Shown here piece by piece: positions 1-64,000 of a DNA stretch of 64,000 bases. Under the pieces are notes generated by a model. It did not search any database. It saw only the letters and a program-made list of their open reading frames with translations, and was not told where the DNA came from. Location: contig CAVPSJ010000019.1 of assembly GCA_963708295.1 (NCBI GenBank), positions 64,001 through 128,000 of the forward strand, read 5' to 3'. The translations under genes and the position numbers were made by a program. The DNA is from an uncultured delta proteobacterium. GTDB lineage: Bacteria; Desulfobacterota; BSN033; UBA1163. Every line of letters starts with the position of its first letter. Position 1 is the stretch's first letter.

Positions 1-175
<175 letters not shown>

Positions 176-249
176 TTAGCTTGGAGCAGAGATCGTAATA
201 TTAAATCGAAATGAAACGATCAAGTTTTTTTTCCGAGCTCCGAACTTCA

Positions 250-1560
250 TCAAAAAGAATATCCTGCTTCGCCATGCTGACTGGTATCCAGACCAGTGAT
301 CTCATGCTCTTCGCTCACTCTCAAACCCATGGTCCGATCAAGGACCTTCAATAGGATCCATGTGACCACGAAGGAATAAACCCAAACTGAACCGATGCTG
401 AGTGCCTGAATCCCAATCAGCGAGGGATTTCCAAAGAGTAAGCCATTATTTCCTGCCGAATTAATTGCCTTTGTTGCAAACAACCCTGTCGCCAATACTC
501 CCCACGTGCTTCCTACTCCATGAACGCCGACGACATCGAGAGAATCATCGTATCTGAATTTGTTCTTCAGGTTAATGGCATAATAGCATAATACTCCGGC
601 AACCAGTCCGATGATGATCGCTGACATCGGACCCACGAACCCTGAGGCAGGTGTGATGGTAGCCAGTCCTGCAACGGCACCCGATGCTGCGCCAAGAACG
701 GTTGGGTTGCCCCTGCATGCCCATTCAGCGATCATCCATGAAAGAGCCGCGGAAGCGGCGGAGAATTGAGTCACGACAAAAGCAGAGGTGGCAAGCGAAC
801 CCGATGCGACTGCACTCCCCCCGTTGAAACCAAACCAGCCAAACCAGAGAATACCCGCACCCAGAAGGGTCATCGTCACATTGTGAGGAGGCATGAGTCC
901 ATTTCCATAACCCCTTCTCTTTCCCACGACCAGGGCAGCCGCCAGGGCAGAAACTCCAGAGCTGATATGAACGACCAGCCCCCCTGCGAAATCAAGCCCG
1001 CCAAGATTCCTGATCCAGCCCCCTACTCCCCAGACCCAATGGGCAATGGGATCATAGACAAATGTTGACCAGAGGATGAGAAAGACAAGATAGGTCTTAA
1101 ATTTAAATCTTTCAGCAAATGCGCCGGTAATCAATGCGGGTGTGATCACGGCGAACATCATCTGAAAGATCATAAAAGCCTGATGGGGGACGGTGGCAGA
1201 ATAGTCAGGGAATGGATCAAGTCCCACACCTCTGAGTCCTGCCCAATCAAGACTTCCAATCACATGACCAATATCCGGTCCAAACGCGAGACTGTATCCG
1301 TAGAAAGCCCACTGGATGGTGATCACCCCCAGTGCAATAAAGCTTTGCATGATCGTCCCCAGGACATTTTTTGTTCTCACCATGCCTCCATAGAAAAGGG
1401 CCAGCCCAGGCGTCATCAACATCACCAGGGCGGCGGAGATCAGAAGCCAGGAGGTATCTCCTGAATCCGTTTTGGGGAGTGAGGCTGCCGGTTCCCCGGC
1501 AAAGGCAAACCCTGCGATGGACATGCTCGCCAACAACGATAGGAATAGGATTTTTTTCAT
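250..1560 (-). CDS. amtB: Ammonium transporter
   Basis: FQMMFAVITPAL, DFAGGLVVH, WFGWFGFN, DDSLDVVGVHG motifs; GAGGAGG SD before ATG 1560; signal peptide. Confidence 0.97.
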   Translation of the reverse strand: MKKILFLSLLASMSIAGFAFAGEPAASLPKTDSGDTSWLLISAALVMLMTPGLALFYGGMVRTKNVLGTIMQSFIALGVITIQWAFYGYSLAFGPDIGHVIGSLDWAGLRGVGLDPFPDYSATVPHQAFMIFQMMFAVITPALITGAFAERFKFKTYLVFLILWSTFVYDPIAHWVWGVGGWIRNLGGLDFAGGLVVHISSGVSALAAALVVGKRRGYGNGLMPPHNVTMTLLGAGILWFGWFGFNGGSAVASGSLATSAFVVTQFSAASAALSWMIAEWACRGNPTVLGAASGAVAGLATITPASGFVGPMSAIIIGLVAGVLCYYAINLKNKFRYDDSLDVVGVHGVGSTWGVLATGLFATKAINSAGNNGLLFGNPSLIGIQALSIGSVWVYSFVVTWILLKVLDRTMGLRVSEEHEITGLDTSQHGEAGYSF

Positions 1561-1859
1561 CACACACCTCCTCTGAAAAATGTGGTTAGGCTCCACGAGT
1601 CGCATGAATAAGAAACAATCTTTATAAGTGACAAAAGCCCATTCCTCTTGGAACGGGCCTATCTTTTATAAAGGATGAATCTATTAAACCATTTGACTCC
1701 CACCCATTAAAGTGAGGCCCACTATATCAAAAAAGGATTGCAATAGCAATCATCTGAACCGTGGGGCGTAGGGTAAGAGCTTTTAAGGGACGTCGCTTGG
1801 GTCCCAGGGGTTGATGTGTTACATTATTTTTTAGACGGACCCCTGGAAAGGAATCCTGC

Positions 1860-2927
1860 TTGCCTGCACCACTCTGTTGGAAGACCGCTATCTACCTTTT
1901 GATCGCTCTCACCTGCTGGAGTTGGGCGACCATGGAGCTACCTTCCTCTTATGCCGATCCACCGCCCCACCACACCCGGAAAGGGTTCAGGAATCTTTAC
2001 GACCCTTCGGAGCGCGGCCTTGGAGACCTCTTACGATGGCAACTGGGCCTGGGTCCGAGTGAGTCTCCCCTCGTTTCCCCGGATCAACTTCCACCTTATC
2101 AACCCGACGTGGTTAAGCCGGATCTCCTTCGAATCAAGAACCCCGATCCAAATCAGATTCAGATCACCTGGATAGGCCATTCCACCTTCCTCATTCAAAC
2201 GGAGGGCGTTAATATTCTGACGGATCCAACCTTCAACGACCGCTCCTCACCTTTTTCTGTCGGAGGCATCAGACGTCTGGTGCCACCCGGCCTCAAGCTG
2301 GAGGACCTTCCCACCATTCATGTGGTGATGATCAGCCATAATCACTATGACCACCTGGATAAGCAGACGGTTGAGGGCCTGGGAAATAAGCCAATCTACC
2401 TCGCTCCTCTGGGCCTTGCCAAATGGCTTAAGAAGAGGAAAATAAAAAATGTCGTCGAGCTCGATTGGTGGCAAACCTCTTCACAGGCAGGGGTGAAATT
2501 TTATTCCGTGCCAGTTCAGCATTTCTCCGGAAGGACGCCTTTTGACCGGAATGAAACTCTCTGGTCGGGCTGGATCATCGAAGGCAAAATGGGAAAGATC
2601 TTCTTTGCCGGAGATACAGGATATTCACCTGTATTCAGGGAGATCGGAAAGCGCTTCGGGCCCATGAGAGTCTCACTGATTCCCATCGGGGCCTACAGGC
2701 CGAGGTGGTTCATGAAGCCGGTTCACGTCGATCCTCCGGAGGCGGTCCGGATCCACCGGGACACGAATTCTCAGCAATCCATCGCCTCACACTGGGGGAC
2801 CTTTAAATTGTCGGACGAGCCCATCGGGGAGCCTCCGCGCTACTTGGAAAAAGCTCTAAAGGAGGCGGGCCTTGACGAGAAAAAATTTATCATCATGAGG
2901 TTCGGGGAAACGCTCTCCTTTCGTTGA
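1860..2927 (+). CDS. Metallo-beta-lactamase-fold hydrolase (NAPE-PLD/RomA-like)
   Basis: WIGHST, ISHNHYDHLD, FAGDTGY, LIPIGAY, HWGTF motifs; start uncertain. Confidence 0.88.
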   Translation: MPAPLCWKTAIYLLIALTCWSWATMELPSSYADPPPHHTRKGFRNLYDPSERGLGDLLRWQLGLGPSESPLVSPDQLPPYQPDVVKPDLLRIKNPDPNQIQITWIGHSTFLIQTEGVNILTDPTFNDRSSPFSVGGIRRLVPPGLKLEDLPTIHVVMISHNHYDHLDKQTVEGLGNKPIYLAPLGLAKWLKKRKIKNVVELDWWQTSSQAGVKFYSVPVQHFSGRTPFDRNETLWSGWIIEGKMGKIFFAGDTGYSPVFREIGKRFGPMRVSLIPIGAYRPRWFMKPVHVDPPEAVRIHRDTNSQQSIASHWGTFKLSDEPIGEPPRYLEKALKEAGLDEKKFIIMRFGETLSFR

Positions 2928-2957
2928 ACAGTACAAACGTATTCAATCCCTTACCAT

Positions 2958-3237
2958 CGTCGTTGCGAGCGATCCCGCCTTGGCAGAAGAGCGTGCCTGC
3001 ACGCCGGAGTGTCTTCCACAAACGCAACACTTTGCGTAGATAAATGTTTCGGCACGCAGGCGTGGCAATCTTACCCCTCATTCTGAAAATCTCCCCCCTG
3101 CCTTCGTCCCGCGAGGCGGGACTTCGCGCAGGCAGGTCGCCCCTCTTTGCCAAAGACGGGTAATTCCTCCCTTTTGTAAATGGTTCGACAGGCTCACCAT
3201 CCTGAGCTTGCCGAAGGAGGAATGGGAGGAGGGATTT
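2958..3237. repeat. Composite nested REP-like palindromic elements
   Basis: GTCGTTGCGAG...GTGGCAATCT element (2958-3071) and AAATCTCCCC...GAGGGATTT element (3086-3237); the latter holds insert TGGTTCGACAGGCTCACCATCCTGAGCTTGCCGAAGGA, also at 11905-11942. Confidence 0.75.
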
Positions 3238-3303
3238 GGGACGTGGTTTTCAGGTGCACTCTTAATAAAATCAAAAATTGGGGATTGATCGGAAGGATGG
3301 ACT

Positions 3304-3708
3304 TCAGTTCAGGAAACGTTTGATAATAGGAATTTTGAGGAATTGTACGCCTTCCTCCTTGAGGATGACCTCTTCTTCTGTCGTGGCCGTCCCTTTAATA
3401 TTCCTCTTCTCAGCCTCGCCGTAATGAATCTTAAGCGCCTCTTTGTAAAACTCAGCTCCTACGTCCTCAAAATGCTTTTCTATAAATTCGCTAACCAACT
3501 GGAGGGCTTTGCGAGGATCACTCTCCTCTTTCACTTCTTCTCCCCCTTTCTTGATTCCAAAAGGAGAAAAGGCCTTTTCTATCCGATTGTCCTCACAAAA
3601 AGGGCACGTCAGGATACCCGCAGACTTCTGCTCCTCGAAGGAGGCACCGTCCTTGAACCAGCACTCAAATTTGTGGCCGTTCGAACAGAAAAGGTCAAAG
3701 GCAATCAT
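3304..3708 (-). CDS. DUF1178-family zinc-ribbon protein
   Basis: MIAFDLFCSNGHKFECWF...LTCPFC and EALKIHYGE..RNIKG signatures. Confidence 0.88.
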   Translation of the reverse strand: MIAFDLFCSNGHKFECWFKDGASFEEQKSAGILTCPFCEDNRIEKAFSPFGIKKGGEEVKEESDPRKALQLVSEFIEKHFEDVGAEFYKEALKIHYGEAEKRNIKGTATTEEEVILKEEGVQFLKIPIIKRFLN

Positions 3709-3896
3709 CGAAAAATGAATAACACGTTACGATTCTTTTGGCAAGCAAAAGAAAAATGGAATCGTCATCCCTCACTCTCCTGTGGAAACTGACGGGGTCG
3801 GGCATCACTTCGGATCGTCCGCTTGATTAGATTTTCGGAAACATTCCTCCCCGGCCGCGGGATCTCCCCTACCCTTCAGTGAGGGATGATGTAGAA

Positions 3897-4733
3897 TCAC
3901 CCTTTGTACGTCAGCACCCGGCCCCAAAGACTCTTCGTCCCCCAGATGCCCGAGCGCAGGCATTCCAGCTGGACGATCTGACTGTGATCGACGAAGAGAT
4001 TCACTTCGGGGCCGTAGTTCTTGATATACCAGGCAAAGACCTCCGGCTCAGCCGCTTCGAACATCACCTTGTCGAGCCCTAAGGCATTGACAATCTTGGC
4101 CGGTACATCGGTTCGCCATACTTTTACGTTCTCGGTGATCCCTTCCGATTCGATCATGATCATATAAGCCCCTGCGTCGACGAATCGCTTCGCCTGGAGG
4201 ATGGCCCATTCGGGATCCCGTGTGCCCTCGGCCTCCAATTCTTCCGCGGCGCTGGCGCCGCCCGCGCCGAACTGGATCCCCACTTCGGGTTTGGGTTTCA
4301 GTCCTGCTTTCTTCACCTTCTCGACCAGCCGCAGCCAGTCGTCGGTGGGGATCGTGATGAACCCGGCGGAGATCTCGATGATGTCGAACCCGAGGTTCTT
4401 GCACTCTCCGATGTACCGATCGACAGCCTCACGTCCCTGCGTCAGGACGTGTTCCATGAAGCCGCCGGTATCGACCAGGACATCGTATTCGTGACAGAGG
4501 TCGATGAGTTCCTGGAGGGCTTCTCGCGGCATCAAGCTGAAGGAACCACCCGCGAACTTAAGGGCATCCACATAGGCTCCCATCGTTTCCAGGACGTCCT
4601 GCAGATAACGCTTGCCCATCGGCGTGTAATAGGGACCGCGGATCTCGGTGACACCACGGGAACGAGGTTTCGCCGGACGCTCATTGACCTTTAAAAACTC
4701 GAAGGCTCTGGGGGCTGTTTTAGGTTTTACCAT
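3897..4733 (-). CDS. comA: Phosphosulfolactate synthase (ComA family)
   Basis: KPRSRGVTEIRGPYY, VDALKFAGGS, IEISAGF, MIESEGITE, GPEVNLFVD, LECLRSG; GAGGAGG SD. Confidence 0.88.
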   Translation of the reverse strand: MVKPKTAPRAFEFLKVNERPAKPRSRGVTEIRGPYYTPMGKRYLQDVLETMGAYVDALKFAGGSFSLMPREALQELIDLCHEYDVLVDTGGFMEHVLTQGREAVDRYIGECKNLGFDIIEISAGFITIPTDDWLRLVEKVKKAGLKPKPEVGIQFGAGGASAAEELEAEGTRDPEWAILQAKRFVDAGAYMIMIESEGITENVKVWRTDVPAKIVNALGLDKVMFEAAEPEVFAWYIKNYGPEVNLFVDHSQIVQLECLRSGIWGTKSLWGRVLTYKG

Positions 4734-4789
4734 TTCTTATTCCTCCTCGTTTGGAATACTCTGGGACCTCATTTCCCTCTCTGTCTCAT

Positions 4790-6164
4790 TTAAATCGATG
4801 GAACTCGGACCTTTCCCAATAATTCCGTTAAGTCAGAAACTTCCATGGACTCCAAACGTGAGACCGCACGGATGATTTCCTGGCACAACGATCGGTCCGC
4901 ATAGGGCGCTGCCAGTTTCTCGAACTTCTCGGCCGCCGTTTCCCAGGACATGGGGCGGGTCCGAAATCCTTCGTAGTCGCGCTTCTCTCTCTCCACCTTC
5001 TCGCCATCTCGAAGCGTCAATGTGACGCGGCACGGCATCTCGTCGGGAAATTCCCGGCTATATTCCGCTGAAGGCCTGATGGTCACTTTCTTCAGAAGGG
5101 ACTGAACGTCTTCCCTCTGGATGCGATCCGGTCGGTACTGCTCGGGCATCACCTGACCGTCCAGAATGGCGACAGCGACCAGGTAAGGCAGACTGTGGTC
5201 CGCCTCCTCTTTGGTCCCGACAAGCGTCTTGTCCCCTTCTTCTCCTCCGCCGATAATGTGATAGGCGACGTCGAAGATCTCAATTTCAGCCTTTGTCACA
5301 TCTTCCCCTCGTGAAACCATATTCCTGTTTCAATTCCAGGACGCCTTCCAAGGCAGACTGGGAGTGAATCTCAGCATTGTATCTCTTCAGGATCGTCAGG
5401 GTGACGCGTTCAAGATCTTCTTCCAACCAGTCGATCTCGAACTTACCGGCAACGGTCTCCATGAAACCCTTGTTCCCTTCAAACACCTCCAGAGGACCCG
5501 TGATGCCTCGCATGGCCAGGAAGGTTCCATGGGTGCAGCCGAAGGCCGTGTTCGGATAGGCCAGACCTTTCCAGTGAGAAAGCGCCCCGGTCCTGCTGAC
5601 CCGCAGGGCATTAAAGGCCGTCCCGCAGATGGCAATCGCATTCGCCGTACGGACCTCGTCCAAACCCAGCGCCTTGGAAACGCCGGCGGCGACCGCATAA
5701 GAACCCTGGGTCGTATGGTCAAAGCCTTTTGCCCGAACGGGCGCGACGTCGCTCAGACGACACTGAACCTGGTAGGCCACGGCCAGGGCGGTCAGAAGTT
5801 GCCGACCGCTTTGCTTGGCATACTCCGAAGCAGCCAGTACGGAACCGAGGTTGTCGCTGGGATGGCAGGTCTCACCCTTGGCCAGATAGCTGTCATTGAA
5901 GTCAAGATAGCGGACCAAGGCACTGTTATAGAGGGCCGCCCGGTCGGGTGCCGCTTTCCCCCCCCCGATCAGGGTACAGTGCCGGGCCCCGTCGAACTCT
6001 TCGACCTGGTCCTTGAGCATGCGAATGGGGTCTCCTTTCAGAGCTCCGATGCCGCATCCCAATCCGTCTAAGATCCGGATCTTGAGCTGACGACGGGCTT
6101 CCTCCGAAAGGTCCTCATACGAGGCCCGCACCACGAATTCAGCGAGTTGTTCAGCCTGCGTCAT
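4790..6164 (-). pseudogene. MmgE/PrpD-family protein, split by one frameshift near 5310
   Basis: N-part 5286-6164 (RYLDFNDSYL, CHPSDN, WKGLAYP, AEIHSQS) continues in another frame into 4790-5320 (EADHSLPY, DYEGFRTRPMSW); may be a sequencing indel. Confidence 0.85.
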
Positions 6165-6410
6165 ACCGCCCCCGCCCTGGTAAAGGTTGTGATCTCAGGA
6201 AGAACAGGTGCTCCAAGAGCCTTCGAATGAGCCCGATCGAAACGGCGAGCCAAACGATCAAAGTAATATACGCAGAACAGTGGGAGATTGCAACCAGGAA
6301 AGAGATCCCTGCGGCTCTTGCCAATTGGAAGGTACACGCCGTGCACATGCAGACCGGAAAAACGATACACCCCGCCTGTCTCGTAACCCAGGTATGGAGA
6401 TGGAGAAAAA
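6151..6410 (-). pseudogene. C-terminal remnant of a tellurite-resistance/dicarboxylate (TDT/SLAC1) transporter
   Basis: Frame of ORF 6151-6540 reads IVFPVCMCTACTFQLARAAGISFLVAISHCSAYITLIVWLAVSIGL, resembling the TDT C-terminal VFPxGMYTxCT motif plus final helix; no N-terminal part. Confidence 0.55.
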
Positions 6411-6412
6411 AA

Positions 6413-6973
6413 TTATTTAGCAAAATAAACTTCTTTCTCCGTTTCCGGGGCCATCTTCGCTTTTTGCGTCGTCGGCCTCTCTTGCAGTACCAGCAACAGG
6501 GCCCGGAGGACTTCCTCGTAGGGTGTAGCCCGGTCCTCACACCCTTCCAACATTCTTCTCAGAGAAGGGATAATATAGAGGGAGATCATATCCTCTATTT
6601 CCTCTCTATCCTCACCCTCGGCCAGGAATCGCAGCATGACGCCAAGATGGTCTGGCGATTCTTGGGCAGCTGAGAAATCATAAATCTGGTACAGCTCGTT
6701 TAACCCATCCAGGAATAGTCTGCGGTGACTTCCGTCTCCAAGCAGCTGGTAACCCACGTAAGGATAACAGACTCCATCGAGGCTAAACGTATCGTCATGG
6801 ACTTTTTCAATCCGACGGAAGGGAGTCTGCTCGACGAAGGTTTTGAACCGGTTCATCAGATCAGCAGCTTCCTGCCTGAAAGGAGTCAGGAGGGTGATAC
6901 ATTCGTTTACTTGATCCGTGAACGACGGCCCCGGGGGCTCAAGAATATGGCCAAACAGGCTATAAATTTCCAT
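6413..6973 (-). CDS. narJ: Molybdoenzyme assembly chaperone (NarJ/TorD-like)
   Basis: CYPYVGYQLLGD, ESPDHLGVMLRFLA and PYEEVL motifs; GGAG SD. Confidence 0.75.
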   Translation of the reverse strand: MEIYSLFGHILEPPGPSFTDQVNECITLLTPFRQEAADLMNRFKTFVEQTPFRRIEKVHDDTFSLDGVCYPYVGYQLLGDGSHRRLFLDGLNELYQIYDFSAAQESPDHLGVMLRFLAEGEDREEIEDMISLYIIPSLRRMLEGCEDRATPYEEVLRALLLVLQERPTTQKAKMAPETEKEVYFAK

Positions 6974-7403
6974 AAATTCTCCTTCCCTCGCTGTTTGAAG
7001 CTGTTGGTTTGGGTTTCAAATCGAGCCGCCAAGGTGAAGGGTTTCTTGGGCCTTCCGGTGTTGGGTCGATGACTCCCCCGGGATGCGGGCGGATCGTAAA
7101 CCCCTCTGGCCCGAACCATGACACACCATTCTCTTTCCACAGGGGAAGGGGTAAACCCTCCCCTGTGGACAAGTCTCCGCTCTCTTTTACAACCATTGAA
7201 ACGCACCGAAGGCCCGGATGTAAATCAGGTGAAGAGTGTATTTTAAAGGATAAAATTCAGTATTTGACCGTTGCCGCCGATGTGTCACGGAGGCTCTATT
7301 CCCATTTTTCGGCACAGGGACTGTATTTTTTGATGTTCAAATGATCTCACCAGCTTGGCTAATCTCTACCGCGATAGGGTCTATTTCAAATCCTTTTCGA
7401 CCC

Positions 7404-8541
7404 TTACCCGAGTTCCAATTTAAGCGAAAGAAATTTCAACATGTCCTTCAGCGTGATGACGCCTACCATCCGGTTCCCTTCGATGACGATGAGACGGCCT
7501 AACCCCGTTCGGGCCATGAGGGAGAGGGCCTTCATCGCGTCGGCCTGAGGTTCGATCGTATTTTCCGGCGAGCACTGCGTCGCCAGCTCTCTCACCGTTT
7601 TGAAGTTCCACTCTTCCCGCGGGAACCCCGTCCAATTGTTTGGTGGTAACACAACCGATGAGCTTGTCAGAGTCCTCTGTCACCGGAAACATCTTGAAGT
7701 GGTATTTATAGATATAATCCTCGACGAGCTGCCTCACAGAAGCCGATGGCGGCACCGTCACCGGATCGGTCTTCATAAAGCGGCGGACCTGCTCTCCTTC
7801 CAATGCCTTTCGTATGAGGACTTGCTGATACGACATCCGGGCGGCGCCCTGCAGAAAGACTCCCGATCAAGAACGACCAGATGCCTCCGATCAGATTTCC
7901 GGTGAAGAAAAACTGGAAACACGCCGAAGAACATAAGAAGGAGTGCAAACCCTGAGCCTATCCCCGAGGCGATGCGCGTTGCCCATCGAAGGTTCTTCTT
8001 AAAGGCCCACAAGACGGCCCGAAGCATTCGGCCGCCATCCAGAGGAAATGCGGGCAAAAGATTAAAGACGGCCAGAAGGCTGTTGATATAGGCAAGGTAC
8101 AGAACGACGCCATTGATCGAGACGGGCCACCCGAAACCGCGAACGCCCAGAATGTGGATTCCATAACAGGCAAGGGCAATGACCGATGCTGGAAAGAGGC
8201 CCCACCATCGCCACCAGAAATTCGGCTTTGGCGTTGGGGGGTTCTTCTCCCATTTCAGAGACGCCGCCAAAAATAAAAAGGGTAATCCCCTTCATGGGAA
8301 TGCCAAATTTCCTGGCGACGAGAGAGTGGAAGATTTCATGGAAGATGACAGAAAGAAAAAATCCGATCGCTCCGACCACTCCCATCGCCCAGTAGGTCTG
8401 TACCGAAAGGTACTTATACCGGAATGGGAAAAAGCCCACGGCAAGGGACCAGGCAACCAGGACCGCAATAATGACCCAACTTAAGTCGACCTGGACGTCG
8501 AAACCGAAAAGTTTAAATAACTTGATCCGTCTGCCAAGCAT
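7404..8541 (-). pseudogene. Site-2 protease (M50) with C-terminal CBS pair, about four frameshifts
   Basis: HEIFH and NLLPAFPLDGGR motifs and CBS segments spread over ORFs 8062-8559, 7773-8270, 7706-7948, 7420-7836 and 7404-7652. Confidence 0.85.
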
Positions 8542-8876
8542 GGCTCTCCTCCATGACAAAAACCCTCCGCCCGTGATTTCACCCGTTCGACCACGCGAAG
8601 CCTCACCGACGCTCTTTCAATGTCTATTTTCCACTCTATCCACTGAGATGTAAATAAGCAGCATGTCGTATTTCCACTCTCTAAACCCAGTATTTTCAAC
8701 CTGGGTCCATACCTGGACTGGAGCGGATCTGCGAAAAGTGTAGATTGGGAATATTCCCTCGAAAGGAGCCTGTCTCTCGAAAATACACCATTTATGCCTA
8801 AAAAATACAGGGTTTACCCCATTTATCTCCCCCCGGCATCGGCTGTAAGCTCTTCGTTGACGAGCCAGGTGAAACA

Positions 8877-9332
8877 ATGATGGAACCGATATCCAACGTG
8901 AATGTTCTCTCCCCATGGCAGCCGGGTATTCTGGCTTTGGGCGTCTTTGCTCTGATGGGTTTGGTCTTGATCGTCGCCTTCCTTCTTCTCGCAAGCTGGC
9001 TCGGTCAGAAAAAACCGAACCCTGAAAAGGTGAGGCCCTATGAGTGTGGCATTATTCCAACGGGGTCGGCTCGAATTCCTTATCCCGTGGCTTTTTATCT
9101 CACCGCCGCATTTTTTCTCATCTTTGACGTTGAAGCCGCCTATATTTTTTCCTGGGCCATTGCCTTCGACCGCCTCGGATGGTCGGGTTGGCTGCAGATT
9201 TCCTTCTTCATCGCCATACTGATGATCAGTCTATTCTATCTCTGGAAAAAGGGAGGCCTGGAGTGGGGACCGACAGCCCGGAAACACCCAGTTTCACCGG
9301 AAACATCATCCTTGCCAAGCTCGACGGACTGA
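8877..9332 (+). CDS. nuoA: NADH-quinone oxidoreductase subunit A
   Basis: [23 protein letters not shown]; first gene of the operon. Confidence 0.96.
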
Positions 9333-11740
9333 TTAATTGGAGCCGTCAGTACAGCCTTTGGCCTCTCTTTTTTGGGACATCGTGCTGTTTTATCGAGATG
9401 GCAGCCGTTTTTACACCCCGTTTTGACATGGCCCGATTCGGGGCAGAGGTCTTGCGCGGATCTCCCCGGCAGGCCGACCTCTTGATCGTGGCAGGCACGG
9501 TCTTCAAAAAGATAGCTCCCGTTATTCTAAGAATCTATGAGCAGATGGCCGAACCCAAATGGGTGATCTCCATGGGATCCTGCTGCAATTCCGGTGGAAT
9601 GTACGACGTTTACAGCGTCGTTCAGGGGTTGAATCAAATCATCCCGGTAGACGTCCACGTCACGGGCTGCCCGCCCCGCCCCGAGGCCCTTGAACATGCG
9701 TTGACCATTTTGCAGAAGAAGATCATTTCGGAAGAAAGGCCGGCGCGTCCTGTCTTGCATCTCCGGGGCGGAACTCAGGGAACAATCCGACCCATTCTGG
9801 TCGACGGAGAAAGCAAATCCAGGGATACCCGGGGCCCTGGGATGGAAGGCATCCCCATTCGTGGGACATCCGTGACCCCGCCTTTACTCTGGGACAGTCG
9901 CTCCGACCTGATGTGGACCCCGCCTCCTCACCGGATCGAGTTGCATGACGTGGACAAATCTCTTGCACAAACGCTGAAGGAAAAATTCGGTGACGCGATC
10001 CGGCAGACTCCTGAGACCTCAGATATGTTGACTTATCATGTCGCGGAAAGTCGCGTCAAAGAAGTCTTGAAGTTTCTAAAAAACGAAACATCACCCAGAT
10101 ACCTGCGACTGGATGACTTAACTGCCATTGATGAATCAGCACGACGCGATCAAAAACCTGTAACCTATTACGACGGGACGGTGGCGCATGAGGTCAGCCC
10201 AGACGGGGAGTCCGCTCGTCCCGACAAAGGAATCTATCCGGATTACACCCTGGTTTATCACCTGCTCTCTTTTGACCCCCCGGGTCGTCTCCGTTTGAAA
10301 GTTGGACTAACAGGCAAAGACCCGGTGACCAAAACAATTACCGATGTTTGGCCTTCGGCAAGCTGGTACGAACGAGAGACTTACGAGATGTTCGGAATCC
10401 GCTTTGACGGCCACCCCGATCTTCGGCGACTGATCCTGCCCCATGACTGGGAAGGATATCCGCTGCGCAAAAGTCACCCCGGGCGCGCCACGGAGATGGC
10501 TCCCTACACGCACGCCTCTGCGGTCGAGCATCAGCCTTTGGATGCAGGAGCCTTTGTCAAGCAAAAGCAAGGGGATCAAGAGCTTCTCGTGTTGAATATA
10601 GGTCCGCAGCATGTGGGCACCCATGGGGTGATGCGGTTCGTTGTCGCCCTGGATGGAGAAAGCATAGCCGATATCAACCTCGATATCGGCTATCATCACA
10701 GAGGAGTTGAAAAGATCGGTGAACGCCAGTCGTGGCACCAATTCATCCCCTATACGGACCGGGTGGATTATATGGGAGGAGTGGCCAATAATCTTTCTTA
10801 TCTCCAATCTGTAGAAACCCTCGCCGGGATCAAGGTTCCGGAGCGAGCCCAGTTCATCCGCGTGATGCTCAGTGAAATTTTCCGGGTCAACAACCACCTC
10901 GTCTGGTTTGGCACCTGCTGCCATGACGTCGGGGCAATGACCCCAACCTTTTATACCTTCCGTGAGAGAGAACAGCTGATGGACATGGTCGAACTCATCA
11001 CGGGTGGCCGCCTTCACCCGTCCTGGTTTCGCATCGGAGGGTTGGCCATGGATCTTCCCGAAGGCTGGAAAGAAGCGGTGGATGCCTTTGTCAAAGTCCT
11101 TCGGGAGCGTATTGGAGATTATGAGGCACTGATCACCCAGAACCCAATCTTTAAAGCACGAACCCAGGGGGTGGGTGTCCTTTCCCTCAAGGATGCAATG
11201 GAATGGGGCGTGACAGGCCCTAATCTTCGGGCCTGTGGTCTGGAGTGGGACGTGAGGAAGAAATTTCCTTATTCGGGCTATGAGAATTTCAATTTCGACA
11301 TTCCTACGGCTACGGAGGGAGATTGTTACGCCCGTTATCTCGTCCGTGTGGAGGAAATACGCCAGAGTTTAAGGATTATCGAACAAGCGGCCAGCCAGAT
11401 GCCAGGCGGCAGGGTTGTGACCGACGACTACCGTTACGCAATCCCTGATAAAAAAGATACGCTGAAGGATATTGAAAGCCTCATCCATCATTTCATCAAT
11501 GTCACTCGGGGACCGAAGATCCCCAAAGGCGAGGCTTATACGGCCACTGAGATCTCCCGGGGGGAGCAGGGTTATTATGTGGTCAGTGATGGACTCAACA
11601 TGGCCTACCGAATGCGAATCAGGGCCCCGGGTTTTGCCAATGTCCAGGTCATGCCGCTCATGGCAAAAGGCGGGCTCCTTTCGGATCTTCTGGCCATCAT
11701 TGGCTCGGTCGATTACATCTTGCCGGATATTGATCGGTAA
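9263..11740 (+). CDS. nuoBCD: Fused NADH-quinone oxidoreductase subunit B/C/D
   Basis: One ORF with NuoB ([15 protein letters not shown]), NuoC ([17 protein letters not shown]) and NuoD ([17 protein letters not shown] end); probable GTG start 9263 after GGAGG. Confidence 0.95.
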
Positions 11741-12082
11741 GCGAGAAATTCGAAGCACGAAATTCGAAATTTGAAGCAAGTACGAATGTCCAAAATACGA
11801 ATGATCCAAACAATTATTAATCAGCCCATAATTATATGAGCATTGGAAACTAAATCCCCCTTCCCTCCCTTGACTAAAGGGAGGAATTACCCCTCTTTCG
11901 CAAATGGTTCGACTTGCTCACCATCCTGAGCTTGTCGAAGGAGAGGGGCGAGGGGAGATTTTCTGAAGCGTCTATCTTCTTTATTATGGATTCCTTATTA
12001 TTTTTTGAAATTGGAATTTTGGATTTGTTTCGAGTTGGTCCGAGGCAGACGCTTCACCCGATATTCGGATTTCGGATTTGAG
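11741..12082. repeat. Heptamer-armed palindromic element with nested REP-like insert
   Basis: Left arm CGAGAAATTCGAAGCACGAAATTCGAAAT, right arm ATTCGGATTTCGGATTTG; inner 11852-11962 related to 3086-3237. Confidence 0.75.
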
Positions 12083-12090
12083 GTTTTCAG

Positions 12091-12585
12091 ATGTTGCCAA
12101 AGGAATTACTCGAAACGTTGGAGGCAAGGATAGCGAGCGTGGATCATCCTCGGGAACTGGCCGTGGATATCATGCTGGCTTCGCAGAATCACTACGGGTA
12201 TTTGAGCGATGAAGCCCTCGAAGAAGCGGCTCGGCTTCTCGGGATGACGCCCCTTGAATTGGAGGAACTCGCTACCTTTTACGATTTTATCTACCGCGAA
12301 CCCGTAGGGAGATTCGTGATCCACGTTTGCGATGGGGTCGTCTGCTGGATGAACGGATATGATTCAGTGATGGATTATCTCCTCCGGAAACTCGGAATCA
12401 AACCCGGAGAAACAACACAGGATGGGTTGTTTACCCTACTGCCCACTGCCTGTATCGGTTACTGCGACCTGTCCCCGGCCATGTTGATCAATGGAAGGGC
12501 GTACGGTCCTCTCACCCCTGAGAAAATCGACGACATTCTCAACAGGTTGAGAGCTGAACCGCCGAAACCAAGGATGGCAAGGTGA
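12091..12585 (+). CDS. nuoE: NADH-quinone oxidoreductase subunit E
   Basis: ATFYDFIY, CDGVVC, CIGYCD 2Fe-2S ligands. Confidence 0.95.
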   Translation: MLPKELLETLEARIASVDHPRELAVDIMLASQNHYGYLSDEALEEAARLLGMTPLELEELATFYDFIYREPVGRFVIHVCDGVVCWMNGYDSVMDYLLRKLGIKPGETTQDGLFTLLPTACIGYCDLSPAMLINGRAYGPLTPEKIDDILNRLRAEPPKPRMAR

Positions 12586-12590
12586 GCTGA

Positions 12591-13887
12591 ATGGTTCCTC
12601 AAGTGATCTTCCAGAATCGCAAACCAGACCGGATTGCCACGATCGACGAGTATCGCCAAAGCGGTGGCTACGAAGCTCTCACGATGGCCTTACAGAAATA
12701 CTCTCCAAAAGAAGTCCAACAGATCGTCGTCGATGCAAACCTTCAGGGGCGTGGAGGTGCTGGTTTTCCGGCAGGGCTGAAGTGGAAATCCGTTGCGGAC
12801 CATTTTCCCTTTCCAAGGTACATCATCAGCAACATCGATGAATATGAGCCCGGCACGTTTAAAGATCGCGTGATGACCCATGCGGATCCCCATATGATTA
12901 TCGAAGGCATGATCCTCTCAGGATATGCCGTCTCAGCGGAAAAGGGGATCATTTTCGTTCGGCCTTCGTATGAGAACAGCGCCGTGATCCTCGAAAGGGA
13001 ACTGAGGATTGCCAAAGAGGCCGGCTACCTGGGGAGGAATATTCTCGGGAGTCATTTCTCCTTCGACCTGATCGTACATCGGAGCGGCGGGCGGTACATT
13101 TGCGGCGAGGGAACGGCCCAGATCAACGCCATTATGGGAAAGCGGGCCCACCCCGTCCAGTCTCCCATACGTTCGACCGAGAAGGGACTGTGGGATAAGC
13201 CCACTGTCCTCAACAATATGGAAACCCTGGTCAATGTTCCACACATCGTGAGGCATGGAGCGGAATGGTTCAAAAATCTGGCGAAGACCAAAACCAGTTC
13301 CGGAACGAAGCTCTATTGTGTCAGTGGGAAGGTAAACCGGCCCGGCTGTTTTGAACTTCCCATGGGAACCCGGTTAAGCGAAATCGTCGATGAGTGTGCT
13401 GGCGGCATGCTGCCGGGGCATGAATTTAAAACCTGTCTTCCGGGAGGAGCTTCCACTTTGTATCTTCCGAAGAAATATTACGACGTCGAGATGGACTTCG
13501 ATTCGCTCAAAAAAGTTGGAAACCGCCTCGGGACAGGGGCCATTATTGTCTTTGATCAGAAGACCTGCCTGGTTGCGGCGACGCTGAATCTGATCGAATT
13601 CTTTGTCACGAGAATCCTGCGGCTGGTGCACTCCCTGCCGGGAAGCGCTACCGTTTATCAGAGATCTGCTCTGGCGCATCGAGGCTGGAGAGGGAAGAGA
13701 AGAATTCATTCCCATGCTCCGGCGAATGAGCCAACACACGTGGAAATCCTACTGCGCTTTTGCGCCCGGGGCAACCATGCCGGTAACGAGCTTGCTGGAT
13801 CATTTCCCGGAGGAAGTGCACGAGCACATCAGCCAGAGGAAATGCCCCTACAAGGGACAATCCAGGAATAATGGAATGATGGAGTAA
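12591..13887 (+). CDS. nuoF: NADH-quinone oxidoreductase subunit F, one apparent extra base near 13605
   Basis: GRGGAGFP, DEYEPGTFKDR, YICGE; the N3 cluster motif RESCGWCTPCRE lies in shifted frame 13603-13887. Confidence 0.92.
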
Positions 13888-13970
13888 TGGAGTAATGATA
13901 ATACCAACACAAATAAATACTCTTTCTATTATTTTTCCAATATCCCAATACTCCAAGACTCCAACACTCC
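13863..13970. repeat. Octamer-periodic inverted repeat (TGGAGTAA / TACTCCAA)
   Basis: Left GGAATAATGGAATGATGGAGTAATGGAGTAATG, right CCAATACTCCAAGACTCCAACACTCC; similar copies at ~18038-18170, ~19050-19100, ~21173-21260. Confidence 0.75.
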
Positions 13971-13989
13971 CTGTTGCGGTGGAAGGCTT

Positions 13990-16491
13990 ATGCCCAAGCT
14001 AAAGATTGACGGTATAGAAATAGAAGTCGAACAGGGAACGAAGGTCATCGAGGCCGCGGCGCGGCTGGGCATTATCATCCCACGATTTTGCTACCATAAG
14101 GGTCTTGGTTCGGTCGGTGCCTGCCGGATGTGCGCCGTGAAGCTCCTGGAAGGCCCTGTCAAAGGGATACAGATGAGCTGCATGGTGGACGCTTCCGACG
14201 GGATGGCCGTATCAACCACCGACGAAGAGGCCGTCGATTTCCGCAAGCACGTGGTCGAATGGCTTATGATGAACCATCCCCACGATTGCCCGGTCTGTGA
14301 TGAAGGCGGACACTGCTTGCTCCAGGATATGACGGTTGCAGGAGGCCACGGGATACGACGCTATCTGGGAAAAAAGAGAACCTATCACGATCAATATCTC
14401 GGCGTCTTCGTCCAGCACGAAATGAATCGCTGTATCCACTGCTGGCGATGCCGCCGGTTCTATCAGGAGTTCGCCGGCTATCGCGACCTGGGAGCCATGC
14501 AGATTGCCAACCACACCTATTTCGGCCGTTTCCAGGAAGGCCCTCTGGAGAGCCCCTTTTCCGGGAACCTTATCGATCTCTGCCCGACAGGCGTCTATAC
14601 GGACAAACCATCTCGTTTCACCGGGCGGCGATGGGATTTCCAACGTGGCCCGTCCCTCTGCATCCACTGCTCCCTTGGATGTCACATCCTTACGAGCACT
14701 CGCTATCGTGAAATCGTTCGGCTCGAAGCCCGATTCAGCGAATCGGTCAATGGTTATTTCATCTGCGACCGAGGCAGGTACGGTTTTGACTATACCCAGC
14801 ACCCCGAACGGCCAAGACGCCCGAGAGTTGGAACGGGGGAGGTTTCCTGGGAAAATGCAATCCAGAGGGCGGCAGAAAGGCTATCGGAGATTACAGAAAA
14901 GAGCGGGGCACCCTCCGTCGCCTGCCTCGGCTCGACGAGGAGCAGCCTGGAGAATCAGGCGATGCTGAAGCGCTTCTGCGAGCTTCAGGGGTGGCCGGAG
15001 CCCAAATATTTTGTGGATTCTTCGGTCGTGCGAAAGGTTAGAAAAGCGGTCTCGAGGCTGGACAAAAAGCTGGCTATCTCCATGCGAGAGATCGAGCAGG
15101 CCGATTTCATCATCGCTGTGGGCGCGGACCCTGTGAATGAAGCGCCCATGCTGACTCTGGCAATGAGGCAAGCTCACAGGCAGGGTGCAACGATTGCCGT
15201 GATCGACCCCCGGCCCATTTTTCTTCCTTTTGAATTCCATCACTTCCCGGCAACCCCAGAGGATATTCCCCCCTGCCTGAGCGTACTCATCAAAGAGGCT
15301 GTGGATCGATCCTTCGCAGAAACCCTTGGAGAGGCTGCTCTGGTTTTTTATGATCAAGTTCCGAGGAAACAGCCTTTCGATGGATTGTTCAAAGACCAGC
15401 TTGCAACGTTGGGCCAGAAGCTTCGACAAAGCAAGAACCCTGTCATCGTTTGCGGCACTGAAATTACTTCCGAGGCCACTCCCGGCCTCGCCGCCGACAA
15501 CGCCCTCCTTCTGCACGCAGCCAAAAATCGAACCGGTCTCTTCTATCTGATGCCCGGTCCGAATGCCTTTGGAGCAGCACTTCTATCCTCTGAAGAGGGT
15601 TCTTTGATGGAAGTCATGGACGCGATCGAAAGCGGGACGGTCAAGGCCTTGCTGCTGGTCGAGAGTGACCCCTTCCGGAATTTCCCGGATCAACAAAGAT
15701 TGAAGCGGGCCGTCGGGAAGCTGGATCTGCTGCTGGTCATGGACTACCTTCCTTCCGAGGCGGCTCGCGTTGCGCAGATTCTGCTGCCGACACGTACTTT
15801 ATTCGAGATGGAGACCAGTTTTGTAAACCAGGAAGGCAGGATTCAGTTCGCCCCTTCGGCGCATCGTGGTGGCATTCCAATCTCCCAGATCAGCGCGGGA
15901 AGCCATCCGCCACGCCATTTTCGAAGCGAGATCCCGGGAGGGGACCCGGAGCCTGCCTGGGTGATACTGGCCAAACTCGCCCATGCCATGTCCCTGCCGG
16001 GCAGGGAGAGGCCTTCCCTCTCCAAAAGCGAACTCTGGGAGTGGATCAAAAAAGAACATGCGGTCTTTTCTAACGTTCCGTATGCCGATCAATCGTCGGA
16101 GGGTCTTCGAATCGATCTCGAAATCGGAAAAGAGGAACCTTTCCCACGACCCATCCACTCTGAAAAAGATCATCGAAGAGACGGCGAATTAGAACTCCTG
16201 GTTTCGGATTGGACTTTCGGAACGGAAGAGCTTTCCGCCTATTCCAAATTTATCCATCAGGTTGAGGAAGAACCGTGTCTCTTTATGAACCCGAAAGACG
16301 CCTCGAGGATAGGGTTGAAAGATAAAGAGAGGATCACGCTCCACCTCGATAGAGTCCCGTTGGAGGTGGCGTTGCATGTCGCTGACAATGTGGCTCCGGG
16401 CGTGATCATTCTGCCGAAGCATCGACAACTTCCATGGCAACAGATCGGGAGGCGGCCGCTGAAAGTCGGCATTGACCGGATAAGAAAGTAG
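13990..16491 (+). CDS. nuoG: NADH-quinone oxidoreductase subunit G (long form with N7-type motif)
   Basis: IPRFCYH, GACRMC, HPHDCPVCDEGGHC, RCIHCWRC, CPTG, CIHCSLGC...CDRG. Confidence 0.96.
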   Translation: MPKLKIDGIEIEVEQGTKVIEAAARLGIIIPRFCYHKGLGSVGACRMCAVKLLEGPVKGIQMSCMVDASDGMAVSTTDEEAVDFRKHVVEWLMMNHPHDCPVCDEGGHCLLQDMTVAGGHGIRRYLGKKRTYHDQYLGVFVQHEMNRCIHCWRCRRFYQEFAGYRDLGAMQIANHTYFGRFQEGPLESPFSGNLIDLCPTGVYTDKPSRFTGRRWDFQRGPSLCIHCSLGCHILTSTRYREIVRLEARFSESVNGYFICDRGRYGFDYTQHPERPRRPRVGTGEVSWENAIQRAAERLSEITEKSGAPSVACLGSTRSSLENQAMLKRFCELQGWPEPKYFVDSSVVRKVRKAVSRLDKKLAISMREIEQADFIIAVGADPVNEAPMLTLAMRQAHRQGATIAVIDPRPIFLPFEFHHFPATPEDIPPCLSVLIKEAVDRSFAETLGEAALVFYDQVPRKQPFDGLFKDQLATLGQKLRQSKNPVIVCGTEITSEATPGLAADNALLLHAAKNRTGLFYLMPGPNAFGAALLSSEEGSLMEVMDAIESGTVKALLLVESDPFRNFPDQQRLKRAVGKLDLLLVMDYLPSEAARVAQILLPTRTLFEMETSFVNQEGRIQFAPSAHRGGIPISQISAGSHPPRHFRSEIPGGDPEPAWVILAKLAHAMSLPGRERPSLSKSELWEWIKKEHAVFSNVPYADQSSEGLRIDLEIGKEEPFPRPIHSEKDHRRDGELELLVSDWTFGTEELSAYSKFIHQVEEEPCLFMNPKDASRIGLKDKERITLHLDRVPLEVALHVADNVAPGVIILPKHRQLPWQQIGRRPLKVGIDRIRK

Positions 16492-16498
16492 GGAAGAG

Positions 16499-17494
16499 AT
16501 GGTTTTAGAATGGTCTTTGGGATTCATTCTCTTGGTCGTTAAACTGAGCGTTGTGCTGATCCTCCTGCTGACGTGCGCAGCCTACCTGGTTTGGGTTGAA
16601 CGCAAACTTCTGGGAAGAATGCAGGCACGGTATGGTCCGAACAGGGCCGGGCGTTACGGGCTGCTTCAGCCCATGGCGGATGTCATCAAATTGATCACCA
16701 AAGAAGATACGGTGCCCGAGGGCGCCAGCAAAATCATATTTCTCCTTGCCCCGGGCGTGGTCGCCCTCATGGCTTTGCTCATTTTTGCCGTCGTCCCTTT
16801 TGGAAGGAACATCACGCTCTGGGGGAGGCCCGTCCCCCTGGTCATCACAGACCTGAATATCGGATTGCTCTTCGTCCTCGCTCTCTCTTCCATCGGTGTT
16901 TATGGAATCGCTCTGGGCGGATGGGCCTCCAACTCGAAATACAGCCTGCTCGGCGGCATCCGCGGCGTTGCTCAAATGATCAGCTACGAAATCCCTCTGG
17001 GACTCTCCGTCGTTCCGGTGATCATGCTTGCCCGTTCCTTCAGCCTGGTGGATATCACCGACGCGCAGAGCGAATATCCCTTCATCCTTGTCCAGCCGGT
17101 TTCGTTCGTTATCTTTTTGATAGCAGCCGTTGCTGAAATTAAGAGGATTCCCTTCGATTTGCCCGAAGCCGAAAATGAGCTGGGCGCAGGGTATCATACC
17201 GAGTACAGCGGCATGCGTTTTGGTCTTTTCTTTCTGGGCGAGTATATCACCCTGATTATCTTGGGTTCACTGGTGGCCGTCTTTTTTTTAGGGGGATGGC
17301 ATGGTCCGTTGCTTCCACCCATCCTCTGGTTCCTTGTGAAGGTGGGGGGCATCGTTTTCATGCTCATCTGGTTTCGGGCCACCTTCCCCAGAATTCGATA
17401 CGATCAGCTCATGAATACCGGCTGGAAAGTGCTCATCCCGGCTGCCCTGTTAAACATCATCGCGACGGGCGCGTTCATTTTGGTGAAGACCTAG
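16499..17494 (+). CDS. nuoH: NADH-quinone oxidoreductase subunit H
   Basis: [32 protein letters not shown]. Confidence 0.97.
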
Positions 17495-17507
17495 GGAGGA
17501 AGACGTC

Positions 17508-18029
17508 ATGGAAGGCTTAAAAGCGTTAATAAAAGGGCTTGCCACCACCTTGAAAATTCTTTTCCGAAAGCCCGTCACCGAGCAGTATCCGGAGGTTAAA
17601 CGGCTCCTGCCCGCAAGGTCCCGGGCCGTCATCATCCTCACGCGCGATCCGGACGGAGAAGAGCGCTGCGTGGCCTGCTATCTCTGCTCGGCGGTCTGCC
17701 CGGTCAGTTGTATCTCCATGCAGTCAGCCCAGCGCGGGGACGGACGCCGTTACCCCCGATGGTTTCGTATCAATTTTGCCCGCTGTATTTACTGCGGTCT
17801 TTGTGAGGAGGCATGCCCGACGCTTGCCATTCAATTGACTCCTCATTTCGAGACGAGCCAACGGGATATTTTGAAGCTTGTCTATGAGAAAGAAGACCTA
17901 CTGGTCAATCATGGCGGAAAGAACAAGGATTACAATTTCTACCGATATGCTGGCGTCACCATGGTGGGGGATAAAGGAACCCATATTGACGAACAGAAAC
18001 CGGTCGATTTGAAGAGCAACCTTCCGTAG
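17508..18029 (+). CDS. nuoI: NADH-quinone oxidoreductase subunit I
   Basis: Two 4Fe-4S motifs [12 protein letters not shown] and [12 protein letters not shown]. Confidence 0.96.
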
Positions 18030-18218
18030 TAACCACCTGGAGTAATGGAGTAACGGAGTAGTGAAAAAAAGGCAAAAGAATCTGGAACAATGGAATCGTG
18101 GAATAATGGGAAAACAATTAAAACCTTTATACCCAATATTCCATTCTTCCAATATTCCAGTATTCCTGAACACTCTATCGGAGGTCTGAACTGACTCTTC
18201 CATGCCGTTATCTTTTAT

Positions 18219-18737
18219 GTGCTCGGCATCGTCATCCTGACGGCAACGGGACTCGCCGTCACCCGGCGGCAACCGGTTCATGCCGTGCTCTATCTGATCG
18301 TTGCTTTCTTGGGCACAGCAGCTCTTTTCTTCCTGCTTGGGGCACCGCTCTTGGCCGCCTTCGTGGTCATCATCTACGCAGGGGCGATCCTGGTCCTCGT
18401 CCTATTTGTGATCATGCTGCTTCAGCGGTCTCCCCGGGAGCTCAGTTTGCGGTCTGAGTGGGGGCCTGCCGTGCTTTTGGGAATCATCTTTCTCGCCGTT
18501 GCCGTTGCGACGGTCTTCAAGGACCCCGGCAGCAGAATCGTCCTCCAGGGCGCTGTCGCCCAGCCCCGCGACTTCGGTCGTTTCCTCTTCGACAGATACT
18601 GGCTGGCCGTTGAGATCGTCTCCATCCTGTTTCTCGTTGCTCTGGTGGCTATCCTTCACTTAGGTAAGAGAAGGGAAGCGGACGGCGACGAGGACCCCGT
18701 TAGAAATCCCAACGGGGCAAAGGAGGGCCACTCATGA
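18219..18737 (+). CDS. nuoJ: NADH-quinone oxidoreductase subunit J
   Basis: PVHAVLYL, IIYAGAILVL; in-frame upstream codons LFHAVIFY and a GGAGG SD at ~18180 suggest a true start near 18191 that is out of frame. Confidence 0.9.
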   Translation: MLGIVILTATGLAVTRRQPVHAVLYLIVAFLGTAALFFLLGAPLLAAFVVIIYAGAILVLVLFVIMLLQRSPRELSLRSEWGPAVLLGIIFLAVAVATVFKDPGSRIVLQGAVAQPRDFGRFLFDRYWLAVEIVSILFLVALVAILHLGKRREADGDEDPVRNPNGAKEGHS

Positions 18738-19039
18738 TCGTTCCTTTAGGCCATGTCTTTCTTCTGGCAGGGATTGTCTTCGCCATGGGCCTCGTCTGTC
18801 TCGTGGCCCACCGAAACTTAATTATGACACTCATCGGTGTGGAAGTGATGATGAATGCGGCGGCCATCGCCTTCGTCGCGGCGGCCTTGCGCTGGAGGTT
18901 GATGGAAGGGCAAGCCTTTGTCCTCTTCATCCTCGCGGTGTCCGCGGCCGAGATCTCCTTGGGGCTGGCGCTGGTCGTCAGTCTGTATCGACGAACCGGC
19001 TCGATCGATCCGGACCGTTACGACATCTTGAAATGGTAG
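18734..19039 (+). CDS. nuoK: NADH-quinone oxidoreductase subunit K
   Basis: RNLI, EVMMNAA, GQAF, AAEISLGLAL. Confidence 0.96.
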   Translation: MIVPLGHVFLLAGIVFAMGLVCLVAHRNLIMTLIGVEVMMNAAAIAFVAAALRWRLMEGQAFVLFILAVSAAEISLGLALVVSLYRRTGSIDPDRYDILKW

Positions 19040-19112
19040 TTAAAGAAACTGGAATAATGGAACGCTGGACCCATCATTCCAATATTCCATTATTCCATCC
19101 GGGTCTCCGGGC

Positions 19113-19215
19113 CCCCCTTTTCCCCTCCCCCTTGGGGGGAGGGCGAGGGTAGGGGTGAAATCCCGGGTGAATTTGGCCCCCTCACCCCAACCCTCTCCCT
19201 CCAGGGGAGAGGGAG
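19113..19215. repeat. REP-like G/C-tract palindrome pair
   Basis: CCCTCCCCCTTGGGGGGAGGG...GGGGTG facing CCCCTCACCCCAACCCTCTCCCTCCAGGGGAGAGGG. Confidence 0.7.
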
Positions 19216-19248
19216 TTATTGGATGAAAACAACCGAGGTAAGCCAACA

Positions 19249-21132
19249 ATGACTTCCTGGTTACAAGATCCGACGTTGATGGCAGCGATACTGACCACGT
19301 GGCTGCCCTTCATCTCTTTCCTGCTCATCATGGTGTTCACCAGGAATCATCGGCGCCTCTCAGGCGTAATCGCTGTTGCGGCGGTGACCGGCTCGGTCGC
19401 GGGGGCCGTCTTCCTGCTGACGCGACACTGGGGTGCCGGCCATCCCATCCACTACTCGTCAAGATGGCTCATCGCGGGCGATCTCTCCATCCCCTTCGGG
19501 TTTCTACTGGACCCGGTGAGCCTGCTCATGCTCCTTCTGGTGGCGGGCATCAGTTTTCTCGTTCAGGTGTATTCCTTCGGCTACATGGCCGGCGACCCGG
19601 GGTTCTCTCGCTACTACGCTTTTCAGTCGTTGTTCGCCTGGGCCATGATGACCTTGAGCATCTCTTCGGCCATGCTTCAGCTTTACGTTTTCTGGGAGCT
19701 GGTCGGGCTTTCGTCGTATCTGCTTATCGGTTTCTGGTACGAGAAATTCAGCGCCACCCAGGCGGGAAAGAAGGCCTTTGTCATGACCCGTCTGGGCGAC
19801 GTTGCGTTTTTCATCGGCCTTCTGCTGGTACTGCTTCACCTGGGGAACGTGGACATCCTGGAGATGAACAGTCCCGAGGCAGCGGCCAGCATGAACTCCG
19901 GGTTTCTGACCCTGGCGTCACTGTTGATCTTCGGCGGAATCGTAGGCAAGAGCGCTCAGTTTCCGCTGATGACGTGGCTGCCAGACGCCATGGAGGGCCC
20001 CACACCGGTCAGCGCCCTGCTCCACTCTGCCACCATGGTAGCCGCAGGAGTCTATCTTTTCGCCCGCCTGTTTCCTTTCTTCAGCCATTCGGCAGACGCC
20101 ATGACCGTGTTTCTGGCCATCGGCACTGTCTCCATGCTCCTGGCCTCCACTATGGCCATGGTCAGCCGGGACATCAAGCGGGTCTGGGCGTATTCCACCA
20201 TCAGCCAGCTGGGGTTGATGATCATGGGGCTTGCTGCGGGAAGCCTCTTCGCGGGGACCTTTCATCTCACCACTCATGCGGGCTTCAAAGCGCTGCTTTT
20301 CCTCTGTTCAGGCATTTGGGTCCATCTGTACGAGACGAACGATGTGTACGAGATCTCCAGGCGCGGAGGTCGACGGTTGAAGACTCCGATGGTGTGTTTG
20401 GTCATCGCAGCGGCAGCCCTTTCCGGACTGCCGCCGTTCTCGGGCTTTTTCAGTAAAGAGGCCGTGCTCGGGGCACTGGCCGGACTGGAGAGCCCCGCCT
20501 GGCTGGCGGCCGGGTTACTCGGCGTCTTCCTCACCGCTTACTACGCGTTCCGGCTGATATTCATCATTCTCTTCCCGCGGGAAGAAATTCAGAGAGAGCC
20601 TGCCCCTCATAGAACGGAAGGGATGGGCGCTCTCTACTGGGCCATGGGTTTACCGCTACTCATCCTGGCCGGTGTGACCGTGGTGCTGGGGTTTCTGGAG
20701 ATTCCGCTCCGTGAGTTTCTCTCAGGGGGCATGACCGCCCACACGTATGGGGATCATACATGGCTTCCCTATATCAGCGTACTGCTGGCAGTCCTGGGTG
20801 TGGGTATCGCCTGGTTTGAGTTTGGCCGCCGCGCTGCCCCTCAGGTCGGTTTCGTCGAGAAGCTCCCGGTACTTAAGGAGCTCTTTGCCCAACGCTGGTA
20901 TCTGGACCATGCGTACCGGAGATTTGTGGACACCGTGATCGACGGTCTCCTTTCCAAGGGATGCGCCAAGAACGAAGACAGGGTGATCAACAAAAGCATC
21001 GATGGGTTCTGCGACTTCATTTTGGACAGCGGTTACCTGTTGTCCTTTCTGCAGTCCGGAAAACTGAGGTACAATCTTATCGTCATGTTCGCCGCCCTGG
21101 CTTTGGTGGCGTTGTACTTTTTGTTCGCTTAG
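19249..21132 (+). CDS. nuoL: NADH-quinone oxidoreductase subunit L
   Basis: WELVGLSSYLLIGFW, GKSAQFP, WLPDAMEGPTPVSALLHSATMV, HAGFKALLF. Confidence 0.97.
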   Translation: MTSWLQDPTLMAAILTTWLPFISFLLIMVFTRNHRRLSGVIAVAAVTGSVAGAVFLLTRHWGAGHPIHYSSRWLIAGDLSIPFGFLLDPVSLLMLLLVAGISFLVQVYSFGYMAGDPGFSRYYAFQSLFAWAMMTLSISSAMLQLYVFWELVGLSSYLLIGFWYEKFSATQAGKKAFVMTRLGDVAFFIGLLLVLLHLGNVDILEMNSPEAAASMNSGFLTLASLLIFGGIVGKSAQFPLMTWLPDAMEGPTPVSALLHSATMVAAGVYLFARLFPFFSHSADAMTVFLAIGTVSMLLASTMAMVSRDIKRVWAYSTISQLGLMIMGLAAGSLFAGTFHLTTHAGFKALLFLCSGIWVHLYETNDVYEISRRGGRRLKTPMVCLVIAAAALSGLPPFSGFFSKEAVLGALAGLESPAWLAAGLLGVFLTAYYAFRLIFIILFPREEIQREPAPHRTEGMGALYWAMGLPLLILAGVTVVLGFLEIPLREFLSGGMTAHTYGDHTWLPYISVLLAVLGVGIAWFEFGRRAAPQVGFVEKLPVLKELFAQRWYLDHAYRRFVDTVIDGLLSKGCAKNEDRVINKSIDGFCDFILDSGYLLSFLQSGKLRYNLIVMFAALALVALYFLFA

Positions 21133-21281
21133 GACGTCGCCGAATGGACTCGGTGATTTAGTTGTCGCAGTCGGAGTAATGGAATATTGGAGTGATGGAG
21201 TAATGGTCATGTCTTTTTTCTTTTTTATCTCCAACATTGCAGTACTCCAGCACTCCATTTATCCAGTCTGAGAGTACACCA

Positions 21282-22763
21282 ATGAATGTTGAAGTGGCTC
21301 ATTTTCCGTATCTTTCCGCCATCCTTCTCAGCTGCGTGGTGGGCCTTGTGGTCATCCTTTTCATTCCCCGCGAGCGAGAAACCCTGGTCAAGGGGGTAAG
21401 CCTGGTCTTTTCGGGGATCGCTCTGGCGCTTTCCATCTATGTTTTTTGCGCGTATGACAGGGCGCAGGGAGGCCTTCAGTTCGTAGAGAAAGTGCTTTGG
21501 GTGGAGCGGCTGGGAATTCACTACTTCAACGGAGCGGACGGCTTCAACCTTCCTTTGATCCTCCTCACCGGGATTGTGCACTTCACCGGCGTTTTAACGA
21601 TGTGGGAGTTAAAGGGACGGGTCAAGGAGTTCTTCGCCTTTACCTCCGTGCTCGTCCTCGGCGTCTTCGGATTCTTCATGAGTATGGATCTCTTCTTTCT
21701 CTTCGTCTGGTACGACGTCTCCCTTTTCCCCATGTATCCGCTCATCGCCATCTGGGGAACGACGCGAAAGGAGTACGGGGCGCTGAAACTCTTCCTTTAC
21801 CTCCTGGCGGGAAGCGCCCTGGTCCTTCCGGGCATCGTGTATCTCGCGGTGGTCTCAGGGTTGCACACCTTCGACATCTTGGCCCTCATGCAGCCGGGGG
21901 CCTTGACGCCCGGGCAGCAGAGGTTTGCCTTCATCCTCTTTTATCTCGGCTTCGGGATCCTCGCGGGCGTCTGGCCTTTTCATACGTGGTCGCCCGTTGG
22001 CCACGTGGCCGCGCCCACATCCGTGAGCATGATTCACGCTGGAGTCCTGATGAAGGTCGGCGCCTTCGGAATTCTGCGGGTTGCGATTTTTCTCTGCCCG
22101 ATCGGGTGGGCGTACTGGGCGCCCGTGATGGCCGTTTTGGCAACCATCGGCATCGTCTATGGAATCTTCGTCGGGCTGAGACAGACCGACCTCAAGTATG
22201 TGGTTGCCTTTTCCAGCGTCTCCCACATGGGGATCGTGGGGCTGGGGCTTTCCACAGTCACTGCGGAGGGGCTCAACGGGGCTGTCTTTCAGATGTTTGC
22301 CCACGGCATCATGACCGCGCTTCTCTTCTCATCCCTGGGTTACATCTACGACAAGACACACACCAAATTGATCCCGGAACTTGGCGGAATGAGCAGGGTC
22401 ATGCCCGTGGCCTCGGGTTACTTCATCGTGGCTGCACTGGCCGGAATGGGGGTACCCGGTTTCGCCAGTTTCTGGGCGGAGGTGACGGTCTTCATCTCTG
22501 CTCTCGAGGTCTACCCCGTCCTGGGCGTGCTGGCCATCTGTGCCGTGGTCCTGAGCGCCCTCTACATGCTGAGGGTGGTGCAGAAAACCTTCTACGGGGA
22601 ACGGAACGAACGCTACGCTCATCTGCCAGACGTCTCCTTCAGCCTCGGCCTGCCCAGGATGATCCTGGTTGCGGTCATGGTTCTCTTCGGCCTGTTTCCC
22701 AGACTGATGCTCGATCTCATTCAAACGGCTGTCATTCCATTGATGGGAGGGGCGCCCAGATGA
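21282..22763 (+). CDS. nuoM: NADH-quinone oxidoreductase subunit M
   Basis: PFHTWSP..HVAAPT, HAGVLMKVG, SSVSHMG, QMFAHG. Confidence 0.95.
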   Translation: MNVEVAHFPYLSAILLSCVVGLVVILFIPRERETLVKGVSLVFSGIALALSIYVFCAYDRAQGGLQFVEKVLWVERLGIHYFNGADGFNLPLILLTGIVHFTGVLTMWELKGRVKEFFAFTSVLVLGVFGFFMSMDLFFLFVWYDVSLFPMYPLIAIWGTTRKEYGALKLFLYLLAGSALVLPGIVYLAVVSGLHTFDILALMQPGALTPGQQRFAFILFYLGFGILAGVWPFHTWSPVGHVAAPTSVSMIHAGVLMKVGAFGILRVAIFLCPIGWAYWAPVMAVLATIGIVYGIFVGLRQTDLKYVVAFSSVSHMGIVGLGLSTVTAEGLNGAVFQMFAHGIMTALLFSSLGYIYDKTHTKLIPELGGMSRVMPVASGYFIVAALAGMGVPGFASFWAEVTVFISALEVYPVLGVLAICAVVLSALYMLRVVQKTFYGERNERYAHLPDVSFSLGLPRMILVAVMVLFGLFPRLMLDLIQTAVIPLMGGAPR

Positions 22764-24172
22764 AGTGGTTGATCCTCGGGCCGGAGATTTACTTTCTCGC
22801 AGTCGCCGCCGTATTCCTCATCTTCTCCATGACGCGCCCGAAGGGGAGGCGTGATTTCTCGGCTGCCTTATTCCTCGCCGGCCTTGGGGTGGCGGTGACG
22901 CTGGCGGCCGTCCGCCTGGAGGGATCCCTTTTCCACGGAGCTTATCGAGTCGATCTCTTCTCCCAACTCTTCAAGGGCTTGTTGTCCGTTGGATTCTTCC
23001 TCGTGGTCTGTCTCTGCTCAAACCTGAAAGGAATTCACGAGACAAAGCAACCGGAGTTCTATCTTCTGCTGGCAACCTGTACCCTGGGCATGATGTTGTT
23101 GGTCAGCAGCCTCGAACTACTGACCCTCTATGTCGCACTCGAGCTGGCCAGTTACTCGCTCTATGCCCTCGTCCCGTTGAGAAGCGGCAGCGGCCAGCAG
23201 ATCGAGGCCGGGATCAAGTACTTTCTTACGGGGATCGCCACCTCGGCCCTGATGCTTTTCGGCTTAGCCTCTCTGTTCGCGGCGACGCAGACCACCTTGA
23301 TCAGTGAGCTGATTCTGAAGCTGCCCGCCTTGCTCAACACCCCCATGGCCTTCATCGGGCTGCTGCTCACCCTGTGCGGTTTTTTCTTCAAGCTGGCCCT
23401 CTTTCCGTTCCACGTCTGGGCACCCAGCGTGTACCAGGGAGCCGCAAATCAGGTGACGGCGTTTCTGGCCACTGCCACAAAGGTAACGGCCATGGCCATG
23501 CTCGTCCGCCTGGTATCCATGAGCGACGGCAACATATCCTTGGCCCACGTGCTCATCGCGCTTGCCATCGTCTCCATGACCTACGGGAACCTGGTCGCGC
23601 TGGTTCAGAAGGACTTCAAGCGCCTGCTGGCTTATTCGGCCATCGCCCATGCGGGCTACTCGCTCATCGGCATCCTCAGCATGAATCCAACCGGCTACGC
23701 CGCCGCGGTCTTCTACGCCCTGGCTTACCTCGCCATGACCTTCACTTGTTTCCTCGTCGTGGTGAAGGTCGCATCGGACGGCCGCGACCTCCCGATCGTC
23801 CAGCTGGCGGGGCTTCACCGTCGCTCGCCGCTCCTGGCCATGGCGCTCATGGTGGGCGTGTTCAGCTTGGGGGGTATCCCTCCGACGATCGGATTCACCG
23901 GGAAGTTCCTGGTCTTTAATGCGGCCATGGAGAGAGGATACTTTCTGTTGGTCCTCATCGCCATGATCAACGTGGTCGTTTCTCTCTACTATTACATCCT
24001 GGTGGTGAAAGCGGCTTTCCTCCTCGAGCCGGACGAGGAGCTACCGCCCATCCATCTCTCTGCCCCTGCGACCCTTCTCACTGTGGTGATGGTTCTCGTG
24101 ATCGTCGTAGGGGGTATTTGGCCGGGCCAGCTCTTCGAGTTGGCTCGGACCGCCGTGCAAACACTCCGGTAA
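22760..24172 (+). CDS. nuoN: NADH-quinone oxidoreductase subunit N
   Basis: ATGA overlap with the nuoM stop; EAGIKYF, FKLALFPFHVWAPSVYQG, KRLLAYSAIAHAGY. Confidence 0.96.
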   Translation: MKWLILGPEIYFLAVAAVFLIFSMTRPKGRRDFSAALFLAGLGVAVTLAAVRLEGSLFHGAYRVDLFSQLFKGLLSVGFFLVVCLCSNLKGIHETKQPEFYLLLATCTLGMMLLVSSLELLTLYVALELASYSLYALVPLRSGSGQQIEAGIKYFLTGIATSALMLFGLASLFAATQTTLISELILKLPALLNTPMAFIGLLLTLCGFFFKLALFPFHVWAPSVYQGAANQVTAFLATATKVTAMAMLVRLVSMSDGNISLAHVLIALAIVSMTYGNLVALVQKDFKRLLAYSAIAHAGYSLIGILSMNPTGYAAAVFYALAYLAMTFTCFLVVVKVASDGRDLPIVQLAGLHRRSPLLAMALMVGVFSLGGIPPTIGFTGKFLVFNAAMERGYFLLVLIAMINVVVSLYYYILVVKAAFLLEPDEELPPIHLSAPATLLTVVMVLVIVVGGIWPGQLFELARTAVQTLR

Positions 24173-24236
24173 CCTTCTCTTCCATGGGTGACGTATGCTA
24201 TAATGTCTTTAAAAAAATAACAGAAAGGAGGTCAGC

Positions 24237-24788
24237 ATGAGAATAAAAGTAATTTACGGATGGGTATTCCTGGCAATGCTCCTACTCTTTCTTCTTCCCC
24301 TTTCCGAGGTGAAAGCCGCGAAGAAGGTAGAGCTCGTCGGCAAGGAGACACTCAATTTTACCCTGCCATCCACGCAGGACCGGTTGATCAATTATGCGGA
24401 TGAGTATTATGGAAAGCATTATCTCATCATCACATTCTTCCCAGCGGCTTTCACACCGGTCTGAACGGGCGAGATGGAGGGTCATCAGAGGAATCTTTAC
24501 CTCTATGACCGCTTCAACGCCCGCGTCGTGGGCGTCAGCCGGGACGATGTGACCACATTGAAATACTGGGGGAAGGATCTGGGTGTCACCTTTCCGCTTC
24601 TTTCAAACATCACTGGGTTCTTGGGTGTTACTTTCGACACGCTCATCGAAGGGAAACCCATCTTTCGAAGGAGAACGGTGATCATCGATAAAACCGGGAT
24701 CATTCGCTATGCGAGGGATGGTTCACCCGACTTCAAAGATATTCTCCTCTTTCTCAAAAAACTGAACCAGGAAGGAGGAAAACCATGA
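24237..24788 (+). CDS. Exported peroxiredoxin (AhpC/TSA, AhpE/BCP-like) selenoprotein, Sec at TGA 24462-24464
   Basis: ORFs 24237-24464 and 24474-24788 are in frame; joined motif FFPAAFTPV-U-TGE puts UGA at the peroxidatic Cys position; AAGGAGG SD; signal peptide. Confidence 0.9.
24480..24510 (+). promoter_or_regulatory. Putative bacterial SECIS hairpin
   Basis: GGTCAT-C-AGAG[GAATCTTTAC]CTCT-ATGACC stem-loop starting 16 nt after the UGA. Confidence 0.7.
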
Positions 24789-25396
24789 TGAGAAAAGGTT
24801 TGACGATTCTATTCTTTCTGTGGGTGAGTGCCTGGCTTTCCGGATGTGCCACCATGGAAACTCCCAAGCAGGTTCCTTACAAGGTGATGCCCGGAGGAAT
24901 AGTTGTCTGGGAAGATGAAATCGAGTTTAAGATTCCTCCTCCTGGATGGAAATTGCTCCGGGTGGAAGCAGGAGAGAATGACATCAATTTCGGATTTATG
25001 AGATCAGACCCAGGAGGATTTCCCTCTGGCACTACTTTCGCCTATGATGAGGAGCCTTTTGGGTGTTCAGCAGCCTCGTTCGACGGAAGAGAAAGGGAAT
25101 TCTTCAAGAGGTTTCTTTTCAATGCGATTCTCCAGTTTCAAATTCTGGAGAGAAAAAAGGTTCAGGTGGTCGGAGGAGAAGGGCTCCAGGTTGATGTGGA
25201 GGGAAAGGACCCGGTCAAAGGCGAGAAAGTCCGGGCCCGGGTCGTCTTCGGCAAGCGAGGTGATCGGATTATAGGATTCTATATCACCCAATGGAGGCCC
25301 ATGGCTGGAACGTACGATCTCTCGGCCTTTGACGTCTTTGACAAATTTGTGAGCTCCTTCAAATATTTAAAGAAATCTTTTTACGAAACTCTCTAA
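24785..25396 (+). CDS. Hypothetical lipoprotein
   Basis: Lipobox LSGC; overlaps the peroxiredoxin stop; GGAGG SD. Confidence 0.75.
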   Translation: MMRKGLTILFFLWVSAWLSGCATMETPKQVPYKVMPGGIVVWEDEIEFKIPPPGWKLLRVEAGENDINFGFMRSDPGGFPSGTTFAYDEEPFGCSAASFDGREREFFKRFLFNAILQFQILERKKVQVVGGEGLQVDVEGKDPVKGEKVRARVVFGKRGDRIIGFYITQWRPMAGTYDLSAFDVFDKFVSSFKYLKKSFYETL

Positions 25397-25459
25397 TCTG
25401 AAGAGTTATTGAGTGAATAAGTTATGGAGTTATTCTGGAAAAGGGTGAGAGAAATTCTC

Positions 25460-26654
25460 TCATCCTTTTTTATTTAGTGCGGTCAGGGCGAGACAGAGCA
25501 GAAACCCTGTCAGGGAAACGATCAGCGTTGATTGAAAAGAACCCGTCGAATCCTTAAGATACCCGCCGGAGATCGTCCCCAAAAACTGCCCGATGCCGTG
25601 GATTAAAGTGACCAATCCGTAGACAGAAGCCCTTTTTTCACCGATCCGGTCTCCAACGGATGCCGCCACCACAGTGACTGTTCCTAAGAACGTCCCCCCG
25701 AAAAGAAAGGCTGAAAAACCCATGAAGAAAGTCTGATGAAGCAGCAGAGGAAGGAGGACGGAAAGCGAGATGATCCCGTTGTTCCAGAGCAATGCCTTCC
25801 GTCGACCCAAACGGTCTGAAAGGTATCCCCAGAGGAGTCCGCTCCCCGTACACATCCAGCCAAAAATGGCCCAGATATCCCCTGCCGTTTTCGCTGTCAG
25901 TCGAATCTCTTCTATCATATAAGCAACAAAGTAGGTCGCATAGATGTTATAAGAGAATCCAAAGATGAAATAGATGACAAAAATGGCCTTCAGGGTGAGT
26001 TCTTCACTCTCTCTCTTGAAGAGGTAGTCGCTTCTTCTCTCCATCAAGACTGGGAGCGAGAAAAGCGGTCTGGCCCGGTTTCTCTTTCAATAATATCCAT
26101 CCGAGGACGGCAACCGAAAAAGTGATCAACGCCAGAAGGAACCAGCACTGTCTCCAGGCCTCCTTTCCCAAACTGAGGAGAAGATAGGGAAGCAGGAGGC
26201 CCGTGACAATAATACCAAGGCCTGTCCCGCCTGTGACGACGCCAACGGCCCTGCCCAGTCTTCGCTCTTCGAACCAGACCATGGGTAAAGTGGTTATGGA
26301 GATGTGAGAACCCGCAGCCCCTGCTCCCATGGCAAAGCTGAAAAAGAGAAGGGAAGGAAATCCTGATAATCTGCTGATGAAGAACATGGAAAGTGCCCCG
26401 CACAGGAGAGAAGCGATCACAATCCTCTTCGGCCCGAATCGCGTGGCTAACATTCCACCAATGAGCGAAAAGAGAAGGTAACCCAGCATGATGGCTCCGC
26501 TCAAAAGCCCCATCTCGCTGTAATTGAACGAGAGCGATGCTCGCATATTGGGCAAAAGCATGGGATAAGCAAACCGGCCAAACCCCAGACCCGTCATCTT
26601 GACGAGGACCCCCACTCCTACAATCACCCAACCGTAGTGGATCGCTTTCATCAT
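25460..26654 (-). pseudogene. MFS transporter (YbfB/YjiJ-like), one frameshift near 26030
   Basis: N-half 26004-26654 (GFGRFAYPMLLP) and C-half 25460-26047 (WGYLSDRLGRR) lie in different frames. Confidence 0.82.
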
Positions 26655-26683
26655 ATATTCCCAATTGAGTCAAGATTTCCGAC

Positions 26684-26929
26684 AAATCCCCTCTGACTCT
26701 CCGAAGCTGTGAAAAACTTGAGTTTGAGCCGTCACCCCGGTGAAAACCGGGATCCAGTCAGTTCGTAATCCCATGAAGACGCTGGATTCCAGCTGGAGTT
26801 TATCCCGATGAAAATCGGGGCCGGAATGACGTAAAAAAGAACCAAATCGATTTTCTCACACCTTTCCCTTTGCCAAAGGGGAGAACACGTTTTCATCCCC
26901 CTTTGATAAAGGGGGATTGAGGGGGATTT
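26684..26929. repeat. Composite MITE/REP-like element, copy 1
   Basis: Insert 26703-26866 (GAAGCTGTGAAAAA...TTTTCTCACACCTTTC, core CTGGATTCC.GCTGGAGTTTATCCCGATG.AAATCGGGGCCGGAATGAC) closely matches 44487-44651. Confidence 0.85.
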
Positions 26930-27034
26930 GTTTACCATCGCTGTAAATCTTACCCCTCTATATTGACGAAGTCAATCCTTTCTGATATGCATGGTTCTAT
27001 AAGTCAACGGTTATGAAACAAGGAGTGACCAGAG

Positions 27035-27556
27035 ATGAAAGTCAGCATTCATCAATCAATCTTGGAAATCGTGCAGGGCGATATTACTCTGCAGGACACC
27101 GAGGCCATTGGCAACGCTGCCAATTCGGCATTAGCAGGAGGAGGCGGGGTGGATGGGGCCATCCACAGGGCAGGCGGGCCCTCTATCCTGTCGGAGTTGA
27201 AAACGAAATACAAAGGGTGCCCTACAGGATCGGCCGTGATCACAGGGGGCGGGAATCTCAAGGCTAAGTTTGTGATCCATGCCGTGGGCCCGAGATATTC
27301 AGGGTCACCCAAAGATGCCGAGCTTTTGTCCGGGGCCTATCGAAAGAGCCTGGAACTGTGCACCCAGAATAAAATCTCTTCGATTGCCTTTCCCTCAATC
27401 AGCACCGGAATTTATGGGTACCCCGTTGAGGAAGCTTCCAGAATTGCGACAAAAACGGTGATGGACTATCTGAGGAATCACCCCGAAATCAAGCTTGTTC
27501 GGTTTGTCCTCTTCGATTCAAAAACGTTTGAGACCTACCAGGAGGCTCTAGAATAG
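27035..27556 (+). CDS. Macrodomain O-acetyl-ADP-ribose deacetylase (YmdB-like)
   Basis: GDIT, NAANSAL.GGGGVDGAIH, IHAVGP, AFPSISTGIYGYP. Confidence 0.94.
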   Translation: MKVSIHQSILEIVQGDITLQDTEAIGNAANSALAGGGGVDGAIHRAGGPSILSELKTKYKGCPTGSAVITGGGNLKAKFVIHAVGPRYSGSPKDAELLSGAYRKSLELCTQNKISSIAFPSISTGIYGYPVEEASRIATKTVMDYLRNHPEIKLVRFVLFDSKTFETYQEALE

Positions 27557-27587
27557 GGACACCTCCCATTTTTAGAAGGAACGGGAA

Positions 27588-29069
27588 ATGCTTGCAAACG
27601 ATGAACTTGCTCTTCTCATCAAGTCAAAATACCCGGTCATCTTTGTAGAATCGATCGACGAGGAATATGTGGTGAACCAGCTCAGGCAGATCACCAGCCA
27701 GCTGGGCCTGATTTTTTACCAGTGGTCCGTGACCGGGGGCCTGCAAAGAGGTTTTAATGAGAACCCCTACTATCAAACAGGCGATCCTGAAAAAATGATC
27801 AAGACCGTTCTTTCCTTGATCAAATCGGATCGGTCCGAAGTGGGGTTATTCGTTTTTAAAGATTTTGACAAGCACCTGGAAAATTCGATTATTCTGAGGT
27901 TGTTTAAGGATTTAGTGAATCTGATCAAGAACACAAAAATCACGATCGTCCTTCTCGGTTCGGAATATAAGCTTCCAAAGGATATCGAGCCCGATGCAGC
28001 TCACATCGTAGGCGGGTATCCCGACGAGCAGGAAATCGCTTCTGTACTGAAAGGGATGTTTCGTGAACTCACTCGAGACGAGAAGGGAAAAGTATCCTTG
28101 ACCGCCGACGAAACAGATCAGATCACTAAATCTCTGAAGGGGTTATCCGTCCAGCAGATCAGGAACGTCATCCACCAGTGTTTTATCGACGATCGTCTCA
28201 TCGACATCAAAGACCTGGGCACCGTCGAGTCCTATAAGAAGAAGCTATTTGATCAGGAAGGATTACTCGAGTTTTGCATCACCGAGGATAAAGCCAACAT
28301 CGCAAATTTCGACAACTTAAAACGCTGGCTCGATGAGCGCAAGGAGAGTTTCATCGGGGCGGCCTCTTCTCTCCCTCCTCCCCGGGGGGTCCTCCTGATG
28401 GGAATACAGGGGTGTGGAAAAAGTCTGTCTATTAAAGCCATCGCCAAGGAACTGGGATTGCCTCTTTATCGACTCGACATCGGAAGACTCTACGGTCAAT
28501 ACATCGGGCAAACCGAACAGAACCTCAGAAGGGCCTTAGCCACGGTCGATAAGCTCTCTCCCTTGTGTTTATGGATCGATGAGATCGAGAAAGGCTTCGC
28601 GGCATCGGCGGGGGAGTCGGACGGAGGTGTTTCTCAAAGGGTTCTCGGAACCTTCCTCACCTGGATGCAGGAACGGAAATCCAGGTGCTTTCTGGCCGCC
28701 ACGGCCAATGATGTTTATCGCCTGCCCCCGGAGTTCTTAAGAAAGGGGCGTTTTGACGAGATATTTTTTGTCGACCTTCCTGATCAGGAACTGAGAACGT
28801 CCCTTTTCGGGATTCATCTCCGGAAACGAGGCCTGGATCCTAAGATCTTCGACTGTAAATCATTGGCTGAAAAGGCCGCGGACTTCAGCGGAGCAGAAAT
28901 TGAGCAGGCCATTATCTCGGCTCTTTATCGAGCGTCGAGCAAAAAAGAACCTGTTTCAACGACGCTTATACTTGAACAGATCGGCTTAACAAAACCTCTC
29001 GCCCTGCTGAAGCAAGAAGAGATTTCCACCCTCCGGGAATGGGCCAAAGAACGAACCGTCCCCGCCTAA
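27588..29069 (+). CDS. AAA+ ATPase (Ycf46-like)
   Basis: Walker A GIQGCGKS, Walker B LWIDEIEK, SRH LPPEFLRKGRFDE; degenerate N-terminal domain with FKDFD. Confidence 0.9.
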   Translation: MLANDELALLIKSKYPVIFVESIDEEYVVNQLRQITSQLGLIFYQWSVTGGLQRGFNENPYYQTGDPEKMIKTVLSLIKSDRSEVGLFVFKDFDKHLENSIILRLFKDLVNLIKNTKITIVLLGSEYKLPKDIEPDAAHIVGGYPDEQEIASVLKGMFRELTRDEKGKVSLTADETDQITKSLKGLSVQQIRNVIHQCFIDDRLIDIKDLGTVESYKKKLFDQEGLLEFCITEDKANIANFDNLKRWLDERKESFIGAASSLPPPRGVLLMGIQGCGKSLSIKAIAKELGLPLYRLDIGRLYGQYIGQTEQNLRRALATVDKLSPLCLWIDEIEKGFAASAGESDGGVSQRVLGTFLTWMQERKSRCFLAATANDVYRLPPEFLRKGRFDEIFFVDLPDQELRTSLFGIHLRKRGLDPKIFDCKSLAEKAADFSGAEIEQAIISALYRASSKKEPVSTTLILEQIGLTKPLALLKQEEISTLREWAKERTVPA

Positions 29070-29076
29070 AAAACAG

Positions 29077-29156
29077 AAAAACAGGGACACATCCCATTTT
29101 TTTCATGTTCATCCGCCCTGAGGGGCTACATTGAAAATAGGATGTGTCCCTGTTTT
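29077..29156. repeat. Short inverted-repeat element (GGGACACATCC...GGATGTGTCCC family)
   Basis: AAAACAGGGACACATCCCATTTT / AAAATAGGATGTGTCCCTGTTTT; related copies at 27553-27573, 60456-60508, 61791-61837. Confidence 0.8.
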
Positions 29157-30096
29157 AATCCCTGATCTTGGCTAATTTCAGTAAGCCGGAATCACGCCGG
29201 TGGATGGTCTCCTTGATTTTCTCATCGGTCCATTCATAAAAGCCTTTTCCTGTTTTTACTCCGAGCAATCCTTCGTCGACCATTCTTTTCAAGACGCTCA
29301 GGGGCTTCAAGTCACTGCATAATTCCGGGAAGAGATAGTTTTGCACTTCGTGGCCAAGATCATGTCCTGCTAAATCCATGGTCTCAAACGCCCCGATAAA
29401 GGGAAATCGAGATCCAAAGCTGTATTTGACAACCCTGTCGATGTCTTCAGGACTCGCGATGCCTTGCTCAAACAAAGACAATGCCTCACGAAAAAGGGCA
29501 AGTTGCAATCGATTCCCGAGAAAACCGGGTATGTCCTTAAGAACGCGGACGGGTTCTTTTCCGACCCTCTTCATCAGATCCAGGGTCGTCTGAAATGCCT
29601 CGTCTGAGGTATACTCACTTTTAATCACTTCCACGCACGGAACGGCGTGCGGCGGGTTCCAAAAATGGGTGCCCACAACCCGATCCCTCTTTTGCAACCC
29701 TTCGCTGATCTTTGCTATCCGGATGCCCGAGGTGTTCGTGCACAATAGGGTTTGCGGAGACGTGTGCCTCTCTAACTCGGCAAACACCACCTGTTTTACT
29801 CCGAGATTCTCGCTCACCGCCTCGATGATGACATCCATCCCCTTGCATAGATCGGACATCGTATGACAAAGGTCGATATTCTTTAAGCAACGTTCCAGAT
29901 CGGATTTCTTGATCAACTCTAGATCCAAGAACAATTGGAGATTCTCGCGGATTTTCCCCGGTGCGTCCTTCAGGATCCCGGGATCCTTATCGTAGAGATT
30001 GACCCGATACCCTTTCATCCCAAAAACCTGGGCAATGCCATGGCCCATGAGCCCAGCCCCGACAATACCGACGGCTTTTATTTCTTCAACCTTCAT
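29155..30096 (-). CDS. 3-hydroxyacyl-CoA dehydrogenase family protein
   Basis: GAGLMGHGIA, IEAVSE...K, NTS, GTHFWNPP, PGFLGNR, G.KTGKGFY. Confidence 0.93.
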   Translation of the reverse strand: MKVEEIKAVGIVGAGLMGHGIAQVFGMKGYRVNLYDKDPGILKDAPGKIRENLQLFLDLELIKKSDLERCLKNIDLCHTMSDLCKGMDVIIEAVSENLGVKQVVFAELERHTSPQTLLCTNTSGIRIAKISEGLQKRDRVVGTHFWNPPHAVPCVEVIKSEYTSDEAFQTTLDLMKRVGKEPVRVLKDIPGFLGNRLQLALFREALSLFEQGIASPEDIDRVVKYSFGSRFPFIGAFETMDLAGHDLGHEVQNYLFPELCSDLKPLSVLKRMVDEGLLGVKTGKGFYEWTDEKIKETIHRRDSGLLKLAKIRD

Positions 30097-30242
30097 TCAA
30101 AGCCCCTTTCTAAGGCGCTACGGAGATGTATTTTTCCATTTGGCGGAGAGCCTTTCGACAAACTCAAGGCGCTTGGCGGCTTCGCGCCCCAATCCTCTGG
30201 CGTCTGGAGAGGAAAGAGAGGGAGAGAAGCACGGAAAAAGCG

Positions 30243-31883
30243 CTAAACGGGTTGGTAGGTACTAAAGCGCACGGTCTGAGAGCGGGCACGCGGGTCAGTG
30301 ACAACATTGACCACGGCCGGCTTTCCGGCACGCACCGCGGCTTGGGCGCGTTCCAGACTCGGGCGAATCTCGTCGGGTCTTTCTACGTGCTCACCGTGGC
30401 AACCCAAAGCTTCGGCAATTTTGTCGTAGCGGGTAAAACCCAGGTCGCGACCGGCCATCTCACCGACCCCGGCCCAGCCGCCATTGTTGCTCACGACGAC
30501 CAGGATCGGGATGTTCTGCCGCACAGCAGTGTCCATCTCCATTCCATTCAAGCCAAAGGAGCCGTCCCCACTGAGGACGATCACCTGCTTGTCAGGTTTG
30601 GCTATCTTCGCGCCGAGGCCGTAGGGAACCGCCACGCCCATACAGCCGTTGGCTCCGGCGTTGATGCGATGGCCCGGCGCATAGGTGGGAATCGACTGTC
30701 GCGCGTAATTTAGAATTTCGTGGCCGTCTACCGCCAGGATTGCGTCGCGATCCATAAAATCGCGCACTTCTTTGCACAGACGCAAAGGATGAATGGGCAC
30801 CGCATCGGTGTTGAGCAGCTCCGCCGCTTTTTCCTCGTTCTGGTGCGACGCCCGTCGCAGATCAGCAATCCAGGGAAGGTCCACTGGAGAGGAGAAAACC
30901 CTGCGGGCGACCTCCGTCAGCTGCTCTAAGACGCGTCGCGCATCGCCGACGATGCCAATATCGATCGTGCGATTGCGCCCTAATTCCTCGCGAGAGATAT
31001 CGACCTGGATCATCTTCACATCCGATGCCCAACGCGGTGGCAGGCCGAAGCCCACGATAAAATTGAGTCGGGTCCCGATCATCAGGACCACATCCGCCTC
31101 TCTAAAAGCCTTCGAGCGGGCACCCAGGAAAGAGAGCGAATGGTCCTCCGGGATGACGCCCCGTCCCTGTGGCGTGGTGGCGAAGGGAATACCCGTGGCA
31201 TCGACGAACATCCGGAGGGCTGCTGAGGCGTCAGACCACAGAATGCCGCTGCCGGTCAGAATGAGAGGGCGTTTCGCATGCCTGAGGAGTGCCACAGCTT
31301 CCTCGATCAATTCGGGATCCCCGCCAGGCCGTGGCTGTTTGGGCAGATTCCGCGGAAACGGCACTTCATCCAGTTCTACCTGAGCATACAGGATGTCTCC
31401 CGGCAGATCGAGATAGACCGGTCCCTGCTGGCCCTGGGTGGCCATACGGATTCCCTTACCCATCAGCTCTGGAATGCGCCGCGCATCCGTAACGCGCTCG
31501 GCCCATTTGCACACGGGTTTGAAGATGGATAATTGATCGATCTCCTGAAACCCCCCTCGGCTGTTCTGCGTCATCGGGCTTGATCCTCCCAGCGCCACGA
31601 CGGGCGTGGCATCGAGAAAGGAATTGCCGATGCCGGTCAGGAGATTCGTTGTTCCGGGTCCGGAAGAAGCAAAGCAGATCCCAGGCTTGCCGGTCAGGCG
31701 ACTATAAGCGTGCGCCATCATGGCTGCCGCCTGCTCATGGCGCACGCCAATCGATTTAAGTTGCATCTCTATGCAGAGCCTGGCAACGTCCGACATGGGC
31801 CCACCGGGAAGATAGAAGATGGTGTTGACCCCTTCGTTCATCAGACTTCGCACGACCAGATCGCTCCCGGTCACTTTCGGCAT
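30243..31883 (-). CDS. ThDP-dependent enzyme, oxalyl-CoA decarboxylase / 2-hydroxyacyl-CoA lyase-like
   Basis: RHEQAAAMMA, GPGTTN, GGFQEIDQ, GCMGV, SGDGSFG...NNGGW. Confidence 0.85.
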   Translation of the reverse strand: MPKVTGSDLVVRSLMNEGVNTIFYLPGGPMSDVARLCIEMQLKSIGVRHEQAAAMMAHAYSRLTGKPGICFASSGPGTTNLLTGIGNSFLDATPVVALGGSSPMTQNSRGGFQEIDQLSIFKPVCKWAERVTDARRIPELMGKGIRMATQGQQGPVYLDLPGDILYAQVELDEVPFPRNLPKQPRPGGDPELIEEAVALLRHAKRPLILTGSGILWSDASAALRMFVDATGIPFATTPQGRGVIPEDHSLSFLGARSKAFREADVVLMIGTRLNFIVGFGLPPRWASDVKMIQVDISREELGRNRTIDIGIVGDARRVLEQLTEVARRVFSSPVDLPWIADLRRASHQNEEKAAELLNTDAVPIHPLRLCKEVRDFMDRDAILAVDGHEILNYARQSIPTYAPGHRINAGANGCMGVAVPYGLGAKIAKPDKQVIVLSGDGSFGLNGMEMDTAVRQNIPILVVVSNNGGWAGVGEMAGRDLGFTRYDKIAEALGCHGEHVERPDEIRPSLERAQAAVRAGKPAVVNVVTDPRARSQTVRFSTYQPV

Positions 31884-31951
31884 GGTTCTCCTTGCAGAGC
31901 TTTATTGTTGTAATCCGTCACCCAGTTCTGGATTTTTTTGCAAATTGTTTG

Positions 31952-31985
31952 GACGGTTTGTGAAATAGGCGTCACAAAGTCCGTC
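31952..31985. promoter_or_regulatory. Inverted repeat upstream of the ThDP enzyme gene (possible operator)
   Basis: GACGGTTTGTGA-N8-TCACAAAGTCCGTC. Confidence 0.4.
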
Positions 31986-32314
31986 TTTCTAATCTCTTTG
32001 TAAAAGATTGCGACTAGATTTACAACTAATACCGCCTGCGCAGTCCACCTATCTATCGTCGATGGCAAGATGATCTCGGAGTTTAGGATTACTGATCAAA
32101 ATGTGTAAACAAGGTAGCTTACTACATTGGAGATAATACGTACATATCGAAGAATGAGAAAAATCCTTGACAAGTCCCAATTTTTATGCCTTTATTTAGG
32201 CAAATAGACAACCAAATTGTTTTGAAGGAGGTGATGGAATCAGCAATTATTGGAATTTTTTAGCTCAGGGAAATTCCTGATATTATTGATATTATTAAGG
32301 AAGGAGGGAGAAGA

Positions 32315-32878
32315 ATGAAAAAGGAAATATCGGTCATATTGGCGTTTATCCTTACATTCATTATTCACGGGGCGGCTTTTGGTGGGTTCGCACCTCCACC
32401 AGCGATCCCGAAACCTCCCGAGAATCCCACAGGAGCCTATGTCAAAGGTTATTTCACTGTTGCTTATGACAAAGCCCATCTCGCCCAGTTCACACACTAT
32501 AATGTTCACTTTGTGTTAGAATGGGACAGGGCCGGCGTAGGAGAAGGGATGGTGAAAGGGATTGAAAAAGGAAAAGTAGGCAGTTTCGATTTGAAGGAAC
32601 TCACGGGAAGAGTCATCCCAGTCGAAGCGGTGCATCTTTTTTCTGCAGCCGTTCCCGGACCAGGTCAAAATCTCTGTAATTATACTGATGATTACATTAG
32701 AGCAACAGGCTGGTACCTCCCCGAAACACTGGGTGTTCCAGCGGTCTTTGGTATGCCTGAATTTAAGTATTACATTACGAAACTAAAAATAATAAATAAA
32801 GATTTTTGCGGTGATGTCACTAAGGAAGAACCAGGTGCAATGATCCGTGGAGAGATCGAGATCCTCCTATATAAGTAA
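32315..32878 (+). CDS. Hypothetical secreted protein
   Basis: Purine-rich SD, signal peptide, Pro-rich N-terminus, followed by a hairpin. Confidence 0.75.
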   Translation: MKKEISVILAFILTFIIHGAAFGGFAPPPAIPKPPENPTGAYVKGYFTVAYDKAHLAQFTHYNVHFVLEWDRAGVGEGMVKGIEKGKVGSFDLKELTGRVIPVEAVHLFSAAVPGPGQNLCNYTDDYIRATGWYLPETLGVPAVFGMPEFKYYITKLKIINKDFCGDVTKEEPGAMIRGEIEILLYK

Positions 32879-32901
32879 TCTGATAATGATTCATTAATGG
32901 A

Positions 32902-32927
32902 CAGGTGGAGTCTTAGCGCTCCACCTG
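32902..32927 (+). terminator. Hairpin, probable terminator
   Basis: CAGGTGGAG-N8-CTCCACCTG just after the stop. Confidence 0.55.
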
Positions 32928-33218
32928 CTTCCTCGCATTGGATGGAAGTGCTCTTTTCTCGTCCCCTTCTCCCTTATGACGATTATCCCTTATAATCTGG
33001 TATAGTCATGGGGGCCTCACCTTGAGGATTTCAGGAAGGAAGAGTTGAAAAGGAGCTTGTTTAGTTCACCACAAGTCAATACGGGCAACCATATTCAGGA
33101 ACCGAAGATTACGACTTGAAAGTAAGCCTAACGATGCCGGTGACCGGTGGGTTTTAAAGCGTAAGGTCGAGCAGCTAATTCGCAACTTCCCATAATATAC
33201 GAGAAATCGGTTCCCGAT

Positions 33219-33401
33219 TCATAGATCCTTTCTCTCCTTTTTCAAATAGAATGATTTTAATTTTAAGGTATTCACTTCTGTTAAAATCTGTCTCCTCCTG
33301 TCTTGGGATTCAAGAACAGCCATATCGTTTACAATCTTCTTAACTGCAAAATCCATCCCATCCGAAGATTTCTTGAACATGTCCCCCTCCTTGATGTTCA
33401 T
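33219..33401 (-). CDS. Small hypothetical protein
   Basis: AAAGGAGGG SD before ATG; 60 aa. Confidence 0.6.
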   Translation of the reverse strand: MNIKEGDMFKKSSDGMDFAVKKIVNDMAVLESQDRRRQILTEVNTLKLKSFYLKKERKDL

Positions 33402-33511
33402 AAAGGCCCTCCTTTCATGCCCTTTTCCGTAGGATATTTATTATGAAAAATTCAACAAAATAAATGCCCAGGAATTTATAGCTTGAAAATGGGTCAACCG
33501 GGAATCAGGTA

Positions 33512-34213
33512 TCATGAAAAAAGATCCTTAATTCGTTCCCATATTCCCCTTGATCTGACTACAATATCTGACTGGTCACGAACGCTGGAGGCAGCAGCAA
33601 GAGGTTTATCCAAAAGCTGAGGGCGGAATACCTTAAAATTAAACACACGAGGTGCATTATGCCATTCTATCTTTTGGCCTACAGCAAGATACCAGTCGAT
33701 CAAACCAATGATATGAACACGATCTTCGGCTTTATAGGTGACAATTCTTATATTTTCGTTGGTTTTATTAGTGAAGGTGACGTTTTTCTTCCGCTGGCCC
33801 GAAATTTTGATATTCTTCCGGTCGCCCGCGATTTCTACGTCCGAACCGATGATCCCACTTTCCGCCAAAATTCGTTCAAACAAGCCGCTGGCGTTGGGTT
33901 TGACGACCTTGAACCGATAATTGTCAAGCGGATAGGTTACGCTTTTGTCGGGTTTCAGAACCCACCCCGTCCTGGCGACCCATCGAACCCAATCGTCATC
34001 ATTATAGACATAAACCCTTACAGTCATTTTTGACCTGTTTGTAATGGTCATATTTTCAGGTACATCGGGCCTTGCAACCTCAACTTTTACCTGATCACCT
34101 TTTGTCGGAAATGGCAAATCCTTGGTCAAGCGGGATAACAGATTGGGTCCAAGGAAGTAAATTATAAGGAAGATCGCAACGAGGATCGAAAGAAAACCAA
34201 TAACTTTCTTCAT
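33512..34213 (-). CDS. Hypothetical membrane-anchored protein with two internal repeats
   Basis: N-terminal TM helix; repeats NMTITNRS...FKVVKP and NVTFTNKT...FKVFRP. Confidence 0.75.
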   Translation of the reverse strand: MKKVIGFLSILVAIFLIIYFLGPNLLSRLTKDLPFPTKGDQVKVEVARPDVPENMTITNRSKMTVRVYVYNDDDWVRWVARTGWVLKPDKSVTYPLDNYRFKVVKPNASGLFERILAESGIIGSDVEIAGDRKNIKISGQRKKNVTFTNKTNENIRIVTYKAEDRVHIIGLIDWYLAVGQKIEWHNAPRVFNFKVFRPQLLDKPLAAASSVRDQSDIVVRSRGIWERIKDLFS

Positions 34214-34352
34214 TTTAATCCCCCTAGAAGGTTAAGGTTCAGTTGGTAGGATGGCTTCTAACGTTTTATTGGGGGGTTCCCTCATCCACCCCCAAAAGGT
34301 GTTTAAGAGGAGGGCAATGAAATGAGCGAAATTAACCGCCTGCTTAGAGAGA

Positions 34353-34368
34353 AGCATAATATATGCCG
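34353..34368 (-). promoter_or_regulatory. Candidate sigma-54 promoter
   Basis: CGGCAT-ATATT-ATGCT, GG-N10-GC spacing, upstream of the 34213 start. Confidence 0.45.
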
Positions 34369-34900
34369 GGTATAATGGTTTGAAATGAGAGAGATTTTAT
34401 TTTGAGGTTATGGTCAAATTGACAATTTTGTTACCGTTTAGGACAAATTGGTACTACCCTTGTCATCACCACAGTTCAAAATATATATAGCCTTAATTGA
34501 CGATTACTCCTGGAAATGTTGTAAAGAGGGTTATAAATTGAAAAACAACATTTCAGGAAGCTACTAAACGAAATTTCCGTTTCGGAATTGTTGGAGCAGG
34601 TTGATAGTAAAATTTGGCGAGTTCATTTACTTATCTTGTTGTGAAATGATTTAGAGGTTCAACGATTACGGGTAACAGTGTGCAGGGTTAAGAGAAGTAA
34701 AACAGGGTTGGCTGCTGGCAGCCGATGCCTTCATAAATTCCTTTCGATTCATCTCCTTTGACATAGACCTCCCCTCCATTTCTCTGATTTTTGAAAGTGA
34801 AAATCCAGAACACCCCCAAAGGGACAGGAATCCCCTGCAGACTTCACTTAAGCAGCTGTGCTGGCATGAGCCACTATCTTCCCTTGCTTTGCCGCTTTTG

Positions 34901-35455
34901 CTATCTTACCAATTTAGTAAACTTCGTCCCTTCGATCGTTGCCGCTGCCATCAAGCCCCTCTGACCGAAGAAAAAGGCTACAATGGGGTCCTTCACACTC
35001 ACGGTGTCAAAGGATATTTCCTGCCCTACGTCTATGAAGGATGCGGTCCCGTCGACTCCTGCCTTCCAGCCAGAACTGGCACGGAATTTCTTAAGGGCTT
35101 CGTCTTTCATAAATACAAGTACTAAGTTCATCTTTTGAGCGCCGATCTGAAATCCGACCGAACCAGCTGCGATGCTGTAATATTCAACCGTCTTTCCTTC
35201 AATTCTCAAGGCACCCTCACCGTATAGGCCCCCCACACCAAGTCCTGCCTTAATGATGTTCGGTATGACGAGAACACCTTTCGCATCCCGAAAGAATTCC
35301 TGGCCTCCCTCCACGTGTTGCCGAAATAGCTCCAGAGCAACATTCACCTCCGCATTGAGCTCACCGGCCGTTTTAGCATAGGAAGGTATGGATAGAAAAG
35401 GACTAAGAATAAGTGTCAAACATGCAACCATCCAAAAGATTCTTCCCCTTTTCAT
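34901..35455 (-). CDS. Ysc84/SYLF lipid-binding domain protein, exported
   Basis: AKGVLVIP, GVGGLYGEG, GSVGFQIGAQ, GLMAAATIEGTKF; AAAGGAGG SD. Confidence 0.88.
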   Translation of the reverse strand: MKRGRIFWMVACLTLILSPFLSIPSYAKTAGELNAEVNVALELFRQHVEGGQEFFRDAKGVLVIPNIIKAGLGVGGLYGEGALRIEGKTVEYYSIAAGSVGFQIGAQKMNLVLVFMKDEALKKFRASSGWKAGVDGTASFIDVGQEISFDTVSVKDPIVAFFFGQRGLMAAATIEGTKFTKLVR

Positions 35456-35694
35456 ATTTTTACCTCCTTTAAAATAAAATCCTTTAGTCGATACGAGTCT
35501 ACTAATTTTGAAAGAATACTTCAACAAGAATTATCAATTCCCATTTGACAGGTTGTACGATGGGGGTTTTAGAAAATCACGAGCACGGGAATATGCTCTC
35601 AGAAAACTGCTTGCGGCTTTTACCCACAAATGTTCTATTCAATAGAGTTTAGATAGCTGATGATTACTATTTGAAAAAGTGGATGAGGGGCGAA

Positions 35695-35916
35695 TCAAAC
35701 TCTTGACATCGGCTGATCAGTAAATTTGTTATAAAGGCGGTAGACCTTGCAGTATTTACAATCCTTAAGAATGCCTATCAGGATTTCACACTGAGTGTAA
35801 AGCACCTCCCAGCATGGTCTTTCGGGATTAAGATAAGCAGGACATTTTTTGTAAACATATTCCGGACAGTCCATTAACTTCAAGCAAGCATATTTGTCCT
35901 TCCAAAAGGCTGCCAC
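35695..35916 (-). CDS. Small Cys-rich hypothetical protein
   Basis: Seven Cys: C-x5-C-x7-CPAY...PCWE...C...CKYC; GGGAG SD. Confidence 0.65.
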   Translation of the reverse strand: MAAFWKDKYACLKLMDCPEYVYKKCPAYLNPERPCWEVLYTQCEILIGILKDCKYCKVYRLYNKFTDQPMSRV

Positions 35917-36015
35917 TTCTTTCTCCCAAGAGTCGTTCTGAATTTGTTATTTAATCTGGCAATTCAAACGTTCCGACCGCCTAATTTTTATAATAGTTGA
36001 TCTGGATCAGTCTCC

Positions 36016-36486
36016 TCAATTGCCCAAGAGAAATATTTTAGATGGATTCTCTACATAATCGGAATATTCTTTTATGGCCTTTTTTAATAGGTCTTTAAGA
36101 TTACTTCCCCTCTCTTTCCTCCTTCTCTCAATAACTGTCCCAAGATAAACCATCGAACGGGTAAGATCATCTCTATGATAGACTTTAAATTCGACGGGCT
36201 TCTTTCCCGACGATAAAAGTTCAGTTTCCATTTTTTCAAAAATGGGGAGGAAACCATTGATCCCCTCTTTCTCAGGATATAATTGCTCCCATTGTTCCAA
36301 CCTTTCCACGAGGCATCCTTTTCCCATTAGCTCTGAAACGCAAAAATGAATTCCTTGATACTGCAGGGAGAAACCACATGGTTTTGCACCAATTAAGCAG
36401 TTGGATATCCTCTGGTTTGCCACCAGCGTAAAAAGGCTCCCTCTACTCATCCTCTTCAATTCACTTCTTCCTTCTAGAATATCCAT
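36016..36486 (-). CDS. Hypothetical protein
   Basis: ATG 36486 with GAGG SD, just downstream of a sigma-54 consensus. Confidence 0.6.
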   Translation of the reverse strand: MDILEGRSELKRMSRGSLFTLVANQRISNCLIGAKPCGFSLQYQGIHFCVSELMGKGCLVERLEQWEQLYPEKEGINGFLPIFEKMETELLSSGKKPVEFKVYHRDDLTRSMVYLGTVIERRRKERGSNLKDLLKKAIKEYSDYVENPSKIFLLGN

Positions 36487-36523
36487 AGAGACCTCAAAGT
36501 AAAAAGCCCATATTACAGGAGGG

Positions 36524-36540
36524 AGCAAAAGTTGTGCCAA
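36524..36540 (-). promoter_or_regulatory. Sigma-54 (-24/-12) promoter
   Basis: TTGGCACAACTTTTGCT matches TGGCAC-N5-TTGC exactly. Confidence 0.75.
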
Positions 36541-36882
36541 TGAATATAGATTGTAAGATATTGATATTATAAGTATTATTTGTTTAAACATCTTGCGGTG
36601 TGAAATTTTTTTGTACACCTTCTAACATTTTTGGCCATAAGCCTTGTGAAGCGAAATGACTTTTACTATATCCAATTTTGCGAATTGAGGAGATGCTCTT
36701 GATTTGCACTTGAAAGATTGTATTCAGGGACAAAATTTGAAGCCTTAGAAGAGGAAGTACTGTTGCGCGGCGATTCTGGCAGGATTAAGAAACTCAATAC
36801 CATTCCTAATCTCACTTTAATACCTACTTTTTCCTCTCAAAAGTTCGAGATCAGAAGTATGGGTGCTTGAGTGGAATAAGAA

Positions 36883-37089
36883 TTACTCAAGGATCTGGCT
36901 CAGCTTTTTGAGTGATTCCTTCGTAAATTCGATGGCATTTTTGCAGTTCTTCATTCTGGTATCCCATTCTCCTTGCTCTAAGGGGCCGAGTCCGGAAAGA
37001 TCGAGTTGGCTGCAAAACCGCATAGCCTCATCCAGATGAAATCCAATCCGCTCCAATGCCATTCTGTTTCTTTCTTTGTCAATTTCCAT
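36883..37089 (-). CDS. Small helical hypothetical protein
   Basis: 68 aa amphipathic ORF; weak SD. Confidence 0.55.
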   Translation of the reverse strand: MEIDKERNRMALERIGFHLDEAMRFCSQLDLSGLGPLEQGEWDTRMKNCKNAIEFTKESLKKLSQILE

Positions 37090-37271
37090 CGCCGTGGCTC
37101 ATCTCCCTGCCCTTGTTCTTTGACAACTGAGTAAGGTTTTTCTTGAGAAGTGCACTTACAAAGAATTAAGATACGTTCTCTACTTGACCTGAAGATTTAC
37201 GATTAGAATCGAGAATAACGATTCAAGTCGGTGGTGGCTGCAAGCTATCCGGCGGAGTTATTGGTAATGTC

Positions 37272-37655
37272 TTAAAACTTTATTAAGAATACAATTGCCA
37301 TGACCACACCGGCAGTGAACCATAATACCAAGAAGACGGACGCATACCACTCAATTACTCCTTTACCAGAGGCATAAAATCTCGGAAATGCATTCTGTAG
37401 CTTTCTTGAAATTAACCTTGGAGGTCGTTCTGAAAACCATGCCTCAATGCAAATCATCCCCCACGAGGCCACAATTACGAATACTCCAAGCGCCATTGGT
37501 ATTTTAAAAAATGATTGTCCTCCTTCAAGGGCTATGACGGAAAAAGGGATGACAACAAGAGCTAAGCCAACAGTGGCCGAAATCCAAAGAAGGAGTTTAT
37601 GTGGCCTTAACCACCTTGCAATTCTTCTTAATGTATTCGGCGTAAACATCTCCAC
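37272..37655 (-). CDS. Hypothetical membrane protein
   Basis: Three hydrophobic segments; AT-rich. Confidence 0.6.
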   Translation of the reverse strand: MEMFTPNTLRRIARWLRPHKLLLWISATVGLALVVIPFSVIALEGGQSFFKIPMALGVFVIVASWGMICIEAWFSERPPRLISRKLQNAFPRFYASGKGVIEWYASVFLVLWFTAGVVMAIVFLIKF

Positions 37656-37667
37656 CCGTCATTCACA

Positions 37668-38225
37668 TCACCCCAGGATCTTCTTGAGGGCTTCGTCGGT
37701 TTTCTTTCCTCGGGGGCCTTCCCCTGGAAGGTAGAGCATCACTCCCTTGCCACTCCTGAGCGGGACGATTTCAATCTTCCCCTCGGAGACCATCCTGCTT
37801 GTGAATTCGATCGGGTCTTTGTTGAAATGCTTTCGGAAGGCATCATTGAACCCGGTGAAGACGCTGTGGATTCCCCGGTATGGCTCTTTTCTTAGCTTTT
37901 TGATCCCCTCGGTAACGAACTCTTCTTCAGAAAGGGGCGTGCCTCCGGATCCCATAATCAACTGGATGATCTCTTCGGCAGATGGCCTTTTCGGAGCCTC
38001 TCCGGGGAGAAAAAGCATGACCCCTCCTTTAAAAGGCCTCGTCTCTATTTTTCCCTCAGCAGCCAATTTGGAAGTGGCTTCGACCGGATTGGTCTGGAAG
38101 TATTTTCTAAAGGCCTCGTTAAAACCGCTGTAGACGCTATGGATTCCCCGGTATGGATCTTTCCTCAATTTCTTGATCGCCTGAAGGACAAACTCCTCTT
38201 CGGTCAACTTCTTTTCCTCTTCCAT
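37668..38225 (-). CDS. Hypothetical protein with two tandem ~85-aa domains
   Basis: Duplicated EEEFV..IKKLRK.PYRGIHSV..GFN.AFRK.F...P......EGKIE.....GVML.LPGE; GGAGG SD. Confidence 0.85.
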   Translation of the reverse strand: MEEEKKLTEEEFVLQAIKKLRKDPYRGIHSVYSGFNEAFRKYFQTNPVEATSKLAAEGKIETRPFKGGVMLFLPGEAPKRPSAEEIIQLIMGSGGTPLSEEEFVTEGIKKLRKEPYRGIHSVFTGFNDAFRKHFNKDPIEFTSRMVSEGKIEIVPLRSGKGVMLYLPGEGPRGKKTDEALKKILG

Positions 38226-38402
38226 CGGCTTCCTCCGTTCCTACCATCTTTTGCCAAGGGGTAAAAACCCGGCCGGCCTGCCCATCAGGGGCAAAAAAAT
38301 TAGAAAGTTCTAATTCTATTTTAATCTTCTTTTAATGTAGATCGTGTATACTGGTAAGTAAGAATACAAAAAACTCTTTCCTCCTATTTAACCCTTTTCC
38401 TC

Positions 38403-38439
38403 AAAAATCCATCGAGCCCAGTGAACTCGATGGATTTTT
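38403..38439 (-). terminator. Intrinsic terminator after the DGQHR gene
   Basis: Perfect 14-bp stem AAAAATCCATCGAG-N9-CTCGATGGATTTTT. Confidence 0.75.
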
Positions 38440-39567
38440 TTATGGGGTCTTCAGGGCATCTCGAAGCTCCCGGGTGAGAAGTTCTACGGTCCCCCGGGTC
38501 CCCCCCGCCAATTTCCTCCGCCACTCTCCCTCCGTCTCGAATCGGTCTTCTCCGATTCTATCCCCCCAGGGTTTGATCGCCTCTCGAATGCCAAAATAAT
38601 CGAAAGAATCATTCTTTAATTCCTTCGATCGCGCCATGACATCCGGGCTTACTCGAATAAAGGCGCGAAGAGCGGCTCCGGTCTTAATACTGTATTTCCG
38701 GCCCGCCCAGGCCTTCGGGAAGAGTGCCAGAACGGCCTTGAAGTAGTTCAGAAAGAATCGCTTTCCGTTCTCCTCAAATCCCTTGAATCGCTCCTTCCCT
38801 CCGAGTTTCTCGATGTTGCTAAAAAGCTCCACCATTTCATCGGCCAGCGAGGCCTGGGAAACACTGCCCTTCCCGACGCCCAATATTTTGACTTCTCCCT
38901 TCAAAGGAGAGCTCTCTTCTTCATTGAGCTCGCGAATGACATCATGCGCCAATGCCTGGTACCGGTCGGCATAAAGCCTTCGGCCCGACAGGGAGATAAG
39001 ATGGGAGGGATTGAGCCGGGTGTGCTTGGCATTGATCGTGACAAAAAGCTCGACGGTCTGGCGAGGATCCAGGCTGTCGAAGAGGACCGCGGGGACATCG
39101 ATGTCAATCTCTTTTTCGGTCTGGGCGCTGAGGGCTAACAATCGGTGCTGACCATCCAGGCAGCGAAGGATCCCGGTTTCCTCCGGGATCTCGAGCATCC
39201 CCAGGTTGGAATTCTTTCCGACGGAGGAGAATCGAAGCCGTTTCTCCGTAATCATGATCACGGCACCCGGGATGGCGGGTAGATTTCTGGCCTCCTGACA
39301 ATCCGAATAATACCGGACCAATTCACGGATCTTCTTCTGAATCATCGGCCTTTGAAAGGCGGCCTCGCTCCTCCCGATCCTTTTCTCCAGCAATTCCCAG
39401 TTGATGGCGGAGGCTTTCCCGGTTTTTTTTCGCTCCTTCTCATCCGCGACCGCTGGATAATTCAACACTTCAAATTTAACCAGCTTCTGGATATCGCCCG
39501 ATGTAAAAGAGGTTTGATAGAACTCCACCCCAAATTGTCTAACCTTATGGGCCGGGACTGTGATCAT
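38440..39567 (-). CDS. DGQHR-domain protein (DndB-like)
   Basis: FQR motif, LDGQHR, FVTINAKH. Confidence 0.88.
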   Translation of the reverse strand: MITVPAHKVRQFGVEFYQTSFTSGDIQKLVKFEVLNYPAVADEKERKKTGKASAINWELLEKRIGRSEAAFQRPMIQKKIRELVRYYSDCQEARNLPAIPGAVIMITEKRLRFSSVGKNSNLGMLEIPEETGILRCLDGQHRLLALSAQTEKEIDIDVPAVLFDSLDPRQTVELFVTINAKHTRLNPSHLISLSGRRLYADRYQALAHDVIRELNEEESSPLKGEVKILGVGKGSVSQASLADEMVELFSNIEKLGGKERFKGFEENGKRFFLNYFKAVLALFPKAWAGRKYSIKTGAALRAFIRVSPDVMARSKELKNDSFDYFGIREAIKPWGDRIGEDRFETEGEWRRKLAGGTRGTVELLTRELRDALKTP

Positions 39568-39790
39568 AACCCACCCCCTCCTTGACGGATTCAACCACGC
39601 TACGCGCATAGCGCCAAGCACTTAGCGCCTTTCCATAGATACATAGATACCAAAATTTCTATACCGAAACAAGCAATTTCTGTTCCTCTCCGATTGATTT
39701 TGGTTGCTTTTGGGGTGCCCGTTTGTTAGATTTGAACTATATCGCTTTTTTGTTTCGAGGGATAACGTTAATCAAGCCAGGAGGAATCGA

Positions 39791-40195
39791 ATGAAAAAGA
39801 GATTATGGATGAGCCTATTCGCCATCTTCTTTATGGTCGGGATACTGGCGACTTTTGCCAAGTCTGCGGACGTCCCCAGGATGAAAAAAGATGAGCTCAA
39901 GGCAATGCTCGACAACCCTGATCTGGTCATCCTTGATGTGCGCAGTGAAAACGACTGGAAAGATGGCGATTCGAAGATCAAAGGAGCTGTTCGAGAAGAT
40001 CCGGAATCCGTTAAACCCTGGGCAGAGAAGTACTCAAAGGATAAGACCTTGGTTCTTTACTGTGCCTGACCTTCGGAGGGAACCAGCGCCCGTGTGGCGC
40101 AGAAGCTGATGGACATGGGATTTACAAAGGTTTATGCCCTCAAAGGGGGCTGGAGGGAATGGCTCAGGGCCAACTACCCCACCGAAAAAAAGTGA
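39791..40195 (+). CDS. Exported rhodanese-like selenoprotein, Sec at TGA 40067-40069
   Basis: ILDVRS...LVLYCA-U-PSEGTSARVAQKLMDMGFTKVYALKGGWREW...PTEKK; read-through restores the rhodanese C-terminus; AGGAGG SD; signal peptide. Confidence 0.92.
40084..40108 (+). promoter_or_regulatory. Putative bacterial SECIS hairpin
   Basis: GCGCC[CGTGT]GGCGC stem-loop; loop starts about 21 nt after the UGA with G at loop position 2. Confidence 0.7.
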
Positions 40196-40327
40196 GTTTT
40201 TGTTCCCGTCTATTCGCGGTTCTGGAGAGTCTCAAAGATATAAAAGCCTCACAAAAGGATTGCGCTGTCTAATCGCCTTGCCCTACGACTGGAATCTAAA
40301 ACAGTAAGAAAACAGAGGAACTGCTCA

Positions 40328-40930
40328 ATGAAAAGAATGTGTTTCATCTTGATGTTTCTGCTTTTTTCTTTCACGTTACCCTTGTTTCAGGCTTTTTCAC
40401 AAGAAGTTCGATACAAAAGATTCTCACCCGAGGAGGTCAAAAAGATGTCCGAACAGCAAGCAATCATCCACACAAGATTAGGAGATATTACTTTGAAGTT
40501 CTTCCCTGATATAGCGCCCAATCATGTGAATAACTTCATCGAACTTGCTAAGAAAGGCTTTTACAACGGAACGATTTTCCACAGGGTCGTCCCCAAGTTT
40601 GTCATTCAAGGAGGGGACCCGAACTCAAAAGATCCTGACCGTTCGAAGCATGGCACGGGAGGTCCCGGTTATAGCGTCAAAGCAGAATTCAGCAAGACCC
40701 CTCATAAGCGCGGAACGCTCTCCATGGCCAGGTCTGCCCATCCAGACAGCGCCGGATCCCAGTTCTTCATCTGCGTTGCGGCTGCACCTTTTCTCGATGG
40801 AAAATATACGGCCTTTGGAGAGGTGGTGAAGGGAATCGAGGTCGTGGATAAGATCGTTTCCCAGCCCAGAGATGGTAACGATAATCCAAATGACCGAATC
40901 GAAATGACGGTCGACATCGTCACCGAATGA
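40328..40930 (+). CDS. Cyclophilin-type peptidyl-prolyl isomerase, exported
   Basis: FYNGTIFHRVVPKFVIQGGDP, GTLSMAR, AGSQFFI. Confidence 0.95.
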   Translation: MKRMCFILMFLLFSFTLPLFQAFSQEVRYKRFSPEEVKKMSEQQAIIHTRLGDITLKFFPDIAPNHVNNFIELAKKGFYNGTIFHRVVPKFVIQGGDPNSKDPDRSKHGTGGPGYSVKAEFSKTPHKRGTLSMARSAHPDSAGSQFFICVAAAPFLDGKYTAFGEVVKGIEVVDKIVSQPRDGNDNPNDRIEMTVDIVTE

Positions 40931-41289
40931 ATATGAACCAAGGACAGAAGAAAATGCCTTTTCAGGATGAGTGGGGCCATGACGCCTCGGTTCAAAGTAT
41001 GCGACGGGTCTTTTCCTCCATCGAGGAGGCTCAGCGGGAATTATTATTCTGTTTGAATATTTCCTATCTGGACCGGAGACTACGGCGCAGTCGCGAACAG
41101 GCGCTTGAGCTTTTCGAACGGACCTGGACAAAGGCCCTTCGAAAGGGAGGGATGGACGAAAAAGATGCCGCTCCCCTCTATCTTCACTGCCTGGCGCGGA
41201 CGTTGCGTTCAGCCGGGGTTGAAGTCTCAGAGGAAGTGTTGCCCAAGGATGAAAAGGTCATTCACCTTCTACGAAAGGACCCGTCATGA
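40927..41289 (+). CDS. Hypothetical protein
   Basis: Overlaps both neighbours by 4 nt (translational coupling). Confidence 0.65.
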   Translation: MNMNQGQKKMPFQDEWGHDASVQSMRRVFSSIEEAQRELLFCLNISYLDRRLRRSREQALELFERTWTKALRKGGMDEKDAAPLYLHCLARTLRSAGVEVSEEVLPKDEKVIHLLRKDPS

Positions 41290-41621
41290 TCCGTCTCCGC
41301 TTGTTTGGCCGCTGCAGGATTTATCACGATCCTGTCAGCCCGGTGCTTCTTGCCCCGGCACAAATCGGCTGGAAAGCGTGGTTTCGGAACATTGATCTGG
41401 TCACTCCGCAACCGCTGAAAGGTGAAGAACTGCTCCTCCGGACACGCGGCTGGTGGACGGTGGAGCCAAAGGACGTGGCCGAGGTCGTCAAGAAATATGG
41501 TCGGCTCATGGTGGGGGAAGAAGGAGACCTGATGACCGAGTTTGACGACCAGAATGCGGCGGAGTCCCTTTCAGCCGAGTTGAAGGAGCGCTTCGGAGAC
41601 CAGGTTCAGCTTTCGCCGTGA
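41286..41621 (+). CDS. Hypothetical protein
   Basis: AAGGA SD; ATGA coupling. Confidence 0.7.
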   Translation: MIRLRLFGRCRIYHDPVSPVLLAPAQIGWKAWFRNIDLVTPQPLKGEELLLRTRGWWTVEPKDVAEVVKKYGRLMVGEEGDLMTEFDDQNAAESLSAELKERFGDQVQLSP

Positions 41622-41709
41622 TAACCCAAAAACCGCACAGGGCATAGCGCATAGCGTAAACAATACAGCGGGAGAAAACGACACTCGTTAATAGTGGAAG
41701 GTGGCTTAA

Positions 41710-42045
41710 ATGAAAAACAAACCTTATCGAATCCATCATAAGCAACCTCCTCAAAAACCGGGTGACTACCCGTCGATTGAGGAGGCTCTTAAGAAATTAA
41801 AGAAGGCCGAGCCGCCGTGGAGTGATTATCGGGAACGGTCCCTCAAAATCCACGGCCTGATTTGCGCCAAGTGCGGAAGAGAATTTGATGAAAAGACCCG
41901 GCACCTTTTGACCGTCCACCACAAAGACGGCAATCACCTCAACAACCCCCCCGATGGATCGAACTGGGAGAACCTGTGTGTCTATTGCCACGATGACGAA
42001 CACAGCCGGGAACTGCTGGGAAAATATTTATCCGAAGAAAAATAA
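41710..42045 (+). CDS. yajD: YajD-family HNH nuclease
   Basis: YRERSLK, CAKCGREF, LTVHHKDGNH.NNPPDGSNWENLCVYCHDDEH. Confidence 0.9.
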   Translation: MKNKPYRIHHKQPPQKPGDYPSIEEALKKLKKAEPPWSDYRERSLKIHGLICAKCGREFDEKTRHLLTVHHKDGNHLNNPPDGSNWENLCVYCHDDEHSRELLGKYLSEEK

Positions 42046-42071
42046 AAAAGGGCGGGAAAAGTCCCGCCCTT
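42046..42071. terminator. Hairpin between convergent genes
   Basis: AAGGGCGGGA-AAAG-TCCCGCCCTT. Confidence 0.65.
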
Positions 42072-42102
42072 CCGTGATTGCTCCAGTTTAACCATTCCCT
42101 AT

Positions 42103-42804
42103 TTAATATCGGATAGAGAACCCGGCGCTTACGAACCATTCTTTCCTGAATTTGTCCATTTCTTCAACGGATGGCGTATTTATCTCAAACCCGTTTCCGC
42201 TGGTGTCCAATCTTCTATAACCGCCTCCCAGGAAGGGCTCAAGAATAAACCGCTGCAGTTTCACCGTCCCGCCGGCAAATGCCCCGACTCCCCACCGGTT
42301 TCCGTCCAGGGATATTTTATCAAGGAAATTGCTTGGCAAGGAATCCGCATATTTGAAATTAAGGTCCTCGCTGATCCAGCCATAGAAGAAGTTTAGACCG
42401 GTCCTCAATGTTACCGAGGGGGAAACCACTTTCTCTCCGGCCAGTTTTAGGATAATTTGATGTTCGGTATGATTCGGATATTTTCCATAATCGAAGATTC
42501 CGAAGTCGACACCATCCGTACCAAAGGCCCAAAACGAGGTCTTTTCGTCGAGAAACGCATAATAGATTCCGGCGGCGATGGTTGTCCCTGCGGAAAACTC
42601 CTTGCTCACGCCTCCACCCGCCTCAAGGAAAAGAATCCTTTCTTCATGGATGTAATCAGCAGTGCCGTTTGCGAAGAATAGGCTTCCCGGCCCGGAGCCG
42701 TCTTTTCTCTTCTTCTGGTAATTAATTCTTGCGCTGAAGGGTAACGTAAGACCGCCCGCGAGTTGGATGGAAGAGACTTGGGGGCAGCCCTTGACCGGTG
42801 ACAA
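42103..42804 (-). pseudogene. C-terminal fragment of an outer-membrane beta-barrel protein
   Basis: Alternating beta-strand pattern, ends AGFSIRY; no signal peptide or credible start. Confidence 0.6.
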
Positions 42805-42906
42805 AATGGACGAGGACGGGATGAAAGGAACGTTGGAACTTTGAATTGTCGACTTGCGAAAAAGAAAGAACTCCTAGAAAATTGGGGGTACGAGAAAGAA
42901 AGGAAC

Positions 42907-43194
42907 TTATAATTCAACGCGGTTGATGATTGTGATTCCCGTATGATAACAGCAGCAGGCGCTGTCAAAACTATTATCAAAGACCCTCTGTTTGCCGTCC
43001 TGGAAGAGAATTCGAGCATAACACATCCCCCCGGGTAAATCAGAGGCCCATGTCTCCATCACCATCCCCCCTCCCCAGGATTTACACTTCTTATGAAACA
43101 CCTTGTCTCCAACACGAAGATAAGTGTGTTTCCCATTCTTCTGCTTTTGCGTTGAGCAGATCTCGCTTCTTTTCTGAGGGAGGTTTTTCATCAT
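42907..43194 (-). CDS. Small hypothetical protein (SH3-like / DUF3553-like)
   Basis: LRVGDKVFH..WGGG.V....RILFQDG; coupled to the lpxL stop; C-terminal CCC. Confidence 0.55.
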   Translation of the reverse strand: MMKNLPQKRSEICSTQKQKNGKHTYLRVGDKVFHKKCKSWGGGMVMETWASDLPGGMCYARILFQDGKQRVFDNSFDSACCCYHTGITIINRVEL

Positions 43195-44084
43195 CAGGAA
43201 ACTCTCTTTTTCCTCTCCCACCTTCGATGGACCCAGAACCATTGATCAGGATACTGTCGGATCATGGATTCAAGGGTATGATTGAAAAGTTGAGTATTGG
43301 TCTCCGCATCTTTCTTGATATCTCTGGTATGGACCAACTCGAGCGGCTCTTGAATGATGAGCCGATGCTTTCCAAACCCATTTCGAACCATAAAAACCGG
43401 CACTACAGGGGCTCCCGTCTTCATCGCCAGGACGGCCAAACCAGGAGTGGTCGGCGCCTTCTTCCCAAAAAAGTCAGCCCATACCCCTTCGCTTCGTTTC
43501 GCCCTCTGGTCGATCAAGATCCCCACCACTCGATTTTTGGAAAGCGCCTTGATCACGGTCCGGCTCGCCTTGATGCTCGAAACCACTTCAAGACCCGCGG
43601 CGTTTCTGATCTCTGTAATATATTGATCCATCCTCATATTCTTTTTCATCGGTTTCGCAATCACCATGATCGAGTCCCCGATCAGCTTGGACATGATTCC
43701 CATCATCTCCCAATTCCCAAAATGGGAAAGAAGAAGGAGTATCCCTTTCCCTTTCTCAAGAAGCCTCAGGGCCTGGTCTAACCCCTCAATTGTAACCCTT
43801 TTTTTGAACGTTTCCACATCCATCCTGGGGATCCTGAAGAACTCGACGGCCATCATCCCCAAATTCTGAAAGGCCTTTTGGGCAATCGCGTGACGCTCCC
43901 TTTCGGATTTTTCCTTACCGAAAGCGACTTGAAGATTCTCAAGGGCCACCTTCCGCCGCTCCCAATCCAGATGAAAAAAGATGCCCCCCAACTGCCTCCC
44001 GCACCAAAGGGCAAAACCTTCCGGCAGAAAGTTAACAAAGAGGCTGAAACCTTTGATCAGTAAGACCTGGAGGTAACCCATCAA
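43194..44084 (-). CDS. lpxL: Lipid A late acyltransferase (LpxL/HtrB family)
   Basis: HFGNWE, ILIDQ, FFGK.A.T, PDQWFWVHRRW. Confidence 0.9.
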   Translation of the reverse strand: MMGYLQVLLIKGFSLFVNFLPEGFALWCGRQLGGIFFHLDWERRKVALENLQVAFGKEKSERERHAIAQKAFQNLGMMAVEFFRIPRMDVETFKKRVTIEGLDQALRLLEKGKGILLLLSHFGNWEMMGIMSKLIGDSIMVIAKPMKKNMRMDQYITEIRNAAGLEVVSSIKASRTVIKALSKNRVVGILIDQRAKRSEGVWADFFGKKAPTTPGLAVLAMKTGAPVVPVFMVRNGFGKHRLIIQEPLELVHTRDIKKDAETNTQLFNHTLESMIRQYPDQWFWVHRRWERKKRVS

Positions 44085-44098
44085 CCGTTTTTCTCCCT

Positions 44099-44210
44099 AA
44101 ATTCCAAATCCCAAACAAGCTCCAAAATCCAATTTCTAAATGACCCAAACAGTCTCGTTTGGAATTTTGGTGATTGGAATTTATTTGAAATTCGGTATTT
44201 GGTATCTAAA
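44099..44210. repeat. Heptamer-armed palindromic element
   Basis: AAATTCCAAATCCCAAAC...GTTTGGAATTTTGGTGATTGGAATTT. Confidence 0.65.
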
Positions 44211-44224
44211 ATGTGATGCTTATT

Positions 44225-44410
44225 CTACTCCTCCCCCTGATAGGGAAGCGCTTCGTCAATCAACATCACGGGGATATCGTCCTTGATCGGGTAGAGCAAA
44301 TGACACGCCTTACAGATCAAGCCATCCCCTTTACGATTCAGGAAAATATCTCCTTTGCACTTCGGACAGGCCAAAATCTCCAAAAGCTCTTTACTGATAA
44401 CCATTTTCAT
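44225..44410 (-). CDS. Trm112/YcaR-family protein
   Basis: LLEILACPKCKG...CKAC.L.YPI.DDIPVML. Confidence 0.92.
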   Translation of the reverse strand: MKMVISKELLEILACPKCKGDIFLNRKGDGLICKACHLLYPIKDDIPVMLIDEALPYQGEE

Positions 44411-44469
44411 TCTCCTTTTCTATCTCTTTCCTACGATAGATTCATCTCCCATGGAGGATCAAAATGAAT

Positions 44470-44676
44470 AATCCCCCCTCCCCTCTGAAGCTGTGAAAAA
44501 ATTGAATTTCAGTCCCGCCGTAGCGGGATGAAAACCGGGGTCCAGCCGGTTTGTAATGTCATGAAAACTCTGGATTCCGGCTGGAGTTTATCCCGATGCA
44601 AATCGGGGCCGGAATGACATGAGAAAGAACCAAATCAATTTTTTGCACTTCCCCTTTACTAAAGGGCGGGGATTTT
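44470..44676. repeat. Composite MITE/REP-like element, copy 2
   Basis: 44487-44651 matches 26703-26866. Confidence 0.85.
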
Positions 44677-44679
44677 ACC

Positions 44680-45258
44680 CTAAGGCGATTCCTGTTGAAG
44701 AATCCACTGAACAGCTTCAAGAAGGTCCCCCGCCACGTAATCAGGTTTGGCCTCCCATTGGCCGCTGAAATATTCCCATTCCCCCCTCCCATACCCGGTC
44801 AGGACCAAAATCGCTTTGGCTCCAACGCGACGGGCAAATTCTATATCCGCTCCTCGGTCCCCGACCACGTAACTCCGCAACGGGTCAAGATCCAGCTCTT
44901 TCACGGCCTCTTCGACCAACCCGGTCGCCGGCTTTCGACATCGGCACTTCTGCCGATACGGAGGACTCCCGATCTCGGGATGATGGGGACAGTAATAGAT
45001 CCCGTCGAGATGGGCCCCCTCTTTCTTCAAGAGTTCCTCCATCTTCCGGTGAACTTGATGAACCAGGGACTCGGGAAAATATCCTCTCGCCACGCCCGAC
45101 TGATTCGTGACCACCACCGCCTTCCATTCGTATTGGTTCAACAATCGAATCGCCTGACCCACGCGGGGAAGAAGATAAAACCGTTCGATATGGTTTACGT
45201 ATCCCACCTCTTCATTGAGGGTCCCGTCCCGATCAAGAAAGACCGCCTTGTGTGTCAT
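44680..45258 (-). CDS. gmhB: D-glycero-D-manno-heptose 1,7-bisphosphate phosphatase
   Basis: FLDRDGT, TNQSGVARG, YCPHHP, CRKP, VGD. Confidence 0.92.
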   Translation of the reverse strand: MTHKAVFLDRDGTLNEEVGYVNHIERFYLLPRVGQAIRLLNQYEWKAVVVTNQSGVARGYFPESLVHQVHRKMEELLKKEGAHLDGIYYCPHHPEIGSPPYRQKCRCRKPATGLVEEAVKELDLDPLRSYVVGDRGADIEFARRVGAKAILVLTGYGRGEWEYFSGQWEAKPDYVAGDLLEAVQWILQQESP

Positions 45259-45309
45259 ACCTCTTCCCTAAGACGCTGAGATGGCGCGATAGCAAGACAC
45301 GGGGAAACC

Positions 45310-45485
45310 ACTTCACCCCGTCACCCGATCACCGTGTCACCGCGTCTCCTGATCGCTGGGTCTTTAATCCCCCCATCCCCTTATCTCCCTATCGCCGTGT
45401 CGTGACTCTCTCCGTCACCGGGTCTCTCCATCGCCCTATCTTTAATCTCCCCATCCCCCCATCTCCGTGTCTTCGTTTCGCCGGA
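45310..45485. repeat. Degenerate octamer tandem repeat (CCGTGTCA / CCGCGTCT / CCCATCTC)
   Basis: Pyrimidine-rich 8-nt periodicity between lpxH and gmhB. Confidence 0.65.
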
Positions 45486-46265
45486 TCACCCTTCGTTGTA
45501 TCGTTCCAGTTCAAATCGATCGGGAGGGGTAAAACGCAAGAAAGACCGGTGAACCACCCAATCTCCTACATTGTAGTAAAGACATCTCCTCCCATCAATC
45601 CACTCCTCAACCCCTTCCGGGAAATGGGAGTGGCCGAGGATGACGATCTCAAACCCCCGCAAAAACTTCTGATGAGCAAAAGCCCTGAAAGCCGGGGGGG
45701 GAGCAGGCTGCTCTCCGTCATGATATTTTTGATAAGTGACGTCGCTTAATCTTTGAGCAATGTGCCGAGAGATCCGAGGACCGACAAAATGGATGAGACG
45801 ATAGGTCAGTGCGTTCTTGAGAATTCTTCGGAAGACCCGGTAAGTCCACTGCCTTGGATTCGATAAATCTCCATGGGCGATGAAGGCCCTGCTTTCTCCC
45901 AACCTTTCTTCACACCCGTCGGGATAGACCTCAACCTCCATCCCAAATTGTTCCGGGAAAAAGGAATGAAGAAAGAAATCGTGGTTCCCCTCGAAGTATT
46001 TAATTCGGATCCCTTCGTGGTACAAGCGTTGAAGCTGATTAAGAACGGGGAGGTAATCGGAAAACAAAGAAGGTTTCTCGGTTGAGGAACCCTTTTTAAA
46101 ACCGAAGAAGAATTCGAAAAGATCGCCCAGGATCACCAGATGGCCAATCCGCTTTTTCTCTGAATCCAAGAATCTGAGAAAACCCTCCATGGACTCAGAA
46201 TCTCGTCCGGTGAAATGGGCATCGGAAACAAAAATCCAGTCCTTTTCGGAACGAACCAATCCCAA
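45486..46265 (-). CDS. lpxH: UDP-2,3-diacylglucosamine diphosphatase
   Basis: SDAH, LGDLF, GNHD, AHGD, GHSH; lipid A context. Confidence 0.85.
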   Translation of the reverse strand: MGLVRSEKDWIFVSDAHFTGRDSESMEGFLRFLDSEKKRIGHLVILGDLFEFFFGFKKGSSTEKPSLFSDYLPVLNQLQRLYHEGIRIKYFEGNHDFFLHSFFPEQFGMEVEVYPDGCEERLGESRAFIAHGDLSNPRQWTYRVFRRILKNALTYRLIHFVGPRISRHIAQRLSDVTYQKYHDGEQPAPPPAFRAFAHQKFLRGFEIVILGHSHFPEGVEEWIDGRRCLYYNVGDWVVHRSFLRFTPPDRFELERYNEG

Positions 46266-46268
46266 CCC

Positions 46269-47573
46269 TCACCTTCCAACACCACAATAATCAAACCCTA
46301 ATTGCTTCATGTGCTCCGGGTCGTAGACATTTCTCAGATCGATGAAGACCGGGGCTCTCAGCAACCCTTTGATACGCTGAAGGTCCAGACGTCGGAATTG
46401 ATTCCATTCTGTCGCGAGGACCAACGCATCCGCTCCCTTCGCCACATCGTAGGCATCTTTTCCAAGTTCAACCCCGGGGAGAGCCGCTTTAGCTTCCTCC
46501 ATGGCCGCCGGGTCGAAGGCCTTCACTTTGGCCCCCAGGTCCAAAAGACCCTGGATGATCACAATGGAAGAGGATTCCCGGATATCGTTCGTATTAGGCT
46601 TGAAGGAAAGGCCCAAAATCCCTATGGTTTTACCCTTCGGATCCCCGACTTTCTCTGTAATCTTGCCGATCATCCGCCTCTTTTGTCCCTCATTGACTTC
46701 GATGACCGCTTGCAGGATTTTGAAAGAGTACCCCTTCTCCTGCGCGATCTTTGACAGGGCCCGGGTATCCTTCGGAAAGCAAGAACCTCCGTAGCCAGGA
46801 CCCGGGTGGAGAAATTTTTTCCCGATCCTCCCGTCCAGACCCATCGCCCTTGACACATCGTGAACATCCGCCCCCACCTTCTCGCAGAGGTTGGCGATCT
46901 CATTGATGAAGCTTATCTTGGTGGCCAGGAATGAATTGGACGCGTATTTGATCATTTCAGCCGTTTCCAGAGAGGTAATGACAAAGGGAGTTTCAATCAG
47001 ATAGAGAGCGCTGTAAATGTCCTTCATGATGGCAGCCGCCTGTTCGCTTTCGGCCCCCAGGGTAACCCGGTCCGGCCTCATGAAATCCTCTACGGCGGAA
47101 CCCTCCCTTTGAAATTCAGGATTGGAAACGACATCAAAGGGAGTGGGTTTGGTCTGATGATCTTTGATCAGTTGTTTCAGACGACGACAGGTCCCGACCG
47201 GAACCGTGGATTTCACCACTACCACCTTATAGCCATCCATGTTCCGAGCAATCTCCTTGGCCACTTCTTCCACGTACTTAAGGTCGGCAGAGCCATCGTC
47301 ACCGGAAGGAGTCCCCACGGCAATGAAGATTACCAGACTCGATTTCACACCCTCCCCGATACTCGTTGAAAAAGAAAGCCTTCCTTCCCTCATATTCTTC
47401 GCGACGAGGTCCTCAAGCCCGGGTTCGTGGATGGTCACCTTCCCCTGCCGCAAGAGGTCAATCTTGGAGCGATCGTTATCCACACAGATCAGATTCATTC
47501 CAAACTCGGCTAAACAGGCTCCCGTGACCAGTCCAACATAACCGGTTCCGACAATACAGATATTCATAGCCAT
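46269..47573 (-). CDS. ugd: UDP-glucose 6-dehydrogenase
   Basis: GTGYVG, KSTVP, SNPEF, KYASN, GGSCFPKD. Confidence 0.95.
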   Translation of the reverse strand: MAMNICIVGTGYVGLVTGACLAEFGMNLICVDNDRSKIDLLRQGKVTIHEPGLEDLVAKNMREGRLSFSTSIGEGVKSSLVIFIAVGTPSGDDGSADLKYVEEVAKEIARNMDGYKVVVVKSTVPVGTCRRLKQLIKDHQTKPTPFDVVSNPEFQREGSAVEDFMRPDRVTLGAESEQAAAIMKDIYSALYLIETPFVITSLETAEMIKYASNSFLATKISFINEIANLCEKVGADVHDVSRAMGLDGRIGKKFLHPGPGYGGSCFPKDTRALSKIAQEKGYSFKILQAVIEVNEGQKRRMIGKITEKVGDPKGKTIGILGLSFKPNTNDIRESSSIVIIQGLLDLGAKVKAFDPAAMEEAKAALPGVELGKDAYDVAKGADALVLATEWNQFRRLDLQRIKGLLRAPVFIDLRNVYDPEHMKQLGFDYCGVGR

Positions 47574-47588
47574 ATTCCTCCTCTTACC

Positions 47589-48473
47589 TCACCTGCTCAT
47601 CGGATCAGCTGAGGGCCGGTGATAAGTGGAAAGGTAATCCTTCAGGGCATCGAACCACGGTCGCATCGTCCGTCCTGTCTCCTTTTCCAACTTTTGACAA
47701 TTGAGGACAGAGTAAGAAGGCCGGGCGGCCGGGCGGCCGAGCTCCTTCGAAGACATGGGGAGCACCTTCACCCGATGGATTCCCGAAAGGTTCAAAATGG
47801 CCTGGCCGAAGGCATACCAGGTACAGATCTCACTGTTCGCGACATGAAAGATCCCCCGGGCGTCAGCCTGAATCAGATCGCGAATGGCTTTCGCCAAGTC
47901 AACGGTGTAAGTGGGCGACCCCGTCTGGTCATCGACAATGGAAAGCGTCTTCTTCTCTCCTGCCTGTCTGAGAATCGAGTCCACAAAGTTTTTTCCGAAG
48001 GGTCCGTAGAGCCATTGGGTTCGAATGACGACAAAGTCCCCTCCTCCTTCTTGAACGTATTGTTCTCCCTTTAACTTGGAATGGCCATAGACATTCAGAG
48101 GATGGGGAGGGTCACTCTCTAAATAGGGGTTTTTTTTCTCTCCATCGAAGACATAGTCGGTGCTCAGGTAAATCATTTTCGCGCGGCATTTCGAGGCCGC
48201 CAGCGCCACATGCCTCGTCCCTTCCGCGTTCACGCCAAAAGCCCTCTCCTGGTCCGATTCACACCCATCGACATCGGTGTAGGCGGCGAGATGGATCACA
48301 ACCTCAGGCCGAAGCGCCGCAATTTTGCTGACGGAGTCATCTTCTTTTCGGACATCTATTTCTTCGATATCCCAGCCGATGACCTCATCCTTCGAGAATG
48401 CGGAACGGAGAATGCCCATCAGATCTCTTCCCAGCATTCCTTTCGCCCCGGTCACCAATATCGTTCGCCTCAT
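47589..48473 (-). CDS. rfbD: dTDP-4-dehydrorhamnose reductase
   Basis: GAKGMLG, STDYVFDG, YGHSK, DQTGSPT. Confidence 0.95.
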   Translation of the reverse strand: MRRTILVTGAKGMLGRDLMGILRSAFSKDEVIGWDIEEIDVRKEDDSVSKIAALRPEVVIHLAAYTDVDGCESDQERAFGVNAEGTRHVALAASKCRAKMIYLSTDYVFDGEKKNPYLESDPPHPLNVYGHSKLKGEQYVQEGGGDFVVIRTQWLYGPFGKNFVDSILRQAGEKKTLSIVDDQTGSPTYTVDLAKAIRDLIQADARGIFHVANSEICTWYAFGQAILNLSGIHRVKVLPMSSKELGRPAARPSYSVLNCQKLEKETGRTMRPWFDALKDYLSTYHRPSADPMSR

Positions 48474-48536
48474 CTTCGAAGTGAATCCATTTCTCCCTTG
48501 GACGGCACCCTCGAGAAAATTGCCATCCGAGCGGTT

Positions 48537-48742
48537 AAAATCCGAAGCACGAAATTCGGGCGAAGCATCCCGCAGGGATCAATACGAAATAATTTGAGGC
48601 TCCTCGCCGACACACGGAGCTTCCCAGATACGTGGTCTCAATTTTACTGTTGTGCCCTCTCAGGGCGCGTTGCCGGCCAAAAACCAAATTCAAATGCTCC
48701 AAACTCACTTTGAAAATTGTGTCATTCGATATTCGGATTTGT
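48537..48742. repeat. Heptamer-armed element with internal palindromic inserts
   Basis: AAATCCGAAGCACGAAATTC...TTCGATATTCGGATTT. Confidence 0.6.
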
Positions 48743-48761
48743 TATTCAACAAATGCACACT

Positions 48762-49778
48762 TTACCTATCTTCATACATGCGTTTGTAGTAGTCTAGGTA
48801 TTCTCCTGTCTTGATCTTTTTCCACCATTCGGGATGAGCTTGGTACCATTCCACGGTAAGCCGGATCCCCTCTTCAAACGAGATAGAAGGCCTCCAACTC
48901 AACTCTCTTTCGATCTTAGAGAAGTCAATCGCATATCGACGATCATGACCCGGCCGATCTGCGACAAATCGGATCAGGGAATGGGGTTTTCCCAATCGAT
49001 CCAATATCGTTTTTGCCACCGCCAAATTTGGCTTCTCGCTCCGGCCCCCGACGTTGTAAACCTCCCCTTCTTTGCCATGGTGCAACACCACATCCAACGC
49101 CCGGCAATGATCTTCGACATAGATCCAATCCCGTACATTCATCCCATCGCCATAAATGGGTAATTCTCTATCTTCAATGGCATTCGAGATCATCAACGGA
49201 ATCAGTTTTTCGGGAAATTGGTAAGGTCCATAATTATTGGAACATCGGGTGATGAGAGCAGGAATCCCATAAGTATGGTGATAAGCCCTGACGAGCATAT
49301 CCGCTGCCGTTTTACTCGCTGAATAAGGACTATTGGGCGCGAGGGGGGACTCTTCCGTGAAAGCTCCGGTCTGTCCCAGAGAGCCATAGACTTCGTCGGT
49401 GGAGATATGAAGAAAACGTATCGTTTGCTTCGAGAAAACCTTTCGCACCGCTTCGAGGAGGGTGAAAGTCCCGAAGACATTCGTCTTCATAAAGGCGCCG
49501 GGGTCTTCAATGGACCGGTCCACATGGGATTCAGCGGCAAAGTTCACGATGGCCTCCACGCCCTTGCGGACCAATTCCTCTATTCGAGGGGCGTCGACAA
49601 TGTCCCCTCTGATAAAATGATAACGGGGAGAATGGGAGAGATCGGAAAGGTTTTCCAGGTTCCCCGCGTAGGACAATTTATCGATATTAATCAAAGAATA
49701 ATCCGGGTAAGATTTCAGACAATGACGAATGAAGTTGCTCCCGATGAATCCGCAACCCCCTGTGACCAATATTTTCAT
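48762..49778 (-). CDS. rfbB: dTDP-glucose 4,6-dehydratase
   Basis: GGCGFIG, AAESHVDRSI, STDEVYG, YSASK, DRPGHDRRY. Confidence 0.96.
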   Translation of the reverse strand: MKILVTGGCGFIGSNFIRHCLKSYPDYSLINIDKLSYAGNLENLSDLSHSPRYHFIRGDIVDAPRIEELVRKGVEAIVNFAAESHVDRSIEDPGAFMKTNVFGTFTLLEAVRKVFSKQTIRFLHISTDEVYGSLGQTGAFTEESPLAPNSPYSASKTAADMLVRAYHHTYGIPALITRCSNNYGPYQFPEKLIPLMISNAIEDRELPIYGDGMNVRDWIYVEDHCRALDVVLHHGKEGEVYNVGGRSEKPNLAVAKTILDRLGKPHSLIRFVADRPGHDRRYAIDFSKIERELSWRPSISFEEGIRLTVEWYQAHPEWWKKIKTGEYLDYYKRMYEDR

Positions 49779-49834
49779 TTCCTTCTCACCTCTTCCAACT
49801 ATCCGACTCAGTCATCGCTGCCGAAGGAGCGGTC

Positions 49835-49995
49835 AAAACTCGAAATCCGAATATCGAGCGAAGCGTCCGTTTCGGACCAATCCGAAATATACATCAAATT
49901 CAAATGACTAAATTTATGAAACATGCTTTGACTTCATCCCGAATTTGGCGCTTTTGCAATTTGGATTTGTTTCGGATTTCGTGCTTCGAGTTTGA
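49835..49995. repeat. Heptamer-armed palindromic element
   Basis: AAACTCGAAATCCGAATATCG...TTTCGGATTTCGTGCTTCGAGTTT; near copy of 57162-57307. Confidence 0.75.
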
Positions 49996-50003
49996 AGTTC
50001 TTT

Positions 50004-50459
50004 TTATCCATCTTTTCTCGCCCAGTCATAAGGAACATCTTTCCCATGCGGGGGCAGACGGTACTCATCGGGCGCGCCGTGAACATAGACTTCCGTCGGA
50101 ACGTTGATGATGATGGCTTCTTCCTCGCTGATGCATTTCCATCCATGATAGATCCCTTTCGGCACTTGAACCAACAGGGGATTGTGGACCCCGATGAAGA
50201 ACTCATTCATCTCCCCTTTCGTCGGAGAGTCTTTGCGCGGATCATAAAGGACCAGTTTGATCATTCCCTGGATGGCACAGATGTGATCGGTTTGGACCCT
50301 ATGATAGTGCCAGGCCTTCACCACCTCGGGATAGGTGGTAGTGATATACACCTGGCCGAATTTCAAGAACAGGTCATCATCCGCCCTGAGGATCTCCATC
50401 AGCCTTCCCCGGTCATCCGGGATCGCCCGCAACAACTTCGTCCTCACCCCTTGGATCAT
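50004..50459 (-). CDS. rfbC: dTDP-4-dehydrorhamnose 3,5-epimerase
   Basis: DDRG, KAWHYH, DPRKDSPT, VPKGIYHG. Confidence 0.9.
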   Translation of the reverse strand: MIQGVRTKLLRAIPDDRGRLMEILRADDDLFLKFGQVYITTTYPEVVKAWHYHRVQTDHICAIQGMIKLVLYDPRKDSPTKGEMNEFFIGVHNPLLVQVPKGIYHGWKCISEEEAIIINVPTEVYVHGAPDEYRLPPHGKDVPYDWARKDG

Positions 50460-50624
50460 CGCAGCCCCCTTACATTCCCTCATGAATCAATTTCAAACGT
50501 GAAATTGAACCCACACCTCAAATGCTAGAATGTTGACTTCGAAATTTGAAATTCATTTGCCTTTTGGATCTTAGACATTGGGCGTTCATTTGAAATTGGT
50601 CATTTAAAATTTGAAATTGATTGA

Positions 50625-51353
50625 TCAAAGTTTGTTGGCTCCCGTTTGGGCCACCAGTTGATTTGCGCGAAGCAGGGATTCGAACGTCCCCGCGTCAGTC
50701 CACCACCCCTCTAAAATATCCCATGTCATCAGCCCTTTTTCAATATACTGATTGTTTACATCGGTAATCTCCAACTCCCCCCGGTCAGAGGGCTTGAGCG
50801 TTTTGATGGTGTCGAAGACCTGCTGATCAAAAAGATAGATCCCGATCACGGCATACCCGGACTTGGGTTCCTTGGGCTTTTCTTCGATTCCGGCGATCCG
50901 ATCCCCCTTCAGCTCGGCAACCCCGAATCGCTGCGGGTCGGAGACTTCTTTCAACAAGATCTTCGCCCCTCGCTCTTGTTTTCGAAAGTTTTCTACCGCC
51001 TTTCGGATATTTTTTTCGATGATATTATCTCCCAACACCACACAGATTTTCTCTCCGGAGGCAAAGAACTCGGCCAGCCGGAGAGCTTCGGCAATTCCTC
51101 CTTCTCCCTCCTGATACGTGTAGTTCATATGTTTGAGCCCGAATTCCTTTCCGTTTCCCAAGAGCTTCAGAAAGTCTCCGGCATTGTTTCCGCCCGTAAC
51201 GATCAAGATGTCATCAATCCCCGCATTGATCAGAGTCTGGATCGGGTAGTAGATCATCGGTTTATCGTAGACGGGAAGGAGGTGTTTGTTGGTCACCTTG
51301 GTCAATGGGTAGAGCCGGGTCCCCAAGCCACCCGCCAGAATCACACCTTTCAT
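50625..51353 (-). CDS. rfbA: Glucose-1-phosphate thymidylyltransferase (short form)
   Basis: LAGGLGTRL, LLPVYDKPMIYYP, EEKP, RGELEITD, DAGT. Confidence 0.93.
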   Translation of the reverse strand: MKGVILAGGLGTRLYPLTKVTNKHLLPVYDKPMIYYPIQTLINAGIDDILIVTGGNNAGDFLKLLGNGKEFGLKHMNYTYQEGEGGIAEALRLAEFFASGEKICVVLGDNIIEKNIRKAVENFRKQERGAKILLKEVSDPQRFGVAELKGDRIAGIEEKPKEPKSGYAVIGIYLFDQQVFDTIKTLKPSDRGELEITDVNNQYIEKGLMTWDILEGWWTDAGTFESLLRANQLVAQTGANKL

Positions 51354-51375
51354 GAGTCTCCTCCTGAATCGTTGA

Positions 51376-53550
51376 TCAAAATCTCATAAGACTAGGCGCG
51401 CGTGCACTCGAGCCGAGATTCAAAAGATTGACATAAAAATGATACTTCACTTCCTTTTTCTGTGTTCGATCAGGAGACTCGTTTATACCCTCGACGTAAA
51501 AGCCCGCTGACCAGCACTGGGCCTGATAATACGCCCCGAAAACGGCCTGGACCCATGTTCCTTCCAAGAGGTTGTAGTAAAATGAACCAAACAAGTACAG
51601 GGGTGGGATTGTCTTCACCCGGGCATCGAGATTGATCTCCCGAATGGTCCCCCGGGTGTCCCGATATTGTACCTGGATCGCATCATTTCTTCGATCTTTG
51701 GCAATGATCGCAAAATTAGCGATATCGAAATTCGTCTGGTAAGGGTTGAATTCTCCATCCCAATGAGCAGAAAGATAAGGTCCGAAATTTAACCATAGTT
51801 CTCCTTGAATGTTTGAAAAGGACCGGTTCTTCCCGCTCGAATCCGTGAATGGATCTCCGAGACTATAACTCTGAAAGATCATTAATTTCGCGTATTCAAC
51901 GGGTCCTGAGTTCACTCCCACTTTTTCCGGCCTTCCTACAAGACGCTGGGTGATCCCGTAGGTGATCTGATTCGTGTAGGGGATCTGATCCACGTCGTCG
52001 TCGAATGCAGGAAGATCATCTTGATTCACCCGAGGGATGTAACTGTAACCCACGAAGGGTTCAAGGGTGTGCATCCATTTGTCCACATAGTATAGGCCCG
52101 AAAGCTTCGAGAAGGTTTCGGCATCATAGACCCGGTAAAACTCCGTTGACATCAAGGCATTCGCTTCTACCAGTTGTCTCGATCTCCACCCCTTGAATGT
52201 GCCGGTGGGATCATTTTCACTACCGTAAACGGTTCCTCTCCATCCGACATCGGATTCAAACTTTAACACATTGAAGAGCCGCGTCGGAAGGGTTATCCGG
52301 GGAAAGAGATCTCCCCGGTTTGCCTCGATACCTTTCTCGCGCCAGAAGTTGGTATACGAGGAGGTCAGGTCAAAGAAAAGAGGAGTTTTAAAAAGGGACT
52401 GGGGATGGGCATAAAAACTGATCTGTGGAAGTTTTTGAACTGTCGCATCGTTGCTGTCTTTGGTCAGATCATCGTAGACCGCAGTCTGAGCGACGAGACT
52501 CGTATGGTCCCAGTTTTTTCCTCCGAACACAACCGATCGCAGTAGCCTCGCACTCCACGAATCAATCGCCTCCACCTTCGCGGTTGACGGAAAGTACTCA
52601 TCTGTAAAATCTCGAAGATACTCATGGTCGCTTACACGATTGATATCCGCCTTGAGATAAAAATCATAGGGAAGTTTTTGTTCGTGTTCAACAAAGAAGG
52701 AATATCGATTCTTATGGAGCTCCTGATCATCGATGAAGTTGACATTGACCTGTCCCCTCGTCTCTCGGCCGAAAGCGTACCGATACTCGAGGCCTTCTTT
52801 AAATCCCCGACTTCCCAAGTAATCGAAATAAAGCGTGGCATCCATATTTTTTGCAAAAGCCCAGTAGAAACCGTTATAGATTCTCGGACCCTCCGAACTG
52901 GAATATCCCGCACGAGGGATCAGAAAGCCGGACTGCCGTTGCTGTCTTACGGGAAAGGCTCCCCAGGGAAAATAGAGAACCGGGATATCTTCGAGGTAGA
53001 AAATAGGCCCTTTGGCCGTCCCCCATCCTCCCAGCGCCATCTCTTTCACTTCCAATTCCTTCACACTGAATTTCCAGGGTGGCCGTGTCGCATCGCAGGT
53101 CGTCAACGAACCCTCCCGAATGCGATAGTGATTTTCCCCTAATTTCTCCACCTCCTGGCCAGTGATGTGAAAATTCTGTTCTTTCAAAAAAAGTCTCGCC
53201 TGATAAATCCTTCCCGATCGGGTGTCCAGATTGATTTCCAGGCGTTGACATTCAACCACATCTTCTCCTTCCCTCAATAGAACATTTCCCCACGCCACCA
53301 GCTCTTTGGTCGCCATATTCAGCCGGCCGTGATCTGCCTTGAGAGAGAGATCTCCCCGGCTCACTTCCACTCGTCCATGAGCCTCATAGGTCTGGGTCTC
53401 CCTCTCATACGTGAGCTCATCCGCCTCAATGTCCACCGGTCCTTCTCCCTTCGTCGCACCCATGTCCCCTACTATTGAATGGGCAGGAGATGAAGCGGTG
53501 ACGATGAAGAGAAGAAAAAAAAAGCCCAGGATGAAAGGGTGAGATCTCAT
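51376..53550 (-). CDS. lptD: LPS-assembly outer-membrane protein
   Basis: Signal peptide from ATG 53550; OstA-like N-terminus, TTC....PW, RQSGFLIP, QCW near the C-terminus. Confidence 0.9.
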   Translation of the reverse strand: MRSHPFILGFFFLLFIVTASSPAHSIVGDMGATKGEGPVDIEADELTYERETQTYEAHGRVEVSRGDLSLKADHGRLNMATKELVAWGNVLLREGEDVVECQRLEINLDTRSGRIYQARLFLKEQNFHITGQEVEKLGENHYRIREGSLTTCDATRPPWKFSVKELEVKEMALGGWGTAKGPIFYLEDIPVLYFPWGAFPVRQQRQSGFLIPRAGYSSSEGPRIYNGFYWAFAKNMDATLYFDYLGSRGFKEGLEYRYAFGRETRGQVNVNFIDDQELHKNRYSFFVEHEQKLPYDFYLKADINRVSDHEYLRDFTDEYFPSTAKVEAIDSWSARLLRSVVFGGKNWDHTSLVAQTAVYDDLTKDSNDATVQKLPQISFYAHPQSLFKTPLFFDLTSSYTNFWREKGIEANRGDLFPRITLPTRLFNVLKFESDVGWRGTVYGSENDPTGTFKGWRSRQLVEANALMSTEFYRVYDAETFSKLSGLYYVDKWMHTLEPFVGYSYIPRVNQDDLPAFDDDVDQIPYTNQITYGITQRLVGRPEKVGVNSGPVEYAKLMIFQSYSLGDPFTDSSGKNRSFSNIQGELWLNFGPYLSAHWDGEFNPYQTNFDIANFAIIAKDRRNDAIQVQYRDTRGTIREINLDARVKTIPPLYLFGSFYYNLLEGTWVQAVFGAYYQAQCWSAGFYVEGINESPDRTQKKEVKYHFYVNLLNLGSSARAPSLMRF

Positions 53551-54839
53551 GATTTCCTCGCGGGGAGGAAATAGGCTCTCGCCTCCCCGACGGTGTAAAG
53601 GGATCCGGTAATGCAGAGGAGGTCTTCCTTCCGGGTTAGGGCAAGGCCTTTCGCAATCGCCTCCTTGAGATCTTCCACGGTCTCCGCTTTCTTCCCATTC
53701 TGGTCCAAGGCCTTTTTGAGCAACCCGGGAGCCGCGGCACGGTCCGTATGAGGTCGGGTGAGAATGATGTGATCCGCGAGGGGAGCCAGAAGATGAAGCA
53801 TGGAATGGGTGTCTTTGTCCTTCATGATTCCAACCAGAAGGATGAGGTGGTGATATTGGAACTCTTTCTCTAAAGACTCCTTCAGAGCAAGGGCTCCTGC
53901 CGGATTGTGGGCGCCGTCGAGGATGACTCTGGGAGAAGAAGAAACCAACTCCAACCTTCCCGGCCAATCGACCTCTCTCAAGCCATCGATCATCGCCGTT
54001 GTGGAGACCGGATATCCCAGATCTTCCAAAACCTCCATGGCACCCAGTGCCGTCGTCGCGTTGAGAACCTGGTGAAGCCCTTTGAGATTGAGATGAATAT
54101 CCCACAATTTTCGATTGAGACCTTCATAATCGAAATCTCCGTCTTCTCCCCGGATAGATCGAAATTCCTTCCCCACCCGGAAAAAGGGAGATTTCCTCTC
54201 CTGACAGATTTTCGAAAACAGACGAATCACCCGGGGCTGCGTGGCCGCTGTAATCAACGGCCTTCCCTTCTTGATGATGCCCGCTTTCTCTCCGGCAATC
54301 TTTAGGATCGTCTTGCCCAGGTAGGCCTCATGGTCTTTCGCAACATTGGTAATGATGGAAATCAGCGGATCGACCACATTGGTCGAATCGAGTCTCCCAC
54401 CTAGCCCGACCTCTAAAATCGCAAGATCCACCATTTTCCGGTTAAAATACGAGAGGGCCATCGCTGTGGTAAAATCAAAAAAGGTGAAGGGAGAGGCGAT
54501 GCCCGCCGCTTCGATCTCTCTTCTCATCCATCCCGCCAGGGCCGCCACCTCTTTTTCCTCGATCTCTTTTCCGTTGACCTTGATTCGCTCGGTGAATCGA
54601 TTCAGATGAGGAGACGTGTACAGCCCCACCCGGTAGCCCTCTCTCCTCAGGATCGAACTCATCATCGCCGCCGTGGACCCTTTCCCGTTTGTCCCTGCGA
54701 CATGGATGGTCTGAATTTCTCTGTGCGGATTTCCCAGGGCGTTGAGGATCTTCTCCACCTGAGCCAGTCCAAAGATCATTCCGAACTTCTCGAGATGGTA
54801 AAGATAGTCCAGCGATTTTTGATACGCGTCTCGGCCCAT
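53547..54839 (-). CDS. folC: Folylpolyglutamate synthase / dihydrofolate synthase
   Basis: HVAGTNGKGS, TSPHL, LEVGLGGRLDSTN, DGAHN, GSLY. Confidence 0.97.
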   Translation of the reverse strand: MGRDAYQKSLDYLYHLEKFGMIFGLAQVEKILNALGNPHREIQTIHVAGTNGKGSTAAMMSSILRREGYRVGLYTSPHLNRFTERIKVNGKEIEEKEVAALAGWMRREIEAAGIASPFTFFDFTTAMALSYFNRKMVDLAILEVGLGGRLDSTNVVDPLISIITNVAKDHEAYLGKTILKIAGEKAGIIKKGRPLITAATQPRVIRLFSKICQERKSPFFRVGKEFRSIRGEDGDFDYEGLNRKLWDIHLNLKGLHQVLNATTALGAMEVLEDLGYPVSTTAMIDGLREVDWPGRLELVSSSPRVILDGAHNPAGALALKESLEKEFQYHHLILLVGIMKDKDTHSMLHLLAPLADHIILTRPHTDRAAAPGLLKKALDQNGKKAETVEDLKEAIAKGLALTRKEDLLCITGSLYTVGEARAYFLPARKS

Positions 54840-54855
54840 GGACGAAGTCTCTCCC

Positions 54856-55710
54856 TTAGTTCCCGGGTTTGAGCATTTCTAATAAGGAGGCGAGTATATG
54901 TCGGAGGTCCTTCCGTTCTACGATCAGATCCACCATCCCATGCTCGAGAAGATGTTCCGCTCGCTGGAAACCTTCCGGGAGTTCTGCCCGGATCGTGTCC
55001 TTGATCACCCTGGGACCTGCAAATCCGATCATCGCCTTGGGCTCAGCAAGGATGACATCGCCCAGCATGGCGATGCTGGCGGAAACCCCGCCTGTCGTAG
55101 GATCGGTCAAAACCGAAATATAGGGAACTCTCGCTTCATGGAGCTTCGCCAGGGCCGCGCTGGTTTTCGCCATCTGCATCAATGAAAGGATCCCTTCCTG
55201 CATCCTGGCTCCCCCCGAGGCACAGAAGATGACCACACTCACTTTCTTCTCGACGGCTCGCTCAATCATGCGAGTGATCTTTTCTCCCACCACTGACCCC
55301 AGACTTCCCCCCATAAAATTAAATTCGAAAATTCCGAGCATCACTGGCTGGCCTTCAATTCTCGCTTCCCCGCAGATGATCGCATCTTTGTGCCCGGTCT
55401 TTTCCTGGGATTCTTTGACCCGTGTAGGATAGCGCTTTGAATCCTTGAATTCCAAAGGGTCGCCAGAAACGATGTTCACATCGTATTCGACGAAAGTCCC
55501 GGGGTCCGCAACGCAATCGATTCTCCTCCGGGCAGGAATCTGGAAATGGTAGTTGCACTTGGGGCAGACTTGAAGGTTCCGTTCAATCACCTTCCGGTAA
55601 ATCAGCTCATTACAAGAGTTACATTTCGTCCACAGTTGTTCAGAGGGCTTCAGTTCCTCTCGTCGATCTCTCTCTCTCCCCTCTTCTTCACCTTTCTTGA
55701 ACCAGGTCAT
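54856..55710 (-). CDS. accD: Acetyl-CoA carboxylase carboxyltransferase beta subunit
   Basis: Zn finger WTKC..C...CPKC, MGGS, SGGARMQEG, GFAGPRVI. Confidence 0.97.
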   Translation of the reverse strand: MTWFKKGEEEGRERDRREELKPSEQLWTKCNSCNELIYRKVIERNLQVCPKCNYHFQIPARRRIDCVADPGTFVEYDVNIVSGDPLEFKDSKRYPTRVKESQEKTGHKDAIICGEARIEGQPVMLGIFEFNFMGGSLGSVVGEKITRMIERAVEKKVSVVIFCASGGARMQEGILSLMQMAKTSAALAKLHEARVPYISVLTDPTTGGVSASIAMLGDVILAEPKAMIGFAGPRVIKDTIRAELPEGFQRAEHLLEHGMVDLIVERKDLRHILASLLEMLKPGN

Positions 55711-55820
55711 TCTCTTCGGCCATCCCTTCTAGTCAAGTGATTTAACGTAACAAAATCACGGCGAGATGTCAATTCATTCTGCCTCTTTCTCTCTGAATCC
55801 ATTGAACATCCTACCCCTTC

Positions 55821-57122
55821 ATGCTATTTTTATCCCTAGTGAGAAAAGTTCGGGTCCTTATCGAATCTTTGGCATATAAAGGGTACGGAGTGGCTCGAGT
55901 CGACGGCAAAGTGGCCTTCGTCCCCTACACCCTGGCCGGCGATGAGGCATGGGTTGAGATTACGGAGGAGAAAAAGACATACTCGGCAGGAAGGTTAATT
56001 CAGCTCCTCAAACCTTCTCCCGGGAGAGTGACCCCCCCGTGCCCCTACTTCGGAACTTGTGGCGGCTGCCAATGGCAACACATCGACTATCCGATTCAGG
56101 CGGAGCAGAAGAAAGAGATCTTAGGAGAGACCCTCAAAAGATTGGGGGGCCTGAAGGAAATCCCTCCCATCAGCGCGGTCCCTTCGCCTAAACCCTATGA
56201 CTATCGGGTCAGGGTCCAGTTGAAAGCCAAGGGAAAAGCGATGGGCTATTATCAGGAAAGATCCCATCGGATTGTCGATGTCGAACGCTGCCCCATTTCA
56301 CATCCTCTGGTCAATCAGATCATCCAAAGCCTGCGTGATCAGTTAGGCATTTTGTCTCGCATCGAAGAGGTTGAGATCAACGTCTCTCCGGAGGAAGGGA
56401 GAGGAGTCCTCTTATTCCATCCTCATTCCTCTGACCAACGGGCCGAGCCTTTCACGACAGATCTCCTCCAGCGTCAGCCGTTGTTGAAGGGGATCGCCAT
56501 ATCCCGAAAAGACGGACACCAACGGATCGGTGATCCTACTCTGAACTTCACCCTTCTTTTGAGTCACTGGAAAGAAAAAAGGGAACTCAAACTTCGAATC
56601 TCCCCAGGGAGTTTTTCTCAGGTCAATCCGGAGCAGAACCAAAGACTCGTCCAGACGGTTCTTCAGTTCTCAGAAGTGAATCAGGAAGACAGGGTGTTCG
56701 ATCTCTATGCCGGCGCGGGAAACCTGACGCTCTCGTTGGCCACGGAGGCGGGGGAAGTCTTGGGAATTGAAGAGAATAGAATAGCCTCCGAGGATGCACA
56801 GTTCAACGCGGAAAGAAACGGGATTAAGAATTGTCGCTTTATTCACGGGCGGGTAGAAGATGTCCTCTTGGACTGGGAAAGAGAGTCCCCTGATCTTATC
56901 GTCCTCGACCCTCCGAGGACAGGGTGCAGGACCATCCTCGATCCCGTGGTCAGATTGAAACCCAAAAAAATCATCTACGTCTCTTGCGAGCCGACGACCT
57001 TTGCCCGGGACCTCCGGCTCTTTTGGGAGAGAGGGTATTCCCCGCAAAGACTTACCCTGATCGATATGTTCCCGCAGACCTACCACATGGAAACGGTGGG
57101 ACTATTATTACCGAAAGCGTAA
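55821..57122 (+). CDS. rlmD: 23S rRNA m5U methyltransferase (RlmD/RumA family)
   Basis: TRAM domain, CPYFGTCGGC, FSQVN, DLYAGAG, LDPPR, YVSC, DMFPQT.H.E. Confidence 0.88.
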   Translation: MLFLSLVRKVRVLIESLAYKGYGVARVDGKVAFVPYTLAGDEAWVEITEEKKTYSAGRLIQLLKPSPGRVTPPCPYFGTCGGCQWQHIDYPIQAEQKKEILGETLKRLGGLKEIPPISAVPSPKPYDYRVRVQLKAKGKAMGYYQERSHRIVDVERCPISHPLVNQIIQSLRDQLGILSRIEEVEINVSPEEGRGVLLFHPHSSDQRAEPFTTDLLQRQPLLKGIAISRKDGHQRIGDPTLNFTLLLSHWKEKRELKLRISPGSFSQVNPEQNQRLVQTVLQFSEVNQEDRVFDLYAGAGNLTLSLATEAGEVLGIEENRIASEDAQFNAERNGIKNCRFIHGRVEDVLLDWERESPDLIVLDPPRTGCRTILDPVVRLKPKKIIYVSCEPTTFARDLRLFWERGYSPQRLTLIDMFPQTYHMETVGLLLPKA

Positions 57123-57161
57123 CGTCAGCAGCACGGCGCTGCAGATACCAAACAAGCCACA

Positions 57162-57307
57162 GAAAATCCGAAATCCGAATATCGAAATCCGAAACAAGCT
57201 CAAAATTCCAATAACCGAATTTCCAAAACTCGTTTCAGTTTCTGTTTAGAATTTTGAATTTACGCTATTTGATATTGTTTCGAGTTTCGGATTTCGTGCT
57301 TCGAGTC
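57162..57307. repeat. Heptamer-armed palindromic element
   Basis: AAATCCGAAATCCGAATATCGAAATCCGAAAC...GTTTCGAGTTTCGGATTTCGTGCTTCGAG. Confidence 0.8.
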
Positions 57308-58179
57308 TAAATCACTTTATTCAGCGGATATTCGATAATCCCCACCGCTCCGAGTTTCTGCAAGTTCGGAATGAGTTCCCGGACGATCTTCTCGGAAATA
57401 ATCGTCTCCACAGAAAACCAGTCATTTTGGAATAGGTTGGATACCGTCGGGGCCGTGATGCTGGGGAGGATTTCAATCACGCTCTTGAGGTCATTGGCCG
57501 ATACGTTCATCTTCAGCCCAACCATCCCCTCCGCCCGGAGGGCTCCCTGAAGCAGCAGCGAGATCTGCTCGATCTTCTCCCTTTTCCAAGGGTCCTGATA
57601 GGAAGAACGATTCGCGATCAGCTGGGTATTGGTCTGCAGGAGCTCTTCGACGATTCGCAGGTTATTGGCCCGCAACGTACTTCCGGTCTCCGTGACCTCA
57701 ACGATGGCATCGCTCAACCCTTCGATGATCTTTCCCTCGGTCGCTCCCCAGGAGAACTCCACCTGGACGTGGATTTTTCGCTCGGCAAAGTATCGTTTGG
57801 TGAAATTGACAAGCTCCGTAAAGATCTTTTTCCCCTCCAAATCCTCCAAGTGGCGGATGGGAGAATCCTCTGCGACGACCAGGACCCATCGTGCAGGGGT
57901 GGGACTGGCTTTTGAATAAACCAAATCTTGGACCACGACCACATCGGAATCATTTTCCATGATCCAATCCTTCCCCGTCAGCCCTACATCCAGCGTACCG
58001 ATTTCCACAAACCTCGACATTTCCTGGGCCCTGACCAGAGTGCAGCGGATTTCATCATCATCTACGATGGGAAAGTAACTCCGGGAACTGACCGAAATCT
58101 TCCAGCCTGACTTCCTGAAGAGCTCAATGGTGGCGTTTTCAAGACTTCCTTTAGGGATTCCAATTTTCAGTATGCTCAC
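57307..58179 (-). CDS. hisG: ATP phosphoribosyltransferase (long form)
   Basis: [28 protein letters not shown]-terminal regulatory domain. Confidence 0.96.
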
Positions 58180-58553
58180 TCTCCGTACACCTCCCTCGGG
58201 TCGAAAACTTTCTTTCCCTCAACCTTCCATTTCCCTTTTTCAAACCGTTGGTGGAAGCAGCTCCGGAAACCGGTATGACAGGCAGCCCCTCCCTTCTGAT
58301 CCACCTTGAGCAGGAGGGTATCTCCGTCACAGTCAAGATAAATTTCCTTGATCTCCTGAAAGTTCCCCGACGTCTCTCCCTTTACCCAAAGCTTATGGCG
58401 AGACCTTGACCAGAAGGACGCCTTTTTCGTCTCCAGCGTCTTCTCCCACGATTCTCGATTCATGTAGCCTAACATCAAGACTTCATCGGTGGAGGCGTCC
58501 TGGATGATGACCGGGATGAGCCCGTCCCCTTTCTGAAAATCGATCTCGATCAA
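58176..58553 (-). CDS. hisI: Phosphoribosyl-AMP cyclohydrolase
   Basis: WSRSR, KGETSG, DCDGD, ACHTG..SCF. Confidence 0.96.
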
Positions 58554-58572
58554 TTTATCTCCTCCTTGGAGA

Positions 58573-58650
58573 AGTTCGGAGTAGTTTCGTTCGGAGTTCG
58601 GAGGGCATCATTCATATATCGATATATCCCCGAACTCTGAACTCCGAGCT
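58573..58650. repeat. Short heptamer inverted repeat (GTTCGGA / TCCGAAC)
   Basis: GTTCGGAGTTCGGAG...CCGAACTCTGAACTCCGAGC. Confidence 0.6.
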
Positions 58651-59453
58651 CATGACTGCTGCTCTGCGAGCAGCTTCGCCATCTGGGCAGCGTTCTTAGC
58701 CGCAGACCCGGAATAACAGTTATTAAAAAAGATGAGGGTCTTCGCCGTCCTCTTGGAAATGTCCTTGATCCCTGGAACAAATTCCTTCAGCTCTTCCTCG
58801 CGGTAAAGGTAATCATACCGCACCTTCAACGGAACGTTGAACCAATTCGGATTTCTGCCGTGGAATCGGAAATAACCGATTTCCGAAGTCGCCTTGGGAT
58901 GGTACGGCATCAACTGGGGCAATCTGGGTTCGTCCACGATGCAGAAACCGATCTCCTTTTTCTCCAAGAGTTGGAAGGTGTCTTCCTTCAACCAGGATTT
59001 GTTCCGGAACTCAACCACCAGCGGAATCTCCTCCATCTCTTCTTTGAACTCCTGAAGATAACTCAGATTCTCCCGGCTGGGAAAGAATCCGTAAGGAAAC
59101 TGGGCCAGGACACAAGCCAGCTTCTTCTCTTCGATCAGGGGAACAAGGCCATATACAAATTTCTTAAAGGTTTCCCGATGATCGATCCTTGTACGAGTTT
59201 CCTTATTCCAGATTTCATGGGTCATCCCCTTAAAAGACTTTACCACAAATTCAAAATTCTCGGAGGTCTTTTGGGCCATTCCCGCCAGACTCTTCTGGGA
59301 GGGAAGGGTATAATAGGTGAAATTGACCTCCAGGACACGGAACCCTAACTCCTTTTCATAGAAGGGTAACATGTCTTTTTCTCGAATGCCCTCAGGATAA
59401 ACCGTTCCCTTCCAATCCGGGAACGAGAACCCGCTCGTACCGACCTTGATCAT
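58650..59453 (-). CDS. DUF72 (YecE-like) protein
   Basis: VGTSGF, EVNFTYY, AQFP, VEFR, RFHGRN, FFNN. Confidence 0.92.
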   Translation of the reverse strand: MIKVGTSGFSFPDWKGTVYPEGIREKDMLPFYEKELGFRVLEVNFTYYTLPSQKSLAGMAQKTSENFEFVVKSFKGMTHEIWNKETRTRIDHRETFKKFVYGLVPLIEEKKLACVLAQFPYGFFPSRENLSYLQEFKEEMEEIPLVVEFRNKSWLKEDTFQLLEKKEIGFCIVDEPRLPQLMPYHPKATSEIGYFRFHGRNPNWFNVPLKVRYDYLYREEELKEFVPGIKDISKRTAKTLIFFNNCYSGSAAKNAAQMAKLLAEQQS

Positions 59454-59661
59454 CTCTCGCCTCGGAGCCCCACGATCCGGCGTAGAAGGTCTCAACCGAG
59501 AGCTCGCACGGAGCAATATCCCAACCGACGAATAGGCAATTTTTTCTGCAGGGATAAAGGAATCGGGCCCGAGGGCCCGATATCTTAAAAGATAGAACGA
59601 ATGGAAGGAAGTTGTCAACCCCGATGTTGCGAGGGTCGGGAGCAATGAGTTAAGAAGGGGC

Positions 59662-60459
59662 ATGGCCAGACATCAGGTGATTCTGACATTTTTCATTTCT
59701 TTCTTGGTCTTCTCCGCCTGGATGGTTGAATCAGTACAGCCTCAAGAAATCGGAACAAAGGAACAGATCATCGCCAAATTTTCCGGCCGCGTCCCTCGCG
59801 AATGGGGAGAGGTCGTGAAGGGGGTCAGAACCAGATTGATGACCGACCAGAGGGTCTTAGCACTGACTTTCGATGCCTGTGGCGGCCCGAAGGGAAGTGG
59901 TTATGATGCTACGGTGATCGACTTTTTGACCCGTGACGCGATTCCTGCCACATTGTTCATCAGCGGCAAATGGATTGATGCAAACCCCGGTCTTCTCCAG
60001 GCATTATCCAGAAACCCTCTCTTTGAAATCGAAAATCATGGGTTGAAGCATAAACCATGTTCAGCGATCGGCCGCTCGGCCCATGGAAAAAAAGGGACAA
60101 AGAATGTTGGAGAGATTTTCGATGAAATAGAATTGAATGCTTTAAGAATTCAAAGCATCACTGGCCATAGACCAAAATATTACCGACCCGGGACAGCCTA
60201 TGGCGATGACGTTTGCGTAGAGATCGCCAACGCCCTAGGGTATGAAGCGGTGAATTTTAGTGTTCGGGGGGATGCGGGTGCCACCTATTCAAAGCAGCAA
60301 GTAGAAGAAACCCTCCTCCATTCTCCTCCTGCTTCGATCGTTCTCATGCACATGAACCATCCTGAAAGCCAAACGGCAGCGGGTGTAATCGAGGCCGTTC
60401 CTGAACTACGAAAACGTGGGTTCAGATTTGTAAAGTTGTCTGGCTTCGCATTGAAATAG
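59662..60459 (+). CDS. Polysaccharide deacetylase (CE4), exported
   Basis: LTFDACGG, ATLF, ENHGLKH, IVLMH. Confidence 0.88.
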   Translation: MARHQVILTFFISFLVFSAWMVESVQPQEIGTKEQIIAKFSGRVPREWGEVVKGVRTRLMTDQRVLALTFDACGGPKGSGYDATVIDFLTRDAIPATLFISGKWIDANPGLLQALSRNPLFEIENHGLKHKPCSAIGRSAHGKKGTKNVGEIFDEIELNALRIQSITGHRPKYYRPGTAYGDDVCVEIANALGYEAVNFSVRGDAGATYSKQQVEETLLHSPPASIVLMHMNHPESQTAAGVIEAVPELRKRGFRFVKLSGFALK

Positions 60460-60510
60460 GGACCCATCCCATGGATCCCGCGACCACAGAATACAGACGT
60501 GTCCCTATGT

Positions 60511-61575
60511 TCACCCGATGCATTGCTTCATGACCCGGAATAAATTGCCCCCCATGTAGGCTGCGATTTCGCTTCGTTTAAACCCAACTTCATCCATGGC
60601 CTCCACCAACTTCGGAAGATCCAAAATACTCTCATAATCGTCGATCAGGGCTGGAAGCCCACCTCCTCCATCCGTTCCCAGACCTACATGTTCGATTCCA
60701 ATCTCTCTGGCAATTTCGAGATTTTCTTTTGCCCAATCAAGAAAGCTCGTGCGATGGTGGCTATCATCAACATACCAGCCCATAGGCCATGTGCAGACGA
60801 CCCCTCCTGTTTCTGCGACCATTTCCATCTCCTCAAAAGCACGTAACCTTGTCGTACCATACGGATTTTCCCTATGGGTCAGGCTCGTGTGGGAATCGAT
60901 AATGGGAACACCATTGATGCGAGCTATCTCAGCAACCCCTTGAAGGGTATTGATATGAGCATGAGCTATATCCACAATGATCCCCAAAGATACCATCCGC
61001 TCTACCATCTGCTGTCCGACAGCAGTTAGACCGCCATTGGATGGTGCCGCGGTCATAATATCCCCAATGAGATTGATCTTCTTATGCATAGGAGTAATCA
61101 GACGCACCCCTAGATCATAAAGCTCATCAACCCGATTGGGATCCGTTTCTAAAGGAGTTGCGCCTTCCACGGCCAATATCGCACCGGGAGTAAATCCCGG
61201 AGGGTGATTAGAATGGGCCAAGTCCGAATGTCTCCTCATGATTTTGATTTTTCCTTCGGCTTCGAGGGCTATCACGTCGAGAAGGTGACCGATTAAACTC
61301 TGAAACCCTACTGTGGGATTTTCATCTTCGACCACAGCAAAACAGCTTGCGTTCATTCCGATATCCATTATGTCTTCCAGCGTTGATGTTTTATCACAGA
61401 AGAAATCCGTACAGGGAAAAATGTCCGGATGGGCGTGGGCATCAATAACCAGCATCCCCTGAGGAAAACCATTGGTCTTTTCATTTGTCAGCCACTTCGC
61501 ATCGGCAGAAGTTTTTCCAAGAGCGACGGATGCGCCTAACAATGAACAACACTTCAAAAATTCTCTTCTGTTCAT
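60511..61575 (-). CDS. Tat-exported membrane dipeptidase (peptidase M19) family protein
   Basis: NRREFLK Tat motif; DAHAH, AVEG, VDIAH, DSHT, GLGTD, MGGN..RV. Confidence 0.82.
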   Translation of the reverse strand: MNRREFLKCCSLLGASVALGKTSADAKWLTNEKTNGFPQGMLVIDAHAHPDIFPCTDFFCDKTSTLEDIMDIGMNASCFAVVEDENPTVGFQSLIGHLLDVIALEAEGKIKIMRRHSDLAHSNHPPGFTPGAILAVEGATPLETDPNRVDELYDLGVRLITPMHKKINLIGDIMTAAPSNGGLTAVGQQMVERMVSLGIIVDIAHAHINTLQGVAEIARINGVPIIDSHTSLTHRENPYGTTRLRAFEEMEMVAETGGVVCTWPMGWYVDDSHHRTSFLDWAKENLEIAREIGIEHVGLGTDGGGGLPALIDDYESILDLPKLVEAMDEVGFKRSEIAAYMGGNLFRVMKQCIG

Positions 61576-61841
61576 AATTGCCCCCCTCAAATTTTTACTT
61601 TTTCTATTCAGGCTCTGCAGCCGGTTGCAGGATTGTCAAATCAATCTTTTCATATCGCGGAAAGAAATATCGTGGAGCCTTCCAGGCTTTTTCATCTCTA
61701 CTTTACTGATAATTTTTCTTATTGTCAAAGATTATCGGGAAGTATTCTAGGAGGATAAAGTGGTGTAAATACCTGTAAAAACGCGGTCACGGAGACACTC
61801 CCACTTTTGCATCGCGGGAAAAATGGGATGTGTCCCCATGA

Positions 61842-64000
61842 TTAGTAGAGGAGATATTTCGACCGGAGCATGCAAAACTGTTCCAGTGGCCCCTGCCAGT
61901 CCTGCACAATGGCGGCGGGATCTTGACCCGCCTTAATGGCCTGCAGAACCTTGCGTGAACCGATCAGCCCCACTGTCTTGTCGATCTGGAAGTTCTTCGG
62001 ATAGAGCCTGTAAAGGGCACTGGCAATTTCCAGTCCCAGAGCGGGAGAATCCAGCATCTGTCGATTGAGAAGAACGATCCGGACCCCGTGGCACGACTGA
62101 TTCTTGAAAGGGCCGCTTTTGGGTTTGAAGTCCATCGGGATGAATTGGACCCCCTGGACATTCCGATCATTCAGGTAGGACGCTAGCTCTTCTCCGTTCA
62201 TCCAGGGGGCTCCGAAGAGTTCAAAGGGCGTCTTCGTCCCGCGACCCACGCTCACGTTTGCGCCTTCCACCATGGCTACTCCAGGATAAAGGATGGCTTC
62301 CGTGAGCGTCTGCAGGTTGGGAGACGGACTTAGCCACAATAAGCCGGTCTCGTCGTACCAGTGGCCGCGTTCATAACCTTGCATTTTGATGACGTGCAAC
62401 TTCACCCCCATCTTCTTTTCTGCATTGAACATCTTGGCCAGTTCCCCCACGGTCATACCGTGCCGGATTGGGAGAGGAAAATATCCGACAAAGGACCTCA
62501 AATTGCTGTCCAGGACAGGCCCCTGAACCAGCAACGCATTGATCGGATTCGGCCTGTCGAGAACGTAGAAAGGGATCCCCTTCTTTGCACATGCTTCCAT
62601 CGCGTAACCCATGGTCGTGATATACGTGTAGAAGCGAGCGCCTGCATCCTGGATGTCGAAGACAAGCGCATCCAGACCGGCGAGCATCCTGTTGGTGGGG
62701 GACAAAGTATCTCCGTAAAGACTGTAAATAGGGAGGCCTGTCAAATTCTCTTTCGTCGAGGAGACCTTTCCTTCCGCCCTTCCCGAAAAACCGTGCTCCG
62801 GGGTAAAAAGCGTCACCAGTTTTACTCCCGGAGCTTTGTGGAGAAGATCGACGGTGCGTCTTCCGGTGGAATCGATTCCCGAATGATTGGTAATCAGCCC
62901 TAAACGCAACCCAGCCAGGGAGTTAAACTTCTCCGAAGCCAGGACATCGATTCCTGTTTGCACCTTTTCATGATTGCTCTCCCCCGGTTCAACCTGGCTG
63001 GGCAACGTCCTGCTGGCGAGATGACGCTCCATCGAAACCGGGCCAATCGTTCCATTTACAAAAGACAGTATCTTGGTTCGCAACGACTCCACTTTTCCTT
63101 TGCCGTTTGGGTGGACCCGATTGGTCAGGATAATCACATAAGTATTGGAAACCGGATCAATCCAGATTCCGGTTCCGGTGAATCCTTTGTGTCCGTAGGA
63201 GCCTTCGGAGGCGAGGGACGAGTCGATATTCCAGCCCAGTCCCCTCAAAGGCATCTTGTCAGGCGGGGATTGGGGGGTGGTCATGTTCTTGACCGTCCGA
63301 GGGCTGAGAATCTGCACGTTTTTTCTCCTGCCCCCATCGAGGACCATCTGGGCGAAGATGGCAAGATCATCCACAGTCGAGAAAAGCCCGGCGTGTCCGG
63401 CCACACCCCCCATATTGTGGGCGATCGGATCATGAACTTCTCCCCAGAGCATTTTCCCTGTCCCGTTTTGGTACTCGGTGGGTGCGATGCGAGATCGGAA
63501 ATCAGACGAAGGCTTAAACCCCGTATCGTCCATTTCCAAAGGCCTGAAAATATGCTCGGCGCAATAAGCGTCCAGGGGCTCCCCCGAGAGGCGCCAGACA
63601 AGCTCGCCCAGTATGATAAAATTGATGTCGCTATAAATGAAATTTGTCCCGGGAGGGGAGAGAGGTTTCTCTTCTTCAATCATTCTCAGGGCAGCGACGT
63701 ACCCTGACCAATGGGGCTTCATGTCCAGAGCGGGTCGAAGACCGGAATAGTGCGTCAGGACATCGCGCACCGTGATCTCTTCTTTGCCGCTTCCCTTAAA
63801 CTCAGGCCAGTATTTGGCAACCGGGTCTTCGAGATTCAATTTTCCATTCTCCACCAGCTGCATCATCGCCGTGGACGTTGCGACGACCTTCGTCAGGGAA
63901 GCGATATCAAAGATGGTATGGATGGTCATGGGGACTTTCTTCGGTTTGAGTGCGCTCAGGCCGAAAACCTGACGATAGATTATCTTCCCCTCATGACCGA
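61842..64000 (-). CDS. Beta-lactamase-like serine hydrolase fused to exo-beta-N-acetylmuramidase NamZ (DUF1343); 5' end outside window
   Basis: SLTK, LLTH-like VLTHYSG, YSD, GHKGFTG, then PEHG, DIQDAGARFYTY, LDRPNP, PSPN; frame open to the window edge. Confidence 0.9.
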   Translation of the reverse strand, partial: GHEGKIIYRQVFGLSALKPKKVPMTIHTIFDIASLTKVVATSTAMMQLVENGKLNLEDPVAKYWPEFKGSGKEEITVRDVLTHYSGLRPALDMKPHWSGYVAALRMIEEEKPLSPPGTNFIYSDINFIILGELVWRLSGEPLDAYCAEHIFRPLEMDDTGFKPSSDFRSRIAPTEYQNGTGKMLWGEVHDPIAHNMGGVAGHAGLFSTVDDLAIFAQMVLDGGRRKNVQILSPRTVKNMTTPQSPPDKMPLRGLGWNIDSSLASEGSYGHKGFTGTGIWIDPVSNTYVIILTNRVHPNGKGKVESLRTKILSFVNGTIGPVSMERHLASRTLPSQVEPGESNHEKVQTGIDVLASEKFNSLAGLRLGLITNHSGIDSTGRRTVDLLHKAPGVKLVTLFTPEHGFSGRAEGKVSSTKENLTGLPIYSLYGDTLSPTNRMLAGLDALVFDIQDAGARFYTYITTMGYAMEACAKKGIPFYVLDRPNPINALLVQGPVLDSNLRSFVGYFPLPIRHGMTVGELAKMFNAEKKMGVKLHVIKMQGYERGHWYDETGLLWLSPSPNLQTLTEAILYPGVAMVEGANVSVGRGTKTPFELFGAPWMNGEELASYLNDRNVQGVQFIPMDFKPKSGPFKNQSCHGVRIVLLNRQMLDSPALGLEIASALYRLYPKNFQIDKTVGLIGSRKVLQAIKAGQDPAAIVQDWQGPLEQFCMLRSKYLLY

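Follow-up and report, generated by a model that had tools for sequence, protein, structure and literature searches.

A Desulfobacterota complex I lineage with a rebuilt NuoF nucleotide pocket: a candidate natural NADPH-accepting enzyme

Respiratory complex I is regarded as strictly NADH-linked, and the glutamate of its NuoF subunit that binds the ribose of the nucleotide is ranked among the invariant residues. To our knowledge, NADPH:menaquinone activity of complex I has been obtained so far only by engineering the Escherichia coli enzyme. Morina et al. in 2011 reportedly described NADPH:ubiquinone oxidoreductase activity as absent from nature, and their E. coli Glu variants are said to have produced more reactive oxygen species. 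Likewise, no earlier report of a natural NADPH-oxidizing complex I was found in open-access texts.

The residues that hold the nucleotide are known from the Thermus enzyme, where F70, F78 and F205 stack the adenine and E185 contacts the ribose in structure 3IAM (available text of PMC4694087). Thermus K202 binds NADH and equals K276 of FdsB, the corresponding subunit of a formate dehydrogenase (FDH), in which E259 hydrogen-bonds the ribose (PMC7171172, in the portion accessible). In E. coli complex I, replacing the Glu with Gln or His raises the affinity for NADPH (PMC10671435, citing Morina 2011). According to the same source as available, the wild-type Rhodobacter capsulatus FDH has no NADP+ activity, while the FdsB substitutions E259G/R/K/Q, K276A and L279R each confer some; E259G is the best gainer and E259D gains none, which indicates that removal of the charge is what matters. 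The engineered FdsB variants have a Km for NADP+ of 3-6 mM and keep NAD+ activity, and their combinations are non-additive (PMC10671435, Table 1).

A naturally NADP-specific NuoF homologue, HytB, is described from Clostridium autoethanogenum (PMC5861303, in the text available). HytB is thus a natural NADP-using flavoprotein of the NuoF family, but its host enzyme is a soluble bifurcating hydrogenase, and the parallel with the present protein would lie in the cofactor. The accessible portions of PMC9304861, PMC5861303 and PMC11647496 contain no residue-level NAD/NADP rule for NuoF-type subunits, and PMC8965080 was rejected as a source of such a signature, its subunit being GltD/Nfn-like rather than NuoF. 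Among complex I types, clade E (the E. coli / Nitrosococcus type) includes holders such as Geobacter and Syntrophobacter (Spero et al. 2015, PMC4453560, in the portion accessible).

The nuo cluster and its split nuoF

The window analyzed here is a 64-kb stretch of DNA from an uncultured, sulfate-reducer-type member of the Thermodesulfobacteriota (Desulfobacterota). As the first-pass annotation had proposed, its nuoF lies within a full nuoA-N operon: Pfam finds nuoA, a fused nuoBCD and nuoE through nuoN, with nuoE and nuoG adjoining nuoF (Table 1). Query residues 1-853 of the fused nuoBCD are spanned by single HSPs in relatives (tblastn), and its real start is probably near 9300-9340, because matches in relatives begin at about residue 42. 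Read from ATG 22760, nuoN encodes 470 aa. Rfam gave no match anywhere in the 64-kb window.

The first part of nuoF finds its best structural match in the E. coli NuoF structures (E 1e-95), and the NuoF domain set of Complex1_51K, SLBB and NADH_4Fe-4S is complete, with Complex1_51K and SLBB in frame 0 and NADH_4Fe-4S in frame +1. In frame, the protein reads NLIEFFV up to 13607, and the Fe-S motif RESCGWCTPCRE, which conforms to the N3 cysteine pattern ESCGxCxPCR, resumes in the +1 frame from 13609. Relatives read FFVRESCGWCTPCRE unbroken, as does the consensus of 123 relatives, which also speaks against a programmed frameshift at 13608. Compared with the intact relative P0004, the window's nuoF is about 5% different, and the frameshift is its sole lesion. 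The frameshift flagged earlier is therefore present in the sequence, but real breakage of the gene is less likely than an assembly error; because three further genes of the window are also split, the 1-base insertion is probably such an error rather than pseudogenization.

Table 1. Features of the nuo cluster, nucleotide-pocket positions of NuoF and split genes, in window coordinates
Feature	Position	Strand	Assignment or remark
Split gene, PrpD-like	4790-6164		
Split gene, M50 peptidase	7773-8559		
nuoA	8877..9332	+	Pfam Oxidored_q4, E 4e-33
Fused nuoBCD	9179..11740	+	Longest ORF, 853 aa; Pfam Oxidored_q6 + Complex1_30kDa + Complex1_49kDa
nuoE, [2Fe-2S] thioredoxin-like subunit	12091..12585	+	Pfam 2Fe-2S_thioredx, E 3e-45
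nuoF, whole gene, both parts	12591..13887	+	
nuoF part 1, FMN/nucleotide-binding domain + SLBB, residues 1-339	12591..13607	+	Pfam Complex1_51K, SLBB
Lys66 Ser67	AAA TCC 12786-12791	+	Ser67 at Thermus F78 position
Gly174	GGA 13110-13112	+	Aligned with the ribose-binding Glu, E183 in E. coli and E185 in Thermus
Val189, Ser191, Arg194	13155..13172	+	Replace E. coli R198, K200, F203 (Thermus R200, K202, F205)
Ser191	TCT 13161-13163	+	Opposite E. coli K200 / Thermus K202
Arg194	CGT 13170-13172	+	Opposite E. coli F203 / Thermus F205
Extra base A	13608..13608	+	Shifts frame between FFV and RESCGWCTPCRE
nuoF part 2, N3 [4Fe-4S] region, +1 frame	13609..13887	+	Pfam NADH_4Fe-4S, E 1e-20, scored on the frame starting at 13603
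nuoG	13990..16491	+	Pfam Fer2_4, NADH-G_4Fe-4S_3, Fer4_Nqo3, Molybdopterin
nuoH	16499..17494	+	Pfam NADHdh, E 3e-124
nuoI	17508..18029	+	Pfam Fer4 family matches
nuoJ	18219..18737	+	Pfam Oxidored_q3
nuoK	18734..19039	+	Pfam Oxidored_q2
nuoL	19219..21132	+	Pfam Proton_antipo_N + Proton_antipo_M; start probably ATG 19249
nuoM	21237..22763	+	Pfam Proton_antipo_M; start probably ATG near 21282
nuoN	22760..24172	+	Pfam Proton_antipo_M; last part of ORF 21497-24172
Split gene, MFS	25460-26654		

Pocket residues compared with Thermus, E. coli and FdsB

Translation of 12591-13871 yields GRGGAGFPAGLKWKS, NIDEYEPGTFKDR and RYICGEGTAQINAIMGKRAHPVQSPIRSTEKGLW, and the motifs YICGEGTAQ, HPVQSPIRS and KWKS are all found at the codons assigned to them in the first-pass annotation. 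Residues were mapped to E. coli NuoF by an ungapped HMMER alignment to 7awt_F, and to Thermus Nqo1 through 2fug_1, in which query 4-172 equals chain 60-228 and window residue r corresponds to Thermus r+11. Relative to canonical NuoF, four adenosine contacts are replaced (in Thermus numbering, E185 by Gly, K202 by Ser, F205 by Arg and F78 by Ser), and the counterparts of Thermus F70, K75 and E184 are retained. The earlier reading of KWKS as a change applies to its Ser, at the F78 site, but not to its Lys, which is ordinary, the NuoF of Aquifex reading KWKF; E. coli NuoF has Leu, not Phe, at the F78 position. The FMN glycine loop and the DExEPG motif are intact, as had been noted, being present as GRGGAGFP and NIDEYEPG and conserved in the subclade. 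In a ligand-free AlphaFold2 model of P0004, which is 95% identical, confidence in the pocket is moderate (block means of 68-77 at residues 161-200) and falls below 50 at residues 55-57 and 85-89.

A close parallel is FdsB, whose E259 equals Thermus E185 and whose K276 equals K202 (the latter stated in PMC7171172), with L279 equivalent to F205 by spacing (+17, +20). The window carries natural counterparts of all three FdsB changes (Gly, loss of Lys, and Arg), although FdsB belongs to a soluble formate dehydrogenase, was engineered, and received Ala at the Lys site where the window has Ser. In sequence, its NuoF thus resembles the NuoF-type sites engineered to accept NADP(H): the Glu site bears no negative charge, Arg stands at F205 and Lys is missing from K202. 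The E. coli E183 variants concern the same residue, subunit and enzyme, and the carboxylate is removed in them as in the window; they are, however, single laboratory mutations in a canonical pocket, whereas the change in the window is natural and ancient and is accompanied by K200 to Ser and F203 to Arg, with the third stacking residue lost as well.

Distribution of the Glu-less pocket

In the window's subclade, YICGEGTAQ is found in 120/120 members (window included), and the co-occurrence of the Glu-to-Gly and Phe-to-Arg changes in a clade, which the first-pass annotation had suggested testing, holds throughout, with Gly174 and Arg194 together in all 120. Position 191 is Ser in 72 members, Pro in 29, Ala in 13, Gly in 5 and Thr in 1, and position 66 is usually Lys. 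Glu occupies the E183/E185 site in 99/99 Glu-type alignment rows; close relatives, in which a Glu codon (GAA) would have spoken against the earlier reading, show Gly instead. Each of the 119 relatives, which are 77-95% identical, has PF10589 and all three NuoF domains in one protein and is therefore intact. They are 402-436 aa long with those three domains only, and the extra N- or C-terminal Fe-S or ferredoxin domains of a Bfu-type flavoprotein are absent from them. Judged by these alignments, the Gly/Arg pattern is more than chance, and comparison across the subclade has shown the rebuilt pocket to be inherited, invariant there and under purifying selection.

Compared with the Gly and Arg pair, absence of the Glu goes back much further and is far more widespread. 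A clade-alignment search listed 80 genome loci, all at no more than 70% identity, so that operon context for the immediate subclade comes from the window and locus L078. The Glu is lacking (Gly, Val, Ala or Asn) in 60 of the 80, all of them Desulfobacterota-type metagenome-assembled genomes (MAGs), and the Glu, Lys and Phe residues are kept in all 20 Glu-type loci among those listed. In a sister group, represented by the best 120 relatives of locus L044 (all from MAGs or metagenomes), 118 members have Val at the site, one has Gly and one Ala. Neither Glu, Asp nor Gln was found at the E185 site among the 60 non-Glu loci listed, the 120 subclade members or the 120 sister members. Most sister groups have Val or Ala at the site and a retained Tyr or Phe at F205, and in some of them position 66 is acidic (Glu); FKETEVQKPPPYP is among the patterns found. 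The original Glu loss therefore need not have been an adaptation to NADP, and the ancestral change, which bears no obvious NADP signature, may have occurred for another reason. In the wider lineage Val is frequent, Tyr is kept at the Phe site and no positive charge is added, so the full signature is confined to the window's subclade.

FastTree recovers the non-Glu lineage as a single clade (78 rows, support 100), as does IQ-TREE after the trait columns were taken out (36/36 rows, SH-aLRT 100), and the lineage is nested among Glu-bearing NuoFs of clade E type (support 99). The window shares with clade E the fusion of NuoC and NuoD and the nesting of its NuoF with E. coli-type enzymes, a placement drawn from the NuoF tree, where Spero et al. 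(2015) define the clade on concatenated subunits; it differs in fusing NuoB as well and in a pocket without Glu, Lys and Phe. Among the listed non-Glu loci, fused nuoBCD is present in 41/50 with at least 3.5 kb upstream, nuoE lies immediately upstream of nuoF in 59/60, and nuoH is found in 35/41 whose downstream sequence reaches 5 kb or more.

Elsewhere in the NuoF family (about 14,800 representatives, 150 of them among those listed), Arg, His or Lys stands at the F205 position in 45/87 Glu-less rows versus 2/100 others, and the F78 position is non-hydrophobic in 85/87 versus 19/100, but only 4 independent transitions that are well supported, or 6 in all, underlie this co-variation (sign-test p = 0.125-0.6).

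NADPH acceptance and alternative readings

The pocket suggests a way in which NADPH could be admitted. The canonical Glu carboxylate, which hydrogen-bonds the ribose and repels a 2'-phosphate, is gone, and Gly174 would give that phosphate room. The Lys that engages NADH is likewise gone (Ser191), two of the three adenine-stacking aromatics give way to Ser67 and Arg194, and positive charge is gained through Arg194 and usually also Lys66. Arg194 could both stack the adenine and neutralize the 2'-phosphate. With the FMN-binding site, the residues on the nicotinamide side and the N3 cluster all kept, electrons would pass from FMN along the Fe-S chain to menaquinone as usual, proton pumping included. 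Loss of the NADH-contacting Lys could also lower the affinity for both nucleotides.

On the strength of these residues and of the engineered analogs, we lean slightly toward a working, proton-pumping complex I that would have lost its NADH-only filter and would accept NADPH alongside or over NADH. Of the earlier NADP(H)-site reading, what stands is that the changes are genuine, lie at adenosine contacts, are fixed in a clade and match FdsB substitutions; use of or preference for NADPH we retain as a proposal. A broader suggestion, which we offer more tentatively, is that the Desulfobacterota complex I lineage as a whole may be a widespread, overlooked natural NADPH:menaquinone oxidoreductase whose flavin site prefers NADPH, a trait most evident in the Gly and Arg subclade.

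With E' of about -280 mV for NADH, about -380 mV for NADPH and -74 mV for menaquinone (Table 1 of PMC9304861), the largest sustainable proton motive force at 4 H+ per 2 e- would by arithmetic come to about 103 mV for NADH as donor and about 153 mV for NADPH. NADPH being the more reducing cellular pool, a menaquinone-linked complex I would therefore gain some 100 mV of drive. If NADPH is indeed accepted, energy models of sulfate reducers and syntrophs would change, in that catabolic NADPH could feed the quinone pool with no transhydrogenase in between and with that additional drive, which would help to account for a 4 H+ pump running on menaquinone. These enzymes would also offer naturally evolved, uncrippled templates for making hydrogenases, formate dehydrogenases and complex I NADPH-dependent. 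A large and environmentally abundant lineage that is Glu-less in every member is in addition a natural test of nucleotide specificity in NuoF-type subunits.

A serious though rather unlikely alternative is that the enzyme is still an NADH:menaquinone oxidoreductase, its pocket tuning NADH/NAD+ affinity, product release, reversibility or the flavin, with NADPH use incidental or absent. The canonical Glu may be dispensable in strict anaerobes, where control of reactive oxygen, for example, would be irrelevant, and the tree is consistent with this, the Glu-bearing neighbors all coming from largely aerobic groups (e.g., Gammaproteobacteria, Nitrospirales and Acetobacteraceae) and the non-Glu rows all from Desulfobacterota. 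The prevalence of Val or Ala with Tyr kept and no added positive charge across the wider lineage also points this way, as does the NAD+ activity retained by engineered Glu variants (PMC10671435, in the text available). However, mere relaxation should have left some Glu, Asp or Gln among the 60 loci listed and the 120 members of each group, and none is there. Four contacts changed jointly, and fixation is subclade-specific (Gly and Arg in 120/120, Val in 118/120), which argues for selection of a new pocket. In addition, the charge removals tested in R. capsulatus FDH all admitted NADP+ and worsened the kinetics with NAD+, raising Km as much as 62-fold (PMC10671435, as far as available), an outcome that fits NADPH acceptance better than an unchanged NADH enzyme.

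It is improbable that the N-module dispenses with the usual nicotinamide dinucleotides, serving another nucleotide-like donor or acting as an Fe-S/FMN dock for a different redox partner. Of the four canonical adenosine contacts at least three are lost, and nuoEFG occurs without nuoBCD within 10 kb in 8/50 listed non-Glu loci, some of Syntrophobacteraceae type, which hints at different partners. Yet the residues for FMN, pyrophosphate and nicotinamide (the Gly-rich loop, F70, K75, E184 and DExEPG) are all intact, the protein has 422 aa and the same three Pfam domains as NuoF without Bfu-type extra clusters, and the window's nuoF sits in a standard operon. Least probable is that the motif changes are sequencing errors (judged unlikely from the outset) or drift in a frameshifted pseudogene (initially entertained): the insertion at 13608 and the three other split genes lend this some color, but the same residues in 119/119 intact relatives from independent samples led us to reject both, and four splits per 64 kb suit an indel-prone assembly, not targeted loss.

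The NCBI names of the relatives are generic, such as 'complex I 51 kDa subunit family protein' and 'SLBB domain-containing protein', because these proteins escape the NCBIfam NuoF model; on the equivalog TIGR01959, P0004 reaches 477.1 bits, under the cut-off of 558.65. Generic naming also applies to P0199, an unrelated 577-aa protein with Gly and KPPRS, for which the protein atlas matches only generic NuoF/HoxF/HndC-like names.

Complex I operon of the window and the break in nuoF

The window carries a complex I operon of 12 genes on the plus strand, each recognized by its Pfam family, and residues 1-339 of its NuoF match E. coli NuoF structures with E = 1e-95; the enzyme is certainly a complex I. 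The nuoF frame is lost after ...NLIEFFV, and the Fe-S motif RESCGWCTPCRE resumes in the +1 frame. As the consensus of 123 relatives at the break reads FFVRESCGWCTPCRE, the window nuoF has one extra base. Three further window genes are likewise broken, each into a pair of ORFs that overlap in different frames; a G4 run and an AG repeat occur within the overlaps. With four breaks of this kind in 64 kb, and with the C-terminal Fe-S domain unbroken in all 119 relatives at 77-95% identity among the matches listed in a search of 5.8 billion proteins, assembly indel errors are indicated rather than decay of nuoF.

Coordinates of the operon, the nuoF codons discussed and other features of the window
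Feature	Position	Strand	Remark
PrpD/MmgE-like gene, split	4790-5320 + 5286-6164	-	
M50 peptidase, split	7773-8270 + 8062-8559	-	
nuoA	8877-9332	+	Pfam
fused nuoB+C+D	9179-11740	+	single ORF; Pfam
nuoE	12091-12585	+	Pfam
nuoF	12591-13887	+	Pfam
NuoF residue 137	12999-13001		Glu
NuoF Gly174	13110-13112		GGA
NuoF Arg194	13170-13172		CGT
extra base	13608		in nuoF
repeat-bearing spacer	13865-13970		after nuoF
nuoG	13990-16491	+	Pfam
nuoH to nuoN	16499-24172	+	Pfam
repeat-bearing spacer	18038-18166		after nuoI
repeat-bearing spacer	19050-19098		after nuoK
repeat-bearing spacer	21173-21257		after nuoL
MFS transporter, split	25460-26047 + 26004-26654	-	
DndB-domain ORF	38440-39621	-	

An 8-nt unit (GGAGTAAT-like) occurs in 3-4 tandem copies in four spacers of the operon, those 3' of nuoF, nuoI, nuoK and nuoL; behind each array come repeats that are approximately its complement (CCAATATT/TCCAATAC-like). 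As RNA, these would fold into long imperfect hairpins (z-scores -2.9, -2.7, -4.9 and -4.0), and no such folding was found for the nuoBCD-nuoE spacer (z -0.6). The repeat unit includes a Shine-Dalgarno-like GGAG, one TAA and one ATG.

The rebuilt nucleotide site of NuoF

The motifs on which the first-pass annotation had based a remodelled nucleotide site were all found in the window NuoF, including KWKS and the intact GRGGAGFP and DEYEPG, and the Gly and Arg codons were confirmed. HMMER alignment to full-length E. coli NuoF (7awt_F), free of gaps across the pocket stretch, placed Gly174, Val189, Ser191 and Arg194 at E183, R198, K200 and F203, and Lys66-Ser67 opposite S74-L75. In Thermus Nqo1, numbered 11 higher than the window protein (coordinate table, query 4-172 = chain 60-228), E185 becomes Gly, K202 Ser, F205 Arg and F78 Ser, and F70, K75 and E184 are kept. 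The NADH-bound Thermus structure is described as having its adenine stacked by F70, F78 and F205 and its adenosine ribose bound by E185 (PMC4694087), and K202 as swinging for NADH binding (PMC7171172). Taken with these published roles, the residue mapping shows that the adenosine half of the window pocket has been rebuilt and the flavin and nicotinamide half left untouched. An AlphaFold2 model of P0004, an intact relative 95% identical to the window NuoF, had a mean pLDDT of 80.3 and a pTM of 0.75, with just moderate confidence at the ligand-free pocket.

YICGEGTAQ and the equivalents of Gly174 and Arg194 are present in all 120 sequences of the window's subclade (119 relatives plus the window); position 191 is Ser, Pro, Ala, Gly or Thr and never Lys. 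Gly replaces Glu in 119/119 close relatives, contrary to a sequencing-error reading of the motif, and intact relatives with the same residues rule out both sequencing error and pseudogene drift for the pocket motifs. The site is certainly non-canonical and under selection.

The lineage is isolated in a 50%-identity representative library, where the matches listed include a single full-length representative at 64% identity and a next full-length, canonical protein at 49%. Among 80 loci listed from a scan of species-representative genomes with a clade alignment, 20 (Gammaproteobacteria, Nitrospirales, Acetobacteraceae, Eisenbacteria and Nitrosomonas) have the canonical EE...KPPFP. The remaining 60, hereafter non-Glu, have Gly, Val, Ala or, once, Asn at the E185 site, and all are Desulfobacterota-type MAGs (Desulfobacterales, Syntrophobacteraceae, Desulfococcaceae, Desulfarculales and others). 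The best 120 relatives of one Desulfobacterales locus, L044, have Val (118), Gly (1) or Ala (1) there.

Ancestry and operon context of the non-Glu lineage

FastTree, run on 187 NuoF-family rows, grouped the non-Glu Desulfobacterota proteins into a single clade (78 rows, support 100) within the E. coli-type group, and the change away from Lys at position 191 falls exactly on that one branch. An IQ-TREE repeat (75 rows, PMSF mixture model, quick search, pocket columns removed) recovered the clade with 36/36 rows and SH-aLRT 100, with nesting support of 99. The window's subclade had support of 99 and 100, and within the non-Glu clade Gly and Arg occur together only there; its nearest outlier, locus L078, retains Tyr at the F205 position. 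Four columns stood out in a scan as 75% or more conserved among Glu-type rows yet nearly always changed in the non-Glu clade (Thermus numbering): A148->Glu, E185->Gly/Val/Ala, R200->Lys/Val/Gln and G242->Ala. At A148, Ala is 93% conserved in Glu-type NuoFs, and Glu is found in 74 of the 78 clade members, as at residue 137 of the window NuoF.

Where 3.5 kb or more of upstream sequence was available, 41/50 non-Glu loci had a fused nuoBCD; nuoE lay directly upstream of nuoF in 59/60, and nuoH downstream in 35/41 with 5 kb or more on that side; by these counts, the non-Glu loci are mostly bona fide complex I operons. Eight loci (L002, L004, L006, L008, L013, L016, L024 and L025), mostly labelled Syntrophobacteraceae or Syntrophobacter, have a non-Glu nuoF with nuoE and usually nuoG, and nuoBCD is absent within ~10 kb; in six, nuoH is missing downstream as well. 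In these eight loci the nuoEF(G) module may serve another enzyme.

By identity to the window genes at 19219-24172, NuoM (in most loci NuoL and NuoN too) falls into two classes within the lineage: its identity to the window's reaches 55% or more in 17 non-Glu loci and is merely 28-34% in L011, L020, L031, L042, L043, L047, L060 and L078, a class resembling canonical Glu-type operons. One possibility is that operon types have swapped genes of the membrane arm.

Nucleotide specificity

The strongest functional lead comes from FdsB, the NuoF homologue of Rhodobacter capsulatus formate dehydrogenase. Its wild type is described as inactive with NADP+, while E259G, E259R, E259K and E259Q, but not E259D, gain NADP+ activity, as do K276A and L279R; E259G is the most efficient and can also run CO2 reduction with NADPH (PMC10671435). 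The same account gives these variants as poor and dual-specific, with millimolar Km, retained NAD+ activity and non-additive changes (PMC10671435). FdsB K276 has been equated with Thermus K202 in the literature (PMC7171172). Together with the fixed motif spacing, this matches E259 to E185 and L279 to F205, such that window Gly174, Ser191 and Arg194 are natural counterparts of all three changes E259G, K276A and L279R. For E. coli complex I, Morina and colleagues reportedly obtained NADPH-driven proton translocation and more reactive oxygen species from Glu variants, and are said to have termed NADPH activity of complex I unknown in nature. Glu->Gln/His changes raise its NADPH affinity (Morina et al. 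2011, cited in PMC10671435), and another NuoF homologue, HytB, is described as naturally NADP-specific (PMC5861303).

By analogy with the FdsB and E. coli variants, the window enzyme is plausibly a complex I without the NADH-only filter, taking NADPH. Gly174 would give space for the 2'-phosphate, and Arg194, usually with Lys66, would supply positive charge. Reported E' values are about -280 mV for NADH, -380 mV for NADPH and -74 mV for menaquinone (PMC9304861), and complex I is given as moving four protons per two electrons (PMC11677225). A possible physiological rationale is that such a pump could sustain ~103 mV with NADH and ~153 mV with NADPH.

An NADH-linked enzyme with altered kinetics is a serious rival, especially for the Val/Ala groups: the Glu was lost long before the Gly and Arg pair arose, and the bulk of the lineage carries Val or Ala, retains Tyr/Phe at the stacking position and has no added positive charge, position 66 sometimes being Glu. 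Simple relaxation is nevertheless disfavored, as Glu, Asp or Gln was found at the site in none of the 60 non-Glu loci, 120 subclade members and 120 L044 relatives, and each subclade has settled on a pocket of its own. In the NuoF family at large, Arg, His or Lys occupies the F205 position in 45/87 rows lacking the Glu versus 2/100 Glu-type rows, an enrichment short of significance that traces back to just 4 to 6 independent transitions.

The two Glu-type rows are the Nitrosomonas loci L055 and L079, whose NuoF (~10490) keeps Glu (CGEETAQ) yet has Arg at the F205 equivalent (PRPKIPRPS) and Leu at F78.

Searches of open-access papers and bioRxiv yielded no account of a complex I naturally linked to NADPH, nor any of the missing Glu in this lineage. 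P0004 scores below the NCBIfam NuoF equivalog cut-off (477 vs 558.65 bits), and public annotations of the relatives are generic.

Elsewhere in the window, a DndB (DNA-sulfur-modification-associated) domain is encoded by an ORF in a region of lower GC (0.42-0.46 at 32-40 kb), among ORFs without a Pfam match; the region is possibly a mobile or defence island.
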